A stretch of DNA of 64,000 nucleotides from Candidatus Sumerlaeaceae bacterium. GTDB taxonomy: Bacteria; Sumerlaeota; Sumerlaeia; Sumerlaeales; Sumerlaeaceae. Each line of letters opens with the position of its first letter. Positions within the stretch are counted from its first letter, which is position 1. The position numbers were made by a program, and so were the translations under genes. The stretch is taken from contig JBMFRB010000002.1 of assembly GCA_049968255.1 (NCBI GenBank), positions 288,001 to 352,000 on the forward strand, written 5' to 3'. Under the pieces are notes generated by a model. That model had not been told where the DNA came from and ran no database searches. It saw only the letters and a program-made list of their open reading frames with translations. Below are positions 1 to 64,000 of this stretch, one piece after another.

Positions 1-114
1 ACGGTCAGCTTCCAAAGCATGACGAGAGAAGATAAGCCCAGCGAACAGCAGCAGATTTTTCGTCCACTGCTTTGGCCTTAACTCTTCAATCAGTGCGTCA
101 ATTGTTCCTGGCAT
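1..114 (-). CDS. UbiA-family prenyltransferase, decaprenyl-phosphate phosphoribosyltransferase-like (5' end only, runs off the window)
   Basis: Not in the ORF track. Manual translation from ATG at 114 gives MPGTIDALIEELRPKQWTKNLLLFAGLIFSRHALEADR; RPxQWxKN is the N-terminal signature of this UbiA subfamily. Confidence 0.8.
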   Translation of the reverse strand, partial: MPGTIDALIEELRPKQWTKNLLLFAGLIFSRHALEADR

Positions 115-200
115 TTCAATAGATCCGATAGGTCTTCCTACTCGCGAGCTTCCAAAACATCTGCTCAATTCTCTATCTAGCGCGAAAATCAAAGATAAAC

Positions 201-2570
201 ATGCGAGAGAACTGCGCAATTCTTATTGACGCGAGGACTATCCCTTCCCACACTACTTCATTTATGCACCCAACAGAAGTCTATGTGCGAACGTGCAGCC
301 TTCGAATCGGGCAAACAAGCCAACGTGAGCACTTTTTTTGGCTGTTGCCCATGGTGGCGTGTTTGTTCTTTTTGGCTAGTGCGCTGGGCGCCACAACGAT
401 AACAAAAACCTTTGATCGGCCGACGACACCTACGGACGAAAAGGCAATTTCTTCGCTGGCAAAATTAGGTTCTGATGACGAAACAACGGCTCCGCGAGCC
501 CGACAATTCCAACTCACGCCAGTCGCAACTCTTGAGGTTGCAGTCTCAGCCCGCCAGGTCAAGTTTGGCACTGTTGGGACGACGCAGACAGTTCGTTTCT
601 TGGTCGAGGACGAGCAAGGTAAACCTTTGGCCGGTGTTAGTCTTTCACCTGTAGTTGTGGCCGAGCCAGAGGGAACGCGAAAGCACATGGAGATTCATCC
701 CCGCACCGCCGTGACCGACGCCGCGGGGTATGTGACGTTCCAGGTTTTTCTTGGAGACCAACCAGGTCTTTACGACGTGCTTCTCTTTCAAAATACTCCG
801 GCCCAAGGCGAGATTGTTTTTACTCGGCTCGAGTTCGTTGTGCAGGACAACAACTGGGCCACGATGCTCGTTCTCAGTCTCGCAGGCGGGCTCGCCATCT
901 TTCTTTATGGTCTGAAGTTAGCCTCTGATGGGCTGCAAGCTTTGGTGGGGGATCGGCTAAGGCAACATGTGGCCGAGTGGACAAAAAATCCGCTCAGTGG
1001 CTTGCTCGTTGGTTTCGTGATTACGACACTGACACAGAGTAGCGGTGCGACGACGGCGCTCGTGATGACTTTTGTGCGTGCCGGCGCATTATCTTTGTCG
1101 AATTCCATTGGTATTATTTTGGGCGCCGCAATCAGTGGCACGCTCACCGTCCAGCTCATTTCTTTGAATCTTTTTGCTTATGCATTGCCAGCGATCGCAG
1201 TGGGATTTGCTATTTATCTGCGGCAGGGCTCTGCCCGCTCGCGTGCTACTGGCCTCGCTATTATGGGAGTTGGTTTTGTCTTTTTCGGCATGAAAATCAT
1301 GACAGACGAGATGGCTCCGCTGAAGCTCTTTCCATTTTTCACAGCAGCCGTCAAAGCTTTGAGTGATCATCCCGTATGGGCAGTCGCGTTCAGTTTTCTT
1401 TTTACCGCCATGGCCCAGAGCAGTGGGGCAACGGTCGGTATCGTTCTCTCTTTGACCCGGCAGGAGCTACTCACACTAGAAGAAGCGATCCCAATGTTTT
1501 TTGGGGCCGCAATTGGGGCAAGCGTCACAGGGTTGACCGCTGCCATAGGCGCTCCGCCAGAGGCAAAGCGCGTGGCGCTGGCCCACCTTTTATACAAAAT
1601 TGCCGGGACATTAGTGTTTCTTCCCTTCATTGGCCCGCTGGCCAAGGCTGGGCTTTTGGTCACAAATCTTTTTATGTTTGATCCACGGACGGCCCTGCCA
1701 GCGGATGTCAATTCGCGTGCCGTAGCAAACACCTACACGCTCTTTATGATTGTGACTTCAGCGCTCACGATCCCAGCAATTCCTCTTCTGGAAAAGTTGT
1801 GCAGATTCCTCGTGCCGGAAAAGCGTGTAGCGGATATTGCTCGGGCGAAATATTTAGCTCTCACTGCAGGGGATCAAGCCGCCGTAAAGTTGGGTGCAGC
1901 ACGGCGCGAGTTGTCGCGAATGGCGCGTTTTGTGGAGGAAATGTATCACAAAGTCCCAGACGCACTTTTTGAAAAAGACGAAGAAGCTGCCATTTTCATC
2001 CGGGAACGAGATCAGAAAGTGGACATGCTCAACACTGAGCTCACGCGCCATCTAATCGATTTGACCAGCCACGACATTGGGGAAAAAGATATTTTGGAAG
2101 CCACTACGCTCCTTTTCATTGTGAGCGATTTGGAATCTGTTGGCGACATCATTGACAAAAATATCGTTCCGCTTGCGCAAAAAATGCGCGCTAAAAATCT
2201 CACTTTTTCTCGAGAAGGGCTTGAGGACTTAGAGGCCTTGTATAGTGCAGTGATGGAGCGACTGTCTCACACGATCATTGCTCTAACGACGAAAGAAACC
2301 TTTTTGGCCAACTCGGTCGTGGAAGGTTTCTATCGTCTGCAGAATGAGGGAAAACTTTTGCACTATAATCATCTCATGCGATTGCGCGCAAACGTGCTTG
2401 AATCAGTGGAGACGAGTAGTATCCACTTGGACGTGATTCATTATCTTCTGCGCATTGATTATCTCTTGTTTGATATCTGTTTGCACCTCTTGGGAAAGGG
2501 GCTTCCGCCGGAAGTTCTGGCACAGGCTCAACAGATGTGCGCCACGCCCCCGCAAGAATCAGACGTGTGA
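201..2570 (+). CDS. Na+/Pi cotransporter (NptA/YjbB family) with an N-terminal exported Ig-like domain and a C-terminal PhoU-like domain
   Basis: Two QSS(G)AT repeats, GLAIFLYGL start of the membrane domain, many TM segments, and a PhoU-like helical tail (DLESVGD). True start uncertain (264 or 351 also possible). Confidence 0.88.
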   Translation: MRENCAILIDARTIPSHTTSFMHPTEVYVRTCSLRIGQTSQREHFFWLLPMVACLFFLASALGATTITKTFDRPTTPTDEKAISSLAKLGSDDETTAPRARQFQLTPVATLEVAVSARQVKFGTVGTTQTVRFLVEDEQGKPLAGVSLSPVVVAEPEGTRKHMEIHPRTAVTDAAGYVTFQVFLGDQPGLYDVLLFQNTPAQGEIVFTRLEFVVQDNNWATMLVLSLAGGLAIFLYGLKLASDGLQALVGDRLRQHVAEWTKNPLSGLLVGFVITTLTQSSGATTALVMTFVRAGALSLSNSIGIILGAAISGTLTVQLISLNLFAYALPAIAVGFAIYLRQGSARSRATGLAIMGVGFVFFGMKIMTDEMAPLKLFPFFTAAVKALSDHPVWAVAFSFLFTAMAQSSGATVGIVLSLTRQELLTLEEAIPMFFGAAIGASVTGLTAAIGAPPEAKRVALAHLLYKIAGTLVFLPFIGPLAKAGLLVTNLFMFDPRTALPADVNSRAVANTYTLFMIVTSALTIPAIPLLEKLCRFLVPEKRVADIARAKYLALTAGDQAAVKLGAARRELSRMARFVEEMYHKVPDALFEKDEEAAIFIRERDQKVDMLNTELTRHLIDLTSHDIGEKDILEATTLLFIVSDLESVGDIIDKNIVPLAQKMRAKNLTFSREGLEDLEALYSAVMERLSHTIIALTTKETFLANSVVEGFYRLQNEGKLLHYNHLMRLRANVLESVETSSIHLDVIHYLLRIDYLLFDICLHLLGKGLPPEVLAQAQQMCATPPQESDV

Positions 2571-2586
2571 TGAATGATCGGTTGGA

Positions 2587-3345
2587 GTGACGGCGAAAAG
2601 TAGCGTGGAGCACGATTTCCGAGTAGCGTTAGTAACAGGCGCGAGCCGTGGTTTGGGTCAAGCCGTCTGCCATGCGTTAGCTCGCAACGGTTATTGCGTC
2701 ATAGGGGTCAGTCGGACCTTCGAACCGACTTCGGGTTCTTTCCCTATACCCAAGCGACGCTGTAAAAGAGGCACCTTGCTGCGATTTCACTGCGATGTTC
2801 GCTCCGGCGCTGACACGAGAGCGCTGGTGTCGTGGGTCGACGCAAACCTAGGGAGGCTAGATGTGCTGGTAAACAATGCGGGGGTAGGGACGTTTATTCC
2901 GGTGGGGGAGACTTCTGACAAGCAATGGGAAACCATCCTTTCAACGAACTTGACCGGTGCTTTTTTGTGCACCCGTGAAAGTATTCCCCTCTTGGAAAAG
3001 AGCGGTGGGGGGCTCATAGTGAATGTTGCTTCTATCGCAGCAATCCGGGGACTCCCGAATCTGGCCGCTTACAGTGCGAGCAAAGCGGGGCTCGTTGGTA
3101 TGGGCCAAGCACTAGCGGCCGAGCTGCGGCCCCGAAACATACATGTGTGCAACGTGCTTGCAGGCGCTATTGCCACGGAATTTTGGAACTCAGCAGGCTT
3201 GGCTGCACATTGGAGTCGGGAGGACATGATGTCCGCGGAGAGGGTGGCAGAGCTTTTGTCCCATGTCATTGGTCTCTACCCTGATGTTGTTGTGGAGCAG
3301 CTCGTCCTCATGCCAGCGCGAGGTCTGATTCAAGATGTAGGGTAG
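2587..3345 (+). CDS. SDR-family NAD(P)-dependent oxidoreductase
   Basis: TGASRGLG, NNAG and YSASK motifs. Confidence 0.92.
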   Translation: MTAKSSVEHDFRVALVTGASRGLGQAVCHALARNGYCVIGVSRTFEPTSGSFPIPKRRCKRGTLLRFHCDVRSGADTRALVSWVDANLGRLDVLVNNAGVGTFIPVGETSDKQWETILSTNLTGAFLCTRESIPLLEKSGGGLIVNVASIAAIRGLPNLAAYSASKAGLVGMGQALAAELRPRNIHVCNVLAGAIATEFWNSAGLAAHWSREDMMSAERVAELLSHVIGLYPDVVVEQLVLMPARGLIQDVG

Positions 3346-4238
3346 GACTGGGCTAAGTCGGCTAGATTTTCGCTAAGCGCGCGTGGAGCAAATCCTAGTA
3401 AAGTTCGCGCTTTTGTGATGTCGAGGGACACATCTTGAGGGCGGGGGGCCGGCAGGTTTTGCTGCTCTTCTACCAGCAAGGCTGGTTCGATGTTTGAAGC
3501 AGGCAAACCAAATGCTTCAGCAACTTTCACTCCGATCTCGTAACGGGACAATTTTTCTGCCCCTCCGGCATGCCAGAGGCCAGTCTGATGCGTTTTGATT
3601 AAGTAAACAATAAGCCAGCAAAGTTCGTTCACTGCGATTGGGGAGCGATATTCATCCGTGAATAGTTTGCACTTGCCGCGTCTCAGATCCTCAAGTAACC
3701 ATTTGAGGAAACCTCCTCGACCCAAGGGGGTTGGGCTCCCGTAGATCAGTGCGCTTCTCACAATGGCCCAGTCTGCTTCGTAGCTAAGCTCGACAGCCTG
3801 TTCCGCTGCTCTTTTCGTTCGTCCGTAGACCATGATAGGATTGGGCTGATCGTTTTCGGTGTAGCCGCCCTTTTTGCCGTCAAAAACGAGGTCGGTTGAA
3901 ATCAACACGAAAAAGGGCTTTTCGCGGAAAACCTCGTTAGCGGCTTGAATGATGTTCTGTGTGGAGGCAAAATTGTCACGTAACGCAGCCTCGGGCTGTG
4001 CTTCGCAAGTGGCAGTCGAAGTGACGGCCGCAGTGTGGACGATATGGCTGGGCTGCCATTTTGCCAAAAGCTCGCGGGTCTGCGTTGCGTCGCCCAAGTC
4101 ACAGTGAGTGCAGGTTGCTTTTTCAAACGTAATTGGGGATTTCCTGAAGACAGCCATGACCTCGCACCCGCATTTTTCCAAGGAACTCACGAGATGATAG
4201 CCTAAAAATCCAGAAGCACCCGTGACCATAACTCTCAT
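3330..4238 (-). CDS. dTDP-4-dehydrorhamnose reductase (RmlD)-like extended SDR
   Basis: TGASGFLG, ISTDLVFDG, YGRTK and the C-terminal RPxDVSLD motif. Confidence 0.85.
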   Translation of the reverse strand: MRVMVTGASGFLGYHLVSSLEKCGCEVMAVFRKSPITFEKATCTHCDLGDATQTRELLAKWQPSHIVHTAAVTSTATCEAQPEAALRDNFASTQNIIQAANEVFREKPFFVLISTDLVFDGKKGGYTENDQPNPIMVYGRTKRAAEQAVELSYEADWAIVRSALIYGSPTPLGRGGFLKWLLEDLRRGKCKLFTDEYRSPIAVNELCWLIVYLIKTHQTGLWHAGGAEKLSRYEIGVKVAEAFGLPASNIEPALLVEEQQNLPAPRPQDVSLDITKARTLLGFAPRALSENLADLAQSYPTS

Positions 4239-5161
4239 GAGCCACCTCCAGCTCCTTTCTCGGCGAGTCGTGTGAGTCGCTCCACGGCACTTCTCAGCTT
4301 CTGAGTGTTGGTATGAGTATAGATCTGAGTGGACGTGATGGAGGCATGGCCAAGCAGGCGCTGAATCTCAAGAATGTCCACTTCGCTCAAATGCAAAAGG
4401 GTGGCGAACGTGTGACGAAGCTTGTGCGGACTGATTCTCCCTTTTACGATCCCCGCGCGTCTGACGTGCTTTTTGACAATATTATAAACTCCGCGGCCGG
4501 TAAGGCGCTTACCGAATTTGTTCACGAAAAGCGGTTCGGGATCCGCAGTAACGGGGCGGACCTCCAACCATGCCGTCAGTGCATCAATGACGATCGCGTT
4601 TAGGGGAATAAGACGCTCTTTTGAGCCTTTTCCCAGGACTTTAGCTGTTCGTCGCTCGAAATCTATGGAAGCAAGATCGAGCCCAACAAGTTCTTGCCTG
4701 CGCATTCCAGTAAAGGCAAGAAGAACGAGAATTGCGTAGTCGCGCACGCCCCACGTATCTGATAGTTCCGGGGCTGACAAAAGGGCGCGTAATTCGCTTT
4801 CCACGAGATAGATTGGTAGCTTGCGGGGAAGTTTTGGATTATGAATGTAGGCCGCTGGGCTATATTCGATGTGCTTTTGTTGCACACAGTACTCAAAGAA
4901 AACGCGTAACGACGCAATCGTTCGACTCAGCGTCGCGCTTTTGTGGCGACGCTCCTGCTGAAGATGGTTGAGGTAATCTTTGATATGCTGAGTGTTCACC
5001 CGACCAACGGATGGTTCCGACCCAAGCGTGCGAATGAGATACTCCTTAAACTTCTGCAGGTCGTAGCGATACGCGGCACGTGTGGAAGGAGAGAGGTTTC
5101 GTTCGACCTTAAGATATTGGTCGAACTCCGACATGATGTCTGAGAAAACGGCCAGCGCCAT
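4235..5161 (-). CDS. XerC/XerD-family tyrosine recombinase
   Basis: N-terminal SAM-like domain (ERNLSPSTRAAYRYDL) and the catalytic set TGMRxxEL, GKGSKER, HKLRHTFAT, LLGHASITSTQIY. XerC versus XerD cannot be resolved by eye. Confidence 0.93.
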   Translation of the reverse strand: MALAVFSDIMSEFDQYLKVERNLSPSTRAAYRYDLQKFKEYLIRTLGSEPSVGRVNTQHIKDYLNHLQQERRHKSATLSRTIASLRVFFEYCVQQKHIEYSPAAYIHNPKLPRKLPIYLVESELRALLSAPELSDTWGVRDYAILVLLAFTGMRRQELVGLDLASIDFERRTAKVLGKGSKERLIPLNAIVIDALTAWLEVRPVTADPEPLFVNKFGKRLTGRGVYNIVKKHVRRAGIVKGRISPHKLRHTFATLLHLSEVDILEIQRLLGHASITSTQIYTHTNTQKLRSAVERLTRLAEKGAGGGS

Positions 5162-5305
5162 CCAACAGTTCTCCAGAAACAGCTTGTTCTACTCTCAGAA
5201 GACACATTAGTGTTTGCGCTTGATACGACACAACGCAACCAAAAACTCTTCTGACACAGTGAGAAGCAAAGCGACAATTCAGAGATTCCAGCAGGGGAGT
5301 GGCCA

Positions 5306-6727
5306 TTGAATCTTGGACCGAAATGGAAGGCCAGAGGGGCAAGTCTTATTGCGCGGCTGACGGGCCGCTCCTTCGCATCGAGTTCTGCACGGTCCTTTGC
5401 GAAAAGCGCGGGGTGGATTGGCATCACGTTTCTGTTTTCGCGCGCTATCGGCATGATTGTGCCGCTTCTCGCGGCACGCTACTTGGGAAAAGAGATCTTC
5501 GGAAAAGCGACCCTTGCCATAACAGTCGGGCAATTTCTTAGCATGGTCATGCTCCTCGGCATGAACAACGCAGTCGTTCGATACGGGGCGCCGAAGCATC
5601 AGCCCCGCGAAGAAGTTGCCGCGGCTCTTTTTGTTACCGCTTTCGCTACCCTGGCTGTCCTGTTAGTCGTTGGCCTTGGCGGCGGTCAAGCCCTTGCGTG
5701 CACCTTTCATTTCGAGAAAGACATTATTCACTGGGGAGTGCTGTTCGCCCTCTTTGCCACGGCCTATGTTTTGACCACCAGCTTTTTACAGGCCTTTCAT
5801 CGGTTCTACGAGAGGGGAGTGGGGGAACTGTTGACAGCCGTGAGTGTCGTTTTCGGTTTTGGTTGTGGGGTCCTCGCGTACGGGCGGCATTTAGCAGCGT
5901 ATCTTCTCGCCATCTGCCTGGCGTTTCTCACAGCCACTTGCTACGCGGTGTATCATACAAAGCGACATTTAGGAACGATGGCTTGGCCTGCCCCTCACAC
6001 GCTCAGGGTGATGACCGCCTATGGTACTCTTTCAACACTAGGCAACATCGGTTTTATCCTAACTTTTTACATTCAGCCCATGATCCTAAACAAGCTTTTA
6101 TCAGCAAGTGAGGTCGGCCTGTTTCGCGTCTATCAAACAGCGAGCATCACCATAGCACAATCACTCTCCGTGATCTTCAACACCGTTTTCTTTCCCAAGG
6201 CCTCTGCAAGTGCTAACAGAAAGGAACTCTGGCGCGTGACCTGGAGGCTGTGGGCAGTTGCACTCTTGCCCCTGGGTGCCGCCTACATCCTATCGCAACT
6301 TGTGCTCATCCCGGTCGCAGGAAGAGACTATCCATTGAACTGGAACCTCATGGGACTTTTTGCGATAACATCGCTTTTCATAACGGTTCAGAGCACAGTC
6401 GGGCAGTTCCTGGGGGCAGAAGGGGTTCGTGGCGTTGCGGCCGGGCTTGTCGTTTCGATTGTGACTGGGAGCGTTTGTGTCGGGACAAGCTATCTGCTCG
6501 TGCCACGATTTCACTTAGCCGGGGCGTGCCTCGCGCTGCTTTTCGCTTATGCCATTGCTCTGGTTCTCGTCATTCTCGCCCAAGAGTATATCTTGCGTCA
6601 CGGCATCCCTGGAAGTGCCCAAACCCCCGAGAGGGAAGCGGGGGAGTACAGGGGAGCCTTCGAGGCTCACAGTGCGAGCGAAATTCTGCCCGAGCTCGCA
6701 TCCCGGGACAAGGAAGAGAATGAATAA
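5306..6727 (+). CDS. Oligosaccharide/polysaccharide flippase (Wzx/MOP family)
   Basis: About 12 hydrophobic segments and the ARYLGxExFG motif. Start uncertain. Confidence 0.85.
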   Translation: MNLGPKWKARGASLIARLTGRSFASSSARSFAKSAGWIGITFLFSRAIGMIVPLLAARYLGKEIFGKATLAITVGQFLSMVMLLGMNNAVVRYGAPKHQPREEVAAALFVTAFATLAVLLVVGLGGGQALACTFHFEKDIIHWGVLFALFATAYVLTTSFLQAFHRFYERGVGELLTAVSVVFGFGCGVLAYGRHLAAYLLAICLAFLTATCYAVYHTKRHLGTMAWPAPHTLRVMTAYGTLSTLGNIGFILTFYIQPMILNKLLSASEVGLFRVYQTASITIAQSLSVIFNTVFFPKASASANRKELWRVTWRLWAVALLPLGAAYILSQLVLIPVAGRDYPLNWNLMGLFAITSLFITVQSTVGQFLGAEGVRGVAAGLVVSIVTGSVCVGTSYLLVPRFHLAGACLALLFAYAIALVLVILAQEYILRHGIPGSAQTPEREAGEYRGAFEAHSASEILPELASRDKEENE

Positions 6728-7092
6728 TGCAAATTTGTCCCTCCCCTTAGTGCGATCTCCTTCCAAGCCGTGCTGCAGACAGGCATCATTTGATACGCTT
6801 GATTAGAGATTCTTGATGTGGCTCTTTTGCGCCAATGCGCCAACGATTTGCTGCAGCAACTCTCCACAAAATCCCAAGAGTCCAACCTCGTCGCCAAATC
6901 AATCAAGCTCGCTGGACAACTGGTTGCTGAACGATCTTAGCGTTCCGGCCGGCAGCAACTAGCCTCTCCCCAGACAATCCACACTGGTCACAGTTGCAAC
7001 GACAAGCTTCGTGGGCCCGGGATTTTGGCCTCGGCTGGCGTCGTGTGGGCTCCTGGAATCAGCCGAAAAGCCTGAAAATTGACTTTTCCACA

Positions 7093-7120
7093 ACTTCTCT
7101 AAATGTAAATTTAAGGAAGT
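7093..7120. other. 28-bp imperfect palindrome, candidate dif-like Xer recombination site
   Basis: ACTTCTCTAAA-TGTAAA-TTTAAGGAAGT: 11-6-11 geometry with arms 9/11 complementary, in a long intergenic gap about 1.9 kb from the xer gene. Confidence 0.4.
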
Positions 7121-7582
7121 TTATGTGATAAACACGTAGATCATTGCAAAATTGGTGATTATTAGTATGAGGTTCGACTCGCACTTCTGAGTGATAATGT
7201 ATTAAATGACTGATTGGTGTGTGTGTGGATGTCGTGGCTCTCGCACGCAATGCGGAGAGAATTGGCTGTGAGGAGCGGAGTGCTTCTCGCAGAAGTCGGG
7301 AAGAGTGAGAATTTTTTTGGCAGGCCACCAAGTGAGGTCGGCAACGGTTTTGGAGAGCCCAATTTTATTGGGTATGGGGAGGTCTAGCTCGAACGCCCAT
7401 GGTCTACAGTGGTTGGGTTCGATTTAGAGGACATGCCCTCGTTAACCCTCAATGAGCATGCCTGGTGAGCACAGCAACTTTGGTGGTCGTTTTGGTAGGA
7501 GCTTAATGAACGCAAGATGTAAACGCATAAAACAAGCAGTATAATGGCTAGGCTCAGTGATGAGGTGAACGGGGAGGCGAGA

Positions 7583-7597
7583 GAAGAAGAAGAAGAA
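7583..7597 (+). repeat. (GAA)5 trinucleotide tract
   Basis: GAAGAAGAAGAAGAA read directly in non-coding DNA. Confidence 0.9.
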
Positions 7598-7623
7598 CCT
7601 GTGCCGAAAACAAAGCGGGAATA

Positions 7624-9012
7624 TTAGCGAGGCATTGGGAATTGAGCAAAATAGACATGCCCATCGCCACCTTGATCGCGTGCAGATGTATAAACCAGCA
7701 CGACTTGGCTGTCCCCAACCGGTACTAGGACGAATGAGGGATGGCCAGCTGGACTTGGGGACATCGTCGCGATCATGGACGGAACAACTGCTTCTTTGGT
7801 TTGCGTTGGATCGCAACGTGCCAGGTGCACATACGTCTGGGAAGTGACGCGATCTTGGAAGGACAGGAGGAGGTCCGCCGTTGGCGAAATTGTTGTGATG
7901 ACTGGGTCGGATTGTGGAGTGCCGCGAAGGGGCATTGCGAAAGTCACAAGTTGGGTGGTTGTGGTGAAGTCGCGGTCTTTCTTTTCCATCGTGAGCACGA
8001 GCCTGTCACCGAGGCCTGTGGCTTCGAACCAAGCGGCGGCCAAGAGGTTGTCGCGTGGATTCAGGGGAGTGACAATTGGGAACCGATTTGCAGGAATGGC
8101 GTGAAGCAATGGATGAGAAATCTTGAATGTCCAACCGTTGGAGACCGCGTGATACTGCGCGGCCATGGTAACGAAGTGTGAGTGTTTTGTCGTAAACCAA
8201 ACGATGAAGGGGTCATTGTGAAGTATGAGAAGCTGAGGCGAGAAGATAGGAGACGCTGGACCGTGTGAAGCGGCAACATCCCAAACTTCGGCGGTCGAGC
8301 GGCCGGAATCAAATCTGGCTGCGAGCACAGATGAGCCATAATCAGTAGACTCTTGCCAGGTTAGCCAAACGTCTGGGGGAAAGGTATGCGTCACAGCAAG
8401 CCCTAACAAGTCGCACACTCCCCCATTGTGGCCAGCTCGGGATGGAAGTTCAATGGGATCAAGCCATTGTTCGCCAAGTCGCCGAAGTAAGCAAACGACG
8501 TCTCCTGCGGGCCGATGGGAAATCCAGGCGAGGTAGAGGTTGCCGAGCTCGTCGAAGGAAAGGACAGGGTTTCGATTTTCGCCGGGGGAGTCTCGGTCCG
8601 CAAGCATTTCCCCAAGCCACTCCCCTGCTATGTTTTCTCGTAGCACGATTCGCCGGCGCCCTGCCACGTAACCATCCCAGGCAACGGCCAGTCGGTTTGC
8701 TTGACTGTTGAGCGCGGCGTGCGCATGAGAGTTATCGAGGGAAATAGTGTCGATAGCTAAAAAGCGCAGGGTATCGTTGTCGGAGGCTGCCCCTTTTATG
8801 GCGAGAACGAGGAAAACAAGCACAATCATGCCTCCGCCCTGGCACGCCGCTTTCATATGCTGCCAGACGACGCGGGCAATTGGTTGCCTTACCGCGCGCG
8901 CATCTGGAGTTTTTGGTGCGATCTTCACATTCGTGCTTTCCTGCTCTCGAATGTTAGTAGAGTGTTGGTCCCTTAGGTGATTGGTTCCGTTTATTTGCGG
9001 AGAATTTTCCAT
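7624..9012 (-). CDS. Hypothetical exported protein, probably beta-propeller-like
   Basis: Long ORF with a hydrophobic signal-like segment (MIVLVFLVLAIKGAAS; likely start 8856 or 8829) and recurring AVAWD/YLAWI/WLTWQE/IVWF/AAWFE blade-like motifs. Confidence 0.7.
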   Translation of the reverse strand: MENSPQINGTNHLRDQHSTNIREQESTNVKIAPKTPDARAVRQPIARVVWQHMKAACQGGGMIVLVFLVLAIKGAASDNDTLRFLAIDTISLDNSHAHAALNSQANRLAVAWDGYVAGRRRIVLRENIAGEWLGEMLADRDSPGENRNPVLSFDELGNLYLAWISHRPAGDVVCLLRRLGEQWLDPIELPSRAGHNGGVCDLLGLAVTHTFPPDVWLTWQESTDYGSSVLAARFDSGRSTAEVWDVAASHGPASPIFSPQLLILHNDPFIVWFTTKHSHFVTMAAQYHAVSNGWTFKISHPLLHAIPANRFPIVTPLNPRDNLLAAAWFEATGLGDRLVLTMEKKDRDFTTTTQLVTFAMPLRGTPQSDPVITTISPTADLLLSFQDRVTSQTYVHLARCDPTQTKEAVVPSMIATMSPSPAGHPSFVLVPVGDSQVVLVYTSARDQGGDGHVYFAQFPMPR

Positions 9013-10115
9013 TCTTTCGGAAAGTAGGTCAAGTTGCGATATCCGCTATGTTCGACCACAATTAAATCCTCGATCCTTACCCCACCAATGCCTGGCAGAT
9101 AAATGCCGGGTTCGATAGTAATTACCATTCCTGGCTCAAGGACATCAGTCGAATGTGGGTTTAGTGTAGGTGCTTCGTGGATTTCCAATCCCACGCCATG
9201 GCCAAGGCCGTGACCGAAAAACTCTCCATATCCGGCTTTTTCAATAACATCGCGCGCCCGTTGGTCAACTTCACTTGCGGCAATGCCCGGACGCACAGAG
9301 TCGAGCGCCGCTAGCTGCGCGTCGAGCACGATTTGATAAATCTCGGCGACCTTTTGAAGGTTTGCTCCAGTTCCATAGCCAAAGGTGCGGGTCATGTCGC
9401 TACAGTAGTGGTGTTGCCGCACGCCCATGTCGACAAGTACGACGCCAGCCTCAGTGGTGAGTTTTTTGTCGCCAGGCACGGCGTGGGGGCGGGAAGCAGC
9501 CTCGCCGAATGCGACAATGCTCGGAAATGCTTCTTCCACTTCCTTTTCCACCATATTTTTTCGTAGTTCTTTGAGAAGGCCACGCTCCGTGATGTCGTTG
9601 AAACTTACGCCTGCGAGAACGTTTGCCAGAACTTCCTCGTTGAGCTCTTGGGCTTTTTCGATAGCAGCAATCTCAAATTCGTCTTTTTGTGCTCGCAGGT
9701 CGCGGATGATACGAGCGCTTTCAATGAAAAGGGTTCCCTGAGGAGCTAGCTCGGTTAGCTTCTTAAAATGATCGTATGAGGCAGTGCCCTCAAAACCAAT
9801 GTGGAGTGGCCTGCTGGCGGAAAGAATTTGGGCGATTTCTTTCGTGGCTCCTGGCGAGGACGCGACAACGAGGTGCCAGGGCTGGGCGAGGTTCTGCTCT
9901 GCCGCTTCAGCGTAACGAAAGTCGGTGAGAAAAATACATTCCTCGTTGGTGATGATTAAGAAGGGATTACTACATGCGAATCCCGTGAAGTAGAACGCAT
10001 TGGGGAGCGTGGAGACAACAAAAGCGTGAAGTTCCTTTTCTTCCATCGCCGCGCGGAGGCGGTTCAGTCGCTGTGCGAGATTTGGCTGCGGAGGGTGTTC
10101 GGGTTTGTCCAACAT
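8991..10115 (-). CDS. Xaa-Pro aminopeptidase (M24B family)
   Basis: Creatinase-N domain plus the metal ligands in DMG, YCSDMTRT, HGLGHGVGLEIHE, TIEPG and GVRIED. Confidence 0.93.
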   Translation of the reverse strand: MLDKPEHPPQPNLAQRLNRLRAAMEEKELHAFVVSTLPNAFYFTGFACSNPFLIITNEECIFLTDFRYAEAAEQNLAQPWHLVVASSPGATKEIAQILSASRPLHIGFEGTASYDHFKKLTELAPQGTLFIESARIIRDLRAQKDEFEIAAIEKAQELNEEVLANVLAGVSFNDITERGLLKELRKNMVEKEVEEAFPSIVAFGEAASRPHAVPGDKKLTTEAGVVLVDMGVRQHHYCSDMTRTFGYGTGANLQKVAEIYQIVLDAQLAALDSVRPGIAASEVDQRARDVIEKAGYGEFFGHGLGHGVGLEIHEAPTLNPHSTDVLEPGMVITIEPGIYLPGIGGVRIEDLIVVEHSGYRNLTYFPKEWKILRK

Positions 10116-10292
10116 GGAAGCAAGTCTCGGATATCGACGGAGCGATGGTCAAGCAGAGGCGTCGCACCTGCCGTGCGCGGGCTAAAGAGAATCACAGATA
10201 ATTTATCTCCTCTTGCAATTACCAAAATCGGCTAACTTCGCAGCCTCTTGCTGCTGCTTATTAGACACGAACTCGGAGCCGACTGTGGGACA

Positions 10293-12263
10293 TCACCAAA
10301 CGTTGAGCTCTGAGATAGGCCCACTCACAAGTTCATGAAGGACTTTTGACTGCTGGTCCACGTTGCTATTGAAGAGTCCCTTTTTCAGACGAGAGTTGTA
10401 GTAGATATCTGGACTTCCCGTCCCGCCATAGCCCCCCTTCGTAACCAACGTGCCGTAGATCGTTGCATTGCCCGTTCTCGACATGTTACCTGTCACGTAG
10501 AGTAAGCCATCAAGGTAGCAATTCGCAACGAGGCGGCCCGTTGTGTTTCCTGTTGGGTCCGCTGCATATTCGTCTGGGTTTTTCATGAGGACAGTGGGGA
10601 ATGCTCCTCCACCGGAGGTGGACCAGTTCCCGTTGCAGTAAATCATTCCCTTCCAGAAGAACGCATCGCTAGAACCCAATGAGACATTGACCGGCGTCCC
10701 ATCTTTCGTTCCTTGGGGGGTATCGATAAAGAGAATACGATCGGGTAGAGAGGATGTATTGCCGTTCGACGGGACAAGTTTCTTCATAGAGATTTGCGCC
10801 AGGGAGGTGAAGAGCGTATTCCCCGTAGCAACGGTGGTCAGCATCCCCGTGGGCGTCACGTAAAGTGTTTGTCCTTTTTCGTTTACAAAACCGGACCCGC
10901 TTGTCTTGGGACGCACGTAACCATTGTTAGCAATGGCAAAGCTTTTCCAGAAATCGTAGTCGAGTGCGACGTCGAGTGTGTTGGACACTTCCAGGGCAAT
11001 CTGTGGCCAATTCTGGATAAGGGCACCGCTTCCCATGGGATAGAGTGTTTGGCCATCGGGTATTGGATCGAACAGAATTCCGCGCCCCGTATTGGGGAGG
11101 GCCCATTGGCCTGGTTGCGTCCAATTATAGTCCCCCGCAAGCTGTAACTTAGCTGGCACGAGAGGATTGCTCCCACTCTGAAACGCGCCATTGAGCACCT
11201 GGACAAAGAAATCGGTCACGGGTACGCCGTTTAGGCTATCAGGGAAAATGGGTCTTAGGTTGGACCCCACCTTGTTGTAAAGCTTATCAGCTGTCTGCCA
11301 TTTCACCCATTTTTCGTCGCCGACGCCTGCTCCTATGAACTTATTGGCCGCTGCGCTCAGCGTGTAGGGGTCGCCGGGCTTGCTCGGTAGCGTCAATGGG
11401 CTCAACCCTAGCAAGGTGATTGGACCTTTGGAAAGAATTGGCCCCCAGTGGATGTTAAGACTGCTGGTCCCTCCTGCAGTTACGATTGCGCCGGACATGA
11501 GCCCGGCGCTGGAGGCAAGCAAAGGTTGGTTAATTTGATCAACTCCTGGCACAATGAGAATTTTCTGTTGAACAATGCGTGTTTTCGATCGGGGCGGACC
11601 CAAAACTTGCCCTTCAGATTCAATAATGAGCGACACTTTGCGCAAGTCGTCCTTCGAATAGGGACCTGCTGGCGCTAGCCCGGAACTTCGATAGGGAGTC
11701 GTGATCCGAATGCGTGTCACATAAGCACGAGCCCCGTCGCCGCCACTCATAAAGAGTTTCTCTGACGGATTGCTAAACGTGTCATTTCGGAAGTGAACGA
11801 CTTTCCCGTCCGGCCCTGTGAACTCATACAGGACCTGTCGCCCGTCGGGCAGCACTTGACCACTGCCGAAAGAGCTATCGAACGCGGTGAAGTAAGAGAC
11901 AATCTGGTTGACCGTGATGCTATCGAGAAGCGAAACGTTGTCTCGATTAGCGCGCACGTAATTGCTCAATGCAATGGCGCCCGAGGTAATCTTTTCGAGC
12001 TTCTCCCCTATCGACGTGCCAACTTGCTGTTTAGCAATATTGGGGTTCATTAGCCACGTCTTCGTGGCCGCGAGGCCGGACATTGCAGCGTGATAGGCTT
12101 CCTCATAAAGCATTTTGTTCAGCGTGGAGCGAGACAAGTCTCGCACGTGAAGCACCATCACGCCCACCACGAAAAACATCACTCCCACAAGAATGAGGGT
12201 GACGACAAGCGCGGAACCGCGCTCACAAAGTCGCAGGACCCGATGTTGTAATGTCGTTCGCAT
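10293..12263 (-). CDS. Large PilX/GspK-like minor pilin
   Basis: Class III-like N-terminus ERG|SALVVTLIL lacking Glu5, A..AAMSGL helix, IESEG motif, and a Gly-rich C-terminal region. Confidence 0.75.
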   Translation of the reverse strand: MRTTLQHRVLRLCERGSALVVTLILVGVMFFVVGVMVLHVRDLSRSTLNKMLYEEAYHAAMSGLAATKTWLMNPNIAKQQVGTSIGEKLEKITSGAIALSNYVRANRDNVSLLDSITVNQIVSYFTAFDSSFGSGQVLPDGRQVLYEFTGPDGKVVHFRNDTFSNPSEKLFMSGGDGARAYVTRIRITTPYRSSGLAPAGPYSKDDLRKVSLIIESEGQVLGPPRSKTRIVQQKILIVPGVDQINQPLLASSAGLMSGAIVTAGGTSSLNIHWGPILSKGPITLLGLSPLTLPSKPGDPYTLSAAANKFIGAGVGDEKWVKWQTADKLYNKVGSNLRPIFPDSLNGVPVTDFFVQVLNGAFQSGSNPLVPAKLQLAGDYNWTQPGQWALPNTGRGILFDPIPDGQTLYPMGSGALIQNWPQIALEVSNTLDVALDYDFWKSFAIANNGYVRPKTSGSGFVNEKGQTLYVTPTGMLTTVATGNTLFTSLAQISMKKLVPSNGNTSSLPDRILFIDTPQGTKDGTPVNVSLGSSDAFFWKGMIYCNGNWSTSGGGAFPTVLMKNPDEYAADPTGNTTGRLVANCYLDGLLYVTGNMSRTGNATIYGTLVTKGGYGGTGSPDIYYNSRLKKGLFNSNVDQQSKVLHELVSGPISELNVW

Positions 12264-12858
12264 AATTCATGTCTCCCTTGTCTGGGAAGTGGTTCTTAGC
12301 AATGACATCCGTGACAAACTGGCCAAATTGTGGATTCCCCGGATCGTCCAAAATACGAGAAAAACCGCGATAGGTGAAACCAGCAACAAGCGTCAAACGG
12401 TACATAGTTTGGTATTGTATAGCGAAATTTTCCAGATGCTCAAACTTGAAGGTTGGTTTGCCCACTGGATCACCGTCTGCGTCCCAGGTGACCGCATTCA
12501 TATTGTCGTACCAGTGGAGCTCCTTCTTTTTCGAGTGGTAAGCTAGGACACCAGTTGTCACTTCGGTCCCTGAAATCGGCATCGCGACGAGGATCCGCTT
12601 GTACTCCGCAGCTTCGGGCGAGTCCGTAGGAAAGATCGAGTAATATGCTGCCCTGCGTAGCAGGTTTGCTGTCACTTCCGTAGCATTGGATGTGTTAATC
12701 TGACTCAAGACCTGCTCATGGACTCCAACGAAATTGCGGCTTGCGTAATAAGTAAGATAGGCAAGAAAGCTGAAAATAAAGCTGAGGACTGCTATTGCGG
12801 TGACCATTTCCACCAACGTGAAGGCGTGCTTGCCGACCGATGTTAGCCTCTTGTTCAT
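12223..12858 (-). CDS. Prepilin-type N-methylation protein (PilW/GspJ-like minor pilin)
   Basis: KHA|FTLVEMV prepilin cleavage motif with Glu5 and a hydrophobic helix; overlaps both neighbours. Confidence 0.85.
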   Translation of the reverse strand: MNKRLTSVGKHAFTLVEMVTAIAVLSFIFSFLAYLTYYASRNFVGVHEQVLSQINTSNATEVTANLLRRAAYYSIFPTDSPEAAEYKRILVAMPISGTEVTTGVLAYHSKKKELHWYDNMNAVTWDADGDPVGKPTFKFEHLENFAIQYQTMYRLTLVAGFTYRGFSRILDDPGNPQFGQFVTDVIAKNHFPDKGDMNYANDITTSGPATL

Positions 12859-13295
12859 GTTGTGCCGGCCCTTACAAGCGTTGACATGCTTACAGTTTGA
12901 GTTCGAGATGCACTACCAGCTGGAACCCACGTGACAGTGACGCGGCATAGCGACAGGCGGCCCTGCAGTGGGGCGGGGGTGGGATTATCCCAGTTCACTG
13001 TGCCGTCATCATTCACGGGATAAAAATTGACTTCCACATTAGCCAGGATTTCTAATCCCGGTGCGTTGAAAGGTACCAGCGTTTTCACGCCCGCATCAAT
13101 TGATGCATTAGTGTGAACAGCCTCCATTGTCTGGCGAGCATAGTTAAGGGCAGCGAGTCGCTGCTTGTCGAGTTCCATCGCCTGGCGGCTGTAAATGATA
13201 CCACCCACAACCGCAAGCCCCACGATCAGTGTGAGGAGCATCGAGAGGATGACTTCGATCAGCGAAAAACCTTTGTTTCGCTGTTTTCCAATCAT
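12855..13295 (-). CDS. Prepilin-type N-methylation protein (PilV/GspI-like minor pilin)
   Basis: NKG|FSLIEVI motif, A...ME helix and the C-terminal VTVTW strand. Start taken at ATG 13295. Confidence 0.87.
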   Translation of the reverse strand: MIGKQRNKGFSLIEVILSMLLTLIVGLAVVGGIIYSRQAMELDKQRLAALNYARQTMEAVHTNASIDAGVKTLVPFNAPGLEILANVEVNFYPVNDDGTVNWDNPTPAPLQGRLSLCRVTVTWVPAGSASRTQTVSMSTLVRAGTT

Positions 13296-13525
13296 GGCTT
13301 TATCACCCGCTATCACTTTCGTTGTCATAGCGCTGCAAGATTTGTACCGCAGATTTTGCATAGCAATCAAGGATAAAACTCGTCCTACTAAAGCCCGTTT
13401 TTGGAATGACCAGCGGCATACACCGCTTCCATTTTCGGTGAAACGGTTTAGGTAGGAGCCTTCGTTTTATAGAAATGAGGAAGTGGTTGCGCACAATTTT
13501 TGTGCGATAGTGTGTAATTTGCGTC

Positions 13526-13864
13526 TCAGTCGGTGATGCGCCTTTTGAGGTCAGGTAGTGTTGATTGATCGCCAGCTACCATGTAGCGGGCCTCTTTATC
13601 GGTACGGGTCACATTTTCATAGACTCCCGCATCGCGACGCACGAGTTTGGTAAACCCGAGTTCTTTGAGCTTAGAATCTCCGATGGGGGTGCAGATGCCT
13701 GGAGCAAAAAGGAGCTTTTCGACAGCAGTGTCCGGCAGCGTATCGCCCAGATCCAAACCGGCGAGTGCGCAGAGTTTCCCCCAGGTGTCGATGCGTTCAC
13801 TCATCGAGTGAAAGACCGTAACCGTTTTCCCGTTGGCTCGGCAGAGGTACTCGTAGACAGGCAT
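13526..13864 (-). CDS. FmdB-family zinc-ribbon-like protein
   Basis: MPVYEYLC N-terminus; the cysteine set is incomplete. Confidence 0.75.
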   Translation of the reverse strand: MPVYEYLCRANGKTVTVFHSMSERIDTWGKLCALAGLDLGDTLPDTAVEKLLFAPGICTPIGDSKLKELGFTKLVRRDAGVYENVTRTDKEARYMVAGDQSTLPDLKRRITD

Positions 13865-13891
13865 CGTTCGCTCACTCCGATGGCAACGTAC

Positions 13892-14518
13892 TTAACTTAT
13901 TAGCGCATCTTCGCCAGTAATCTTCACCCGCTGGTTTCGTGAAGCGTGACGCTGGGCTTCGATAATTCGCCTTATGATCGTCACGGTGTGATCGAGGTCG
14001 TCGTTGATCACAACGAAATCATACTTTTCAGCAAAGTTGATTTCGTGCCGCGCGTTACGTAAACGCTTTTGTATGACCGGCTCGCTGTCTGTGCCTCGGG
14101 CTCGAAGACGTGCTTCGAGTACCTTCAGCGACGGCGGGAGGACGTAGATGAGCACCGAGCGATCGCAGAGTTTTTTTATAGTCAAACCTCCGACGACGTC
14201 GAGATCCATTACGACATCTCGCCCGCGCGCGAGTTTTTCTTCCACGAGGTCGCGGCGTGTGCCGTAGTAGTTGTCATGTACTCGTGCCCACTCGTAAAAG
14301 GCATTCTGCTCGATGAGGCGAAGAAATTCTTCCTCACTCACGAACCAGTAATCGCGACCATCTACCTCTCCGGGGCGCGGGGGGCGGCTAGTCACCGAGA
14401 CTGAGTAGTCGAGATTGGGATCGGCTGCCAGTAGGGCGCGACAAACCGAGCTCTTTCCACCTCCACTCGGCGAGGAGAGAACGATGAGCATCGGAAGGGA
14501 TTCTAATTCAATAGCCAT
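13892..14518 (-). CDS. gmk: Guanylate kinase
   Basis: SSPSGGGKS P-loop, TSRPPRPGEVDGRDY and YYGT motifs. Confidence 0.96.
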   Translation of the reverse strand: MAIELESLPMLIVLSSPSGGGKSSVCRALLAADPNLDYSVSVTSRPPRPGEVDGRDYWFVSEEEFLRLIEQNAFYEWARVHDNYYGTRRDLVEEKLARGRDVVMDLDVVGGLTIKKLCDRSVLIYVLPPSLKVLEARLRARGTDSEPVIQKRLRNARHEINFAEKYDFVVINDDLDHTVTIIRRIIEAQRHASRNQRVKITGEDALIS

Positions 14519-14560
14519 GGTGAATGTGATTTTCGGCAGGTATGGCCAAAAAGCGTCAAG

Positions 14561-15043
14561 CTACTTCTTGGGCACCTCTGTTTGCGAAAGGGAATGAGGA
14601 TAAGTCGGAGTGGCAAAGAGCGGCACAGTGATTTTCCAGATCATGACTCCCACCAGGATGGCAATGCAATCCGTGATCCAGTCGGCCACTGAGCAAGAAC
14701 GCTCGGGGACAAAAAGTTGATGAAATTCATCGGAAAGGCCGTACGCCGCACCGATGAGGAATGCTCTCATTAATTCTCGCAACGACACGGCGGGCAGTGG
14801 CTTTGTTACTGCCCGCGCGAGCCAGAAACCGAAGGGGGTGTACAGCGACGCATGAACAATCTTATCGGCAAAAGGAATGGTAACCTGGGGATATGCTGAA
14901 CCTGGCAGAGCAGAAAGGATAAAAATAAAAGTCCCCCACAGGAAGGGGGCAACGAATCGCTCTGTGGTCTTTTGAGGCAATACAACAAAAAAACGAGAGA
15001 TGAGGCGCACTCCTGGAATTGACAACAAAGATCTCGTCTGCAT
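14561..15043 (-). CDS. VanZ-family membrane protein
   Basis: DKIVH...Y and YGLSDEFHQLFVPERS..D...D motifs. Start uncertain. Confidence 0.88.
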   Translation of the reverse strand: MQTRSLLSIPGVRLISRFFVVLPQKTTERFVAPFLWGTFIFILSALPGSAYPQVTIPFADKIVHASLYTPFGFWLARAVTKPLPAVSLRELMRAFLIGAAYGLSDEFHQLFVPERSCSVADWITDCIAILVGVMIWKITVPLFATPTYPHSLSQTEVPKK

Positions 15044-15060
15044 CCTCTACGTCGGAACTT

Positions 15061-15369
15061 TCAACCTAGGACAGTCTCTTTTGCTTTCTCGTAAATAAGC
15101 TTACCGCCGACTTCGACGCTGTCTACAATGCAAATGATTGCTGCGTCCACAGGCTTGTTGCGGGTTTGTTCGGTGAGCCGTGCGCTGCTCCCTTGAACCA
15201 CGATTACAACGTCGCCTATGCCCGCCCCGATAGCGTCGCACGCGATCACATAGCTTGATGAAAGTTTCATGTCGAGTTGCAGATTCTGGACTACCAGCAG
15301 TTTAAAACCTGTCATTCCCTCATCTTTGTGTGTGGATACGACAGTGCCGACGACTCTTCCCATGAGCAT
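15061..15369 (-). CDS. EutN/CcmL-family bacterial microcompartment vertex (BMC-P) protein
   Basis: GRVVGTVVST, KLLVV, DAIGAGIGD, GSSAR and DAAIICIVD motifs; GAGGAG RBS upstream. Confidence 0.94.
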   Translation of the reverse strand: MLMGRVVGTVVSTHKDEGMTGFKLLVVQNLQLDMKLSSSYVIACDAIGAGIGDVVIVVQGSSARLTEQTRNKPVDAAIICIVDSVEVGGKLIYEKAKETVLG

Positions 15370-15608
15370 GGCTAAAAGGTCTCCTCATCTGGCTGGGCTA
15401 ACTTTGTGGATAACCTGTGAATTATTGTGAACAGAATCGCGTGCGGACGCAAGAGGACAGCATGTTGCATAACAGAAAACGCTTTGTATGATAAAACATT
15501 GAAAATGGAAATGTTATGCAATTTTGCGGACACAGATCATTTACCCTTGACACCACGAGTTTGCAGCAAATTACGGGCTCTGCAAGGCCTAAGGGCAGCT
15601 GTGGAAAA
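15331..15608. promoter_or_regulatory. Cluster of co-oriented DnaA-box-like 9-mers with an AT-rich inverted-repeat core
   Basis: TGTGGATAA at 15405 (perfect), TGTGAATTA at 15416, TGTGAACAG at 15426, TGTGGAAAA at 15600 and TGTGGATAC at 15331; perfect 10-bp inverted repeat at 15465-15474 / 15512-15521. Confidence 0.5.
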
Positions 15609-15697
15609 ATCTTCCAACAAAGCCCGTTTTTGCTCAAGTTTCAGATGTGTCCCCATGCTCCACTGGGGCAGGACGACTCCAGAATGCGGGCGCACAA

Positions 15698-16681
15698 TCA
15701 TTTCTTTGGCTCCGCAAGCTTCCAAAGTTGATCGGCTACTTGTTCGAGCTCGGTGCGAATCGCGATCGCCTTTAGCCAACGTTCGGGGATGGCCTGTTCG
15801 CCGAAACGCGCCCCAAGAAAAGTCCCCGCAATTGCTCCAAATGTCGCCGCATCTCCGCCGAGATTCACGGCTCTCACGAGACCTTCTTCGAAATCGATGG
15901 CATTAAGAACGATCCAGTAAGCTGCCTGAGTGAGCGGGATGGCGTCGCCCTGCGTGTCGAGTTCGTCATATTGCAACTTGTTCACGGCTTTGAGTGCCTT
16001 GACCATATCGGTTTCGGGCACTTTCGTTCCGACCATTTGGCGATAATCTTTTGATTCACGCGCTTCCGTAACAAAACGCCACGTTTTGAACAGTAGCTTC
16101 GAGGGATCTTTGCCCGAGGTGAGGTATGACACTCCGAAATTGAACGCAAGGCAGGCATCAATGCAGCGCTGATCGTAGTGGGTGATTCGGCAAAGATTGA
16201 TCGTGTCTATAATCAATTCTTTCGGCGTGAGGCGGCGCAACATTCCGACGGGTGCGACGCGCACCAAGGGCCCGCCCCCAGCAGCATGTTCGGGTATTTC
16301 TTCGGCCACCTTCTGGGCCACTGTGAACAGATCCTTCGCGCGTGGTTTCAGACGGGTGAGCACGGCCTGCGTGATTGGGCCCGCTCCTTGTTTAGCTGTG
16401 GGATGATTTGCGAGAGTGTCGGCCAACGTCTTTGCGACTGCGCGCCAGTCGATTTCCTCCGGCATTTCGAGAAGTGCCTTTGCCACAGCGAGTGCCAATG
16501 CGGTGTCGACGCCGACCTCCCCAGGACGCACGTTGAGGCGTCCCCCCCCGACAACCTCGCGGTGGACTCCGTATTTCGAATAGACCTCTTGGCGCGACAA
16601 ATCATCAACGGTGGCGCCAAGCGCATCCCCGACAGCTGCTCCAACGAGAGCTCCGCGATAGTAGTCCTGAATCGGATCCAT
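15698..16681 (-). CDS. ADP-ribosylglycohydrolase (DraG/ARH) family protein with degenerate metal motifs
   Basis: GALVGAAVGDALGA, ITH, VNLGGD...GAIAG and GARFGEQAIPERW fold motifs. Confidence 0.88.
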   Translation of the reverse strand: MDPIQDYYRGALVGAAVGDALGATVDDLSRQEVYSKYGVHREVVGGGRLNVRPGEVGVDTALALAVAKALLEMPEEIDWRAVAKTLADTLANHPTAKQGAGPITQAVLTRLKPRAKDLFTVAQKVAEEIPEHAAGGGPLVRVAPVGMLRRLTPKELIIDTINLCRITHYDQRCIDACLAFNFGVSYLTSGKDPSKLLFKTWRFVTEARESKDYRQMVGTKVPETDMVKALKAVNKLQYDELDTQGDAIPLTQAAYWIVLNAIDFEEGLVRAVNLGGDAATFGAIAGTFLGARFGEQAIPERWLKAIAIRTELEQVADQLWKLAEPKK

Positions 16682-16751
16682 CTTTTCTACCTTCCACTAG
16701 TGAGCTTTTGCTTATTTTATTAATTTTGAATTTGTTTGCATGCCTTGAACG

Positions 16752-17579
16752 TTAGTATGTGTGCTCGATATCGGGAAACTTTCTCGTACGCACTTCACTG
16801 GCATATTGTTGCACCGCGTTGGTCATTTCTGCCAGCACGTTGGCATAGCATTTAGCAAATTTAGGCGGCCGACCTGCCGTCAGCCCGACAATGTCGCTTA
16901 TCACAAGGACCTGGCCGTCGCACTCAGCGCCCGAACCAATCCCTATGGTGGGAATGTTCAGCTCGTGCGTGATCTGATTAGCAACGGATGGCACAACAGC
17001 TTCGAGGACAATGGCGAAAACACCGGCTTTTTCTAAGAGCTTTGCTTCTTCGAGAAGGAGCGCTGCATCTTCTGGGGTCTTGCCTCGGACCCGATATCCC
17101 CCGAATCTGTGGACAGACTGGGGCAACAGACCGATATGACCGAGCACAGGTATGCCAGCAGCAAGGATTCGCTCGATTGCGGGCAAACTCTCGCGGCACC
17201 CTTCGAGTTTCACTGCTTCAGCTCCGGCCTCTTGAACAAACCGTCCCGCATTGCGCACAGCCTCTGCCGGTGAGGACTGATAGCTGAGGAAAGGCATATC
17301 GGCGATAAGGAACGCGTTTTTTACTCCACGCTGCACGGCGGCAGTGTGATGGAGCATCATTTCCATCGTGACAGGTAGGGTGGTTTCAAAGCCCAGGGCG
17401 ACCATTCCGAGCGAGTCACCGACCAGCACAGCATCGACATCGGCTGCTTCTGCAGCAAGAGCGGTCGGATAATCATGGGCAGTCACCATCACAATGCGCC
17501 GCCCTTGCTCTTTGAATTTGCGGAAATGATAAACTCGCCGTTTGAAGCCTTCCGGAGGTTGTTGGCCGTCGGTTGTCAT
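16752..17579 (-). CDS. panB: 3-methyl-2-oxobutanoate hydroxymethyltransferase
   Basis: LVGDSLGMV, ADMPFLSY, AVKLEG, GHIGLLPQ and CDGQVLV motifs. Confidence 0.97.
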   Translation of the reverse strand: MTTDGQQPPEGFKRRVYHFRKFKEQGRRIVMVTAHDYPTALAAEAADVDAVLVGDSLGMVALGFETTLPVTMEMMLHHTAAVQRGVKNAFLIADMPFLSYQSSPAEAVRNAGRFVQEAGAEAVKLEGCRESLPAIERILAAGIPVLGHIGLLPQSVHRFGGYRVRGKTPEDAALLLEEAKLLEKAGVFAIVLEAVVPSVANQITHELNIPTIGIGSGAECDGQVLVISDIVGLTAGRPPKFAKCYANVLAEMTNAVQQYASEVRTRKFPDIEHTY

Positions 17580-17672
17580 CGTAATTTTGTAAGCACATTG
17601 AATAGCCCCATGTCAACAACATGCGGGCGCAATGTGGTCGCAAACTGCATTACAACACTTTGCTGCAAAATA

Positions 17673-19058
17673 TCACTGAGCGATAGGATCCTGGTCCGAG
17701 GCAGAATCTTCTCTTTGTGGTAATAACCGGCGAGCAAATTCTAAGGCCTGCTCGTGCGTTGCGATCTGTCCCTCAAGTTGGGCGTCCTGCACTGCCGAAA
17801 GGATTTTCCGATAGATTGGGCCCGGCGGAATTTGGAGCTTATCGCGCAGATCATGCCCGGTAATAAGCGGGGGCGGTAAGGTGCGCGCTACGCCACCAGC
17901 GCGCAGTTTATGAAGTTCTGTGCGAGCAAAATAATAGTTGTCGAGCTTGCCATGGCTGGCTTCGCAGTCGGCTTTGTGAAGTTCAAGTTCTTCGGTGATT
18001 GTTGGAGCAGCCAGAAAACGAGCGCGTTTGGCGGGACGCATCTCCTTGATGGAGATGAACATCATGTGGCGACGCACCATCTCGACAACTTGCTCTCGTT
18101 CTGCATTTGAGAATTTTAGGCGGCGGCAGATTTCATCAGTAAGCTCCGCTCCCACCTGATCATGATTTGGAAAGGTAATCCTGTCCCCCACTCGCGTCTG
18201 TGTCACCGGTTTGCCGACGTCATGAAGAAGAGCTGCAAATGCAAGTGTCACCGAGGGGTTTGGTCCAAGTTTTTTAAGCAGAAGTTTCGTGTGGGTCAAG
18301 ACGTCGCCCTCCGGATGATACTCGGGTGGCTGAGCCACGCCTTTCATCCGAGCAACTTCTGGCAAGAGGATCTCCAGAGCGCCAGAATGATCGAGTAGAT
18401 CAAGAAAGCGCGCAGGATCTTTGCCAGTGAAACCTCTGATAAGCTCTTCGCGTATTCGTTCGACACTGAGAGCAGAAAGGTCCCGCACGTGTCTTGAAAG
18501 GGCCGACCACGTTTGCGATTCAATTTCGAAGCCGTGTGTTGCAGCGAATCGCAGTGCGCGCAGAACACGGAGTGCATCTTCCTCGAATCGGGCATCGGCA
18601 TTGCCCACAGTTCGCAGAAGCTTTTTCTCTAAATCTGGGATTCCCCCAACGTGGTCAAAAATCTCATCCGTAAAGGGATTCCAGTAAAGCGCGTTCACGG
18701 TAAAATCACGGCGTTGCGCGTCAGCTTCACGCGTCGAGAATTTCACGGACGACGGATGTCGGTGGTCCGCATAGAGACTTTCACTGCGGTAAGTGGTGAC
18801 TTCTACTCGTTGTCCACCACGCGCAATCAATACAACTCCGAACTCAATCCCGATGGGTTTACAGTTTTCCCCATAGGTTTCGATGAGCTTTTGGGGCACA
18901 GCGTCGGTCGCGATATCGCATTCCTTTGCAGGAATAGCCAGGAGATGGTCGCGTACGCACCCCCCGACGAGGAGTGCTTCGTGACCCGCCTGCGCCAGGT
19001 CGCGCAAGACTTCGATTGCAAGAGACCAATTCGGAGTTGATTCGTGATATTGACACAT
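17673..19058 (-). CDS. cca: CCA tRNA nucleotidyltransferase with HD domain
   Basis: VGGCVRD, RRDFTVNAL, EDALRVLRALRF, HPEGDV..H and LLHDVGK motifs. Start taken at ATG 19058 to avoid a head-to-head overlap. Confidence 0.9.
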   Translation of the reverse strand: MCQYHESTPNWSLAIEVLRDLAQAGHEALLVGGCVRDHLLAIPAKECDIATDAVPQKLIETYGENCKPIGIEFGVVLIARGGQRVEVTTYRSESLYADHRHPSSVKFSTREADAQRRDFTVNALYWNPFTDEIFDHVGGIPDLEKKLLRTVGNADARFEEDALRVLRALRFAATHGFEIESQTWSALSRHVRDLSALSVERIREELIRGFTGKDPARFLDLLDHSGALEILLPEVARMKGVAQPPEYHPEGDVLTHTKLLLKKLGPNPSVTLAFAALLHDVGKPVTQTRVGDRITFPNHDQVGAELTDEICRRLKFSNAEREQVVEMVRRHMMFISIKEMRPAKRARFLAAPTITEELELHKADCEASHGKLDNYYFARTELHKLRAGGVARTLPPPLITGHDLRDKLQIPPGPIYRKILSAVQDAQLEGQIATHEQALEFARRLLPQREDSASDQDPIAQ

Positions 19059-19111
19059 TCTGGCACTCCAATAAGGCTTAAACGACGCCGAATTTACGAG
19101 AGCAAAGGGCC

Positions 19112-20290
19112 GTGGCAACAGTAGAGCATAAAAAAGTTAAAATTGCTTACCTAATTACCAGCCTAGACGTAGGCGGTAGTGAACGACAACTTGTGGCATG
19201 GGTCAAGGGGCTGCCCAAAGATCGGTATGAATGCCATATTTTGTGTCTCTCAGGGTTTGGGCCGCTCGAAGAGGCTGCTCGTCACGCAGGCGCGATACTT
19301 CACGATCTGCGTTATCCTCGAAAGCGGGCGCCCGGGACTATTCGCGGCTCCACGCTACCCGCTGCATTTGCTGCGTGGCTGCGTTTGCTCCTTTTGCTGA
19401 AAAGGCTAAAACCTGATATTCTTCACACGATGATACCAGCGTGCAACGTGCTCGGCGGTGTGGCCGGACGTGTCGCCGGGGTTCGGCGCATGATTTGTAC
19501 CAAGTTGGCGCTTGGGCACTATCGTGACAACAGCCACATTCTTGCTCGCCTGGAAAACATTGTGGATCCATGGTTCAATCTCATACATTGTAAAAGTCGT
19601 GCTATCGCGGAAGATGTTCTGCGGCGCGAGCCAGTGCCGGCGCATAAGTTGCGGTTAGTCTACAACGGGATTGATTTGACGCGGTTTGACAAGTTACCAC
19701 CGCGAGAAATCATGCGAGCGGAGCTCGGGCTTCCAGTGGACGCTATTGTTGTCGGCACCGTTGCGAATCTCATTCCTTATAAGGGCCACAGAGAAATCGT
19801 CGAGGCCGCGGCGTTGCTCGTCCCCAAATTCCCTCAGATGAAGTTCTTGTGGGTTGGGCGCGATGATGGCATAGCGGCATCTCTTTTTGAGCAGGCACAG
19901 CTCCTCGGAGTTGCAGAAAACATTTGTTTCTTGGGACCGCGGCAGGATATCCCACGCGTGTTGGCAGCAGTGGACATGCTAGTGAGCGCTTCGCACGAGG
20001 AAGGATTCTCCAATGTCATCTTGGAAGCAATGGCTGCCGGATTGCCAGTCGTGGCAACGCGCGTTGGTGGCAATCCTGAGGCAGTCGTCGATGGCGAGAC
20101 TGGCTATATCGTGGCGCCTAAGGATCCCACGAGTTTAGCTGCAGCAATTGAAAAACTCGCGGCGGAACCGGATCTTGCCCGAACCATGGGGGAAAAAGGG
20201 CGAGTACGCGTGCGGGCGAATTTCTCCTACGAAGCTATGATCCTCGGCCTGGAGAGGCTCTATGACGAGCTCTTGACCACGATCGCTTGA
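19112..20290 (+). CDS. GT-B glycosyltransferase (GT4)
   Basis: GGSERQL, VYNGID and EGFSNVILEAMAAGLPVVAT motifs. Confidence 0.93.
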   Translation: MATVEHKKVKIAYLITSLDVGGSERQLVAWVKGLPKDRYECHILCLSGFGPLEEAARHAGAILHDLRYPRKRAPGTIRGSTLPAAFAAWLRLLLLLKRLKPDILHTMIPACNVLGGVAGRVAGVRRMICTKLALGHYRDNSHILARLENIVDPWFNLIHCKSRAIAEDVLRREPVPAHKLRLVYNGIDLTRFDKLPPREIMRAELGLPVDAIVVGTVANLIPYKGHREIVEAAALLVPKFPQMKFLWVGRDDGIAASLFEQAQLLGVAENICFLGPRQDIPRVLAAVDMLVSASHEEGFSNVILEAMAAGLPVVATRVGGNPEAVVDGETGYIVAPKDPTSLAAAIEKLAAEPDLARTMGEKGRVRVRANFSYEAMILGLERLYDELLTTIA

Positions 20291-20346
20291 GACTAGCAAA
20301 GTCCAAGTGATTCACTGCTTCAGACTTTTTCATTACGGAGGGATTC

Positions 20347-21087
20347 ATGAAAGGCGTCGTTCTGGCGGGCGGGTTGGGAACACGGCTTTATCCTCTTACG
20401 AAGATTACAAATAAACATCTTCTTCCCATCTATGATCAGCCGATGATCTATTACCCCATCCAGCAGCTCGTGAATGCTGGCATACGCGAAATTATGCTGG
20501 TGACTGGGGGATCATTCGCAGGCCACTTTCTCAACCTACTGGAAAATGGCGGGGACTTTGGGTTGCGACGTTTGCACTATGCTTTCCAGCGCGGGGAAGG
20601 GGGGATTGCTGATGCACTGAAACTTGCGGAAGATTTTGTCGACGGCGAGCGATGTGTCGTTATTCTTGGTGATAACATTTTCCAAAACCCAATCGCGCCC
20701 GCTGTTGAAAAATTCCGCAACCAGTCGGAAGGCGCGCGAATTCTTTTGAAAGAGGTGCCCGATCCCCAGCGCTTTGGCGTAGCGGAGCTGCGTGATGGCA
20801 AGGTCATCTCGATCGAGGAAAAACCGGTTCAGCCCAAAAGCAACTACGCCGTGACGGGTGTCTACATGTACGATGCGTATGTGTGGGAGGTCGTGAAGAC
20901 GCTCAAACCTAGCCGGCGAAACGAACTCGAGATTACCGATGTGAACAATGCCTATATTGCACGCGGAACGCTTTGCTACGACATCGTCGAGGGTTGGTGG
21001 ACCGATGCAGGGACCTTCGATAGCCTTCTGCGCGCAAACAGTCTTGTCGCTCAGCAACGCCGTTCGGACGCGGCATTCGCACAATGA
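20347..21087 (+). CDS. Sugar-1-phosphate nucleotidylyltransferase (glucose-1-P thymidylyltransferase, short form)
   Basis: LAGGLGTRLYPLT, KHLLPIYD, EKP, ELEITD and WTDAGT motifs; GGAGG RBS. Confidence 0.92.
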   Translation: MKGVVLAGGLGTRLYPLTKITNKHLLPIYDQPMIYYPIQQLVNAGIREIMLVTGGSFAGHFLNLLENGGDFGLRRLHYAFQRGEGGIADALKLAEDFVDGERCVVILGDNIFQNPIAPAVEKFRNQSEGARILLKEVPDPQRFGVAELRDGKVISIEEKPVQPKSNYAVTGVYMYDAYVWEVVKTLKPSRRNELEITDVNNAYIARGTLCYDIVEGWWTDAGTFDSLLRANSLVAQQRRSDAAFAQ

Positions 21088-21116
21088 GGGTAGCGCAACA
21101 AGGAAGGCCATCCACC

Positions 21117-22214
21117 CTACGCGGCGGGCTGGCCCTCCTCTGTTTGACTCATAAGCGCCATCATTTTCTCACGCATTTCGGCCGGGTAATGGCAGCGCTG
21201 CAACGCGATCTCTCCCGTGATAATGCCGCGCTTATAGAGGTTGAGCAGATAGTCGTCGAGCGTGATCATGCCCTGCTTGGCACTCGTTTGAATTGTTGAA
21301 ATGATACGGTTGACCTTTTTCTCGCGGATGAGGTTTGCCACCGCTGGCGTGTTGTGCAAAATTTCGTACGCGGCGACGCGGCCTTTTCCACTGGCACGGG
21401 GCACAAGTGTCTGCGCGATGATGGTACGAAGCGCAACCGAGAGCACTGCACGGATCTGCTCCTGCTGGTTAACGGGGAAGGCGTCAATAATACGGTTGAC
21501 TGTTTCTGAAGCGGACACAGTGTGCAGTGTGGCAAAAACGAGGTGACCTGTTTCTGCAGCGGTGATTGCGGCTTCCATGGTTTCGAGGTCGCGCATTTCG
21601 CCCACGAGGATTACGTCCGGGTCCTGGCGCAACGCCCCGCGTAGCGCATAGGCAAAACTGGGTGTGTCCACGTGGAGCTCGCGATGGGTGACGATGGCTT
21701 TCTTGTGTGGATGAATGTACTCAAGCGGATCTTCGATGGTGATGATGTGGCAGTATCGCTCGGAGTTGATATAATCGATCATCGTGGCCAAGGTCGTCGT
21801 CTTACCGGAACCAGTCGGGCCAGTCACGAGAACAAGTCCGCGGTGTGCATGAAGCACTTCGATAATTGAGTCGCGGGGCAGTCCCAATTGATCGAAGGTC
21901 AAAATCTTCGACGGAATGAGACGCATGACGATTGAGATGTTGCCACGAGCTCGAAAAACTGCGCAGCGGAAACGCGCCAGATCGCTGTAAGCATAGGCGA
22001 AGTCGGCGCTACCTGTTTCCTGAATCATTTGTTGATAGCGTGGCGGGGTGATCTCGCGCATCAAGCGGTCAGAGTCTTCCGGTGTGATGATATGCGGATC
22101 AACCACGTCGAGGATTCCGTGGAGACGCATCACAGGCGGTTTTCCCACCGAAATGTGAAGGTCTGAAGCTTCGCGTTCCACGACGAGCTTTAGCATCTCG
22201 TTCATTTCAAGCAT
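21117..22214 (-). CDS. pilT: Type IV pilus retraction ATPase
   Basis: ASDLHI, GPTGSGKTTT, LRQDPDVILVGEMRD, TGHLVFATLH and AVANLIRE (AIRNLIRE-like) motifs. Confidence 0.95.
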   Translation of the reverse strand: MLEMNEMLKLVVEREASDLHISVGKPPVMRLHGILDVVDPHIITPEDSDRLMREITPPRYQQMIQETGSADFAYAYSDLARFRCAVFRARGNISIVMRLIPSKILTFDQLGLPRDSIIEVLHAHRGLVLVTGPTGSGKTTTLATMIDYINSERYCHIITIEDPLEYIHPHKKAIVTHRELHVDTPSFAYALRGALRQDPDVILVGEMRDLETMEAAITAAETGHLVFATLHTVSASETVNRIIDAFPVNQQEQIRAVLSVALRTIIAQTLVPRASGKGRVAAYEILHNTPAVANLIREKKVNRIISTIQTSAKQGMITLDDYLLNLYKRGIITGEIALQRCHYPAEMREKMMALMSQTEEGQPAA

Positions 22215-22351
22215 GGTGGCAAACCCTCTCTCGTCGTTCCTAATTCTGCATGTTTCGTGATGGGATTATGGGGCAGAATATGCCTGCCCCCAACTAAGAA
22301 ATTAGCTTCGACCGCCCTCGGCAATCTCGGCAAGAAGATTCGTAAGCGACG

Positions 22352-23167
22352 TCAGTGAGTGGGTGGTGGCCACTCGGCGCGCGCGAACGCGGTTTTTTCC
22401 AGCCAAATCATAGGCGGCGCGTTTCCAAGAGCTTCGCTGGCGAAGTTGATCCCGTGGGTTCCTTCCTGCGTGCTCCAATAATGCAGCCCCACGCGTTCGC
22501 CTTTTTGATTATAGGCCCAACCGACAAAGATCACGCTGTGCCCAGATTTGTTGTGCCGCCAGATTTGAACGAAATCCCCCGGAACAGCTTCCTCAGGTCG
22601 AATTTTTCTTCCGAAGTGAAAAGCCTCGAAAGCGTCGCCGGGACCTGCCGCATAAAGTTCTTTGCAAAACCATAGCCGCTTGAATTCACGAGGATCTACT
22701 CGTTCAAGTAGCGGACTCACGCCGAGTGCTTCGTAGCATTTGTAGAAAACTTCCAAGGTAAGTCCACAACAGAACGTTCTTGCCTTCGGCTCGCCTTTCA
22801 TAAAGCGACGACCAGCAACGATGACGTCGGTTGTGCATCCGTCATACTCTAACTCCCCTTTCCGCGGCCAGAAGTAATCGTGAAGACCTGTCCGGGGATA
22901 ACTCAGCAGGACTTCCACGACCTTGCGGTTGAAAGTTGGCAGTGTTGTGGACGTAGCAAGTAATGCTTCTTCGTAGCAGAAAGGACGAATTTCGGTTATC
23001 CACTTGGCCGAGGTAAGGCGGTCCTTCGTTTCGATATAGGTGACCGGCGACGAGCAGGGCAGGTCGTTTGCTTTCATGCTTAATTCGACGGCTCCACTTG
23101 TCTCGGCGCAGGCGGCTCTCGAGAAGGCAAGAATAATTACTGCTGTCAAGATTGGGTGCGCAATCAT
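22352..23167 (-). CDS. Exported protein, putative NlpC/P60-superfamily cysteine hydrolase
   Basis: Signal peptide; TFCCGL, PGDFVQIW and SGHSVIF motifs in papain-like order; 4-bp overlap with dapL. Confidence 0.6.
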   Translation of the reverse strand: MIAHPILTAVIILAFSRAACAETSGAVELSMKANDLPCSSPVTYIETKDRLTSAKWITEIRPFCYEEALLATSTTLPTFNRKVVEVLLSYPRTGLHDYFWPRKGELEYDGCTTDVIVAGRRFMKGEPKARTFCCGLTLEVFYKCYEALGVSPLLERVDPREFKRLWFCKELYAAGPGDAFEAFHFGRKIRPEEAVPGDFVQIWRHNKSGHSVIFVGWAYNQKGERVGLHYWSTQEGTHGINFASEALGNAPPMIWLEKTAFARAEWPPPTH

Positions 23168-24330
23168 GCCAAGCTCGTCCTTTCGATTCTATCGCAAGCC
23201 TCTTCGATGCGTTGCTCAGAGGCCGTCAATGCAATGCGAATAAATCCTTCCCCACGCTCGCCAAATGCTGTTCCCGGGGTAACCATCACAGCGCACTTTT
23301 GGAGGAGCTCCATAGTCATCTCCGTTGATGTTTTCCCGTTGAGTGTTGGAAGCCAGACATAGAACGTACCACGAGGGCGGGTGAAATTAGGCCACTTCAA
23401 GCGCTCCAGTCGATTCAGCAAGATCTGGCAGCGGCGCTCGTACACGTCCAGCAGGGGCGGAACAAGTTCGTCGAAATGTTCCATCGCTACAATAGCTGCG
23501 TCTTGGACAGCACCGAAAACACCGGAGTCGACATTAGCTTTGACTTCCGCCAAAGCGCCAACGACAGCGCGATTACCGGCAGCAAACCCGATTCGCCATC
23601 CCGTCATATGGAAGGTTTTGGAGAAAGAGTGGAACTCAAGACCTACGTCTTTCGCGCCAGGAACTTCAAGGAAGCTATGGGCGCGCTCTCCGCGAAACAC
23701 CATGTCAATGTAGGCTGCGTCATGCGCCACCACAAACTTGTATTTTTTTGCAAACCAGACTACCTTTTCAAAAAACTCCAGGGGGGCAAAAGTTGCCGTA
23801 GGATTGTTAGGATAGTTTAGCCAGAGAAGTCGTGTACGTGCCAAGGTATCGGATGATACAGCGTCAAGGTCGGGGAGGAAATTGTTATCAGGCAATAGAG
23901 GTAACGCGTATGGCTCACCACCGGCAAAAAGTGCGGAAACACGGTAAACCGGGTATCCTGGTTCGGGATAGAGCACAACTTTACCGGGATCAACGACAGC
24001 TAAGGGAAGGTGTCCAATACCTTCCTTGGAGCCGATGAGCGCAACGATTTCGCTGGTGGGATCGAGCTTCACCCCATGCTTGGTTTCATAGTAGCGCGCG
24101 ATTTGTTGTCGTAGGGCCAATTTCCCCGTGCCGAGCGGATAGCAGTGATTCTCTGGTTTTTCAGCAGCGTGTGCGAGGGCCTCTACGATGAGCGATGGGG
24201 TCGGCAGATCTGGATCTCCGATGCTGAGGCTGATGACATCTTCGCCTCGCTCGATCGCTTCTTTTTTCATGCGATCAAGTTCGACAAAGATATACGGTGG
24301 AATTTGGCGCAAGCGTTGAGCAATCTCCAT
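23164..24330 (-). CDS. dapL: LL-diaminopimelate aminotransferase (class I/II PLP enzyme)
   Basis: GDPD, GSKEGIGH, NYPNNPT, HDAAY and SFSKTFHMTGWRIG motifs. Confidence 0.8.
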   Translation of the reverse strand: MEIAQRLRQIPPYIFVELDRMKKEAIERGEDVISLSIGDPDLPTPSLIVEALAHAAEKPENHCYPLGTGKLALRQQIARYYETKHGVKLDPTSEIVALIGSKEGIGHLPLAVVDPGKVVLYPEPGYPVYRVSALFAGGEPYALPLLPDNNFLPDLDAVSSDTLARTRLLWLNYPNNPTATFAPLEFFEKVVWFAKKYKFVVAHDAAYIDMVFRGERAHSFLEVPGAKDVGLEFHSFSKTFHMTGWRIGFAAGNRAVVGALAEVKANVDSGVFGAVQDAAIVAMEHFDELVPPLLDVYERRCQILLNRLERLKWPNFTRPRGTFYVWLPTLNGKTSTEMTMELLQKCAVMVTPGTAFGERGEGFIRIALTASEQRIEEACDRIERTSLA

Positions 24331-24395
24331 CGTTGACTATCTCCTTTCTTGCTGTTAGCGCGGTAACTGAGAGGCTAATAGTCTTGCATTATTGC

Positions 24396-25484
24396 CTAGG
24401 GAAGGGGATTCGTTTCGCCAAAGAGTGCGTCAGAGGCGTTTTCCTCGTCGCGAGTCTCGATTCTTTTTCCTCGAAGCCCTACACTGTAGCCCATCGCGCG
24501 AAGAAGCTCGGTCACCTCGAGATTGTCGTAAGAGCCTGAAAACATCACGCGTTCGAATATGGGGCTATACTCCCATTTCGACGGATGTGAAGCGTTGGGT
24601 TTGGGTTCAAGAAGAGTCGAGAGCTGGGCGTCAAGCTGGTCTGCATGATGCACGATGACAGCCTCGAGGGTGTGTGGCTGTTTGGGTGAGCCAAACTCGA
24701 GGTAGCCATGATGGCTGAGCACGATGTGTTGGATGAGTACTTTTTTGTGAGCAGGTGGAGAACCAAGGCGAGTCGCTTCGTATTCTATGAGCGCAAAACC
24801 CATCGGTATGTGGCCGATCAGTCGTCCCATGTCGGTGTAGGCGATTTTTTTCTCGAAGGAAAATTCGATGGTTTTTCCGATGTCATGAAGCAACGCGCCG
24901 GCAAGTAAGATGTCAGTGTTTGCTGCGGGATAGTTCTCCGCAATTTTCAGGGCGTTTTTGGTTACCATGACAGTGTGTTCTAGCAAGCCGCCGAGATAGG
25001 CTTGATGCATGGTCACTGCGCTCGGAGCTCGCCTGAATCGCTTCCAGAAGCGGGGTTTACTAAAAATCGCCTGCACGAGGTTGAGAATGTCAGGATCACG
25101 AATTTTCTCAACGAGTGCCCAGAATTCTTTTTCGAGCTCCTCTACCGGATAGGGGGTAACCGGAAGAAAGTCCTCGGGATTGACGCATTCATCGGGCACC
25201 TTTTCTGCCTTCGACACGTGAACCTGGAGCTGGTTTTGGTGGGAGCGCACATCGCCAGTCACCTTGATGTAATCATTTTGGCTGATTGCACCGTTCTTGA
25301 ATGCGCTGAAGTTGTCCCACATTACGCCGGTGATTTTACCAGAAGCATCGCGAAGCACCATCGTAAGGAACGTCCCGCCGTCTTTGCGCGGGCGGATTTG
25401 AAAATCCTCGAGAAGGTACACGCCCTCGACTCTGTCGCCGTTGCGAAGCTGAGAAACTTCGATGCGCGGTAGTCCTGCGGTCAT
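24396..25484 (-). CDS. yhaM: 3'-5' exoribonuclease YhaM family (OB fold + HD)
   Basis: LRDASG OB fold, HQAYLGGLLEH, LHDIGK, SHHG and HADQLD motifs. Start taken at ATG 25484. Confidence 0.88.
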   Translation of the reverse strand: MTAGLPRIEVSQLRNGDRVEGVYLLEDFQIRPRKDGGTFLTMVLRDASGKITGVMWDNFSAFKNGAISQNDYIKVTGDVRSHQNQLQVHVSKAEKVPDECVNPEDFLPVTPYPVEELEKEFWALVEKIRDPDILNLVQAIFSKPRFWKRFRRAPSAVTMHQAYLGGLLEHTVMVTKNALKIAENYPAANTDILLAGALLHDIGKTIEFSFEKKIAYTDMGRLIGHIPMGFALIEYEATRLGSPPAHKKVLIQHIVLSHHGYLEFGSPKQPHTLEAVIVHHADQLDAQLSTLLEPKPNASHPSKWEYSPIFERVMFSGSYDNLEVTELLRAMGYSVGLRGKRIETRDEENASDALFGETNPLP

Positions 25485-25634
25485 TCTTTGCTGTCTTCCA
25501 TTCTGTTTTCCCCTATGTGTATCGGCCTTGGGAGTTAATGCAACTTTCAAGAGACAGGCGGTCGGCCTCACGTGAATTTAGCCCGCAAAAGCCAAATACT
25601 TTGAGATAAGCACAGAGTGTGGAGACCACCAACA

Positions 25635-27014
25635 ATGCCTTTTCTTCGTAGCTATCACATCGTGACGTATGGCTGTCAGATGAACGACAACGACTCGGAA
25701 ATCATGTCTGGCATACTCGAGGCCAAGGGACTCGTGTACGAGCCAGCTGCGGAAAAAGCTGATGTCGTTGTCGTTAATACGTGTGTGGTCCGCGAAGGGG
25801 CAGAAGAGCGCGCCTTGGGCCGCGTGGCTAACCTTGCCGCGGCGAAAAAACAGGGCACCTGCAAGATCATCGCGGTCAGTGGCTGCATGGCCCAAAAAGA
25901 GGGGCACCAGCTATTGGACGCACTGCCGTTTGTGGACCTCGTGGTCGGCACCCGTGACCTTTTCAAGCTTGGCTTGCTTATCGAACAAGTCTTCACAAGT
26001 GGCGAGCGCTTGGTTGCGGTCGAGGATATCGACAAGCCGGTTTTCGCTAGCGTTCAGCCGGTTCGGCGATTTTCTCAGGTGCGCGGCCTTGTCACGGTCA
26101 TGTATGGATGCAACAACTTCTGCACGTTTTGCATCGTTCCGCACACGCGCGGACGCGAAGTGAGCCGGCCGGTCGGCGAGGTAGTCGAAGAAGTGCAACG
26201 ATTGGCGGAGGAAGGCTACGCGGAAGTTATTCTTCTCGGCCAAAACGTGAACAGCTATTATGATAAGCAAAAGCGTGCAGATTTTGCCGACTTATTGGCT
26301 GCGGTGAACGACGTGAACGGCATTCGGCGGATTCGCTTTGTCACCTCACACCCAAAAGATTGCTCACCCCGACTTATTGAAGCGATGGCGACACTAGACA
26401 AGGTGTGTGAATCCATTCATTTACCTGTGCAGGCGGGTTCGAACCGTGTGCTCCGGCGGATGAAACGCTTTTACACTAAGGAAGAGTACCTCAATTTGCT
26501 GGAAGCTCTGAGAGCCCGGGTTCCATGTGTAGCCATCACAACAGACATCATTGTTGGTTTCCCCGACGAAACGGAGCAAGATTTTGAGGAAACTTACGAC
26601 CTGATGCAGCGTGCGCAATGGGATAGCGCGTTCATGTTCATGTACTCCCCGCGTCCCGGCACGAAGGCCGCTGAGTGGGCAGACTCTGTGGCCCAAGAAG
26701 AGAAAAAGCGCCGACTGCAACGTTGTATAGCGCTTCAGGAGAAGATTAGCACCGAGATTAATGCCCAGCTTTTGGGGACAGTCCAGAAAGTGTTAGTTGA
26801 GTCAGTTTCCAAGAAATCGGATCAGCAGCTTATGGGGCGGACGCGAACTGACAAGGCAGTGGTCTTTAATGGTTCACCCGCTCTCATAGGCCAGGAAGTT
26901 CATGTCCGGATTACGGAGACCTTCGCGCACACCTTGCGAGGCATTTTGTTGACGTCGGAAATGTCACCAGTTGCCTCTGAGTTTGCCCTGTGCGGAGAAA
27001 AATTGACACAATGA
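25635..27014 (+). CDS. miaB: tRNA-i6A37 methylthiotransferase
   Basis: TYGCQMN, NTC, GCMA, GCNNFCTFC, LLGQNVNSY motifs and a TRAM domain; GGAG RBS before ATG 25635. Confidence 0.96.
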   Translation: MPFLRSYHIVTYGCQMNDNDSEIMSGILEAKGLVYEPAAEKADVVVVNTCVVREGAEERALGRVANLAAAKKQGTCKIIAVSGCMAQKEGHQLLDALPFVDLVVGTRDLFKLGLLIEQVFTSGERLVAVEDIDKPVFASVQPVRRFSQVRGLVTVMYGCNNFCTFCIVPHTRGREVSRPVGEVVEEVQRLAEEGYAEVILLGQNVNSYYDKQKRADFADLLAAVNDVNGIRRIRFVTSHPKDCSPRLIEAMATLDKVCESIHLPVQAGSNRVLRRMKRFYTKEEYLNLLEALRARVPCVAITTDIIVGFPDETEQDFEETYDLMQRAQWDSAFMFMYSPRPGTKAAEWADSVAQEEKKRRLQRCIALQEKISTEINAQLLGTVQKVLVESVSKKSDQQLMGRTRTDKAVVFNGSPALIGQEVHVRITETFAHTLRGILLTSEMSPVASEFALCGEKLTQ

Positions 27015-27054
27015 GGACAAGCCACGCAATCCACGGGATGAGAAAGGCGTCCAC

Positions 27055-27540
27055 ATGAGAGAGCTGACATCGGTCCGCGAGTACTTCGGTACGGTATGGA
27101 ACGCGGTAAAAACCACCCTCGTGGGAATGGGTGTAACTGGCCGTTATTTTGTTAGCAAGCCGGTGACATTGCAATATCCTGACGAAAAACCAGAAATTCC
27201 ACCGGGCTACCGGGGGATCCACGTCTATGAGGTGGACCGATGCATTGCCTGTGATCAGTGCGCCATCGCTTGTCCCGTAGATTGTATCACCATAGAGAGT
27301 ATCGGCAAAGGCAAGAATGCGGTCCTGACGCGCTACGAGATTGATTATAATCGCTGCATGTTCTGCGGTCTGTGCATTGACCCGTGCCCAACGGATTGCC
27401 TTCACATGGGATTGAGCTACGATCTGACGCGTTTCCGCAGCGAGGAATGCTCCATAGATTTCGTTGAACTCTCAAAGAAGGGACTGCAGTCGCCCACAGG
27501 AGAGCGGGTGGTGTGGCTAGCAGAGCCAACACGCAAATAA
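27055..27540 (+). CDS. nuoI: NADH-quinone oxidoreductase subunit I-like 2x[4Fe-4S] protein
   Basis: VTLQYP, YRGIH, CIACDQCAIACP and CMFCGLCIDPCP motifs. Confidence 0.85.
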   Translation: MRELTSVREYFGTVWNAVKTTLVGMGVTGRYFVSKPVTLQYPDEKPEIPPGYRGIHVYEVDRCIACDQCAIACPVDCITIESIGKGKNAVLTRYEIDYNRCMFCGLCIDPCPTDCLHMGLSYDLTRFRSEECSIDFVELSKKGLQSPTGERVVWLAEPTRK

Positions 27541-27639
27541 AAATTCGAAGGCACCGATTTGCGTGATCGCACAGGGGAATGGGGTATGCGCAACTTCATG
27601 TTTGCGTTGAGAGTCTGTCTGCTGGCACGCTGAACTTAT

Positions 27640-29073
27640 ATGTCCAATGTTTTAGTTCTTGGTGTCGGTCCTTTACCCATAGACCCAACGGAGCGCCTGC
27701 ATGCTCCGGGCATCCGCGTCTGGCATCTGGCAAATGTTATCTATCGTCAGGGGCACAGCGTGGTCTTGGGAATCATTGAATTCGGGGATTTTCGGGACAA
27801 CCCTGAGGCAGCCAGCCGCCCCCGACAGGAGTCTGTGGGTGATCGCTTCAGCGTGTGCCGATTCCATTATCATTCTCAACGCACGCCAACGGCCATTGCC
27901 ACGCTTCACGAGCGTTGCAAGTTTCACTGCATCGTCTCAACTACCGACATCATGAATGACGCGGCGGCCCGAGTGCCGGTGCGTTTGCCGTTGTGGCTCG
28001 ATTATCTTGGCGACCCGTTGTGCGAGCGTCAGCTTCAGGCCGCAACTTTCGACAATGATGCATCGCTGCTCGATCTCTGGCGCGTGATGCTCGAAGCGCT
28101 TTTGCACGGCGACCATTTCAGCGTGGCTAGCACGCCCCAAAAATACACGCTCATTGGTCAGCTTGGCCTTGCAGGGCGGCTCAATCAGTTTACTGCTGCA
28201 CATGATCTTGTGTCTGTCATCCCCAATAGTGCTCGGGGAATCCTTGGGCAATCAGGCGCACAGCGACGGTTGATTAAAGGGTTCCTCATTCCAGCGGAAT
28301 CTTTTTTGTTGCTCTGGGCAGGGGGATATAACACCTGGACGGATCCCGAGACACTTTTTCATGGCCTGGAGCTCGCTATGCGCCGCGATGCTGACATTTA
28401 CTTTGTTTCGGTAGGCGGCGAGATACCCGGGCACGATAATGTGACATTTAAGCGTTTTCGTGAGATGTGCGAGGCGAGCGATTTGCGTTCGCATTTCGTC
28501 TTCATTGGTTGGGTCCCCCCCAGTGAGATGCCCAATTATTACATGCAGGCTGATGCGGCGATAAATATAGATCTTCCATGCTATGAGGCCGAAATTGGGA
28601 CACGTACGCGACTAGTGGACTGGATCGATTACGAGATTCCGGTGGTGACGACAGCGTTGTGCGAACCTGCCAAAATTCTGGCTGAGCGCAAACTTGTCGA
28701 ATCTTTTGAACCCGCTAGTCCCAAAAGCTTGGCTGATGCACTGGTACGGCTGAAAGAACACCACGAAGAAGCGAAAGTTCGAGCCCAAAAAGCGCGTACG
28801 TTCTTAGACGAACTTTTTGACGAAAAAAGAGACTTCGCCCCCTTGCTCGAATGGGTCGCAAACCCGACCTTAGCTCCTGATCGCCGTGTATCGGATCCTG
28901 GCGTGGCATCTCGTTCGTTGGATGTGCTTTTCCCCGATTGCGAAGTGGCTTACAAAAACGCCGAGCTACTGAGGCGCTTTTGTGGCGTTGCTGGTCGAAA
29001 AGGGGGGCCTTCCGCGACGACGTCATTTTGGCAGCGCGTGAAGAGGAGATTTTGGGGACGTCACAACAACTAA
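27640..29073 (+). CDS. GT-B glycosyltransferase-like protein
   Basis: APGIRVW, LWAGG...W.DP, FIGWVP and RTRLVDW...IPVVTT motifs; basic amphipathic C-terminal tail. Confidence 0.75.
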   Translation: MSNVLVLGVGPLPIDPTERLHAPGIRVWHLANVIYRQGHSVVLGIIEFGDFRDNPEAASRPRQESVGDRFSVCRFHYHSQRTPTAIATLHERCKFHCIVSTTDIMNDAAARVPVRLPLWLDYLGDPLCERQLQAATFDNDASLLDLWRVMLEALLHGDHFSVASTPQKYTLIGQLGLAGRLNQFTAAHDLVSVIPNSARGILGQSGAQRRLIKGFLIPAESFLLLWAGGYNTWTDPETLFHGLELAMRRDADIYFVSVGGEIPGHDNVTFKRFREMCEASDLRSHFVFIGWVPPSEMPNYYMQADAAINIDLPCYEAEIGTRTRLVDWIDYEIPVVTTALCEPAKILAERKLVESFEPASPKSLADALVRLKEHHEEAKVRAQKARTFLDELFDEKRDFAPLLEWVANPTLAPDRRVSDPGVASRSLDVLFPDCEVAYKNAELLRRFCGVAGRKGGPSATTSFWQRVKRRFWGRHNN

Positions 29074-29202
29074 GCAAAGACCTGGCACGAAAAGGGGCGA
29101 TTTGCCCACGCGCATGAAAAGCGCTCTCTCCACTATGTAGTCAGAGAAGGAAACAGATCGCATGTGTTCTGTTTCGATTCCTCTCTGAGACGGAAGGCTT
29201 TG

Positions 29203-30309
29203 ATGAGCACAATCGCATTAGAAACTCTATGGGCGGCGCTGCGCACCGTCATTGAGCCAGAGCTTGGCCGAGATATCGTGTCGCTGAATATGGTGAGAGA
29301 TTTGCAAGTTTGCGACGATGGCAAGGTCAGTGTGACAATAGTCCTGACGACGCCTGCCTGTCCTCTGAAAGCGGAGATTCAGGGCTCTGTGACGCGGGCC
29401 CTTATGCAGATTCCCGGTGTGCGACAGGTTGACGTGCAAATGACTGCAAACGTAACAAGCACGTGGACGTCTCAGGACCTCACGCCAGGAGTGCGCAACA
29501 TTATTGGGATCGCTTCGGCCAAGGGCGGAGTGGGGAAATCTACGGTAGCAGCCAACCTAGCCGTGGCACTTGCGAAGCTCGGGGCTAAAGTCGGTCTCCT
29601 AGACGCCGACATCTATGGTCCAAACATCCCCTTGATGTTTGGACTTCGCCAAGCTCAACCAGAAATTCGGACATATCCTCAATCCAATGGCGAGGAAATT
29701 GATAAACTGGTCCCCGTGGAGAATTACGGTGTTCGTGTCATGTCCATGGGCTTTCTCATTGATGAAGACCAACCCGTGATATGGCGCGGGCCTATGCTCA
29801 ATAGTGCGCTTCGCCAATTCTTGGGCCAGGTAGATTGGGGCGAATTGGATTACTTGATCGTCGATCTGCCGCCGGGGACGGGGGATGTGCAGATATCGCT
29901 GATCCAGCTCACGAAAATAACGGGAATCGTCCACGTGACGACTCCGCAAGAAGTGGCTCTGCAAGACGTGCGTAAGGGCATCACGATGTTTCGTTCCCAA
30001 AACATTGCGCTTTTGGGGATTATCGAAAATATGAGCTATTTTGTTTGTCCGAAGTGCGGTGAAGAGACGGCTATCTTTTCGCGGGGCGGTGGGCGCGAAG
30101 TTGCTGCCACCTACGGGATTCCTTTCCTTGGAGAGATTCCTCTCGTACCGCAGATCCGTGAAGCGGGAGACTCCGGTATGCCCATCGTCGCAGCTGCCCC
30201 GGAGAGCCAAATCGCCCAAAAGTACGTGGAGATCGCTACTCAGTTAGCAAGCCAGGTAAGTATGGCAAATTTCGCGCGGCAGAGCGAACTCATCCAGGCA
30301 AGGGAGTAG
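29203..30309 (+). CDS. Mrp/ApbC (NBP35 family) Fe-S cluster carrier ATPase
   Basis: N-terminal DUF59-like TTPACP, KGGVGKST, DADIYGP, WRGPM, DLPPGTGD and ENMS..CPKC motifs. Confidence 0.95.
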   Translation: MSTIALETLWAALRTVIEPELGRDIVSLNMVRDLQVCDDGKVSVTIVLTTPACPLKAEIQGSVTRALMQIPGVRQVDVQMTANVTSTWTSQDLTPGVRNIIGIASAKGGVGKSTVAANLAVALAKLGAKVGLLDADIYGPNIPLMFGLRQAQPEIRTYPQSNGEEIDKLVPVENYGVRVMSMGFLIDEDQPVIWRGPMLNSALRQFLGQVDWGELDYLIVDLPPGTGDVQISLIQLTKITGIVHVTTPQEVALQDVRKGITMFRSQNIALLGIIENMSYFVCPKCGEETAIFSRGGGREVAATYGIPFLGEIPLVPQIREAGDSGMPIVAAAPESQIAQKYVEIATQLASQVSMANFARQSELIQARE

Positions 30310-30311
30310 CG

Positions 30312-31433
30312 ATGAGTAGCAAAGGTGTGCGCAAGGAATCAATGAGTGTCCTCAGCGTATCGCAGCTTCCCCCGACGCAGCGAGACGGCAAATATGTTTT
30401 ACTGGGGGCCGATTTGCGAGAACTGCGTAATCTTGTCGAGCAGGCTGGCATGCCAGCTTTTCGTGCCAAACAACTCTTTCACTGGATGTATCACCGAGCT
30501 GCGCTTGCGTTCGAAGAGATGCACAACATCTCGCGCGGTTTCCAGCAATGGCTGGAAGAGCACTGTACTCTTGGTTATATTGATATCGCTGATGTCCGCG
30601 AGTCCCAGGACGGTTCAAAGAAAATCATTTTTCGCCTCGCCGATGGAAAGTTTGTCGAAAGCGTTTTGATCAAAGAAGACGATTGGTTCACGCTCTGCAT
30701 CTCTTCTCAGGTTGGTTGCGCAGTCGGTTGCACATTCTGCATGACGGGCTTTGGTGGTTTTCAGCGCAACATGACGCGAGCGGAGATTCTTGCTCAAGTT
30801 CTCCTCGTTAAGCGTGCAATCCACGGGGAACTACCTCGTAATGTTGTTCTCATGGGGATGGGAGAACCGCTTCTCAATCTCGAGGAAGTCATTCCCGCCC
30901 TGAAAGTCATGGTTGATCCCGAGGGCATTGCTATCGCGGCAAGGCGAGTGACCGTTTCGACAAGTGGAATCATCCCGGCGATGAAGAAGTTGGGGGAAGC
31001 GGATCTTGGCGTGAGTTTGGCGGTTTCTCTCAATGCGACAACCGATTCCGTGCGCGATGTTCTCATGCCGATCAATAAAACCTATCCAATCCAGGCTCTG
31101 CTTGACGCGTGTCGCGAGTATCCATTGCGTCCGCGCCGGCGCATCACATTCGAATACGTGCTTCTCAAGGACATCAATGATTCGCTTGAAGATGCTCGTC
31201 GACTGGCGCGGTTACTTCAGGGAATCCCGTGCAAAGTGAACCTTATCCCTTTCAACTCAGATCCTCATCTTCCTTTTGAACGACCACCCGAGGAGCGTGT
31301 GTTGGCCTTTCAGGACTATCTGTATCGAAAAAATTACACCGCCATCATTCGCTACTCAAAAGGGCTCGATGTAAACGGTGCGTGCGGGCAACTTGCTGCA
31401 CATTGGCGAGCACTTGCTCAGCAGGAGAGATGA
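30312..31433 (+). CDS. rlmN: Dual-specificity rRNA/tRNA m2A methyltransferase
   Basis: CISSQVGCAVGCTFC, MGMGEP and the terminal GACGQL motif. Confidence 0.96.
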   Translation: MSSKGVRKESMSVLSVSQLPPTQRDGKYVLLGADLRELRNLVEQAGMPAFRAKQLFHWMYHRAALAFEEMHNISRGFQQWLEEHCTLGYIDIADVRESQDGSKKIIFRLADGKFVESVLIKEDDWFTLCISSQVGCAVGCTFCMTGFGGFQRNMTRAEILAQVLLVKRAIHGELPRNVVLMGMGEPLLNLEEVIPALKVMVDPEGIAIAARRVTVSTSGIIPAMKKLGEADLGVSLAVSLNATTDSVRDVLMPINKTYPIQALLDACREYPLRPRRRITFEYVLLKDINDSLEDARRLARLLQGIPCKVNLIPFNSDPHLPFERPPEERVLAFQDYLYRKNYTAIIRYSKGLDVNGACGQLAAHWRALAQQER

Positions 31434-31437
31434 GGCA

Positions 31438-32211
31438 ATGGTTGAGTCCGTCCCCGTGATCTCTTGGCGTTTCCGTGAGTACGTACTAACTCCATCTTTT
31501 ATGCACCTTCCGTGGCTTGCGGTAGGAACGAGCACACGTCAGCTCGTGCCTCCAATGTCTCGTAGTTCCGATGCAGCATTGGCAATGCGAACCGCGCTGC
31601 AGCTCGAAAAGCTTCCAGTTGTTTTTTGCAGGCAGCAGCACACCGATCGCATACATGTCATTCGCGACGCCGGGGAATTGCGATTTGAGAATCCTAGTCA
31701 GCACGTCGTCATTGACTCTTGCGATGGGTTGATTACTTGTGTTGCTGGGCTCGCTTTGGCAATCTTCACCGCAGACTGTGTGCCAATTGTTTTTATCGAG
31801 GCCGCTCGTCGAATCGTGGGAGTTGTGCATGCTGGCTGGCGTGGCACCTATGCGCAGATAGCTTTGCGTGCGTTGGAAAAAATTACACAACTGGACGGAC
31901 AATTGGCTAACGTTTGGGTGTGGCTTGGCCCTGCGATCGGTGGATGCTGTTACGAAATCGGCGAAGAGCTGGCAAATGACTTTGCAAAGAGGTTCCAACA
32001 TTTGGCTTCACTCGATGGAGCGTTTCTTAGCGGACGCTATCTCGATTTGATTCAACTTAATAGGCTGCAACTCATCTCTGCGGGTATTCCTGGCTCGCAC
32101 ATCAAGGCGAGTGGCATTTGCACGAAGCACTCGCTGGACCGTTTTTACTCGTATCGTGCGGAAGGCGAACAAGCGGGCCGGATTGTGACAATGATTGCGC
32201 GCACTGAGTGA
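31438..32211 (+). CDS. pgeF: PgeF/YfiH family (peptidoglycan editing factor / purine nucleoside phosphorylase-like)
   Basis: QQH, TADCVP, HAGWRG, GPAIGGCCYE and FYSYR motifs. Confidence 0.92.
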   Translation: MVESVPVISWRFREYVLTPSFMHLPWLAVGTSTRQLVPPMSRSSDAALAMRTALQLEKLPVVFCRQQHTDRIHVIRDAGELRFENPSQHVVIDSCDGLITCVAGLALAIFTADCVPIVFIEAARRIVGVVHAGWRGTYAQIALRALEKITQLDGQLANVWVWLGPAIGGCCYEIGEELANDFAKRFQHLASLDGAFLSGRYLDLIQLNRLQLISAGIPGSHIKASGICTKHSLDRFYSYRAEGEQAGRIVTMIARTE

Positions 32212-33155
32212 GACAGCGCATGAACTCGTCTCCCGAGGTGATCGTGATTACGGGGCCGACGGCTGTAGGCAAAACCGCGGCAGCAATAGAACTAGCGAGA
32301 CGGCTGCGAACCGAAGTTATCTCAGCCGATTCGATGCAAGTCTACAAGGTGCTTTCGATTGGTACCGCCAAGCCTACTGCGGACGAGCTCCAAGGTGTTA
32401 CTTATCATCTCGTGGATTTTGTGGACCCGAATTATCAATTTAACCTGGGAGATTATGTTGCTCTGGCCACGCCCATTGTGGAAAGGCTCACAGCACAAGG
32501 GCGCACGCCTATTGTTTGCGGTGGCACCTGCATGTACCTCAAGGGCCTGCTCCATGGAGTTTTTGATTTGCCCTCGCGCGACGAATCGGTCAGACGGATG
32601 TTGGCCGCACGCTGCGAACGTGATGGAGTGGGGGCCCTCTATGCGGAGCTGCGCAACATTGATCCACACGCAACGCACATCATGCCCAACGACCGCCAAC
32701 GGATTTTGCGCGCGTTAGAAGTTTTTTATGTCACGGGTAAGCCAATTTCTCAGCTCCAACGTCAGTTTCGCTCCGAGATGCGTTATAAGGCGGCAATCTT
32801 TGTGCTCAATATGGAGCGCGCCAAACTCTACAAAAGAATCGAAGAGCGAGTTAATCACATGTTATCATCGGGTTGGGTACAGGAGGTTGAAGAATACATG
32901 CGAGCTGGGTACTCACTGGAAAATCCAGCAATTCGTGCTCTTGGTTATCAGGAAATCATCGCGTACTTGCGGGGTGAGACGACTTATGAGGAGGCTGTGA
33001 AGGCTATCAAGCGTAAGACCCGTAACTTTGCAAAGCGCCAGCTCACATGGCTTCGCGCGATGAAGGACGCCACTTGGGTGGATGTCGAATCCAAATCGTC
33101 GGAGGAAATTGCACTCGAGATTATGAAGAGAGTGTCGCCGCACGCAAATGGGTGA
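32208..33155 (+). CDS. miaA: tRNA dimethylallyltransferase
   Basis: GPTAVGKT, SADSMQVY, GTAKP, RILRALEV and AKRQLTW motifs. Confidence 0.97.
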   Translation: MRQRMNSSPEVIVITGPTAVGKTAAAIELARRLRTEVISADSMQVYKVLSIGTAKPTADELQGVTYHLVDFVDPNYQFNLGDYVALATPIVERLTAQGRTPIVCGGTCMYLKGLLHGVFDLPSRDESVRRMLAARCERDGVGALYAELRNIDPHATHIMPNDRQRILRALEVFYVTGKPISQLQRQFRSEMRYKAAIFVLNMERAKLYKRIEERVNHMLSSGWVQEVEEYMRAGYSLENPAIRALGYQEIIAYLRGETTYEEAVKAIKRKTRNFAKRQLTWLRAMKDATWVDVESKSSEEIALEIMKRVSPHANG

Positions 33156-33249
33156 TCGTTTTTCGTTGCGCTGCGTTTGGCGCACCGCTTAGCCTAGCAA
33201 TCGTATTCAGTTTTCCGAAACAACGATGGGTGAAAAGGGAGTTTTTTGA

Positions 33250-33639
33250 ATGCCGAAAGCAGCAGGTAACCTTCAGGACAGCGTGCTCAATCAACTCCGC
33301 AAGGACAACGCGGAGGTAGAATTTTTCTTTTTGTCTGGGAAATCCATTCGCGGAACTGTGAGAGGGTTTGACAACTTCACCATCATCGTCCGCGACACTG
33401 AAGGACATCATCACCTTGTTTACAAACACGCTGTAGCGCACGTGGCAAGCGAGAGACCCTTTGGTCTGCGCCAACAACAACCTGCTGCTGGACAGAAGCG
33501 CGTTGCACCTCAACCGAAAACCGAGGAGAGCGAAAGTGGGGAGGGCGCGTCAAAGGCGCCTGAAGATTCGGAAAAGAAAAAAGGCGGAAAGGAGCCTTTT
33601 AATCGGATTGATCTCTCGCAAATAAAACTTTCCGAATAA
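33250..33639 (+). CDS. hfq: RNA chaperone Hfq with a long C-terminal tail
   Basis: LQDSVLN helix, FDNFTI and LVYKHA motifs; classic miaA-hfq order. Confidence 0.93.
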   Translation: MPKAAGNLQDSVLNQLRKDNAEVEFFFLSGKSIRGTVRGFDNFTIIVRDTEGHHHLVYKHAVAHVASERPFGLRQQQPAAGQKRVAPQPKTEESESGEGASKAPEDSEKKKGGKEPFNRIDLSQIKLSE

Positions 33640-33668
33640 GGGGAATTCTTTTCCCCTTAAGATTTTTT
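33637..33668 (+). terminator. Hairpin terminator between convergent hfq and the radical SAM gene
   Basis: TAAGGGGAA-ttctt-TTCCCCTTA 9-bp stem followed by AGATTTTTT. Confidence 0.65.
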
Positions 33669-35723
33669 ATGCGGGAAAAGACGGGAGAGTTTTGAGACAA
33701 GTCCCTGGGGTTTCTGTGCATTCTGCAGTTGGGCCTCGAGGTATTCGCACTGCTTTTCAAGATCAAGAACGCGTAATTGCAGCTCGCTAACACGTTTTGC
33801 CTTTTTTGCACATTCCTCCTTAGCAATTCGCTCTTGTTCTCTGCATTGGGCAAGTTCCACCTCGAGCGCTTGAATCCGCGAGTTGAGCTTTTCGAGCTCC
33901 GATTGCAGTTGCTGCTGAAGAAGTTGCTCGGCTTCCCGTGCCCTTACGAGCGACGCCTCTTGAACGAGAATCGGGTCGGCGATCCATAAGTGAACTTCCT
34001 CTGGCTCCGGGGCATTTGCTTCGAACAGAAGCACCAACTGTCCTGCAGAAATTTCCTCAGGAATAGGGATGAGCAGCTCGCGCCAGCGGCCAGCAATGCG
34101 CCCATGATTTGGTCCAAAATGCTTTTCTGCGAGGACCACTCGCTGATCATTGCATAGACACGCAATTTCCAAGCGAGCGGAAGCGTTGCGCGCAGACAAA
34201 TAGCGTTCGCTTTTCTCAGGAAGCGAAAGCGCCATTTGGAGCACCGAGTTATCTGGAAAAGCGACCGAGGGAAAGACAATTGCGACCGTTGGAACGAGAG
34301 TGAGAACGGAGCGAGTGCCATTCTTCGCCGTGTAGGCCTGAAGCGCAATGGTGCCACTGCTTCTGAACGCTAACTGCGTGTTGGGGAGATAATGGAAAAA
34401 ACTCTGCAACGCATGCGTGGGAGCGGCCGGAAGCGAAGAAACAGCTTTCGCAATGGCGACAAGGGTAATTTCGTTCAGAAAGGACTGAAATTGCTCTTTG
34501 CTCACGTTGCCACAGCTGAAGCCACAAGCAAGAGCGGAGAGGGGACGGCTCGGCTGCTGCAAAGCTTGAAGTTTCGGCCGGCAGTACTCCCCTAGTGGGG
34601 TCTTCTCCACTGGAAAATAGGCCCGCCATTCGATGGTGCTTGCTTTGAGCGCCTTGAAGAATGTCAGCGTTTCCTGCTCATGTGACTCATTCTCAAGGGG
34701 CAGACCTAACATCACGCGAGCACAAATTTTTATCCCAATTTCTGCTGCCAAATCACAGGTATTCACAATGCACTCGTTCAGCAGATTTCTTGTCGCAATG
34801 CGCTTGCGGAATTGCTCGTTGCCCGTTTCGACGCCTATATTGAGAATGCGACATCCCCCTTGGTATAGAAGCTCAAGTGCTTCTCGGTCGAGGCGCTCAA
34901 CTGCAACTGTGGCCTCCCACGGAGGAAGCTCTAAGCCTCGCACATGCTGGAGGAAGGCGCGTAGCCACGTTTTGGTCACCGGAAACATTTCATCCGTGAA
35001 CACAATACGCGAATAAGACCTGCGCCGAAGTGCGCCAAGAAGCTCGCCAGCCACGTGTCCCGCAGCGCGAGGGCGGTAAAAATCTCCTTTTCCAGCATAG
35101 GCCCGAGCCATCAAGGGGACAAAACAGAATGTGCATTCGTGGGGGCATCCGAGAGACGCACGCAAAGCGAGTGGGGCATCGTCCGGAAACCTTAGCCAAT
35201 CGTTTTCTATGAGTGAGCGGTCTGGCAGCGGCAGGACATCCGGATTATCGATCAGTGGGCGGAGAGGATTTCGCGCGATTTCGCCATCGGCTCTGCGCAG
35301 CCAGAGATTTCTAATTTGCGAGAATTTTTCTTCTCTATCCCAAACTCCGACAAGCTCGAAAAGCGCGCTCTCTGGCTCACCTGCGACGATGTAATCGAAA
35401 CCTGGGTGATGGAGGATCGTTTCGGGTGCCAGAACCGTGTAAGGCCCTACGGCGATTGTTTGAACATTTGGATATTTTTGCCGGAATCTCTGCGCAAAAT
35501 CGGCTGTTGCCGAAAAGTTAAACTCGTCCAAATAAAAAATCGCCACGTTCGGCGTTGTCTCAAGGCGTTGCGAAACTTGTTCACATGACTCAAACCATCC
35601 AAAGAGTGTGCTTCGCACATCGTGGTTAGCATCGGCTAACATTTGGTGCATGGTGCCAATTTCCAGCAGATGGCTCGCACGGGATGGAGCGCCCACGTCG
35701 CAGTACAAAAATGCAGCTCGCAT
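33657..35723 (-). CDS. Cobalamin-binding-type radical SAM protein with a C-terminal beta domain and coiled coil
   Basis: DYIVAGEPE, LPLPDRSL, CPHECTFC (CxxxCxxC), GVETG and MLGLP motifs; heptad-rich C-terminus. Confidence 0.85.
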   Translation of the reverse strand: MRAAFLYCDVGAPSRASHLLEIGTMHQMLADANHDVRSTLFGWFESCEQVSQRLETTPNVAIFYLDEFNFSATADFAQRFRQKYPNVQTIAVGPYTVLAPETILHHPGFDYIVAGEPESALFELVGVWDREEKFSQIRNLWLRRADGEIARNPLRPLIDNPDVLPLPDRSLIENDWLRFPDDAPLALRASLGCPHECTFCFVPLMARAYAGKGDFYRPRAAGHVAGELLGALRRRSYSRIVFTDEMFPVTKTWLRAFLQHVRGLELPPWEATVAVERLDREALELLYQGGCRILNIGVETGNEQFRKRIATRNLLNECIVNTCDLAAEIGIKICARVMLGLPLENESHEQETLTFFKALKASTIEWRAYFPVEKTPLGEYCRPKLQALQQPSRPLSALACGFSCGNVSKEQFQSFLNEITLVAIAKAVSSLPAAPTHALQSFFHYLPNTQLAFRSSGTIALQAYTAKNGTRSVLTLVPTVAIVFPSVAFPDNSVLQMALSLPEKSERYLSARNASARLEIACLCNDQRVVLAEKHFGPNHGRIAGRWRELLIPIPEEISAGQLVLLFEANAPEPEEVHLWIADPILVQEASLVRAREAEQLLQQQLQSELEKLNSRIQALEVELAQCREQERIAKEECAKKAKRVSELQLRVLDLEKQCEYLEAQLQNAQKPQGLVSKLSRLFPHKKS

Positions 35724-35787
35724 GAGCTTCCTTTTGAGAAAACTCTCGTTTCAAAGCAAGGTTTTACTCAACGATTTACTGTCTGGC

Positions 35788-37671
35788 TCATTCGTACATG
35801 CTATCAATGAGTCGAGCAAATCTGGCCGTGATAACATTGCGTTTTGGCTTCAGGGTTTGCGTCAGCAAACCATTTTCAGGCGAAAACGGCTCTTCGAGCA
35901 GGCGCACGTGCTGGATGAATTCATAAACACGAAAGTTTCCGTCTTTTTTCAGCGTTGCGTTGATGCTTTCCTTTACAATCCGTGCCGCGTCAGGATGGCT
36001 AATGATGTCCGCGGCTGGGGTGTCGGTGGGAAGCTGAAGAGCCACGGCAAGCTGAGCAAAATCTGGCACAACCAAGGCACCTAGTGCTTTTTTATCCTGT
36101 CCGACAACCACGATTTGCTGAACGAGAGGGCTCTTGCGTGCAACCGATTCGATTGGCTCTGGCTCGACATTCTCTCCGCTAGACAGGACAATGGTGTCCT
36201 TAGCACGTCCGCAGATAACCAGATGGCCCTGCCAAGTAAACCATCCCAAATCGCCTGTATTGAACCATCCATCCTCCGTGAGGACTCTTTTTGTTTCTTC
36301 ATCGTTCCGATAGTATCCGGACATGACTTGCGGCCCTTTGGCCCAGATAACACCAGTTTTCCCGGGAGGCAGAACCTGGCCGTCCTCATCACGGATTTCG
36401 ATCGTTGTTCCGAGGAGTGGTTTCCCCACCGTGCCCCGTATGTTTTCTTTCAGTGTGCGCACTGCTAGCACTGGCGATGTCTCTGTGAGTCCGTAGCCAT
36501 TGAGAATTGGGATCCCAACAGCTTCAAAAAAATCATCAAGATAGGGAGCAAGCGAGCCTCCCCCGCTGACGGCTGCCTTGAGCCGCGAGCCTGTCATTGT
36601 TCGAATTTTACGATAAAGCAGCAAATCCGCGAGCAAATGCGGAACGGTGAGAATGAGCATGCTGAGTGTGGCCTTCCACTTTTCGCCGAGTGTAGGCGGA
36701 GCCGCAGCGGCGTTGTGCTCGCGCACGATTCGACGATTCTTGATGTAGTGACGACTCAGATCAAGCAGTTTCAGAACTAAGGCACGGCGGCCACGGGGGA
36801 ATTTATCCAGTTTTGCCATGATGGCGTCATAGACCGACTCCCAAATCCGCGGAACGCAGGGAAGAAAAGCGGGATTGGCTTTGCTCATGTCGTCGCGTAG
36901 CCAGCGCTTATCCGTGTAGTAAATCGTTGTGCCGTGATACATGCCAAAATACTCGGCGATCCGCTCGTAGACATGCCATGACGGCAAAATGGAGAGAAGT
37001 ACATCACCCGGCTTGATCTCAAACCCGAGGTCTATCGCTTCGCACTGGTAGAGAAAATTCCTGTGGCGTAGAGGTACTCCCTTGGGAATGCCTGTGGTAC
37101 CAGAAGTATAGACGATGGCCGCAATGTCATCGCTGGTTGTTGCCTGGCACGCGTCGTCGAAGGTTGATGTCAATGTGGCGCCTTTATGTACAGTTTCTTC
37201 GAAATCGTAGATCTCGAGGCCGGAATCCCGGCGCATTGCGCTAGCTGAGTTGTCGAACATGATGAGGCACTGAAGGCTGGGTGCGCCAGAGATCTCTTTA
37301 GCAAGCCGGTCAAAAAGTTTTCGGTTTTCGAGAATGACGACCTTCGCTTCGCTATGATTAATAATGTACCAGATTTCTGCAAGACTCGTATCCGAGCCGC
37401 GCGGCACACTGATGGCGCCAATGGAGAGAATGGCGAGGTCGGAAATGATCCACTCCGGCTGGTTATCTGATATAAGAGCAATCCGATCGCCTTTCTGAAC
37501 TCCAAGCGCAAGCAAGCCGGCTCCGAAAGCACGCACCTTTTCTCCCATTTCTCCGTAGGTCATGAGTAACGGGGGATTGCGGTGCGGGGCGTGAAGAGCG
37601 GGGATGTGGCCATATTTTTCTACGCAATTTTGAAAGACGGCGCCGATTGTTGAACTCATGAGCCCTACCAC
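35788..37671 (-). CDS. Long-chain fatty acid-CoA ligase (AMP-dependent synthetase)
   Basis: YTSGTTGIPKG, GYGLTE, TGDLG, GRAKD and TLKPKR motifs. Confidence 0.93.
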   Translation of the reverse strand: MVGLMSSTIGAVFQNCVEKYGHIPALHAPHRNPPLLMTYGEMGEKVRAFGAGLLALGVQKGDRIALISDNQPEWIISDLAILSIGAISVPRGSDTSLAEIWYIINHSEAKVVILENRKLFDRLAKEISGAPSLQCLIMFDNSASAMRRDSGLEIYDFEETVHKGATLTSTFDDACQATTSDDIAAIVYTSGTTGIPKGVPLRHRNFLYQCEAIDLGFEIKPGDVLLSILPSWHVYERIAEYFGMYHGTTIYYTDKRWLRDDMSKANPAFLPCVPRIWESVYDAIMAKLDKFPRGRRALVLKLLDLSRHYIKNRRIVREHNAAAAPPTLGEKWKATLSMLILTVPHLLADLLLYRKIRTMTGSRLKAAVSGGGSLAPYLDDFFEAVGIPILNGYGLTETSPVLAVRTLKENIRGTVGKPLLGTTIEIRDEDGQVLPPGKTGVIWAKGPQVMSGYYRNDEETKRVLTEDGWFNTGDLGWFTWQGHLVICGRAKDTIVLSSGENVEPEPIESVARKSPLVQQIVVVGQDKKALGALVVPDFAQLAVALQLPTDTPAADIISHPDAARIVKESINATLKKDGNFRVYEFIQHVRLLEEPFSPENGLLTQTLKPKRNVITARFARLIDSMYE

Positions 37672-37817
37672 TATGGCATTTGCATCAGAGAGTGAACATT
37701 TCTGCCAGATCCAGCTCTTGTGGCAACGTTTTTTGTTTGAAAAACGCCGCGCCGCGAAATGGCTTCACGTGACCTTTCTCCGGCCAAGCAGCTGTTCACT
37801 GGGTAAAAGAAAGAACA

Positions 37818-39293
37818 TCACATTGCCCCGTAACCCGTGGCCACGACATAGATGGTTTTGAGCAAAATTTTGAAATCGAGCCAAAGCGACCAGTTATCGA
37901 TATACTCCAGGTCTAGCTTCATCCAAACATCGAACGGTAGTTTGTTGCGACCATTCACCTGCCAAAGACATGTGATACCTGGTTTCATGGAAAGACGCCG
38001 GCGCTGCCAGCGATCGTATTTCTCCACTTCTGAGGGGATGGGTGGGCGCGGCCCCACAAGACTCATCTCACCACGCAGTACATTCCACAGTTGTGGTAGC
38101 TCATCTATGCTTGTCTTGCGGATGAACTTGCCGATGGGGGTGATGCGTGGATCGTCGCGCATTTTAAACACAGGGCCACCCATGAGGTTTTTGTCGCGCA
38201 GCTTGTCCACCTCTTTGTCGGCGCCGACCCTCATCGAGCGAAATTTCCAACACGTGAAGCGTTTGCCATTGAGCCCGCAGCGCGTTTGTCCGTAAAAAAT
38301 CGGGTCGCTCCACGATTCGGATGTTATCTTTATAAGAATAGCAGTGACGATGAAAACGGGTGATAGCAGAACGAGGAGAACGAAAGCAGCCACCCGATCA
38401 AATGCGTATTTGAAAAGCAAGGCGCCGTTCATTTCCCGCGTTGGGAAATAGGAAACCATGGGAACGGTTTCGAACATATCAAGCACGGGGCGCGCAATGC
38501 TGGGTCGAAAGAAGTTGAGCGACAGGCGCGTGCGAATTCCCATTTCTTCGCATTGTTCAAAATACGGCGCAAGGAGTGCCAAGGGAGTGGATTCGGGAAG
38601 GAAAACGACCTCGTCGACAGGCTGCTTCTCCAAAAAGGGAACCAGCGATTTCAAAGTGCCGACGACGGGGATGTTTTGGACAAATTTGGCTTCACGGCTA
38701 GTGTCGTCCACAATCCCGATAATCCTGAACCCCCACCAGGGGTGATCTTCGATCAATTTGAGAAAACGCCGTAAGGACTCACCACTTCCCACAAGCAGGA
38801 GTGTGTGCTCCTTAGTTGAGGCCATGCGCCACCGGCAAAGCATGCGCTGAATAATCGCGGTCTTGAGACCAAGTAGCACGATCAGAACGAATGGGAAAAT
38901 AATAATGACAGAGCGGCTAATTTTCTCGATTCCTACGGGGGCAACCTCGCTGCGCGAAGAACGTCCCTGGACAAAAAAGGCGATCACAATAAGACCAACC
39001 GTCGCCTGAAATGCAGCGGTTAATAAAGTTCCGAGTGGCGTTTTGCCCTCTCCCCATTCAGAAAGGTCGTAATAACGCTGATGGGCAAGACACACAACAG
39101 TGACAACGGGAGCAGCGACGAACAACCACCAGTAGTCCTCGATTTGCGATGGTCCACGCAGAAGCGTAGGGAAAAAATATGGCGCCAGGATTTCGTTGCG
39201 AAGCCAATGAGCGGCCGCGACGCTTGCAGCAGCCACTACTGCGTCGGCAAGCATGTTGACACGCGAGAATATATAGCGGCGCTCTTTTAGCAT
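37818..39293 (-). CDS. Polyprenyl-phosphate sugar phosphotransferase (WcaJ/WbaP-like)
   Basis: N-terminal TMs, CoA-binding-like domain, and KFRSM, DELPQL, MSLVGPRP, KPGIT motifs. Confidence 0.94.
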   Translation of the reverse strand: MLKERRYIFSRVNMLADAVVAAASVAAAHWLRNEILAPYFFPTLLRGPSQIEDYWWLFVAAPVVTVVCLAHQRYYDLSEWGEGKTPLGTLLTAAFQATVGLIVIAFFVQGRSSRSEVAPVGIEKISRSVIIIFPFVLIVLLGLKTAIIQRMLCRWRMASTKEHTLLLVGSGESLRRFLKLIEDHPWWGFRIIGIVDDTSREAKFVQNIPVVGTLKSLVPFLEKQPVDEVVFLPESTPLALLAPYFEQCEEMGIRTRLSLNFFRPSIARPVLDMFETVPMVSYFPTREMNGALLFKYAFDRVAAFVLLVLLSPVFIVTAILIKITSESWSDPIFYGQTRCGLNGKRFTCWKFRSMRVGADKEVDKLRDKNLMGGPVFKMRDDPRITPIGKFIRKTSIDELPQLWNVLRGEMSLVGPRPPIPSEVEKYDRWQRRRLSMKPGITCLWQVNGRNKLPFDVWMKLDLEYIDNWSLWLDFKILLKTIYVVATGYGAM

Positions 39294-39361
39294 CCCACAA
39301 GAATCTACCTAATCTTTCAAATGTTCATCGGGCCTCAGGCTCGTGCGGTGTCGCTAGCTTT

Positions 39362-40213
39362 TCAGAATCGCACGTTATCGATTAAGCGTGTTTTGCCGAG
39401 AAAAACCGCCGCCGCAACCATCGTGTTTCCGAATTCGACCTGTTTCAGAGGTGCCAGGTTATCAAGGCGAACTATTTCCACATAGTCCACAACGCCCCCC
39501 ATATTTTCTCCGAGAGTGTGCAGAATTTTTTCCCGAAGAATCTGGGAATCCAGGCATCGCCCACTGACGGCCAACTCCTTCGCTTCGGTCAGAGCTCGGT
39601 AAAGCCAGGGCGCTCGCTCTCGTTCTTCGGGCGAAAGGTAAGTATTTCGCGAGCTCATGGCCAGTCCATCAGCTTCGCGAACCGTCTCGACGCCGACGAT
39701 TTCCATAGGAAAGTTCAGGTCAGCTACCATCTTCTTGATGATGAGCAGCTGTTGCGCATCCTTCCAACCGAAGACGGCGAAATCGGGCTCGACGATATTA
39801 AACAGTTTTGCCACGATCGTACAAACGCCCCGAAAGTGGCCTGGACGCGATTTGCCACAGAGTACGGAACCCATAGGCCCAGGATCTACAGTCACCTGCA
39901 TATCCGACGGTGTGATGAGTGCGGCTGATGGGTAAAATAAGATTGTTCCGCCAGCTTCATCGATGACCTTTTTGTCATGCTCGATATCGCGCGGATAGCG
40001 CTCAAAATCTTCATTCGGTCCGAACTGCAAGGGATTGACGAAGACCGAGACAACGACTACAGGGGCAAGCTCCGCCGCTTTTCGAATGAGCGTGGCGTGC
40101 CCCTCGTGCAAATACCCCATCGTGGGCACAAAGGCAATAGCCTGATTAGACCTTTTAGCCGCCTGTAAGGTCGAGCGCAGCAATCCAATTGTATCATAAA
40201 TCTCTAGTTTCAT
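39362..40213 (-). CDS. panC: Pantoate-beta-alanine ligase
   Basis: VPTMGYLHEGH, VNPLQF, RPGHF, GLAMSSRN and RLIDN motifs. Start taken at ATG 40213. Confidence 0.97.
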   Translation of the reverse strand: MKLEIYDTIGLLRSTLQAAKRSNQAIAFVPTMGYLHEGHATLIRKAAELAPVVVVSVFVNPLQFGPNEDFERYPRDIEHDKKVIDEAGGTILFYPSAALITPSDMQVTVDPGPMGSVLCGKSRPGHFRGVCTIVAKLFNIVEPDFAVFGWKDAQQLLIIKKMVADLNFPMEIVGVETVREADGLAMSSRNTYLSPEERERAPWLYRALTEAKELAVSGRCLDSQILREKILHTLGENMGGVVDYVEIVRLDNLAPLKQVEFGNTMVAAAVFLGKTRLIDNVRF

Positions 40214-40336
40214 AAAATCCTTGCTAGGCAAAGCCACGTTGTTGCTCAAGCGTATATGAGACGCGCGTTCAGCAGGGGGACAAACACAATCTGATGGTAT
40301 TTGACATTTTACGGAGGAGGGCGGATCCGAAGTCCT

Positions 40337-42871
40337 ATGACTCAGAAACACAAAATCGTGTGCGTACTTTTCTTAACCGCGGTTTTTTTTGTTTCGGCAA
40401 GTGGGCATGCCGACAAACTTGTTTTTCGTACGGGTAGTGTGATCGAGGGGATAATTCTTGAGGAAACAGCGGACCATATTCTTTTTCGCGATCGCAGCGG
40501 AGAAGTCCGCAGCTATAGCAAAACGTTGTTGCAGTCCGTTCAGCGCGAGGAGTCCGCGCTTGGCACCAGTGTGGCGGATGTATTGCAGCGTGCTAGGAGT
40601 TATCGCCAAGCAGGCAAATTCGACGCCGCGCTGGAGGTTCTCGTGCAAGCAGCCGCGAATGCGCCTGGAAGTGCCAACGCTTTGTCTGAGGAATTTCAGG
40701 CGACGCTCTTCCAGCTCGATGCGGCGCTCAAGGAAGTGTATCCGCGCGATAAAAGACGAGCTCGCGAACTTCTTGTCACAAGACAGAAAAGCTTGCAAAG
40801 CTCTGGGACTTTGCTTCTCGTCCCGGCCAGGGCAACTCTCGAGTCATGGCGAAAAGAAACCAGCAAATCACTAGCTGCGATAGACTATGAGTTGGCGGTG
40901 TCATTCTCGCAGCAGCCTAATAAACTTCCACAAATTCGGGAACTACTCCTCGAGGCTATTGCACTCGACCCACAAAACGCGAATGCACATCTTTATCTCG
41001 CGGATACGGCCCTGGCACTGGACGATATCGCATTGGCTATGCGCGAATATAAAACGGCGTTGGGATTTTCGGGAACAAGTACAGAATTTCGTCAGCGTGC
41101 CGAACAAGGCTTGCAGGTAGCTCAAGCTCGATTAGCAGCTCGGCAAACACCAGCTCCGGTGCGCACGCAACTCGAGTTGCAATCCCCACCAGGTACCCAA
41201 TCGCTCTCGCCACAGCCCGAGGCTCAGCCGTCGACAAAGTTTGCCGTCTGGCTGGCTATCGTGGAGCAGCGTCTGGAAAAAACTGGCATCATGGCTTATG
41301 TTCGCCCGGTCTGGCGCGAAATAAGTAGTGGAGAATACAATGCGTACCTTATTGGGGTCCCCTCTTTTGTTTTTGTGTTTTGGCTTCTCCCTTACTGGTT
41401 CGTCCGCTACCGCTCGAAAAATGGCGATGTGCTGGCAGCAGAGCTTCGTGAGCCCGCCAAGAAAATTGGTTTGGTGGCTTTACTGCTTTACCTCGGGCGT
41501 GCGTTGAAATCGGCAAAACCGAAAAACCGCTGTCCCTTTTGTAACAAGAGCCTCGATAAATTGGATGCTTACACGGATCTCAACTTCTACGCCTGCCCGC
41601 ACTGCCATGAACCGATAACGCCAATTTATGATCTCAAGGATTACATAGACCATCTCGTCAAACAGATCGAGCTCCAACTCAAGCACTCGAAAGAAAGCGT
41701 CATCGCGGGCGTCGAACGTGATCTCATGCTGAAGCTCGTGCGCGCGGTTATAACACTAGCAGTGCGCAGACGCGCCAGCGATTTGCATTTGGAGACCGAG
41801 GTCGACGGCGCCAAGCTCCGTGTCCGCATCGACGGCATGATGTACGATTTCATGCATTTACCGCGCAGCGTGTCGTTGGCGTTTATTTCGGCTTTGAAAA
41901 TCATGGCGAACCTCGACATCACCGAACGGCGAATTCCGCAGGACGGCAAGATCGGCATGTGGATAGATAAGGTAGATCTTGACCTACGCATCAACACCAG
42001 CCCCGCAGCCATGGGAGAAAAGGTCACTATTCGAATTTTAAATCCGAAAAGCATTGCTGTAGATCCGGTGCGGCTTGGCCTGGAGGGTGAGAATCTTGAA
42101 CGATTTGAACGAGCGATTCATCGTCCGCACGGCATGATTATCGTCACTGGGCCGGCTGGCTCAGGCAAGTCTACCACGCTTTACGTGGCACTGAACCTCA
42201 TCAACACAGGGGAAAAGAACATTGTGACCTTAGAGGACCCCATCGAGTACCAGATCAAAGGGGCGTCGCAAATGCAGGTCAACCCTGCTACCAATTTTAC
42301 TTTTGCCACGGGACTGCGTTCAATCCTTCGCCAGGATCCCGATGTGATTATGGTCGGCGAGATTCGGGATTCTGAAACAGCCGAGATTGCGGTCGAAGCT
42401 GCTTTGACTGGGCACTTGCTGCTGACAACTCTTCACACGATTGATTCGGCCACAGCGTTCGCGCGCATGGCAGATCTTGGTGTGGACACATCGCGGATGG
42501 CAAGTGCGCTCATTTGCATCATTGCCCAACGTCTCGTCCGCACGATCTGCCCGAACTGTAAGAAACCTTACAAACCAAAACGAGAGCTGCTTGAGCAACT
42601 CAACGTCGTCGAAGTACCACGGGATTTCACTTTCGTGCATGGGGCAGGCTGTGCCGAGTGCATGAATACAGGCTACTGTGGCAGAATGGGATTGTTTGAA
42701 TTCCTCATGCCCGATGACCAGATGCGCGAGGTGCTCGAAGGGGCCCCGCCTGTGTCAGTTATCAGAGAACTCTCGCGGAAAAAAGGATTTGCTTCGCTGA
42801 AAGAAGAAGGTGTGCGTCGAGTGCTCAGCGGACTCACAACTGTCGAAGAAGTTTTGCGGGTGACAAGCTGA
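40337..42871 (+). CDS. PilB/GspE-family secretion ATPase with an N-terminal signal peptide, TPR region and TM segment
   Basis: RASDLHLE, PQDG, GPAGSGKST, LRQDPDVIMVGEIRD, TGHLLLTTLH and CPNC..CAEC motifs; N-terminal half atypical. Confidence 0.9.
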   Translation: MTQKHKIVCVLFLTAVFFVSASGHADKLVFRTGSVIEGIILEETADHILFRDRSGEVRSYSKTLLQSVQREESALGTSVADVLQRARSYRQAGKFDAALEVLVQAAANAPGSANALSEEFQATLFQLDAALKEVYPRDKRRARELLVTRQKSLQSSGTLLLVPARATLESWRKETSKSLAAIDYELAVSFSQQPNKLPQIRELLLEAIALDPQNANAHLYLADTALALDDIALAMREYKTALGFSGTSTEFRQRAEQGLQVAQARLAARQTPAPVRTQLELQSPPGTQSLSPQPEAQPSTKFAVWLAIVEQRLEKTGIMAYVRPVWREISSGEYNAYLIGVPSFVFVFWLLPYWFVRYRSKNGDVLAAELREPAKKIGLVALLLYLGRALKSAKPKNRCPFCNKSLDKLDAYTDLNFYACPHCHEPITPIYDLKDYIDHLVKQIELQLKHSKESVIAGVERDLMLKLVRAVITLAVRRRASDLHLETEVDGAKLRVRIDGMMYDFMHLPRSVSLAFISALKIMANLDITERRIPQDGKIGMWIDKVDLDLRINTSPAAMGEKVTIRILNPKSIAVDPVRLGLEGENLERFERAIHRPHGMIIVTGPAGSGKSTTLYVALNLINTGEKNIVTLEDPIEYQIKGASQMQVNPATNFTFATGLRSILRQDPDVIMVGEIRDSETAEIAVEAALTGHLLLTTLHTIDSATAFARMADLGVDTSRMASALICIIAQRLVRTICPNCKKPYKPKRELLEQLNVVEVPRDFTFVHGAGCAECMNTGYCGRMGLFEFLMPDDQMREVLEGAPPVSVIRELSRKKGFASLKEEGVRRVLSGLTTVEEVLRVTS

Positions 42872-42885
42872 TCGGCGCGCCCAGA

Positions 42886-44085
42886 CTAGTCCATTGGCCA
42901 GTTGGGATCGCGGCTGAGGGCTTTCTCATCGGGAAAGCCGAGAACTTCGTAGTAGAGTTCCAGATATTGGCGAACGATTTTTCTTTCGCTGAAGAGTCGT
43001 TGTGCGCGTAAGCGTCCAGCACGTCCAAGACGGCTGGCTAATTCGCGGTCAGCAAAGATTCGCGTGACAGCTTCTGCCAAGCAGCCAATGTCGCCAACGG
43101 GACAAAGAAAGCCCGTTTTTCCGTGCTCAACCACTTCGCTGAGTCCACTGCCTTCAGTGCCAACAACAGGAACGCCACTAGCCATGGCCTCTAGTGCAGC
43201 CATTCCAAAAGATTCGTACTCACTTGGCAAAATGAGTGCATCGGCTAAACTATAGAAGTCTTCGATATTTGGATATTTACCTAAAAAGATAACATCCTTC
43301 GAGAGCTTAAGGCGATGAGCAAGTTTTTCCGCATGGGGACGTTCCGGACCGTCGCCTATAAGAATGAGCTTTGATGGAACCGCTTTCCGCACGATGTTGA
43401 ATGCTCCCACAACGTCGCGCACTCGCTTGACTGGCCGAAAATTCGACACGTGGAGAAGGACCTTCTCCTGCAGTGAGGCAAAGCATTCGCGAGACAGGCG
43501 TCTTGGACCTGGCCGAAAACGTGAGCAATCTACGAAATTGTAAATGACCGTCGGTGGCGTGTTTAGGGCGAATCCTTTTTCTGCACGTTGGGCAAGCCAA
43601 GCCGAGACGGCGGTTATTGCGTCGCTCTGCTCAAGAGCCCACTGCGAGAGCTCATAGAAGCTTGTTGTTCTGCCTACTAAGGTAACGTCCGTGCCATGAG
43701 CAGTCGTGATGAGCTTCGTGCGCGTGTTTTTTGTTACAAGCCGCGCCAAAGCTGCGACAATTGCGTGCGGAACAACATAGTGGGCATGAAGAATGTCGAG
43801 ATCTTCTTGCCGAATGACCTTGGCAATGTGCGAAGCCAGGTCGAGGCCCATCATCGGCGCTGGAAAGACGTCATAGTGGAATTGCTCCACCTCGTGATAA
43901 AAGAGGTTTTCCATGAACTCGGCCTGCTGGAGACGGAACGGGAGTTGGGGACTGAGAAAATGAACGCGATGGCCAAGACGCGCGAGTGCCTTGCCAAGTT
44001 CCGTTGCAATGACACCAGACCCGCCATGAGAACCGAAACATGCAATGCCAATGTTCAGCAAACGTCCTTTGCGGCGAACGGCCAT
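42886..44085 (-). CDS. bshA: N-acetyl-alpha-D-glucosaminyl L-malate synthase (bacillithiol pathway)
   Basis: GGSGVIATELG, HAHYVVPHA, HGTDVTLVG, HVSNFRPVKR and ESFG motifs. Confidence 0.85.
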   Translation of the reverse strand: MAVRRKGRLLNIGIACFGSHGGSGVIATELGKALARLGHRVHFLSPQLPFRLQQAEFMENLFYHEVEQFHYDVFPAPMMGLDLASHIAKVIRQEDLDILHAHYVVPHAIVAALARLVTKNTRTKLITTAHGTDVTLVGRTTSFYELSQWALEQSDAITAVSAWLAQRAEKGFALNTPPTVIYNFVDCSRFRPGPRRLSRECFASLQEKVLLHVSNFRPVKRVRDVVGAFNIVRKAVPSKLILIGDGPERPHAEKLAHRLKLSKDVIFLGKYPNIEDFYSLADALILPSEYESFGMAALEAMASGVPVVGTEGSGLSEVVEHGKTGFLCPVGDIGCLAEAVTRIFADRELASRLGRAGRLRAQRLFSERKIVRQYLELYYEVLGFPDEKALSRDPNWPMD

Positions 44086-44107
44086 GGCCTTTCTCCTGGA
44101 TGTGGCT

Positions 44108-46024
44108 TCACCGCGGCAGTGGTTGCCGCATACCTCGAAGGTACACTAAAAGTATGCTGACATCCGCGGGGCTGACGCCAGCGATTCTCAGCGCTTGTCC
44201 CAGGGTTTCGGGGCGTTTCTGTGCAAGCTTTTGCGCAGCTTCTTTGCGCAGGCCTCGAACGGTAGCGTAATCAAAGTTCGGCGGAATCGGGTGATCATCA
44301 AGTCTGCGAAGCCTATCGACCTGGCTCTCCTGTCGCGCAATGTAACCAGCATATTTCACCATAAGCTCGACCTGCTCTATAACGCGTTGGCACTCGCAGG
44401 GAGACGTCTCCCACTCTAGCTCAAAAGGGGAGCCAAAGCCCAGTTGGGCCAGATCATGATACGTCATGTCGGGACGTGCCAAAAATTGCCAAAGAGACAA
44501 TCCCTTTTTCAAATCCGTAAGTCCGTACATCTCAGCAAGCGTCTCGGGCACATCATTCGGCCGAATGATGGTTGAACGCAGCCGATCGAGCTCTTTTTCG
44601 ATTGTCTGACGATAACGCACGAACTGGCCGTATCGTTCGTCGTCGATGAGCCCAAGCTTTCGTCCGAACTCTGTCAACCGCAGGTCAGCATTGTCTTGCC
44701 TGAGTAGCAGGCGGAACTCAGCGCGGGAAGTAAACATGCGATAGGGCTCAGTGTGATCTTTTGTGATGAGATCGTCAATGAGTACTCCGATATAGGCGTC
44801 GTTTCGACGAAGGACGAAAGGTTCTTCTTCCCGCACTCTTATAAGCACGGCGTTAATCCCGGCCATAAGCCCTTGAGCCGCTGCCTCTTCATAGCCCGTC
44901 GTGCCATTGATTTGACCAGCAAGAAAGAGCCCTCTTATGTTTTTACATTCAAGTGTAGTGCGAATCTGGGAGGGAAAAACAAAAGTGTACTCGATTGCGT
45001 ACCCTACCCGGGTTATGCGGGCTTGTTCTAGCCCTCGGATGGTGCGGAGAAATTGCCGCTGGATTTCTTCCGGCAGCGATGTGCTGACGCCGTTTACATA
45101 GATTTCATTTGTGTCAAGCCCCTCTGGCTCAAGGAATACCTGGTGGCGCTCCTTGTCAGCAAAGCGCACACACTTATCCTCGATGCTTGGGCAGTAGCGC
45201 GGCCCCACACTTTTGATGTAGCCGCCGTACATGGCGCTCCGATGCAAATTGTCTAAGATAATTTTATGGGTCTCGGCATTTGTGTAGGTTAGATAACACG
45301 GCAATTGGGGCAAAACTGGTCCGCGACTTGTAAAAGAAAACATGGGGGGGGGATTGTCGCTGTATTGTGGCTCGAGAATCTCCCAGTTGACTGATCTTCG
45401 ATCCAGCCTGGCGGGCGTTCCGGTCTTTAGCCGTCCCGTGTGTAATCCTAATTCTCGTAAAGATGTCGAAAGGGTTTCTGCAGCGCACTCCCCTGCTCGT
45501 CCTGCAGGAAATGAGCGGTCGCCAATGTGAATAATTCCGTCAAGAAAGGTTCCTGTAGTCACAATGACAGCGCGACAGGCGAGTGTTTCGCCAGTTTGTA
45601 AAACGACGGCCGTGATGTATGCTCCGCTACCGTCGCTTTGCCAAAGAAGCCTTTCCACTGTGCCTTGACGTAAGTCGAGGTTAGGAACGTTTTCGAGGAA
45701 ATACTTCATCCAACGCGCGTAGCGAATTTTGTCCACCTGTGCACGTGGAGCTCGGACAGCTGGCCCTTTAGAGGTGTTGAGCATGCGGAACTGAATGCCA
45801 TTCTGGTCCGTCGCAAGGCCCATAATGCCGCCGAGAGCGTCAATTTCGCGGACAAGATGTCCTTTCGCAAGACCGCCAACGCTGGGGTTGCAACTCATAA
45901 GTGCAATGTGATCAAGGTGCATTGTGAGCAAGAGCGTGCGCGCCCCCATCCGCGCCGCAGCATAGGCTGCTTCGCATCCGGCGTGCCCCGCCCCAACGAC
46001 GATGATGTCGTAGCGATTATCCAT
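44108..46024 (-). CDS. mnmG: tRNA U34 carboxymethylaminomethyl modification enzyme MnmG (GidA)
   Basis: GAGHAGCEAA, SCNPSVGG, GPRYCPSIEDK, GQINGTTGYEEAA and YRMFTSRAEFRL motifs. Confidence 0.97.
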   Translation of the reverse strand: MDNRYDIIVVGAGHAGCEAAYAAARMGARTLLLTMHLDHIALMSCNPSVGGLAKGHLVREIDALGGIMGLATDQNGIQFRMLNTSKGPAVRAPRAQVDKIRYARWMKYFLENVPNLDLRQGTVERLLWQSDGSGAYITAVVLQTGETLACRAVIVTTGTFLDGIIHIGDRSFPAGRAGECAAETLSTSLRELGLHTGRLKTGTPARLDRRSVNWEILEPQYSDNPPPMFSFTSRGPVLPQLPCYLTYTNAETHKIILDNLHRSAMYGGYIKSVGPRYCPSIEDKCVRFADKERHQVFLEPEGLDTNEIYVNGVSTSLPEEIQRQFLRTIRGLEQARITRVGYAIEYTFVFPSQIRTTLECKNIRGLFLAGQINGTTGYEEAAAQGLMAGINAVLIRVREEEPFVLRRNDAYIGVLIDDLITKDHTEPYRMFTSRAEFRLLLRQDNADLRLTEFGRKLGLIDDERYGQFVRYRQTIEKELDRLRSTIIRPNDVPETLAEMYGLTDLKKGLSLWQFLARPDMTYHDLAQLGFGSPFELEWETSPCECQRVIEQVELMVKYAGYIARQESQVDRLRRLDDHPIPPNFDYATVRGLRKEAAQKLAQKRPETLGQALRIAGVSPADVSILLVYLRGMRQPLPR

Positions 46025-46157
46025 GAATTATGCCACTCGGCTGAATGCGAACAGATTTTTACGACTATTTTTTCGCATGTTTTACTTACACATTTGGACG
46101 GTTTGAGTTCGTTTTTGTGCTAAGCAAACAGCAGCGCGAGTTTTCAGGAATTGTACG

Positions 46158-46934
46158 ATGAACAAAATGTTAGCGGGTAAAACAGCAGTTGTTTTTGGCG
46201 TCGCGAACCGACGCAGTATTGCCTGGGCTATCGCCGAAGCGTGGGCGAAAGAAGGCGCTAAAATTATCTTTAGTTATCAAGGTGAACGCCTTGCGGGAAA
46301 TGTTCGCGAGTTGGCTGAAACACTTGATAGTGAGCCATGGGTAGCTCCATGCGACGTGACATCTGATGAAGAAATTCATAGCTTTTTTGAGTTTGTGCGT
46401 AGCAAAACTCCTCGTGTGGATTTGCTGCTTCACAGTATCGCCTATGCCCCGCGGGAAGCTCTTGATGGACTTTTTCTCGAAACGAGCCGAGAGGCCTTCC
46501 ACGTAGCAATGGACGTGAGTGTTTATTCCCTCATTGCCTTAGCCCGCGAAGCAGCACCGCTCCTTAGCGGGGGAGGCAGTATCATCACGCTGTCTTTCTA
46601 CGGCGCACAAAAGGTTTTCCCGCACTACAACGTTATGGGCGTGGCTAAAGCAGCACTCGAATCAGCGGTGCGCTATCTGGCTTACGATCTCGGTCCGCGC
46701 AAAGTTCGCGTAAATGCTATTAGCGCGGGCCCGGTCAACACGTTGGCAGCTCGCGGCATTAGCGGGTTTACGGAAATGTTGGCCCGATACGCTGAGCTAG
46801 CGCCTATGGGGCGGAGCTGCAATCAGGAAGAAATAGCTCAGACCGCCTTGTTTCTCGCGAGCGACGGTGCCTCGGCTATTACGGGGCAGACAATCTTCGT
46901 GGACGGCGGCTACGAAATCATGGGCATGCGCTAG
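46158..46934 (+). CDS. fabI: Enoyl-ACP reductase
   Basis: GVANRRSIAW, YNVMGVAKAALE and NAISAGPVNTLAA motifs. Confidence 0.96.
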   Translation: MNKMLAGKTAVVFGVANRRSIAWAIAEAWAKEGAKIIFSYQGERLAGNVRELAETLDSEPWVAPCDVTSDEEIHSFFEFVRSKTPRVDLLLHSIAYAPREALDGLFLETSREAFHVAMDVSVYSLIALAREAAPLLSGGGSIITLSFYGAQKVFPHYNVMGVAKAALESAVRYLAYDLGPRKVRVNAISAGPVNTLAARGISGFTEMLARYAELAPMGRSCNQEEIAQTALFLASDGASAITGQTIFVDGGYEIMGMR

Positions 46935-46981
46935 CGTCGATCTCGCTCCACAACGTATTGACGAGGGTTCGAAATCATGAG

Positions 46982-49417
46982 ATGAGTGGCCGAGACGACA
47001 ATGCAAAAGCGCGGGCACCGTGCTCGACTTCTCTATTTTTCGAATGGGGCGCCTCTGCGCTCGGCATTGCTGTGGGATGTATTGTTCCGTTGTGGCCTGG
47101 GAGAGTGCTTTCCACAGCTTCGCTTCCCGGTGCTCCGAGATCGGATTTTGAATACTACTTTTTCCCACTGCGATGTCATCTCGCGCGCGTTTGGGGCAGT
47201 GGCATCATCCCGTTTTGGAATCCTCACCTGTTCTGCGGCTATCCGGTCATTGAATCTGTTCAGAGCGCCGTGCTTTATCCCTTCAACGCACTGGGGCTAA
47301 ACGTGCCGGCCGCTGAAGCCATTGTCTATCTCACCGCGGCGCATCTGGTTCTCAATTATCTAACCTGGTGGTTGGCACTACGCAAAGGCTTCGGATTTTC
47401 CTGTGCCACAAGTTCTGTCACTGCCGCTCTCGCGAATGTCTCGGCTTTGCTACCTTACCGATTTTTTGCTGGCCATCTGACAATCATTTTCGCTTTTCCC
47501 TGGATTCCACTCCTTGGCGCTGCTGCGTATCAACTTGTCCGACAGAGATCCTTTGTGTTGCGCTGGTGGGGCTGGGCCGTTGTGTGCTCTTCACTTGTTA
47601 TCACTGCTGGGGCACCACAGTTTGCTTTATTTGCTTTTTATGGCGCCATTGTACTCGCCACAGCCAAGGCGATATGCGGAAAAAGCGCCTACCATTTGTC
47701 GGGCGCTGTAGGAGCTTTGTTTCTCGGTGGGCTTCTGGCTTTGCCCCAAATCGCGGCCACACTCGATTACATTCCCTTTTCTGCGCGCCAGGGAAGCTGG
47801 ACCGCTCCTTACGATTCTGCCGGTTTTTGCGCCGCCGTTCTGGAAACCCTTTTACCTGCCCCGCTAGGCGACGGTGTTACCGAGATGCATATGAACGAGC
47901 GCGGCGTCTGGGACACCGCCGGGTACTTTGGGGCGATAGCTCTAGTTGCTGGATTTTTAGAGGCAGGATGCTTTTTCAAACGGGGGTTAGCAAAAAGTGA
48001 TCCACGCGCCTTCGCTGCGCTGATGCTGTTGTGCTTCGCGATTTATATCATGAGCGGTGGTTACTTGCCTGGTTTCAGCGGAATCCGCGAAAGTCAACGC
48101 GCCCTCGTTCTTTTACATTTTAGCGCATTGCTTTTCGTTGCCCTTTTTCTCGACTCGATGAGGAAGCTTTCAAGGACAAGGCTCCTTCGCCGACGTATTT
48201 GGGGGTATTATTTTGCGATTTTTCTTTCTGCCGTTGCTGCGCTCATCGTTTTTCAGCAGCTTTCTGCGGCGCAATTTTCCCCGATTTTGTCGTGGATTGT
48301 TCATCGCTGTCTTGGACAACTTACTTTTTCATCCCGGGAGTTACCTGACACGGCAACCTATTTGTTCCTCACTTTCCAGCGCAGCCTTAATTGGGTCGTT
48401 GGCTGGCTGGCTCTTGCAGCTCTCGCGACAACGGTTTCGCTTTATCGGCCCCAGACCGGATGGCTGATTTTAGCAATTCTCATGCTTCTCGATCCGTTGC
48501 TTCTTCACTACGATGCTTATCAGTGTAGAACACGAATGCGCGACATGGGGTATCCACTTGGTCTAGAAAACACTCTTGCTTCAGTCGCCGAGCAGCGTAA
48601 AAAACAACGTCTACCGCCCCCACGTTTTGTGTTTCCTACGAGCCATACGAATATTGCCCAGTGCACGGATGGAGTTTACGATGCGGGTGGCTACGACCCC
48701 TTGATGCCTGCGCTGGCACTGGCTCGCCGAGGCTGGATTACTGGCAGTGTTTCTTTCGAGGCGCGACAGCACGCAACCTTCGCAGCGCTTGGAGTGTGCG
48801 GAGTTCTCGATGAACCCAAACATCAGCCAGAGTTTGTGCCCCCACCTCAAAGGCTCATCACTCTGCGACACGTGCCTTGCGCGAACGGTGCAGCGGAACT
48901 CGTCACTGAGGTCGGCCTGCAACCACGATCATACTTGTTCGGTCCTGTCGATGGGACGACCCACACTGTGGAGAGTGATCAGTTGCTTATCGAAATACGG
49001 CGCTGGCTCAGAAAGTCTGATCTTGCGACGGCACAAAACCTTTCCACGTCATCTGTCCGTGGAAAAGTTCGCTGGTATCAGACACCGAATCCGAATCACA
49101 TATGGTTGAGTTGTTTCAGTGAAGTCCCTCAGCTTCTGGTTGTTCACACCACCTGGCTACCGGGGTGGCGAGCAACAGTGGAAAGTGGTCGTGGCGTGCG
49201 ATTCCAGAAGCTATTGCGCTGTAATGGTTGGATGATTGGATGCCCTGTGCCAGCGGGGTATTCCTTCGTCAAACTTGATTATGCACCTCGCTCATGGCAT
49301 CTGTCTGTGTTTCTGTCGCTTACAGTACTTACGGCGGTGATCGTTTTCGTAGGGGGGCGCACTTCAGCTCGAACGCGAGCAGTGAACGCGAGGACAACTA
49401 GTACTCCCAGGGCTTAA
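46982..49417 (+). CDS. YfhO-like polytopic membrane protein (putative GT-C glycosyltransferase)
   Basis: D..YYFFP, PFWNPHLFCGYP, YP, many TMs, GYDPL, and C-terminal PGWRA...Y.P plus a terminal TM. Confidence 0.78.
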   Translation: MSGRDDNAKARAPCSTSLFFEWGASALGIAVGCIVPLWPGRVLSTASLPGAPRSDFEYYFFPLRCHLARVWGSGIIPFWNPHLFCGYPVIESVQSAVLYPFNALGLNVPAAEAIVYLTAAHLVLNYLTWWLALRKGFGFSCATSSVTAALANVSALLPYRFFAGHLTIIFAFPWIPLLGAAAYQLVRQRSFVLRWWGWAVVCSSLVITAGAPQFALFAFYGAIVLATAKAICGKSAYHLSGAVGALFLGGLLALPQIAATLDYIPFSARQGSWTAPYDSAGFCAAVLETLLPAPLGDGVTEMHMNERGVWDTAGYFGAIALVAGFLEAGCFFKRGLAKSDPRAFAALMLLCFAIYIMSGGYLPGFSGIRESQRALVLLHFSALLFVALFLDSMRKLSRTRLLRRRIWGYYFAIFLSAVAALIVFQQLSAAQFSPILSWIVHRCLGQLTFSSRELPDTATYLFLTFQRSLNWVVGWLALAALATTVSLYRPQTGWLILAILMLLDPLLLHYDAYQCRTRMRDMGYPLGLENTLASVAEQRKKQRLPPPRFVFPTSHTNIAQCTDGVYDAGGYDPLMPALALARRGWITGSVSFEARQHATFAALGVCGVLDEPKHQPEFVPPPQRLITLRHVPCANGAAELVTEVGLQPRSYLFGPVDGTTHTVESDQLLIEIRRWLRKSDLATAQNLSTSSVRGKVRWYQTPNPNHIWLSCFSEVPQLLVVHTTWLPGWRATVESGRGVRFQKLLRCNGWMIGCPVPAGYSFVKLDYAPRSWHLSVFLSLTVLTAVIVFVGGRTSARTRAVNARTTSTPRA

Positions 49418-50240
49418 GAATGTCTTTCCACGTTCGTGGAGGCTTGCGAAGCTCGTCCTCTATCATAAGCTCACAGGCACGGCGCCTATAGTTTTTTAGC
49501 GGCTGACCGTTGCCGAGCTCACTTTTCGCTTGTCGAAGCTTTGCCAAAAACTCGTCGGCCAGAACGATGCCGATGCTAGATGTCGCGCTCCAAACAGGGA
49601 GGATGAAGATCGATCCGAGAACTGTAAGAGATCCGATTGCACTGATCATTGCAAAAAAGAAAAAGGCGCTTATCCATAAGGACGGCAAAACAACCAGCGA
49701 GATGAGTGCAGTTCGCATCGAGGCGAAGAAACCAAGCCTATCAGGCGCCACTGCGACCGTGCCAAAGAGGGGCATGAGATAAACGAACCAAAAGATCATA
49801 AGATAACAAAATAAAATTACCACAACTAAACTTGCAAATCCCCACGGTTTGCCCAAACGACTCGCCTGAACTGCGTAAAAGTAAATATTGGACGAGACAA
49901 GCAAGGTGCCTAGGCCGGCAAAGGATGTATACATGACCGCGGCTTTGACTCTACCCATGGAGGGAAAAAGATAGGCGGCGGGATGAATCGGCTTCTCGTG
50001 GGCGATGCACTCCCCTAAACTGAAAAGCATTGCGACACTATAGATCAGCCATGCTCCCGCCAGACCTCCAATAATCCACCTTAGGCTCGGGATTCGGACA
50101 AGGAGAAAAAGTCTTTCAGCGTCTACCAGCAAAAATCCGAGCAGCCAGAAACCCGCTGCTGCAATTAATCCGGAAATAGTAAGCGTCCCAAGGTAGTCGT
50201 AGAGTCCCCAAAACAAGCGATGAAAAAGAAGTTTTATCAT
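49398..50240 (-). CDS. Hypothetical integral membrane protein
   Basis: About 6 hydrophobic segments, basic C-terminal R.WKD.LKPWE tail, 4-bp overlap with the murA stop. Confidence 0.75.
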   Translation of the reverse strand: MIKLLFHRLFWGLYDYLGTLTISGLIAAAGFWLLGFLLVDAERLFLLVRIPSLRWIIGGLAGAWLIYSVAMLFSLGECIAHEKPIHPAAYLFPSMGRVKAAVMYTSFAGLGTLLVSSNIYFYAVQASRLGKPWGFASLVVVILFCYLMIFWFVYLMPLFGTVAVAPDRLGFFASMRTALISLVVLPSLWISAFFFFAMISAIGSLTVLGSIFILPVWSATSSIGIVLADEFLAKLRQAKSELGNGQPLKNYRRRACELMIEDELRKPPRTWKDILKPWEY

Positions 50241-51535
50241 GATTCTGGTGCTGGCTGTTCTTCCGGATCGCTGTCACTGACACGAACCACTTTTGCACCG
50301 AGTGCGGCTAGTTTTTTCTCAATGGCTTCGTAGCCGCGATCAATGTGATAGACACGGTTTACAATAGTTGTTCCCTCCGCCGCCAGTCCTGCCAAGACAA
50401 GTGCGGCCGATGCGCGAAGGTCACTTGCCATGACTGGTGCGCCGCTCAATTTGGGAACGCCGATAATCGTAGCCATCCCATTGATAACCTGAATGTTTGC
50501 TCCCATGCGACTGAGTTCTGCCGCATGGAGAAATCGATCCACATAGATTGTCTCGCGGATGATGCTTGTGCCTGGAACCAGCGACAGAAGCGCCATGAAT
50601 TGCGCCTGCATGTCCGTAGGAAACCCTGGGTATGTCCAAGTTTGAATATTCGTGGGATTATAATTCTCGAAGGTGCCCCAAATGCGTGTCCCCTCGGTTG
50701 TCGTTTCTACGCGAGCGCCAATTTCGTGGAGCTTTGCAACTACCGCGTCCATATGGTCGAGGGGTGCATTCTCAATGACAATGTCACCACCAGTGATAGC
50801 AGCCGCAACCATGAAGGTCCCAGCCTCGATTCTATCTGCTACAATCGTGTGGGTGGTGCCACGAAGCGATTTTACCCCCTTGATTCGTAAAATTCGCTCG
50901 CCGCTGCCCTCAATTTGCGCGCCCATTTTGCGGAGAAACGCGATAAGCTCGCAGACCTCCGGCTCACGCGCCGCACCGTAAATTACTGTCTCACCTTCGG
51001 CAAGCACGGCTGACATGAGCACGTTGCAGGTGGCTCCTACGCTTGAGCCCGCAGCGCCCGACAGGCTGAATTCTGCCCCTCGTAGCTTTTCCGCGTGGGC
51101 GATTACGTAGCCGTGCTCCACACTGATTTTTGTTCCGAGCGCACTGAAGCCCTTGAGATGAAGGTCAATTGGGCGAGGGCCAATTGCACAGCCTCCGGGC
51201 ATCGAGACACTTGCTCTGCCGAGTTTGGCGATCATGGGACCCATCACGTACACCGAAGCGCGCATTTTGCGGACCATGTCGTACGGGGCTTCGTGTTTTT
51301 TAAAACCGCGAGGATCAATGACCATGACGTGGTCATGAAAAGTAACGTCGGCCCCAAGGTAGCGCAGGACATCAGCCATTGTGCGGGTGTCGCGAAGGTC
51401 TGGCACATTGTAGAGGGTTGTGGTGCTATCGCCGAGCAAGGCTGCAGCCATAAGCGGAAGAGTAGCGTTTTTCGAGCCACTTATGGAAACCCTTCCCCGT
51501 AATGGCACGCCACCCTCAATTACAAATTTGTCCAC
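50237..51535 (-). CDS. murA: UDP-N-acetylglucosamine 1-carboxyvinyltransferase
   Basis: SGSKNA, MRAS, PGGCAIGPRPIDLH, PGFPTDMQ, DLRA and HIDRGY motifs. GTG start at 51535 with an AAAGGTGG RBS. Confidence 0.97.
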   Translation of the reverse strand: MDKFVIEGGVPLRGRVSISGSKNATLPLMAAALLGDSTTTLYNVPDLRDTRTMADVLRYLGADVTFHDHVMVIDPRGFKKHEAPYDMVRKMRASVYVMGPMIAKLGRASVSMPGGCAIGPRPIDLHLKGFSALGTKISVEHGYVIAHAEKLRGAEFSLSGAAGSSVGATCNVLMSAVLAEGETVIYGAAREPEVCELIAFLRKMGAQIEGSGERILRIKGVKSLRGTTHTIVADRIEAGTFMVAAAITGGDIVIENAPLDHMDAVVAKLHEIGARVETTTEGTRIWGTFENYNPTNIQTWTYPGFPTDMQAQFMALLSLVPGTSIIRETIYVDRFLHAAELSRMGANIQVINGMATIIGVPKLSGAPVMASDLRASAALVLAGLAAEGTTIVNRVYHIDRGYEAIEKKLAALGAKVVRVSDSDPEEQPAPES

Positions 51536-51584
51536 AAGCGAACCACCTTTCAGCAGAGTGGATCTGAAAAACTCGCGATTGTGC

Positions 51585-52007
51585 TCAGAAGGGCTTACTC
51601 TGTGGTGATTCGATTTTTGGCATGTGTGCGATGCATTCGATTTCGATGAGAACGTTCTTCGGCAGACGCGACACTTCAACCGTGGCTCTCGCTGGCGGCA
51701 ATACGGGGAAGAACTTGGCATACACTTCGTTCATCTTGGGAAAATCATCCATGTTTTTAAGATAAACAGTGGTTTTTACGATTTGAAAAAGGCCGCTACC
51801 GGCAGCTTCGAGTAAACCTTGCAAGTTCTTGAGCACCCGCTCGGTTTGTGTCTCGATATCAGTTCCAACAACTTCTCCTGTTTTGGGATCAACCGGGATT
51901 TGACCACTACAGAAAATGAAATCAGCGCATTTGATAGCCTGTGAGTAGGGCCCAATTGCCGCAGGAGCGAGTGGACTAACGACAGGAACCTTGTCTTGCG
52001 AGATCAT
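51585..52007 (-). CDS. ridA: RidA/YjgF/UK114 reactive intermediate deaminase
   Basis: [21 protein letters not shown] and IEIE motifs. Confidence 0.92.
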
Positions 52008-52050
52008 TTTTCAGATCCTCCTTATAAAATTGTCTTCCCTGCAAGTGCGC

Positions 52051-52524
52051 TTATCCGCGCGCCAAAGCGATTCTTCCTGTACGCACCAACTCCAGGATGC
52101 CGTACGGTTTGAGCAAGTCAATCAAAGCGGCGATTTTTGCGCCGCTGCCTACTGCCTCAAGTGTGAGCGAACCGTGCTGAACGTCCACCACCTTACTCCG
52201 AAAAATGTCAGCGATTTCGATGACTTCGCGCCGGTTCTTAGCCGTCGTGGCAATTTTCAAAAGCACCAGCTCGCGCTCGATGTGCATTTCTTGCGATAGA
52301 TCCACTGCTCGAATAACGCTCACCTGGCGATTGAGTTGCTTGAGGATTTGCTCAACGACGCGGTCATCCCCATGGACAACAATGGTCATGCGAGACACCG
52401 AAGGATCTTCGGTCTCGCCAACGGCGAGACTATCAATGTTGAAGCCGCGCCCCGAGAACATTCCTGCGATATGGGCGAGCACACCAAATTTGTTTTCGAC
52501 AAGGACGGAAATCACGTGTTCCAT
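52051..52524 (-). CDS. ilvN: Acetolactate synthase small (regulatory) subunit
   Basis: ACT domain with VENKFGVL, GRGFNIDSL, ERELVLLK and ELVRTG motifs. Confidence 0.95.
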   Translation of the reverse strand: MEHVISVLVENKFGVLAHIAGMFSGRGFNIDSLAVGETEDPSVSRMTIVVHGDDRVVEQILKQLNRQVSVIRAVDLSQEMHIERELVLLKIATTAKNRREVIEIADIFRSKVVDVQHGSLTLEAVGSGAKIAALIDLLKPYGILELVRTGRIALARG

Positions 52525-52592
52525 GTTTTTTCACCTTTTGCGATTGCAACCGAAAGCATGATTACCATCGGGTGAAGGGCAAAGAAGCGTCA

Positions 52593-54872
52593 ATGAAAAG
52601 AAAGCAGCGAACGCGCAGTCTCTTGTTTCCTCAAGCACTGGAGCAGCGGGGCATCATGGGACTTTTGATTGTCGGTTGCGCACTTGCTTTCATTTACGCT
52701 CCATTGCTCGATCCCTCCCGTTTTATCAGTGGAATGGACTTTTTGAACCTCGTCTATCCTCAGGTCGCCTATGCACGACAAGTTCTGGTGAGCGGTACAG
52801 TCCCTCTCTGGAACTGGTATACGTGGGGAGGGTCACCACTTCTTGCCGCTTGGCAGAGTGCAATCTTTTACCCGCCAACCTGGCTCTGCATGGCAATTGG
52901 ACTTCCCTATGGCTTACAGCTCTCCATTTTTGCTCACCTTGTGTTGGCCGCCTGGGGGGCAAAACGCTTTGCCGAGAATATGTTTGGCGCCGGAAGCCTC
53001 GGCTCGCTTTACGCGGGTCTTGTCTATGCGGGCAGCGCTTTTTTCTTGGGGCACATCGAACAGGTCAACTCAGTGGCTACGCTGGCATGGACGCCTTGGG
53101 CACTCGACGCTTTGTTTCGCACCATCGCAAACCGTCGTGGATATCTCCAGCTAGCAGTTGCAGTCCTCATGGGATTTCTTGCGGGCCATCCTCAGCATCT
53201 GCAGCTCGCCCTTTTCTTTGGCGTCGTCGGCGGAGCGAGTTTTCTGCTCCTTTCAAGAATCAAGCCGTGCACTCACCTTTTCCTTCCCGGGCGTGCGATT
53301 TGGTCGAACGCGTGTTTAGCAGGAGCTGCGGTGGGCCTTGGAATTGTTGCCAGTGCTCCGCAATTATTCCCGTCCTTAGAACTTGCTGCCTGGTCGGAAC
53401 GCGTTTGGCCTTTCGACGACCCATTCACCCCGCATTTCCGCTGGCGCCACTTGCTTGCTTTCGTAGTTCCGAGGTTTTTCAATAAACTCGCTGGGACAGA
53501 GGGTCAACCTGTGGGGTTTACGGAGGAGGGGGTCTACTGTGGAATCTTGTCGCTGCTACTTTGCGGCGTCTATGTCTGTCTGGCACGGCGCCACACGCTC
53601 CTTGCCCGATCATTCCCGATTTGGTTGCTGATGGTTGTGGGGGCTTTTCTGTTTTCGCTCGGTCCTGAAGGCGGCCTCGCCCCTATCGTTTGCCACACAA
53701 TTCCCGGCTTCGCTAAGCTCCGGGGCTCGGCACGCGCTCTGAATGTCGTGGTGTTGCTGCTCGGTTGTGGCGCGGGCACTGGCTTTTCGATCCTTGCACG
53801 GCGGTTTTCTGACGGAGCGCGTTTTTCCCTTTTCCTTGGAGCTATGGCTTGCACCACAGCGGAGCTCGCCTGGACGCACCAACCAGAGTTAGCCTCGCTC
53901 TTTGTGTCGAGAGAGGTACTCACTGCGGATAAACCGCGTTTTGGCGAGGTAAAACCTTCCCTATGGTCGCCGCGCCGCGTTTATCGGTTTATGGCTCACG
54001 ACAGTGATCTTTACCTTGATCATCGTGCAACGGCAGTTTCAGAGCGGTTCGTGCGAATGCAGCCAAACCTTAATATGATCACAGGCGTTGCTGTGATTGA
54101 CGGTTACGAAGAGGGATTATTGCCGCCTTGGCCCTATGGCAATTTTCTCCGAAAGTTTAATCGCAATCTTCGCAATGAGACGCTCGACGCCACTTTGCTT
54201 GCTCTCATGGGCGTTGAATATGTCATCTCGGAATATCCGGCAAAATTTGACAACGACCGCTGGGAGCTCAAGCAACGATGGACAGACCGTGCACCAATGG
54301 GAAGCGTTTACACTTTATGGAAAACTCGTGTTCCGACGGCATGGTTTTACGACTGGAAAACACTTGTTACAGCCAATGATGTGGCTTCCAAGGGAGAGCA
54401 ACATCCACTTCGCGACATCCTGTCCGACGAGCGGACGGCCAATGGGCAACCTCAGCGAACACCCCCCGGTCGACTGCTTGTCGAACACCCATTGTCCAAG
54501 TATTCATCTTCAAGTTTTGCATTGGCTGCACGGCAAGCCTCACTAAGAGTCCGCGCGATTGCGCCAAACTCCCTTCTGCTGGAGGTGCGGGACACACATT
54601 CTTCCAGCACGCGCGTGATTTATAGTGGGGTGCTCTGTCCTGGCTGGAAATGGTGCCTTTGCAAACATCAGCTTGTGCCAGTCGTTTACAGTGGAGCATT
54701 TCGGCCCTTTTCCCTTGTCGAGCTTCCTCCTATTGAAAACAGGCAGAACCTTCGCCTGTGCTACGCCCCGTTTTCCTACCGGTTCGGATGTTTCTCAGGG
54801 CTCGCTGGTGTGCTGGTCATGGTGATTGTTGCATTGAGTGTCCGCCTGAAAAGGGAACTAGTCCAGTGTTGA
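52593..54872 (+). CDS. YfhO-like polytopic membrane protein (putative GT-C glycosyltransferase)
   Basis: DFLNLVYP, PLWNWYTWGGSPL, FYPP, GHPQ, DGYE and PGW...YAP motifs plus a terminal TM. Confidence 0.8.
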   Translation: MKRKQRTRSLLFPQALEQRGIMGLLIVGCALAFIYAPLLDPSRFISGMDFLNLVYPQVAYARQVLVSGTVPLWNWYTWGGSPLLAAWQSAIFYPPTWLCMAIGLPYGLQLSIFAHLVLAAWGAKRFAENMFGAGSLGSLYAGLVYAGSAFFLGHIEQVNSVATLAWTPWALDALFRTIANRRGYLQLAVAVLMGFLAGHPQHLQLALFFGVVGGASFLLLSRIKPCTHLFLPGRAIWSNACLAGAAVGLGIVASAPQLFPSLELAAWSERVWPFDDPFTPHFRWRHLLAFVVPRFFNKLAGTEGQPVGFTEEGVYCGILSLLLCGVYVCLARRHTLLARSFPIWLLMVVGAFLFSLGPEGGLAPIVCHTIPGFAKLRGSARALNVVVLLLGCGAGTGFSILARRFSDGARFSLFLGAMACTTAELAWTHQPELASLFVSREVLTADKPRFGEVKPSLWSPRRVYRFMAHDSDLYLDHRATAVSERFVRMQPNLNMITGVAVIDGYEEGLLPPWPYGNFLRKFNRNLRNETLDATLLALMGVEYVISEYPAKFDNDRWELKQRWTDRAPMGSVYTLWKTRVPTAWFYDWKTLVTANDVASKGEQHPLRDILSDERTANGQPQRTPPGRLLVEHPLSKYSSSSFALAARQASLRVRAIAPNSLLLEVRDTHSSSTRVIYSGVLCPGWKWCLCKHQLVPVVYSGAFRPFSLVELPPIENRQNLRLCYAPFSYRFGCFSGLAGVLVMVIVALSVRLKRELVQC

Positions 54873-54904
54873 CGTCACAAATGTCATTTGAGTAGGGGGA
54901 AAAC

Positions 54905-55306
54905 ATGGCCGGTCAGACAAATCGCCGATATCCGCGAGTTCCCGTGCAATTGACGGGAACCCTCTGTATTTTGATTCCTGAAGAAACTTTTCAACCCATC
55001 GTCCACGATGTTCGTGTGTGCGATCTTAGCGAGCGTGGCGCGATGGTCGAATTTACTGCGCATGAAAGCACAATAAAGGCGTTATTACGTTCCACGCGTT
55101 ATTGCCGCTTGAGTTTTCATGGTTCCCCTGAGCTGCCGGAAAAAATCATTGGAAAGGCGGTCTGGGTTCAGCCCATTGGTTCCGGCGAGCATGTGCTGTG
55201 CCGGATTGGACTTTTCTTTGAGCAGTCCCCCGATGAGGCAGTGTCACAATTGAGGGCGTATATCGAAAAGCGTTTACGTGAGTTAGTTGACACAGATAAA
55301 CGCTGA
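54905..55306 (+). CDS. Stand-alone PilZ-domain protein
   Basis: RRYPR (RxxxR), DLSERG (DxSxxG), GKAVW and IGLFF motifs. Confidence 0.85.
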   Translation: MAGQTNRRYPRVPVQLTGTLCILIPEETFQPIVHDVRVCDLSERGAMVEFTAHESTIKALLRSTRYCRLSFHGSPELPEKIIGKAVWVQPIGSGEHVLCRIGLFFEQSPDEAVSQLRAYIEKRLRELVDTDKR

Positions 55307-55359
55307 ACCTCAGCTTCTTCGGAAATTAGCGAATAACCAAGCATGCGAGGAGCAAGGCC

Positions 55360-56763
55360 GTGTGGTTCGATAAAAAGAGCTGGCGCCTACGTCGAAAAAT
55401 CAAAGACCTTCAAGCGGATTTGCGCGCTGCGGAAAAAGAGGGACGCTACGTGCTTGAAGATGGTCTTTTTTTTGCCGAGCTCGAGGACATGGGCGAAATG
55501 ACCATGCTTGTCTTCGGGACGACAGATGTCCTCTCTGCTCAAGAGGAAACCGTCACTCGAAGCTTCTTTGAGCGCAACGGCTTTACGGTTCACCGTCTGA
55601 AAATTGACAAAAGCCAAAGTCATCTTGCAGAAGTAGAGATCATTCCCCCATCGGAGATGGTGCGCTATGTGGCCCGCCGGCTGAAATCCCAAGGCTATAA
55701 GGTTTTAGACGATTCCGCGAAAGAAACTCCAAGCGAGCTTGATAAACGGATTATTACTCTAAGCGGTCTGGTACGCGCGCTGGTCATTCTCTTTTGCGAA
55801 CGCGTCCAGAGGACAATTGCCTCGACGAGGATCAAAATGAACAAGGAGGGCAACCGCCTGCTCCATTGGATGCCTAGAATCGCCGAGACACTCCACAGGA
55901 AAACCTCAAGCGATCTCGTGTCGCTCTTGAAGCCGCTTTTCGAGGACGCATATGCGGAATTTTATGGACACCTTGCGGAGAGCACATCGCCTCGCTCGGT
56001 AGCAGAGCCCGCTTTGCCAGCCGACCGCATTCCCGCTATACAATTTCCAGCGGAACAACCCCCACTCGCTTCCAAGTCGTCAATGGAATCGGTGAAATTT
56101 CCTGCCGCTATCCCTCTGCAGGAACCCAAAACGGCACCTGCTCCACCGCCGACAGGTGATCGAGTAATGGTCCCCGGTGAGCAGCCGGCTGCAGACATGG
56201 TCAGAGCAGCGCCACCCAAGGCAGTTTCAGATAGTGATCGCATAGAGATCGAGCGGCTTCTCAAGGAGGTCGAGGCGTCGGAGAGCGTCGCCCGTATGTA
56301 TCGGAAGTTGGTACGCGCTCAATCTAGCCGCTGCGTGCGAAATGCACAAGCGCTCCTTGAGGAGGTCAACCGACTCTTCGGCGCGACGGCTTCCTGTCTC
56401 CTTGTGAAAGTGCCCCATGCGCATGGCGTTACGATTCATGCTCAGGCCGGCAAGCCCCTCATTTGGGGGCAAGGTGGCAGAGAAGGTTTTCCTGTGTCCA
56501 CTTCAGTCGTTGCTGAAGTGGTCAAGACAAAGAAGGCTGCCAAAGCTGATCAGGGATCGTCTCCGGCCTCAGAAAGCATGATTTTGCACAGTATCGAGGC
56601 CGTGGCAGCAGCTCCAGTGTTCTTCAACGGCGAAATTGTGGCGATAGTGTATGTGGACCGTCGCGAGGGGCTTTGCCCTTTCGATCTCAACGATATGCGC
56701 GCATTGGAAAGGGTAGCTAAAGTTTTCGAAGAATTTCCCGATTTGACACTCGGGCTCGTGTGA
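55360..56763 (+). CDS. Hypothetical protein with a C-terminal GAF domain
   Basis: Pro-rich linker, then a GAF-like segment (VSTSVV..V, ASESMIL..I, AAPV, IVYVD, FDLND). Confidence 0.7.
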   Translation: MWFDKKSWRLRRKIKDLQADLRAAEKEGRYVLEDGLFFAELEDMGEMTMLVFGTTDVLSAQEETVTRSFFERNGFTVHRLKIDKSQSHLAEVEIIPPSEMVRYVARRLKSQGYKVLDDSAKETPSELDKRIITLSGLVRALVILFCERVQRTIASTRIKMNKEGNRLLHWMPRIAETLHRKTSSDLVSLLKPLFEDAYAEFYGHLAESTSPRSVAEPALPADRIPAIQFPAEQPPLASKSSMESVKFPAAIPLQEPKTAPAPPPTGDRVMVPGEQPAADMVRAAPPKAVSDSDRIEIERLLKEVEASESVARMYRKLVRAQSSRCVRNAQALLEEVNRLFGATASCLLVKVPHAHGVTIHAQAGKPLIWGQGGREGFPVSTSVVAEVVKTKKAAKADQGSSPASESMILHSIEAVAAAPVFFNGEIVAIVYVDRREGLCPFDLNDMRALERVAKVFEEFPDLTLGLV

Positions 56764-56777
56764 AGGAGTGAGATTCT

Positions 56778-58358
56778 GTGCTCTGGTTAGAATCTCCCGC
56801 ACAACGAGGGCAGATGCAGGGTGAAAGACATAGCTTGAAAGAATCCCCGCTCGTGCCGTTGAGCCTCACGTACCTCGTTTTTTGGTTGCTCACTGCGGTC
56901 GGATATTCGCGGCCTGTTCAGTTTCGACAAGTTTCTGTTCCCGTTCAGTCGCTGAATCCGAAGATGGCTGTACATCCTGTGGATCTATGGGGCGACGAAA
57001 AACTAGAGTTCGTCGTCGTGTCGCCGAGTGGCAGTCTAGATGTTTTTGGATGGGACGGAGACAAGCTGAAATCTGAACAACGGATCAATTTCCCGACAGA
57101 GGATAATGGTCCGACGTATTATAGTTTTGCTCGGCTGATCCGTGGTGGAAAGTATTCCCTAATCCTACTCAGAGCAAATGGCTTGTACGTGTGGCCAGTG
57201 ACCGAGGAGCACTTCGACACATCACCGAAAAAACTTCTCGACATCTCACTGCCTAAGACCAACACAGCAGGTGAAACTTGCGAGTATTTTGAAATGGCTT
57301 ATGATCTTGATGGCGACGGCATTGACGAGTTGATTCTCCCTCAGGCTGAGCGCTTCACCCTTTACCATGCGCGGGAGCCGCTCCATTATGTTTCGGTTTC
57401 GCTTCCTCGCGATCCCTTTAAGTCCACATCAACATTTCAGTTTCGCCGACAACTTCCGGATGACCCTGTACGTGTGCCAAGTATCAGCGGCTCGGTGCTG
57501 CGGCGCCGGGGGGTAGATGATCTCGTATTCTTCGATGCCAATGGCGACGCAAAAGAGGATCTCGTCTTCACAAGCATTGTGCACGCTCCTAAAAGTCGAG
57601 AGATTGAGCGGTACGAGATATTTTTTCAGAAAAGCGGCCTGACTTTCGGAGTTGTCCCAGACCAAGTCATAGAGATTCCCTACGATGAGCGCTCCTACGT
57701 TACTTTTCGGGATTTCGACCGGGATGGCCGCTGCGAAGCGTTCACAGTGGCAAGCAACTACGACATTGTTGCCCCCCGCACCATCATTCGGATTCTTGGT
57801 GGCGATGCTAAGCGCACAACGTCGTCGAAGGAGCGTTTTCGTTTGGTCACAAAAGACCCTATCGGCCTTGTGAAACTCGGCGACTTCAATCGCGACGGTG
57901 TAGAAGATTTCGCCTGCACCTTTTTCAGCTATCAGTTCGGTTCGACGGAGGACATCGCCAGCATCGTCGCAGCTAACCGTGTGCGTTTTCGCCTTCAATT
58001 TTTCCTTGGCCAGACCGGAAAACTTTTTGCGCGCCAACCGAGTTATGAGTTTGAGCTCAATTTGAGTCTAAAACCTGAATCATATGGTTCCTATCCTCCA
58101 TTTTACCTCGTGCCCGACATGAACGGCGACGGTATTGTGGACCTTGTGGCACGAGCCGATGAAACGCGCGTTGCCGTCTACTTTTCCGAGGCGAAATTTG
58201 CTTATCCGCGCCAACCGACCGTCTCACTTCTCGTACCTCCCGATGCAGCGCTGAGTTTTGCTGACTGCAATGGCGATGGGCTTGATGACCTTATCGTGAC
58301 GAGCATCCAAAAACAGAGCGTGAGTATCTACCTCGCTCCGCCGAGGAGAGAAAAGTGA
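56778..58358 (+). CDS. FG-GAP/VCBS repeat exported protein
   Basis: Hydrophobic leader and seven DxxGDG-type loops (DLWGDE, DLDGDG, DANGDA, DFDRDG, DFNRDG, DMNGDG, DCNGDG). Start uncertain. Confidence 0.85.
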   Translation: MLWLESPAQRGQMQGERHSLKESPLVPLSLTYLVFWLLTAVGYSRPVQFRQVSVPVQSLNPKMAVHPVDLWGDEKLEFVVVSPSGSLDVFGWDGDKLKSEQRINFPTEDNGPTYYSFARLIRGGKYSLILLRANGLYVWPVTEEHFDTSPKKLLDISLPKTNTAGETCEYFEMAYDLDGDGIDELILPQAERFTLYHAREPLHYVSVSLPRDPFKSTSTFQFRRQLPDDPVRVPSISGSVLRRRGVDDLVFFDANGDAKEDLVFTSIVHAPKSREIERYEIFFQKSGLTFGVVPDQVIEIPYDERSYVTFRDFDRDGRCEAFTVASNYDIVAPRTIIRILGGDAKRTTSSKERFRLVTKDPIGLVKLGDFNRDGVEDFACTFFSYQFGSTEDIASIVAANRVRFRLQFFLGQTGKLFARQPSYEFELNLSLKPESYGSYPPFYLVPDMNGDGIVDLVARADETRVAVYFSEAKFAYPRQPTVSLLVPPDAALSFADCNGDGLDDLIVTSIQKQSVSIYLAPPRREK

Positions 58359-58361
58359 GTC

Positions 58362-59981
58362 ATGGCAGGAGAATCCACGCCATCGCTGGATGACATGCTC
58401 GCCATCGCGCAAGAGATGCCGCTCGGAGAGCGGGTTGGCCGTGTTTTCATGTTTCATTTGCGAAATTTGGTTCATGCGGAAAATCTCTTGCGGCTCAAGC
58501 CAGCTGGTTTTGTGCGAATTTATTCTGATGCACTTACCGCGGTGCGCCAACATGCCCAACTTCAGAGTCACGCTGGCTACCCACTCTTGCTTGCAGCCGA
58601 CTTCGAGAAGGGCGTGGCCCCAGTGGTCAGTGGGGCGACCGAATACGGACCAGCTATGGCACTCGCTGCAGCAGGGGAAGAGCAGCTCACTTATGCCATT
58701 GCCCGCGCCATTGCAGCGGAAGCCAGCGCCATTGGGATCAACTGGAATCTCATGCCGACGCTGGATGTCAACACTGAGCCTCGTAACCCCATCATCAATG
58801 TGCGTGCATTTTCCGATGACCCGCTTACGGTCGTCGAACACGGACGTGCTTTCATAAAAGGCTCTCACGACAATGGGGTCTTGGTTTGCCCAAAACATTT
58901 TCCAGGTCACGGCTCCACTGCGACCGATTCGCATGCCACTCTTCCTGTCATCACCCTGCCTGAGGCGGAGTTGCGAAAAACGCATATCTCGCCTTTTGCG
59001 GAGCTTATTCGCACAGAACACGTTGAAGCCGTGATGGTGGGGCATTTGGTGTGTCCCGCACTTGATCCATCTAGACTTCCAGCAACTTTTTCGCAGCGGC
59101 TCATCGAACAAATGCTCCGAGAAGAATTGGAATTCGATGGTGTGGTGGTGAGCGATGCCCTTGATATGGGAGCATTGACTCGTTGTTTCTCCACGGAAGA
59201 GATCGTTGTGCGCGCCTTTACTGCCGGATGTGATCTCCTGCTGATGCCCGCGGATCCTTGGGCTGCTTATGAAGCTTTATTGCGCGCGGTCCAAGATGGG
59301 ACAATATCCGAGGAACGCCTGAATTTAGCCGTGGCCCGAGTTCTGCGCCTTGCCACGTACGTCGAGACTAGGAACAAGAACGTAGTAAGGCCAGACGACA
59401 CGCTCGGTGTTGTGGGGAACGTCGCCCACATAGGTTTGGCGGAAAAACTCGGTAGAGCATGCATCACTGTCATCCGTGGTGTCTCGGGTAACTGCCCGGT
59501 TTCAAAGACAAAACACGTGGCGGTTATAAGCTTTTCGACCACACATGACGGTCTTTTTGAATACCTTGCACCCAAGGAGTTTGGAGACTACTGCGAAGCG
59601 CTGCACCCACTCTGCAGGAGCTTCTACTGTGGGAAGCTCGGGCAAGAGCGTTATGATATCCCCGACGCAGTTGGCTACGCGCTTGAGTTATGTGCTGGAG
59701 CCGACATGATCGTCCTTGGCATTTATGCTCGTATCGTGGTCGCAAGTGGCCATATTGGCTTCGCCCCACAGGAGCTCGAGTTTCTCGCGCGCGTTTTGTC
59801 CCTCGGAAAACCAGTGATCGTTGTTTTGTTTGCCCCCCCTTGCCTAGCGCTGGATTTGCCATCGGAAATCAGCAATGTCATTTGTGCATTTGGTTCCGGG
59901 TGGGCACTTCAAAAAGCAGCAGCTGCTGCGGTTTTTGGGCGGATTCCCTTTCAGGGGAAATTGCCAATACGTCTCGAGTAG
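58362..59981 (+). CDS. GH3 beta-N-acetylhexosaminidase (NagZ-like, two-domain)
   Basis: ADFEKG, NPIINVRAF, KHFPGHG..ATDSH and VVSDALDM motifs. Confidence 0.92.
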   Translation: MAGESTPSLDDMLAIAQEMPLGERVGRVFMFHLRNLVHAENLLRLKPAGFVRIYSDALTAVRQHAQLQSHAGYPLLLAADFEKGVAPVVSGATEYGPAMALAAAGEEQLTYAIARAIAAEASAIGINWNLMPTLDVNTEPRNPIINVRAFSDDPLTVVEHGRAFIKGSHDNGVLVCPKHFPGHGSTATDSHATLPVITLPEAELRKTHISPFAELIRTEHVEAVMVGHLVCPALDPSRLPATFSQRLIEQMLREELEFDGVVVSDALDMGALTRCFSTEEIVVRAFTAGCDLLLMPADPWAAYEALLRAVQDGTISEERLNLAVARVLRLATYVETRNKNVVRPDDTLGVVGNVAHIGLAEKLGRACITVIRGVSGNCPVSKTKHVAVISFSTTHDGLFEYLAPKEFGDYCEALHPLCRSFYCGKLGQERYDIPDAVGYALELCAGADMIVLGIYARIVVASGHIGFAPQELEFLARVLSLGKPVIVVLFAPPCLALDLPSEISNVICAFGSGWALQKAAAAAVFGRIPFQGKLPIRLE

Positions 59982-59995
59982 GAGATTCCAAGCGC

Positions 59996-60412
59996 ATGTC
60001 CTGTCCGCCAGATTCGTCCTCGCACCAAGACCAAATTGTCAAAGAAGTAGAGGCGTTGATTCGTCTATATGATGTTACGGAGCTTCAGCGCTTACGCGAG
60101 AGCCTTTCCCCCAGGTGGTGGGAAAGTGGCTTGCGGATTTTGCTATTTGTGTCCGGGCTGGGCTTTGCAATCACTGTTTACAAGTTAATTCCCTCGGCAA
60201 ATTCTTTTCTTTTTGGCTTTGTGTTCTTCTGGTTTATCCTTTTCATTCTCACGATGCTGGGACTTATCGAGTACCTTGTATTGAAAGTGCGTGCACTCAC
60301 GAGATTTTGCGAGTACCAAGGGCGGCTGCTTGACCACATGCTCAAAAAATCTGCTGTGCGGAGCACTCTCGCCGATGAGGCCACGCAGGCACACAGTTCT
60401 AAAAGTGGTTGA
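59996..60412 (+). CDS. Hypothetical two-TM membrane protein
   Basis: AGGAG upstream of ATG 59996 and two hydrophobic segments; fills the GH3-ald gap. Confidence 0.7.
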   Translation: MSCPPDSSSHQDQIVKEVEALIRLYDVTELQRLRESLSPRWWESGLRILLFVSGLGFAITVYKLIPSANSFLFGFVFFWFILFILTMLGLIEYLVLKVRALTRFCEYQGRLLDHMLKKSAVRSTLADEATQAHSSKSG

Positions 60413-60490
60413 AAAGCCGCCCGTTGCACTTTCTAGCTGCAGAGAGAATTTTGGGATAAGGGATCCGATGACGGAAGGGAGTCGCTAACT

Positions 60491-61609
60491 ATGATTATCG
60501 GCGTGCCGAAAGAGATTAAGAATAATGAATATCGCGTAGGGATGGTTCCGGCTGGCGTGCGTCAGCTCGCGAGGTCGGGCCACAGAGTCCTGATAGAAAC
60601 ACGGGCCGGTGAGGGCAGCGGCATTTCTGACGACGAATATGCGAATGCGGGGGCGGAGATTGTTCCCGATGCCGCGAGTGTGTACGGCGCGGCTGGTATG
60701 ATTGTCAAGGTGAAGGAGCCGCTCGAACAGGAGTACCCTCTCATCCGCGAAGGGCAGATCATTTTTACGTATTTCCATTTTGCCTCTTCGCGCGAGCTCA
60801 CGGAGGCAATGATTCAACGCAAGGCCATTTGCGTGGCTTACGAGACGATAACCACCCCCGACGGAAAACTGCCTTGCCTTACGCCGATGAGCGAAGTTGC
60901 CGGCCGCATGAGCATCCAAGAGGGTGCCAAATATTTGGAAAAACCGATGAAGGGACGTGGAATCCTGCTAAGTGGCGTGCCGGGGGTGGATCCTGCGCGA
61001 GTACTCGTGCTTGGGGGAGGGGTCGTCGGAGCAAACGCCGCAAAGATCGCTGCAGGGCTTGGGGCACAAGTGACGATCATGGACGTGAATCTGGACCGCC
61101 TACGTTATCTTGCTGACATTATGCCGGCAAACGTGATTACTCTGATGAGCAACGAGGACAATATCCGCGCACGTTTGCCATTGGCCGATCTTGTCATAGG
61201 CGCCGTCCTTGTCGTTGGTGCACGTGCCCCGCGCCTGATCACACGTGATATGCTTAAGCTCATGAAACCCGGCGCAGTCATTGTGGACGTGGCGATTGAC
61301 CAGGGTGGTTGCGTGGAAACTTCGCGGCCGACCACACATGCTGATCCCATTTTCATCGTGGACAACGTGGTGCACTATTGTGTGACAAACATGCCTGGAG
61401 CTGTTGGGCGCACGTCTACATATGCACTCACAAACGTGACCACCCCCTATGCTGTGAAGATTGCGAACGAAGGTTGGCCTAACTTTGCTCGAAAGGATTC
61501 TGCGCTGGCGGCCGGCGTTAATATGGTCGAGGGCGTTGTAACTTGTAAACCTGTGGCGGAGTGTTTTGGGCTAGCGAACTACACACCCATCGAAGAGTTG
61601 ATAAAATAG
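60491..61609 (+). CDS. ald: Alanine dehydrogenase
   Basis: GVPKEIKNNEYRV, KVKEP, MSEVAGR, GGGVVG, DVAIDQGGC and NMPGAV motifs. Confidence 0.97.
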   Translation: MIIGVPKEIKNNEYRVGMVPAGVRQLARSGHRVLIETRAGEGSGISDDEYANAGAEIVPDAASVYGAAGMIVKVKEPLEQEYPLIREGQIIFTYFHFASSRELTEAMIQRKAICVAYETITTPDGKLPCLTPMSEVAGRMSIQEGAKYLEKPMKGRGILLSGVPGVDPARVLVLGGGVVGANAAKIAAGLGAQVTIMDVNLDRLRYLADIMPANVITLMSNEDNIRARLPLADLVIGAVLVVGARAPRLITRDMLKLMKPGAVIVDVAIDQGGCVETSRPTTHADPIFIVDNVVHYCVTNMPGAVGRTSTYALTNVTTPYAVKIANEGWPNFARKDSALAAGVNMVEGVVTCKPVAECFGLANYTPIEELIK

Positions 61610-61634
61610 TTTGAGCCGAGGCTTGTTTGTTGAC

Positions 61635-61677
61635 GAGGGACGCATGCGTGAGGTGCGTCCCTCATGTTTATTATGTT
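61635..61677 (+). terminator. Rho-independent terminator after ald
   Basis: GAGGGACGCA / TGCGTCCCTC 10-bp stem followed by T-rich ATGTTTATTATGTT. Confidence 0.65.
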
Positions 61678-61693
61678 CACTAAGCGCTAAAAC

Positions 61694-62830
61694 GTGCTGC
61701 GATACGTGCGACTAAAAATCCTCGACCGACTTCTTCTCAGCGAATTCTGGCTTGCTTTCTTTGCAACCTTGGCGTTCTGCGCACTTCTCCTCATAGTGGC
61801 GACGATCTTTGAAAAGTTTCAGGACATCATTGAGAACGACGCCCCTTTGAACAAAGTGGTGCTCTACTTTCTGTGCAGCCTGCCGTTCAAACTGATCCAA
61901 GTCATTCCCATGGTGTGTGCCTTAGCGGTTCTATTCTCGGTAGGCGGCCTTGCGCGAAACAACGAAATCCTCGCGTTTCTCACCAGCGGCGTGCATAATC
62001 TTCGCATTCTCGCACCAGTGGCCGCCTCGGGAGCTGTGATTATGGTCGGAGTCTTTGTTGTGAATGAGTTTTTCGTAGCACGGCTTGAGCAAGAGGCGCG
62101 TTACTTGGAACGGCGTTACATCGAGGCCAAGAGTGAAGCGAGGCTTGTCACTCGGCGCGACATTTTTGTTCGCGGTATGGGGAATCGCTTTTACCTCATG
62201 AAGATGTACGATACTCGCGAAGGCAGGATGTATAATCCACAAATTGTGGACATGACCGAGGACTACTCGGCCCTGCGCCAACGGATTGATGCGCGTGAAG
62301 CCAAGTTGATAGCCGACAAGCGGGGTGAGCAGCGGTCTGAATGGCAATTGTCCCAACCCCGAATATGGAGCTTTGACGAGCGGGGAAATCTCACGAATTT
62401 TGAACAGATCACTGGAGAGCGGCGCGTCTATCTAGAACCTGACTTGTCTGTGATTTTAGGGCAAAAGAAAAAGCCGGAGGAAATGAATTTCTTTGAATTG
62501 CGCCGGCACATTCAAATTCTTGCCGAGCGTGCCCAGCCGGTCTTTGATTACGAGACGGACCTCTATCGCAAACTAACCTTACCCATATCGATCCTCGTTG
62601 CTATGACCATGGCTTTCTCCTACGCGGTGCGAACCCGTGCAGGTAACGCAACAAGCGCGTTTGGCTACGGTCTCACGTGGGTCATTGGCCTGTACGCAGC
62701 GAACGCGGTTTTTGGGGCGTTAGGGCACTCTGGAGTTATTCCCCCATTCTCTGCAGCCTGGCTCCCTATTTTTCTCTTTGCAGGCGCGGCTGTCGTCCAC
62801 GTCAGGAAAAGTTATCGGTGGTATGCTTGA
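61694..62830 (+). CDS. LptF/LptG-family LPS export permease
   Basis: ILDR, L.RNNEI.A..TSG, NE..., a periplasmic jellyroll region, PEEM and AAWLP motifs. Confidence 0.9.
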   Translation: MLRYVRLKILDRLLLSEFWLAFFATLAFCALLLIVATIFEKFQDIIENDAPLNKVVLYFLCSLPFKLIQVIPMVCALAVLFSVGGLARNNEILAFLTSGVHNLRILAPVAASGAVIMVGVFVVNEFFVARLEQEARYLERRYIEAKSEARLVTRRDIFVRGMGNRFYLMKMYDTREGRMYNPQIVDMTEDYSALRQRIDAREAKLIADKRGEQRSEWQLSQPRIWSFDERGNLTNFEQITGERRVYLEPDLSVILGQKKKPEEMNFFELRRHIQILAERAQPVFDYETDLYRKLTLPISILVAMTMAFSYAVRTRAGNATSAFGYGLTWVIGLYAANAVFGALGHSGVIPPFSAAWLPIFLFAGAAVVHVRKSYRWYA

Positions 62831-62867
62831 GCAGTGCGCACTCCCCCTCTCCCCGAGCCTTGCAGTC

Positions 62868-63875
62868 CTACCGTAGGGCTGGAAGCTTCACCGTCGAAAA
62901 TTGCTGGAAGAACGCTCCGGAGGATTCGGTTGCAAACTTCTCAACCATGTCCAGAAAAGTTTTTTTTGTGGTGAAGTCAACAAACGGCGCCTTGGCCGGC
63001 AGATTAGCAAGAATAGTCGCGCGGCGCCGGGCGTCTTCAAGATTGCCTATGCTGTCGATGAGTCCGAGAGCGAGTGCCTGCTCGCCAGTAAACACCCGTC
63101 CATCGGCCATTGCTCTCACCCGGTCAACGATCGCCACATCTACACTCAGCTCTTGCGCCATCGCCTCGGCGTCAAATGCTGCGAGCTCTATGGCTTTTTC
63201 ACGCTTTTTCGTCTCGGTCGTGGCAAGAATATCACTGTAGGCCTGCGGATGATCACGCAATGCTTTTTCGATTGCTGTGCGTCGGCTACGTATGACTTCG
63301 CGAACAAACTGACGATGAAGGTCGTAAACCAGGCGCTGCAGCAAATTTTTCTCCTCCTCCGTCATCGGCCGGAGGGGCGAGCCAGTGTCCTTGTGCTCAC
63401 CGCTTTTGATTACGTTGGGACGAATGCGCAGTGATTGCAAAAGCTGCTCAATGTCAAAATCCGTTGCGATGACCCCAATGCTTCCCGTAATCGTTCCCGC
63501 GTTTGCGAAAATTTCATTTGCGCCAGTGGAAATGTAATAACCGCCTGAGGCGGCAACGTTACCCATGGAGATCACAACAGGTTTTTCCGCGCGTGTTCTG
63601 ACGAGTTCGCGATAAATCTCTTCGCTCGCGCCTACGGCGCCACCGGGGCTGTCCACGCGCACGACAATTGCTTTTACCTGTTTGGCTTCGCGTGCCCTTC
63701 TGATGCTGTCCAACGCATTCTTACTTTCGTAGATTGGGCCCTCGATTCTGATCAAGGCCACACATTCTTGTGTCGCGCCGGCTTTTGCCATTACTGCCGC
63801 GAACACAACGAGAAGCACGATCATTCCGAGCACGGTCAAGACGATCATGCATCCTTTTCTTAGTGCGCTAGCCAT
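62868..63875 (-). CDS. sppA: Signal peptide peptidase SppA (36K type, S49)
   Basis: N-terminal TM, RVDSPGG, AASGGYY, TGSIGV, KSGEHKD and DGRVFTG motifs. Start taken at ATG 63875, after the argS stop. Confidence 0.93.
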   Translation of the reverse strand: MASALRKGCMIVLTVLGMIVLLVVFAAVMAKAGATQECVALIRIEGPIYESKNALDSIRRAREAKQVKAIVVRVDSPGGAVGASEEIYRELVRTRAEKPVVISMGNVAASGGYYISTGANEIFANAGTITGSIGVIATDFDIEQLLQSLRIRPNVIKSGEHKDTGSPLRPMTEEEKNLLQRLVYDLHRQFVREVIRSRRTAIEKALRDHPQAYSDILATTETKKREKAIELAAFDAEAMAQELSVDVAIVDRVRAMADGRVFTGEQALALGLIDSIGNLEDARRRATILANLPAKAPFVDFTTKKTFLDMVEKFATESSGAFFQQFSTVKLPALR

Positions 63876-63921
63876 TGAAAAGCGCCCTCCAGTTGCATCA
63901 TCGAAAAGCGGATCTTGGGAC

Positions 63922-64000
63922 TCACATTTGCTCCGGGTGCTCAATGCCGAGAAGGTCTAATCCTTGTGCGATTGTTCGTGCTGTCAGCGAACACAAAATA
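63922..64000 (-). CDS. argS: Arginine-tRNA ligase (3' end only, enters from outside the window)
   Basis: Not in the ORF track. Manual translation gives ILCSLTARTIAQGLDLLGIEHPEQM*, matching the ArgRS terminal GL.LLGI..PE.M motif. Confidence 0.85.
   Translation of the reverse strand, partial: ILCSLTARTIAQGLDLLGIEHPEQM

Follow-up and report, generated by a model that had tools for sequence, protein, structure and literature searches.

The known class B radical SAM enzymes are soluble and tailor antibiotics, cofactors, peptides and a small number of lipids. The solved structures MgmA (9ccb), TsrM (6wte/6wtf), CysS (9n1b-d), TokK (7kdx/7kdy), OxsB (5ul2-4) and the cobalamin-free AprD4 (6fd2) share a Rossmann domain and a barrel with the CxxxCxxC motif, and to our knowledge none of them has a jelly roll, a coiled coil or a membrane tail. 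The words coiled, carbohydrate-binding, polysaccharide and membrane are absent from the main text of a 2026 review of class B. Literature searches found no radical SAM paper in connection with coiled coil, molecular ruler or WbdD, no link between B12-dependent radical SAM enzymes and polysaccharide, O-antigen or glycosyltransferase, and nothing relevant on Sumerlaeota and lipid.

A design in which catalysis is held at a set height has been documented for glycan chain-length control, in WbdD and WbbB, with kinase, methyltransferase or glycosyltransferase chemistry. The extreme C-terminus of WbdD consists of amphipathic membrane helices. According to the available part of one account, WbdD of E. 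coli O9a (708 residues) consists of a catalytic head, a C-terminal coil and a contact end, and its C-terminal region is about 250 residues long and trimeric (PMC3482155). Two further systems offer partial likenesses to the protein described below. HpnJ and the calditol synthase Cds are radical SAM enzymes proposed to rearrange a lipid-attached sugar head group, and the accessible portion of the source reports no stalk or tail for either (PMC13459092). In C-terminal targeting of the MinD/FtsA type, a short basic amphipathic helix stands at the end of the protein and binding is expected only when two copies are joined; MinD dimers bind membranes, as the part of the source at hand states (PMC6771821).

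Here, we describe a gene in a 64,000-nucleotide stretch of DNA from a Candidatus Sumerlaeaceae bacterium (the window). Its 688-residue product joins a B12-type radical SAM enzyme to a jelly roll, a fixed-length stalk and a putative membrane tail, a build that has not been described for this enzyme class. The features of the gene, its product and its upstream neighbours are as follows.

33657..35723, minus strand: the whole gene, 688 codons plus stop, a single open reading frame (ORF list and translation)
35727..35732, minus strand: Shine-Dalgarno-like AGGAAG, 3 nt ahead of the ATG (read directly in the sequence)
33637..33659, no strand assigned: hairpin with a 9-pair stem, overlapping the gene's stop codon, between the convergent hfq and enzyme genes (terminator-like scan)
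35334..35723, minus strand: residues 1-130, Rossmann, B12-binding-type domain (PF02310, model, Foldseek)
34560..35171, minus strand: residues 185-388, radical SAM barrel (PF04055 and model)
35124..35147, minus strand: residues 193-200, CPHECTFC, the CxxxCxxC cluster motif (conservation)
34413..34559, minus strand: residues 389-437, loop of low conservation, with pLDDT falling to 56, and a helical linker (model)
33960..34412, minus strand: residues 438-588, jelly-roll beta-sandwich with the invariant W547 (domain model, Foldseek, VIA-align)
33714..33959, minus strand: residues 589-670, single 82-residue heptad helix, the predicted coiled-coil stalk (model and heptad analysis)
33660..33713, minus strand: residues 671-688, KPQG linker and basic amphipathic tail LVSKLSRLFPHKKS (hydrophobic moment, charge)
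35788..37671, minus strand: upstream neighbour, 64 bp off, AMP-binding, of the long-chain acyl-CoA-ligase type (PF00501, 1.2e-83)
37818..39293, minus strand: second upstream neighbour, polyprenyl glycosylphosphotransferase of the WcaJ/EPS type (TIGR03025, 403.5 bits, cut-off 295.55)

The AlphaFold2 model of the protein has a mean pLDDT of 91.6, with strands across residues 438-588 and then an unbroken helix at 589-670; the last 18 residues are of low confidence, with pLDDT below 50 at 671-678 and 682-688. An earlier note on this DNA had picked out five features of the protein from its sequence, and all five were found and are kept in relatives. Thirteen full-length homologs are 32-59% identical to the protein.

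The catalytic part has the class B (B12-domain) radical SAM fold. At residues 191-355 the Pfam family Radical_SAM (PF04055) scores 55.2 bits against a cut-off of 29.5, which places the protein among radical SAM enzymes, and C193, C197 and C200 are invariant in the full-length homologs (13/13) and kept in at least 90% across 41 aligned relatives. The class B-like enzyme with a B12-binding-type N-domain and the CPHECTFC motif that the earlier note had recognised is thus borne out in its domains, with B12-binding (PF02310, residues 26-124) at 27.8 bits, just under its cut-off of 32.1, and with residues 1-130 alternating between strand and helix in the model. In Foldseek searches, the best structures are those of class B: MgmA (4.4e-21), TsrM, AprD4, CysS, OxsB and TokK, at E values of 4e-21 to 1e-16 over about 430-470 columns and 15-17% identity. 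The Rossmann fold matches the class B structures and, equally, cobalamin-free AprD4, and the part of the source available states that AprD4-like enzymes do not bind cobalamin (PMC12931638). A corrinoid adenosyltransferase is present in the window's genome, and CobS was not found in that genome, which is 95.75% complete. From sequence and model, the enzyme may use cobalamin.

Which named enzymes stand closest? Twenty NCBIfam families match the protein, none at its cut-off. HpnJ (TIGR03471) is the best of these (9.7e-29), but with 100.5 bits against a cut-off of 577.6 the protein is not a member; nor does it belong to the AprD4 family NF033070 (9e-11, 41.3 bits against 500). By sequence search AprD4 is also the best solved sequence (3.8e-11), followed by 9ccb (5e-8) and TokK (1e-4). 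These nearest named enzymes by profile, HpnJ and AprD4, work on sugars of lipids or glycosides. The earlier note had considered that the protein might instead cluster with lipid or hopanoid radical SAM enzymes; no family cut-off is reached, and no hopanoid genes were seen in the window. The second-best NCBIfam match, ApyD (2.1e-25), is a radical SAM enzyme of RiPPs, and with it comes the idea of a peptide or protein substrate, in a RiPP-like maturation or the modification of an envelope protein, with a C39-like peptidase or an ABC ATPase as partner. A Peptidase_C39_2 protein is encoded nearby in 5 of the 21 loci with the coil-bearing form, and an ABC ATPase directly downstream in 2. However, ApyD scores 89 bits against a cut-off of 750, Pfam finds no SPASM or RiPP-recognition domain in the protein, and the C39-like gene is convergent with the enzyme gene, not co-transcribed, and encodes a signal-anchor-like segment. 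We regard a peptide substrate as improbable.

The middle domain, for which the earlier note had asked whether it is CBM-like, is a jelly roll with a fold like that of CBMs in the AlphaFold2 model and by Foldseek. Modelled separately, residues 438-588 reach a pLDDT of 92.7, and Foldseek matches them to CBM11, CBM22, CBM4 and CBM6 at E values of about 1e-6 and TM scores of 0.41-0.57. VIA-align gives Z scores of 10-12 to reelin repeats, a xanthanase module and CBM27, CBM29 and CBM51; the scores to CBM27, CBM29, CBM51 and CBM8 (10-11) are level with those to non-CBM jelly rolls. Altogether 175 chains reach a Z score of at least 8, among them reelin, MAM and ephrin-receptor domains, so the jelly-roll match is generic. 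No CBM family of Pfam matches the domain. Kinship to Wzt_C was considered and rejected: hhalign against an alignment of four Wzt_C (PF14524) domains gave a profile-profile probability of 0.3% (E 0.21). The domain is present in 69 of 252 family sequences by a profile test; W547 is its sole invariant residue (41/41), and 90% or more retain P584. The fold is CBM-like, and the domain may bind a carbohydrate.

The coiled coil and amphipathic helix that the earlier note had described are likewise confirmed and conserved. A leucine-zipper-type Pfam match spans residues 592-670, and in the best heptad frame L, I, V or M occupies 56% of the a and d positions, as against 8-35% in the other six frames. 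The same pattern holds in 28 of 28 coil-bearing relatives, in which the a and d positions are hydrophobic at fractions of 0.50-0.75 versus 0.16-0.36 elsewhere. If straight, 82 residues with a rise of about 0.15 nm each would form a stalk of roughly 12 nm. Coil length has a median of 82 residues and a range of 65-87 (n=28) despite a mean identity of 25%; this combination fits the signature of spacer coiled coils, namely conserved length with drifting sequence, as given in the accessible part of the source (PMC5082667). The tail, in windows starting at residues 673-675, reaches hydrophobic moments of 0.59-0.66, whereas the 95th percentile within the protein is 0.576, and its net charge is +2 to +7 in all 28 relatives. 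By moment and charge it is a predicted C-terminal amphipathic membrane-targeting helix. Its consensus across the family, roughly G-L-x-x-K/R-L-K/R-x-L/I-F-K/R-K, appears to resemble the MinD tail motif. In contrast to MinD/FtsA-type targeting, the protein is without an ATPase switch and its dimerisation would be constitutive, via the coil. Searching the window's genome by tblastn for further copies of the coil or beta domain gave no match at E <0.1.

The full build is kept in 28 of the 41 aligned relatives, all in one clade; within the window's phylum (labelled Sumerlaeota/Hydrogenedentota), 14 of 75 genomes carry it. FastTree recovers the coil form as one clade with support 88, and IQ-TREE gives an SH-aLRT of 99 to the coil clade together with one beta-only protein; the coil form has a single origin. 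FastTree also joined all beta-domain forms and the coil clade in a group of 92 rows (support 96), but IQ-TREE did not reproduce this group, and we do not rely on it.

The explanation that we tentatively prefer is that of a radical SAM enzyme of the class B type, tethered to the membrane and probably dimeric, whose target is the sugar or polyol portion of a substrate anchored in the membrane; the coil would serve as a spacer. The enzyme would be cytoplasmic, its coil pairing two (or three) chains and its paired tails holding the complex at the inner face of the cytoplasmic membrane, while the stalk would fix the distance to the beta-sandwich and the catalytic barrel. The substrate would be a glycan linked to a lipid or else the head group of a glycolipid; the beta-sandwich would bind its sugar or polyol part, and the radical SAM centre would abstract a hydrogen from it. 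If cobalamin is bound, methylation would result; if it is absent, the outcome would be dehydration or rearrangement, as with AprD4 or in the reaction proposed for HpnJ. This explanation draws on the catalytic fold and its nearest named enzymes (HpnJ and AprD4), the beta domain, the coil and tail, the single origin of the coil form, the corrinoid adenosyltransferase, the envelope and lipid genes among the neighbours and the glycan contexts of the non-coil relatives.

Neighbourhoods were counted at 21 loci with the coil form and at 53 annotated loci of non-coil relatives. In the window, the co-oriented upstream genes are those named in the earlier note, a WcaJ-like initiating transferase and an acyl-CoA ligase (Pfam, TIGR03025); NCBIfam long-chain-fatty-acid-CoA ligase models match the ligase, each below its cut-off. 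An initiating sugar transferase occurs in 8/21 coil-bearing loci, all in one subclade, and the acyl-CoA ligase in 9/21, in the same subclade. In the other subclade the housekeeping gene pgsA lies directly upstream and co-oriented (8/21), with a gap of -8 to 83 bp to the enzyme gene at the three loci measured. This adjoining copy is the sole pgsA above cut-off in genomes G029 and G026, and pgsA is also upstream of two contig-cut enzyme genes, L145 and L156; in the window's genome it is 148 kb from the enzyme gene. A polytopic membrane protein with TPR repeats is encoded downstream in 4/21 loci; PDB and NCBIfam searches with it gave matches to the TPR part only, none to the membrane domain. By and large, the coil form sits in housekeeping blocks (hfq, miaA, rlmN, panC, pgsA), whose conservation may reflect shared descent and not function, and no coil-bearing locus is a compact glycan locus.

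The earlier note had proposed a WbdD-like glycan regulator. Such a terminator and ruler would use radical chemistry to cap a polyprenol-linked glycan at its non-reducing end once the chain has grown to the height set by the coil, and the carbohydrate-binding domain of Wzt would read the cap. The analogy of architecture stands, and that architecture is conserved: the order of parts and the size (688 residues against 708) are like those of WbdD, whose C-terminal end is needed for contacts with the membrane or a partner, as the available part of the source has it (PMC3482155), the coil drifts in sequence while its length is kept, and the beta domain is CBM-like. Moreover, the genome holds Wzm and a Wzt with Wzt_C on another contig, in a locus that shows no methyltransferase or kinase able to cap the chain, and a Wzm/Wzt(Wzt_C)/GT2 locus harbours beta-domain relatives that are devoid of the coil. 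The role as a terminator or ruler of an ABC-transporter-dependent glycan finds no direct support. Unlike wbdD, which lies in a Wzm/Wzt locus, the enzyme gene is never beside Wzm (0/21 coil-bearing loci); the only ABC ATPases (2/21) are short and generic, their Wzt-like matches being generic ATPase domains, and the transferase is found in only 8/21. The search for Wzm/Wzt and glycosyltransferase genes near full-length homologs that the earlier note had suggested thus gave nothing for Wzm and, for glycosyltransferases, family-4 matches in 6/21 loci, mostly several genes off. Since Wzt_C is present in 73 of 75 genomes of the phylum, with or without the enzyme gene, its co-occurrence is uninformative. 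The Wzt-linked relatives come from one lineage (branch lengths 0.14-0.22) without the coil, the coil of 82 residues contrasts with the trimeric region of about 250 in WbdD, and the catalytic parts are non-homologous, with no kinase or methyltransferase family of Pfam in the protein and hence no WbdD-type capping domain. Considering all of this, a WbdD-like terminator is quite unlikely.

Were it true, the protein would be the first radical SAM coiled-coil ruler, a tethered dimer or trimer whose fixed 12-nm stalk would bring the catalytic head within reach of glycan chains of one given length only, and whose radical end cap (for example a C-methyl group) would so set the length of a surface polymer in Sumerlaeota, a prospect that we consider doubtful; the looser link between B12-type radical SAM enzymes and glycan loci would then mark a wider, undescribed radical tailoring of bacterial surface glycans. 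More generally, the conserved fusion of a sugar-binding-type fold, a length-conserved stalk and a membrane tail would fix how high over the membrane a class B enzyme stands. With a lipid-linked glycan or glycolipid as substrate, this would amount to radical, possibly C-methylating, tailoring or sizing of surface polymers, in a compact and testable model protein; with a bulk lipid as substrate, the protein would be an addition to the bacterial radical SAM enzymes that modify lipids, from a phylum about which little is known. Because the family is small and its hosts are uncultured, the immediate practical weight is modest.

Perhaps, then, the substrate is the bulk phospholipid itself, either its acyl chains (by methylation or C-C coupling) or the glycerol head of phosphatidylglycerol, with the tail resting on the membrane and the coil serving only to dimerise. 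The neighbours lend this some plausibility: pgsA is directly upstream in one whole subclade (8/21, plus L145 and L156) and a gene of the long-chain acyl-CoA-ligase type in the other (9/21). Lipid radical SAM profiles are among the best matches (HpnJ and the ladderane-associated TIGR04072, 1e-16), and known lipid-tailoring radical SAM enzymes include members with a B12 domain, according to the accessible part of the source (PMC13459092). However, the lipid-family profiles all score far under their cut-offs, the CBM-like domain and the length-conserved stalk would have no obvious role in an enzyme of lipid tails, and the contexts of the non-coil relatives are glycan, not lipid. In addition, pgsA and the ligase are never together beside the enzyme gene, pgsA is distant in the window's genome, and the ligase is not co-distributed with the enzyme. 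Ligase orthologs (E up to 1e-80) occur in 12 of 75 genomes, including the related genomes G060, G062 and G064, in which the coil enzyme was not found, only its paralogs; the ortholog is absent at the E threshold in the enzyme-bearing families f6, f9 and f11. With ligase occurring without enzyme and enzyme without ligase, the ligase as an obligate partner was rejected. A phospholipid substrate is unlikely. Separately, a PLD-like neighbour at locus L040 was considered as a cardiolipin synthase and rejected, for it scores NucT/DrmC-like.

The surroundings in the window could also suggest an RNA-modifying enzyme, in line with the RNA-modification genes around it: the gene is convergent with hfq-miaA and near rlmN, miaB and mnmG, a beta-CASP RNase gene lies between enzyme and ligase genes in three genomes, and MiaB and RimO are among the Foldseek matches (1e-15 to 1e-11). 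The class B structures score higher than these, though, Pfam finds no TRAM or other RNA-binding domain, and neither the membrane-seeking tail nor the pgsA context of the other subclade fits an RNA substrate, which is highly improbable.

Several of the same observations weigh on our preferred explanation, a spacer-mounted enzyme of membrane-anchored sugars or polyols. A stalk of 12 nm fits poorly with an enzyme that would have to touch a lipid head group; there is no compact glycan locus, the neighbours are largely housekeeping genes, the ligase does not share the enzyme's distribution, the match to jelly rolls is a generic one and the beta domain shows no profile similarity to Wzt_C. The missing CobS and the sub-cut-off B12-binding score also count against it, as do 29 of 53 non-coil loci with no glycan gene nearby, 7 of which lie behind a methyltransferase flanked by ruvA or yebC. 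In the other 24 of 53 non-coil loci, genes for a glycosyltransferase, flippase, Wzt or initiating transferase lie within 2-4 genes; 11 of the 53 were chosen by length or tree position, so the sample behind their share of this count (10/11) is not free of bias. In one lineage, beta-domain forms are flanked by Wzm/Wzt(Wzt_C), GT2 and SPASM radical SAM genes. Relatives of the enzyme do therefore occur in glycan loci, and the concern raised in the earlier note, that homologs might never do so, falls away.

More distant relatives were sought in a genome collection and a protein atlas. No Protein Atlas match reaches 0.9, and the best, to viral radical SAM clusters (0.83-0.85), are leads only. A scan of the genome collection with the 13-sequence alignment, keyed on the generic cluster motif, returned 80 loci at 23-33% identity, mostly matching in the catalytic domains only, and the 14 of these loci that were examined encode shorter proteins of 372-555 residues.

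The enzyme combines a radical SAM catalytic part of class B fold with a conserved CBM-like domain, a coiled coil of conserved length and a conserved basic amphipathic end. An AGGAAG motif can be read in the sequence 3 nt 5' of the ATG. At the other end of the gene, a hairpin with a stem of 9 pairs overlaps the stop codon and faces the convergent hfq gene of the window. The AlphaFold2 model used below was built on 41 relatives and has a mean pLDDT of 91.6.

Features of the enzyme (window coordinates for the gene, residues for the protein)
33657-35723, minus strand: open reading frame of 688 codons (ORF list and translation)
Residues 26-124: B12-binding, Pfam, 27.8 bits, just below the cut-off of 32.1
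Residues 191-355: Radical_SAM, Pfam, 55.2 bits against a cut-off of 29.5
Residues 592-670: leucine-zipper-type match, Pfam
Residues 1-130, approximately: Rossmann domain, AlphaFold2 model
Residues 184-388, approximately: radical SAM barrel, AlphaFold2 model
Residues 389-448: weak loop and helices, AlphaFold2 model
Residues 438-588: all-beta domain, AlphaFold2 model
Residues 589-670: single unbroken helix, AlphaFold2 model
Last 18 residues: C-terminal end, low confidence, AlphaFold2 model

In Foldseek, the first 430-470 columns of the model fall with class B radical SAM structures, namely MgmA (4.4e-21), TsrM, AprD4, CysS, OxsB and TokK, with identities of 15-17% throughout. A sequence comparison with solved proteins ranks AprD4 first (3.8e-11), before 9ccb (5e-8) and TokK (1e-4). 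Twenty NCBIfam families match the enzyme, each far below its own cut-off, with HpnJ the best (100.5 bits against 577.6) and the RiPP enzyme ApyD (89.2 against 750), PhpK-type P-methylases and a ladderane-associated lipid model also near the top. The enzyme may or may not use cobalamin: the Rossmann domain scores below the Pfam cut-off, and AprD4-like enzymes have no cobalamin (PMC12931638). The genome encodes a corrinoid adenosyltransferase, but a search of it for CobS found none.

The beta domain, folded separately from 15 orthologs (pLDDT 92.7), is predicted to be a jelly-roll sandwich. Its top Foldseek matches are CBM11, CBM22, CBM4 and CBM6 modules (E about 1e-6, TM 0.41-0.57), and a structure search independent of Foldseek gave 175 chains at Z of at least 8, including reelin repeats, a xanthanase module, CBM27/29/51/8, MAM and ephrin-receptor domains at Z 10-12. 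For the fold, both searches answer yes to the question raised in the earlier note, whether the middle domain is CBM-like. The jelly-roll fold is a common one, so this predicted likeness is no proof of sugar binding. Kinship with Wzt_C was rejected, since profile comparison with Wzt_C domains gave a probability of 0.3%.

The heptad-patterned coil and the amphipathic basic tail, both proposed earlier from the sequence, stand up well. In the best heptad frame, L/I/V/M occupy 56% of a/d positions, as against 8-35% in the other six, and the segment holds no glycine and a single proline, at its extreme end. The pattern recurs in all 28 aligned coil-bearing sequences (hydrophobic fraction 0.50-0.75 at a/d and 0.16-0.36 elsewhere), and the last 18 residues carry a net charge of +2 to +7 in each of the 28. 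Tail windows starting at residues 673-675 have hydrophobic moments of 0.59-0.66, the protein's own 95th percentile being 0.576. A straight helix of 82 residues spans about 12 nm. That length is the median among the 28 (range 65-87, sd 5.2), while mean identity in the coil is only 25%. According to a review (PMC5082667), spacer coiled coils are recognised by a length that is kept while the sequence diverges, and the coil matches this.

The full form is narrowly distributed. A word-indexed search returned 13 proteins of 669-711 aa (32-59% identity, 95-100% of the query), all from sources named Sumerlaeaceae or Hydrogenedentota. An exhaustive search gave 25,158 relatives at E <=0.001, and only about 20 of the best 150 extend through the coil. 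Among 41 aligned sequences, 28 continue for 89-114 residues beyond the conserved Pro584, 12 reach only 5-22 residues past it, as beta-only proteins of 585-602 aa, and one runs on for 158. The full form was confirmed in 14 of 75 genomes of the phylum, namely the window's own and G055, G056, G066, G059, G065, G063, G057, G026, G027, G029, G008, G021 and G022. G028 holds a contig-cut piece of the gene, G030 a variant of 744 aa that has the beta domain and ends differently, and G036 a beta-only form; the remaining matches are shorter paralogs. FastTree, run on the catalytic part, groups the 48 coil-bearing rows in one clade (support 88), and IQ-TREE, with 91 rows, places the coil-bearing rows and the G036 protein on one side of a branch with support 99. 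The addition of stalk and tail was therefore a single event. A wider FastTree grouping of all beta-domain forms was not recovered by IQ-TREE and was not used.

Twenty-one loci of the coil form (20 distinct; L134 repeats L043) were annotated with Pfam and then searched with the neighbours' proteins. Acyl-CoA-ligase-type genes and hfq each occur in 9 of the 21, an initiating sugar transferase and pgsA each in 8, Peptidase_C39_2 in 5, a polytopic membrane protein with C-terminal TPR in 4 and a beta-CASP RNase in 3. The earlier note had read the enzyme as a radical SAM chain terminator with a molecular ruler, like WbdD, and looked to Wzm/Wzt beside full-length homologs; Wzm is found in none of the 21 loci and a Wzt-like match in two. 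With its defining genomic link to Wzm/Wzt and polymerase absent, this reading is unlikely.

Two conserved neighbourhoods, envelope or lipid, alternate instead, and they divide cleanly by subclade. Subclade A, which includes the window's family, keeps panC, transferase, ligase and enzyme facing hfq-miaA. In three of its genomes a beta-CASP/RMMBL RNase gene lies between ligase and enzyme (L034:8496-9899, L036:6695-8101, L041:11097-12503), with an EamA transporter gene inserted as well in L036. Subclade B has a co-oriented pgsA immediately upstream of the enzyme (intergenic distances 83, -8 and 3 bp for L037, L038 and L043, respectively), scoring 133-156 bits against the TIGR00560 cut-off of 109.1 and, in G029 and G026, the sole copy above it. 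The contig-cut genes of L145 and L156, beside a CDP-alcohol phosphatidyltransferase gene, probably belong here too. Downstream in subclade B are TPR membrane proteins of 529-544 aa (L038:2517-4106, starting 7 bp past the enzyme gene; L157:9696-11330; L162:6093-7694; L180:4251-5864), whose first 400 residues contain 7-9 hydrophobic segments, with C-terminal TPR repeats and no Pfam, NCBIfam or PDB sequence match to the membrane part.

The pgsA and ligase neighbours favour an action on bulk phospholipid, which fits poorly with the CBM-like domain and stalk and which we consider unlikely. The genome of the window has pgsA 148 kb from the enzyme gene; the ligase ortholog occurs in 12 of the 75 genomes, three of them with enzyme paralogs only, and the subclade B families lack it at E 1e-80. 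Both linkages may therefore owe as much to an inherited order of housekeeping genes as to functional coupling.

From the domains, the conserved coil and tail, the single origin and the neighbourhoods we tentatively infer a membrane-tethered, coil-paired enzyme whose target would be the polar portion, sugar or polyol, of a molecule anchored in the membrane, the coil serving as a spacer; we put this forward as possible, somewhat short of probable. A peptide substrate is a minor option of low likelihood and an RNA substrate a scarcely credible one, and some probability is reserved for readings not considered. Full-text searches, which covered open-access papers, brought up no radical SAM enzyme described as having a coiled-coil stalk, CBM-like domain or membrane tail. 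Nor do the words coiled, carbohydrate-binding, polysaccharide and membrane occur in the main text of a 2026 review on B12-dependent radical SAM enzymes.

Relatives without the coil were sampled by a metagenome scan with the family motif [RK]NPLR[PN]L, which gave 80 loci, seven with the full form. After omission of 2 duplicates and 18 short or uncalled loci, 53 were annotated, 11 picked for length or tree position and 42, each having two or more neighbours, in list order. Of the 53, 24 have a glycosyltransferase, flippase, Wzt or initiating-transferase gene no more than 2-4 genes away (10 of the 11 picked as against 14 of the 42), and 29 have none nearby. This is plainest in one lineage of beta-domain forms, of 612-616 aa (L136, L140, L193), which lie between GT2, methyltransferase, Wzm, Wzt with Wzt_C, three SPASM radical SAM genes and a second B12-type enzyme. 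L193:126-14008 (also L136, L140) contains GT2, methyltransferase, Wzm, Wzt with Wzt_C, GT2 and the 616-aa B12-type radical SAM with jelly-roll; three SPASM or plain radical SAM genes, the second B12-type enzyme (603 aa) and a hexapeptide acyltransferase complete L193, placing five radical SAM enzymes within one ABC-transporter-type glycan operon. The operon L184:404-11320 encodes a heptose-like nucleotide-sugar route (nucleotidyltransferase, GHMP kinase, SIS isomerase) with a methyltransferase, four B12-type and one plain radical SAM enzymes, an EamA-like gene and GT2. Other B12-type radical SAM paralogs of the phylum lie about 1.3-1.6 kb from Wzt_C-bearing genes (G016:C58, G074:C221, G015:C56, G020:C22); the three checked, of G016, G074 and G015, lack the beta domain. 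In seven of the 29 glycan-free loci (L155, L168, L170, L173, L174, L188, L191) a radical SAM gene of a separate subfamily, about 487 aa with C-terminus ...AGPCYT..EG.VKVW, directly follows a Methyltransf_11 gene of 320-349 aa, flanked by ruvA (five loci) or yebC (two); L155 and its relatives L159 and L169 have a Holliday-resolvase-like gene next.

A different contig of the window's genome (C3, 338000-357900) encodes Wzm and Wzt with Wzt_C, which carries little weight, as Wzt_C occurs in 73 of the 75 genomes. Wzt_C domains usually read a terminal cap. That locus holds an O-antigen-ligase-like gene, two GT4, two TPR proteins, an ArnT/PMT-like gene and lpxK, with no methyltransferase or kinase able to make a terminal cap and no evident capping enzyme; the corrinoid adenosyltransferase gene is just upstream. 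Elsewhere in the window, an 819-aa ORF with 11 hydrophobic segments (46958-49417, plus strand) has no Pfam or NCBIfam match, and genes for RNA modification or RNA binding (miaB-type, rlmN, miaA, hfq, mnmG) are dense on either side of the enzyme gene, at 25617-33639 and 44108-46024, with a CCA-adding enzyme gene at 17673-19118. An 856-aa type II/IV secretion ATPase (40301-42871, plus strand; T2SSE, 2.6e-120) is extended at its N-terminus by some 470 residues that include TPR repeats.

Follow-up and report, generated by a model that had tools for sequence, protein, structure and literature searches.

We propose that the gene at 40337-42871 of the window (the whole 64,000-nucleotide stretch of DNA analysed here) encodes a bitopic inner-membrane motor of the PilB/GspE extension type, which would power a type IV filament machine and carry a built-in adaptor in the role otherwise played by GspL or PilM-N; on balance, we consider this the probable reading. 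The gene is a single forward-strand ORF of 844 codons, opening with ATG, and gives a protein of 844 aa plus stop (ORF list and translation), for which the AF2 model has a mean pLDDT of 90.4. Every element that a preliminary description had claimed for it, namely a leader, a beta domain, TPR-like helices, a linker, a membrane helix, a second hydrophobic patch, a zinc ribbon and an ATPase core, was found where that description had placed it. The parts of the protein, and the neighbouring genes referred to below, are as follows.

40337..42871, + strand: whole coding sequence (P0001), 844 aa, predicted membrane-anchored PilB/GspE-type ATPase; from the ORF list, the length of relatives (826-861 aa) and AF2
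40337..40411, + strand: residues 1-25, signal-peptide-like leader; K4/K6 n-region, hydrophobic 7-25, G-H-A before D26
40412..40546, + strand: residues 26-70, small beta domain; five AF2 strands at 26-30, 35-43, 47-52, 57-61 and 65-69
40571..41146, + strand: residues 79-270, TPR-like alpha-helical domain, predicted periplasmic; Pfam, AF2 and Foldseek
41153..41239, + strand: residues 273-301, P/Q-rich disordered linker; pLDDT below 50 over about 273-302
41240..41338, + strand: residues 302-334, two juxtamembrane helices, predicted on the periplasmic side; AF2 helices 302-316 and 319-330
41339..41410, + strand: residues 335-358, predicted single transmembrane (TM) helix; hydropathy, charge bias and AF2
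41411..41515, + strand: residues 359-393, a basic RYRSK loop plus amphipathic helices; the second hydrophobic patch lies here, at 378-391
41516..41632, + strand: residues 394-432, four-Cys zinc ribbon (C399, C402, C420, C423) and I-x-P-x-Y motif
41633..41770, + strand: residues 433-478, connecting helices leading into N2; AF2 helices 433-450 and 457-477
41771..42046, + strand: residues 479-570, N2 domain of the PilB/GspE core; Pfam T2SSE, Foldseek matches to PilF/PilB/GspE
42047..42868, + strand: residues 571-844, C-terminal ATPase domain (CTD); GspE alignment, invariant columns and motif scan
39362..40351, - strand: panC, divergent from the ATPase gene; its longest ORF runs over the ATPase gene start
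42886..44085, - strand: bshA-like GT4 glycosyltransferase, convergent; ends 14 bp past the ATPase stop codon
21117-22214: PilT-family gene in the same window
12223-13370: two N-methyl-motif (pseudo)pilin genes in the same window

The order of these parts is not peculiar to one assembly. A genome scan returned 21 loci, eight of which are real relatives, all of them from Candidatus Sumerlaeota/BRC1, and in independent assemblies all eight share the part order of the fused gene; the search for full-length homologs that the preliminary description had called for thus recovered the fusion every time and never a split pair. From leader to ATPase, the ORF is uninterrupted at five of the eight loci, with two more cut by contig ends and one (L003) bearing an in-frame TAA at codon 42. 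Searching with the N-terminal part alone found eight relatives of 826-861 aa, and the N-terminal part of a distant member, P0044, used as the query, found three. Further afield, dozens of metagenomic relatives share the module made up of TM, ribbon and ATPase: this order, up to Walker A, is present in 63 of 98 further proteins retrieved with the ATPase part, and all 56 aligned members of the family carry T2SSE. In P0051, P0065 and P0073, the periplasmic part is swapped for 5-7 predicted TM segments. Conservation in independent assemblies puts the fusion far beyond chance. A tree of the stretch from ribbon to C-terminus, holding 54 of the 56 members of alignment A3, the eight loci and three tandem double ATPases, rooted on the PilT of the window and omitting canonical PilB/GspE sequences as well as P0047 and P0048, on which the motif filter failed, splits the family from the tandem double ATPases with an SH-aLRT of 92, and places the eight named Sumerlaeota loci within one 29-row subclade (SH-aLRT 93).

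The C-terminal half holds an intact PilB/GspE core, as had been claimed, and aligns almost without gaps to Vibrio cholerae GspE. Pfam T2SSE (PF00437) spans residues 463-841, covering model positions 7-370 of 370 (E 2.5e-120). The Walker A motif GPAGSGKST is intact at residues 605-613 (nt 42149-42175) and pairs with its counterpart in V. cholerae GspE, as do EDPIEY, the Walker B/VGEIRD box DPDVIMVGEIRD and the His box TGHLLLTTLHT; for this family, the literature names these core motifs Walker A, Asp box, Walker B and His box. Walker A, EDPIE, DPDVIMVGEIRD and the His boxes are invariant among the nine closest relatives, and the CTD tetracysteine (C738/C741/C772/C775, nt 42548-42661) is present, with no single cysteine of it conserved in fewer than 90% of the 56 members. 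Homology predicts that this core assembles into the usual hexamer with ATPase activity. Ahead of it, the four ribbon cysteines are invariant in 56/56 family members, and the ribbon region as a whole is conserved nearly as strongly as the ATPase; no Pfam family matched residues 394-432 at cut-off (DZR, E 0.028), nor did Pfam find a T2SSE_N or MshEN (N1) domain anywhere in the protein at E up to 1.

Structurally, the core matches PilB and PilF best (Geobacter PilB, 5tsh/5zfr; Thermus PilF, 5oiu), with TMt 0.91-0.95, an rmsd of about 2 Å, 42-44% identity and sequence E-values of 1e-100 to 1e-103. Against GspE/EpsE (V. cholerae EpsE; PDB 4kss/4ksr and 1p9r), N2 and CTD align over about 380 residues (E 5.7e-106), with Walker A, Asp box, Walker B, His box and tetracysteine all kept and a Foldseek probability of 1.00. 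The differences lie at the other end of the molecule. PilB and PilF are soluble and have N-termini of the GSPII/MshEN type, whereas our protein has none of these and is predicted to be membrane-integral; compared with GspE/EpsE, it has no N1, and so no GspL-binding module, but instead a leader, some 310 residues predicted to be periplasmic, a TM and an extra ribbon, and there is no gsp operon around its gene in the window or the scanned flanks. The cut-offs of the NCBIfam equivalog models, which need N1 (GspE) or GSPII/MshEN-type domains (PilB), are missed: GspE (TIGR02533) scores 474.5 bits against 630.25, with only model positions 105-486 matched, and PilB (TIGR02538) scores 442 bits against 675.65, with only positions 170-562 matched.

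The case for a membrane anchor comes from the segment just ahead of the ribbon. The TM-like helix at 338-356 has a mean Kyte-Doolittle (KD) hydropathy of 1.92, an Eisenberg <H> of 0.85 and a muH of 0.08, and residues 335-361 form an isolated helix in the AF2 model. Of the 56 family members, 91% retain W349 and 95% retain P352. A TM of KD at least 1.6 is present in 51 of 54 relatives (19-residue stretch, KD 1.9-3.1), and in 50 of the 54 there are more K+R in the 15 residues after it than in the 15 before (two equal, two reversed), the means being 3.7 after versus 1.5 before. Immediately upstream, the juxtamembrane residues G317, R323, W326, E328, S331 and G332 are invariant among the nine closest relatives. 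The second hydrophobic patch, at 378-391, is about 14 residues long, with <H> 0.42 and muH 0.44; a second TM here was considered and rejected, as the patch is too short and too amphipathic, and it probably makes no second span. The same patch is strongly hydrophobic in a few distant relatives (KD 2.89 in P0035, 2.08 in P0027 and 2.17 in P0048), and its G378 is invariant in all 56 aligned members. The predicted topology, computed from hydropathy and charge only, would have the TPR domain outside, the ATPase inside and one span between them. This is the bitopic layout of the preliminary description, an exported TPR module joined by one span to a cytoplasmic PilB/GspE motor, and it is backed by the leader, the TM, the charge bias and the fusion itself: leader and TM are both predicted, TPR and ATPase are predicted on opposite sides of the membrane, and the homologs do not come as separate genes.

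At the N-terminus, the hydrophobic stretch of the leader (residues 7-25) has a mean KD of 2.07, and a comparable leader is present in 45 of the 54 relatives, mostly ending A-x-A/G ahead of a conserved D. As read from the sequence, its n-region (K4/K6), its hydrophobic core at 7-19 and the small residues of G-H-A at -3 and -1 ahead of D26 make it a candidate Sec signal peptide that may be cleaved; an uncleaved signal anchor would give an identical topology. A lipoprotein was ruled out, there being no lipobox Cys after the leader. The small beta domain that comes next gives a weak match to the NCBIfam model Lepto_7_Nterm (E 1.6e-6, under its cut-off). In the helical domain beyond it, where AF2 helices have pLDDT above 90, Pfam TPR matches fall at 82-116 and 202-243: TPR_14 passes (25.4 bits against a cut-off of 23.5), and four other TPR models, including TPR_16/19/11 at 202-243, fall under theirs. 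Foldseek, given the N-terminal model, returned generic TPR matches only, both designed and natural, the E-values starting at 3e-5 and the TM-scores lying between 0.2 and 0.3. We call the domain ‘TPR-like’ because one Pfam model passes, four fail and the Foldseek TM-scores are in this range; pilotin or BamD identity, which we also considered, is not justified by generic TPR matches. In the ESM Atlas, residues 25-335 likewise matched only generic TPR clusters (scores up to 0.91) and residues 300-480 gave no usable match; against PDB sequences, residues 1-460 reached a best E of only 0.26. In alignments A1 and A3, the linker varies and has many gaps, and conservation across the family is lowest in the predicted periplasmic part, a pattern that suits a simple spacer and a fast-evolving binding surface equally well.

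Taking these findings together, we suggest that Sec export, with probable cleavage of the leader, would place residues 26-334 in the periplasm, from the beta domain and the TPR-like domain through the flexible P/Q linker to the pair of juxtamembrane helices; the chain would then cross the membrane once, at residues 335-358, leaving everything from the basic loop onwards in the cytoplasm, namely this loop, the amphipathic helices, the ribbon with its four Cys and the N2+CTD ATPase. Here, the ATPase hexamer would hydrolyse ATP and drive a PilC/GspF-type platform protein, encoded elsewhere, in the assembly of a type IV pilus or a T2SS-like pseudopilus. The canonical N1/MshEN domain docks onto a separate bitopic adaptor, either GspL or PilM with PilN; because the TM and ribbon occupy the place of N1/MshEN, we interpret the N-terminal half as an adaptor, or stator, built into the protein, one that may fix the motor permanently at the membrane, with the periplasmic TPR domain extending towards the cell wall or towards machine components in the periplasm or outer membrane.

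Several known systems offer points of comparison. In GspE-GspL (PDB 4pht, chains of which are among the matches to our ATPase core), a cytoplasmic ATPase, one span and a periplasmic domain facing the machine make up a similar layout, but here both roles would sit in one polypeptide, and the equivalence that we infer is a likeness of layout only: the N-terminal half has no similarity to GspL, GspM, PilN or PilO (Pfam, E up to 1; NCBIfam, E up to 0.01). The pairs TcpT-TcpR, BfpD-BfpC and PilB-PilM/PilN follow the same plan, each with a soluble ATPase tethered to the membrane by a separate bitopic adaptor. Hexameric ATPases anchored by TM segments of their own are found in VirD4/TraG, the T4SS coupling protein, and in ExeA/GspA of the Aeromonas T2SS; ExeA combines a cytoplasmic ATPase and one TM with a periplasmic peptidoglycan-binding domain that contacts the wall or secretin. 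These are, however, FtsK-like or AAA+ ATPases, not of the PilB/GspE class, their domain order is unlike that of our protein, and no homology of its N-terminal half to either was seen. The TPR pilotins and accessory lipoproteins of type IV pili (PilW/PilF, Tgl) likewise tie a periplasmic TPR domain to a type IV filament machine, and residues 155-253 give weak matches to the NCBIfam models type_IV_pilW (E 2.2e-4, 20.9 bits) and Tgl (E 8.9e-3), far under the respective cut-offs of 154 and 225 bits, a likeness that is generic to TPRs; in contrast to these proteins, no lipobox Cys follows the leader.

The preliminary description had the gene standing alone, and so it does: panC is divergent, bshA is convergent, and a scan of the 47 ORFs in the window that reach 150 aa turned up no T2SSF-type (pilC/gspF) gene. 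Next to it, neither the window nor the flanks scanned at six loci (L002-L005, L007 and L008) show a pilC/gspF, secretin or pilM/N/O gene, so the whole of the link to a filament machine is supplied by the homology of the ATPase. The flanks vary by lineage: panC and an EPS sugar transferase flank the gene in the window, L002 and L003; its neighbours in L004, L007 and L008 are PmbA/TldD, an epimerase and a Wzy_C-TPR protein; and L005 has two PilT-family genes. Homologues of panC are 283 aa long, such that its true start probably lies further in than the longest ORF suggests; a TTG at 40301 is an alternative start for the ATPase ORF, which would add 12 residues. Counts of promoter and terminator signals over 40000-43100 were not above those of shuffles. 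A horizontal-transfer island was considered and ruled out, with G+C flat at 0.52-0.53 across the region.

Of the other explanations, an assembly chimera or decaying pseudogene, misjoined around 41200-41600, could be argued from the low complexity of the P/Q linker junction and from the TAA near the 5' end of L003, but is already contradicted by the part order in all eight Sumerlaeota loci and dozens of metagenomic proteins, by the high conservation of the TM + ribbon module on the junction side and by the flat G+C, and we give it practically no weight. We also think it very improbable that the hydrophobic segments are not membrane elements at all and that the protein is cytoplasmic or peripheral, its TPR recruiting cytoplasmic partners. 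TPR domains are common in cytoplasmic proteins, and the LapB cytoplasmic domain is among the weak Foldseek matches; however, the 19-residue stretch of KD 1.9-3.1 in 51/54 relatives, the basic cluster on the ATPase side in 50/54, the leader with an AxA-like end in 45/54 and the isolation of helix 335-361 in the AF2 model all argue for a membrane protein.

Two further readings keep the membrane anchor or the motor and change the function. Along the lines of the preliminary description, the periplasmic TPR might bind a ligand or variable partner and so switch the ATPase through the TM helix, in the manner of a sensor-coupled motor; candidate cues would be a polysaccharide or a surface cue. In keeping with this, W349, P352 and G378 are nearly invariant, beyond the needs of a passive anchor, and the periplasmic part differs between subfamilies, with 5-7 TM segments in some, as sensor modules often vary. 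Yet only generic TPR matches and no known ligand-binding fold were found in this part (Pfam, Foldseek and ESM Atlas), TPRs usually bind proteins, the disordered linker at 273-301 between TPR and juxtamembrane helices would relay signals poorly, and the scanned flanks hold no linked regulatory partner genes; we regard a sensor as rather unlikely, and tentatively favour, on indirect grounds, a structural tether or adaptor role for the periplasmic part. Recruitment of the ATPase to a non-pilus process, such as export of surface polysaccharide or envelope material, with the TPR acting as in polysaccharide export proteins, seems to us improbable. In its favour are the neighbours: an EPS polyprenyl glycosylphosphotransferase lies one gene upstream in the window, L002 and L003, a GT4 glycosyltransferase downstream in the window and L002, and a Wzy_C-TPR protein and sugar epimerase upstream in L004, L007 and L008, and in none of these loci does a filament gene adjoin the ATPase gene. 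These neighbours may be there by chance, as they are divergent or convergent and lineage-variable, with panC, PmbA/TldD and transketolase intervening. Moreover, the window GT4 scores as BshA, an enzyme of thiol biosynthesis (TIGR03999, 454 bits against a cut-off of 273.7), the core keeps every extension-ATPase feature, tetracysteine included, and we know of no PilB/GspE-class ATPase that powers polysaccharide export.

Returning to the filament motor with a built-in adaptor, its potential interest lies in the contrast with current models of type IV pilus and T2SS motors, in which a soluble ATPase ring is recruited and held by separate membrane adaptors. A membrane-integral motor lineage would be a natural experiment in how the ring stays still while driving the platform protein, and also in how a cytoplasmic motor is aligned with periplasmic and outer-membrane parts; its compact, invariant TM + ribbon module replaces the well-studied N1/MshEN domains. 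We found no description of a membrane-anchored PilB/GspE, or of a family with this TM + ribbon, in the literature searched (subscription journals being outside its coverage), and the family seems to be unstudied; it offers a handle on the envelope machines of Sumerlaeota, a phylum for which the literature covered records no cultured member. We can also imagine, more tentatively and as something that we would on present evidence doubt, a fully ‘stator-fused’ motor in which six TM helices fix the hexamer and six periplasmic TPR arms tie it to outer parts of the machine or to the wall. Were this so, the motor could dispense with alignment proteins of the GspL/M or PilM/N/O kind as separate parts, and the ATPase ring would need no movement relative to the envelope, only the platform protein turning; the TM + ribbon would then define a separate, unnamed branch of secretion ATPases with exchangeable outside domains.

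In favour of the filament motor, elsewhere in the window, as listed above, are a PilT-family gene and two genes with (pseudo)pilin N-methyl motifs, and type IV pilus twitching genes are reported for all of the Sumerlaeota MAGs of Fang et al. 2021 (PMC8092238).

One open reading frame, 844 codons long (window 40337-42871, +; ORF list and translation), makes up the subject gene; we divide its product as follows, using AlphaFold2 models computed from alignments of the family (mean pLDDT 90.4 at full length, 90.6 for the N-terminal part alone).

Elements of the subject protein, with the basis of each in brackets
Residues 1-25: leader with lysines, a hydrophobic core and G-H-A (core mean Kyte-Doolittle (KD) hydropathy 2.07)
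Residues 26-69: five beta strands (AlphaFold2)
Residues 79-270: helix stack (AlphaFold2)
Residues 273-301: proline/glutamine-rich stretch, modelled as disordered (AlphaFold2)
Residues 302-330: two short helices (AlphaFold2)
Residues 335-361: one long isolated helix (AlphaFold2)
About 357-361: basic cluster RYRSK (translation)
Residues 365-391: amphipathic helices, including the patch 378-391 (AlphaFold2, hydrophobic moment)
Residues 399-423: CPFC...CPHC zinc ribbon (sequence, motif scan)
Residues 433-477: connecting helices (AlphaFold2)
About 479-843: N2 and C-terminal domains of a PilB/GspE ATPase (Pfam, AlphaFold2)

The preliminary description, in which a signal-peptide-like leader, a small beta domain and TPR-like helices were joined through a linker and a membrane anchor to a zinc ribbon and an intact PilB/GspE core, was right in every item, with domain order, motifs and N-terminal elements all found. 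The core of the isolated helix (338-356) has a KD of 1.92, an Eisenberg hydrophobicity of 0.85 and an amphipathic moment near nil, whilst the patch 378-391, with only some 14 residues, an <H> of 0.42 and a muH of 0.44, is unlikely to form a second membrane span; in some distant members of the family this second patch is much more hydrophobic. Within the helix stack one TPR model lies above the Pfam cut-off and several lie below it, and Foldseek returned generic TPR proteins only, with low TM-scores. An alternative TTG start, 36 bases upstream of ATG 40337, would add 12 residues; we take the ATG as the start because every relative carries some 20-30 leader residues ahead of a conserved mature start, 'A-D-x-L/I-x-F/L-K-x-G'.

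An exhaustive profile-free search with residues 1-460 against 1.84 billion representatives gave 72 matches with an E-value of 1e-3 or less (1e-10 or less for 36 of them); most of the matches span 800-1000 residues and share a common order: hydrophobic leader, variable outside part, one strong transmembrane (TM) helix, CxxC...CxxC ribbon and Walker A. In three relatives (P0051, P0065 and P0073) five to seven predicted TM segments replace the leader and outside domain ahead of the ribbon and ATPase, and their N-terminal part has no Pfam match. The T2SSE domain (Pfam PF00437) is present in 56/56 aligned members, as are, without exception, the four ribbon cysteines and G378; inside the TM helix, W349 is kept in 91% and P352 in 95%. 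Mean top-residue frequency climbs from 0.21-0.30 in the outside part through 0.36-0.38 in the TM and loop to 0.56 in the ribbon and 0.59-0.62 in the ATPase, a gradient which indicates that the constant unit is TM, ribbon and ATPase, with a fast-evolving outside domain. A quick maximum-likelihood tree places all eight named Sumerlaeota loci in a single subclade of 29 rows.

Searching with the ATPase part placed family members at 57-93% identity among the matches listed, the next-best of which (36-43% identity) form a group of their own, at roughly 1010 residues and with a pair of Walker A motifs in each protein. The 98 new proteins among these listed matches comprise 63 with the TM, ribbon and Walker A order, 34 tandem ATPases and one that is unclear. 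The two-Walker-A group (among P0095-P0163; about 34 proteins, roughly 1000-1030 aa, some with T2SSE_N) look like tandem double T2SSE ATPases. Public names of the relatives are generic ('GspE/PulE family protein', 'ATPase, T2SS/T4P/T4SS family', 'TadA', 'hypothetical').

The fusion of the N-terminal part with the ATPase is real. Eight full-length relatives of 826-861 residues, all with T2SSE, were recovered with the non-ATPase part only (residues 1-460), and a genome scan for the ribbon motif, with one genome per species, returned 21 loci, eight of them true relatives and all eight in Candidatus Sumerlaeota (formerly BRC1) assemblies. An uninterrupted leader-to-ATPase reading frame of about 846-872 residues is present in five of the eight; contig ends cut two, and in L003 codon 42 is an in-frame TAA. 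On this distribution the window very probably belongs to a Sumerlaeota genome. The preliminary description had called for a search for full-length homologues, allowing that they might always prove to be two separate genes: the fused gene was found in relatives, with no two-gene split, and nothing that it had named as speaking against the proposal applies. In L003, the orthologue from a Sumerlaeaceae MAG (8855-11452), the TAA (nt 8978-8980) separates the leader and first strands from the remainder of the gene, and could be a sequencing error or the mark of a pseudogene; the deposited protein (P0084, 800 aa, named 'TadA') starts downstream of it.

Topology was read from hydropathy and the positive-inside rule across the family. 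Lysine and arginine are more numerous in the 15 residues after the TM than in the 15 before it in 50/54 members (means 3.7 vs 1.5), equal in two and reversed in two; a TM window with a KD of at least 1.6 is found in 51/54, and in 45/54 the N-terminus has a hydrophobic core, most often closed by small residues ahead of a conserved Asp. An ATPase with a cysteine-zinc ribbon must be cytoplasmic. Together these features point to residues 26-334 lying outside, followed by one span and the remainder inside, and this topology is the same whether the leader is cleaved or kept as an anchor. That the protein might not be membrane-bound at all is contradicted by the hydropathy, the charge bias and the conserved leader, and we regard it as very improbable; an assembly chimera, which the independent assemblies contradict and across whose region G+C is even (0.52-0.53), is so improbable as to be negligible. 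We hold the architecture and computed topology, taken together, with high confidence.

The ATPase part matches T2SSE with an E of 2.5e-120, aligns to Vibrio cholerae GspE nearly without gaps, retaining every nucleotide-binding box and the C-terminal tetracysteine, and structurally overlays Thermus PilF and Geobacter PilB, where target TM-scores reach 0.95. From its sequence, the protein is a T2SSE superfamily member that would work like a PilB/GspE ATPase. The NCBIfam equivalog models for GspE and PilB match the core only, both scoring under their cut-offs, so that it cannot be assigned to either on these grounds; a Pfam search detected no N1 or MshEN-type domain, and the protein departs from GspE proper and PilB proper in equivalog scores, N-terminal domains, predicted non-solubility and platform-gene linkage.

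As the core is that of a complete extension-type motor, we infer that its default function is to assemble a type IV pilus or pseudopilus using ATP. Canonical GspE is attached to the membrane by way of GspL, a bitopic protein whose cytoplasmic domain is bound by the N1 domain of GspE; this GspE-GspL complex is seen in PDB 4pht, which is among the core matches. The layout of the subject protein resembles that pair fused into one protein, and also other membrane-tethered envelope ATPases such as VirD4 and ExeA, which belong to other ATPase families. With N1 absent, the chain itself would span the membrane and continue into a periplasmic domain in its place, such that, on the simplest reading, adaptor and motor would be one polypeptide. 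In a hexamer, the platform protein would then be surrounded by six TM helices and, beneath the membrane, six ribbons, and six flexible TPR arms would reach into the periplasm. The near-invariance of W349, P352, G378 and the ribbon suggests specific contacts in or just under the membrane, and not a passive anchor. A membrane-anchored design of this kind is directly relevant to how the motor ring is kept in place and aligned; the full-text literature outside subscription journals yielded no account of a PilB/GspE anchored in the membrane, nor of this TM, ribbon and ATPase family.

The preliminary description had the gene standing alone, and this is borne out: neither in the window nor at the six loci scanned with their flanks does it have a platform (PilC/GspF), secretin or alignment gene as neighbour. 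Neighbours differ by lineage.

Neighbours of the ATPase gene in the window and related loci
Window, L002 and L003: upstream, panC and an EPS sugar transferase
L004, L007 and L008: upstream, PmbA/TldD, a Wzy_C-TPR protein and an epimerase; downstream, transketolase
L005: downstream, two PilT-family genes, 11530-14190 (-)

The window has a PilT-family gene (21117-22214, -; TIGR01420, 455.5 bits vs a cut-off of 319.1) and two pilin-like genes with N-methyl motifs (12855-13370, also a weak ComGE match, and 12223-12858, both -). These, with the type IV pilus twitching genes reported for all Sumerlaeota genomes of the study by Fang et al. 2021 (PMC8092238), make a filament machine for the motor to serve plausible, though one not linked by gene order.

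We give even weight to acceptance and rejection of the built-in-adaptor role, and lean slightly towards accepting the whole statement of architecture, topology and role. A ligand- or partner-sensing switch, against which the long disordered linker and generic TPR fold argue, seems unlikely; a role in polysaccharide or envelope export, suggested by the EPS genes nearby, is more doubtful still, as the neighbours vary and face away. Being divergent from panC and convergent with a bshA-like glycosyltransferase gene, which ends 14 bp past the ATPase stop codon, the ATPase gene is probably transcribed by itself.

The longest ORF for panC (window 39362-40351, -), of 329 aa with a GTG start, shares 15 bp with the beginning of the ATPase gene; in L002 and L003 panC is listed at 283 aa, and the real start therefore probably lies further in. 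A start at the ATG before 'MKLEIY' would give an intergenic region of about 120 bp. The PilT/PilU-family retraction ATPase gene of the window stands alone among unrelated housekeeping genes. The L005 pair are adjacent, directly downstream and convergent on the orthologue, one (528 aa) with an N-terminal extension of about 180 residues. Adjoining the pilin-like pair is a 656-aa ORF (10293-12263, -) whose N-terminus is hydrophobic and which matches no family; window 10293-13370 (-), some 27 kb from the ATPase gene, may be a minor-pilin or pseudopilin set. At the NCBIfam/Pfam thresholds used, four other large ORFs had no match: 46958-49417 (+, 819 aa), 52572-54872 (+, 766 aa), 7624-9012 (-, 462 aa) and 49398-50240 (-, 280 aa). 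Two genes upstream of the orthologue, and adjoining the sugar epimerase gene, the second Sumerlaeota lineage has a conserved gene whose product, about 945 aa long, joins Wzy_C (O-antigen ligase-like) to C-terminal TPR repeats (L004 3086-5932, L007 4420-7257, L008 4203-7055, all -). The bshA-like gene (window 42886-44085, -) matches BshA, of the bacillithiol pathway, well above cut-off, and the genome also encodes LptG (61694-62830, +), which implies an outer membrane with LPS export.
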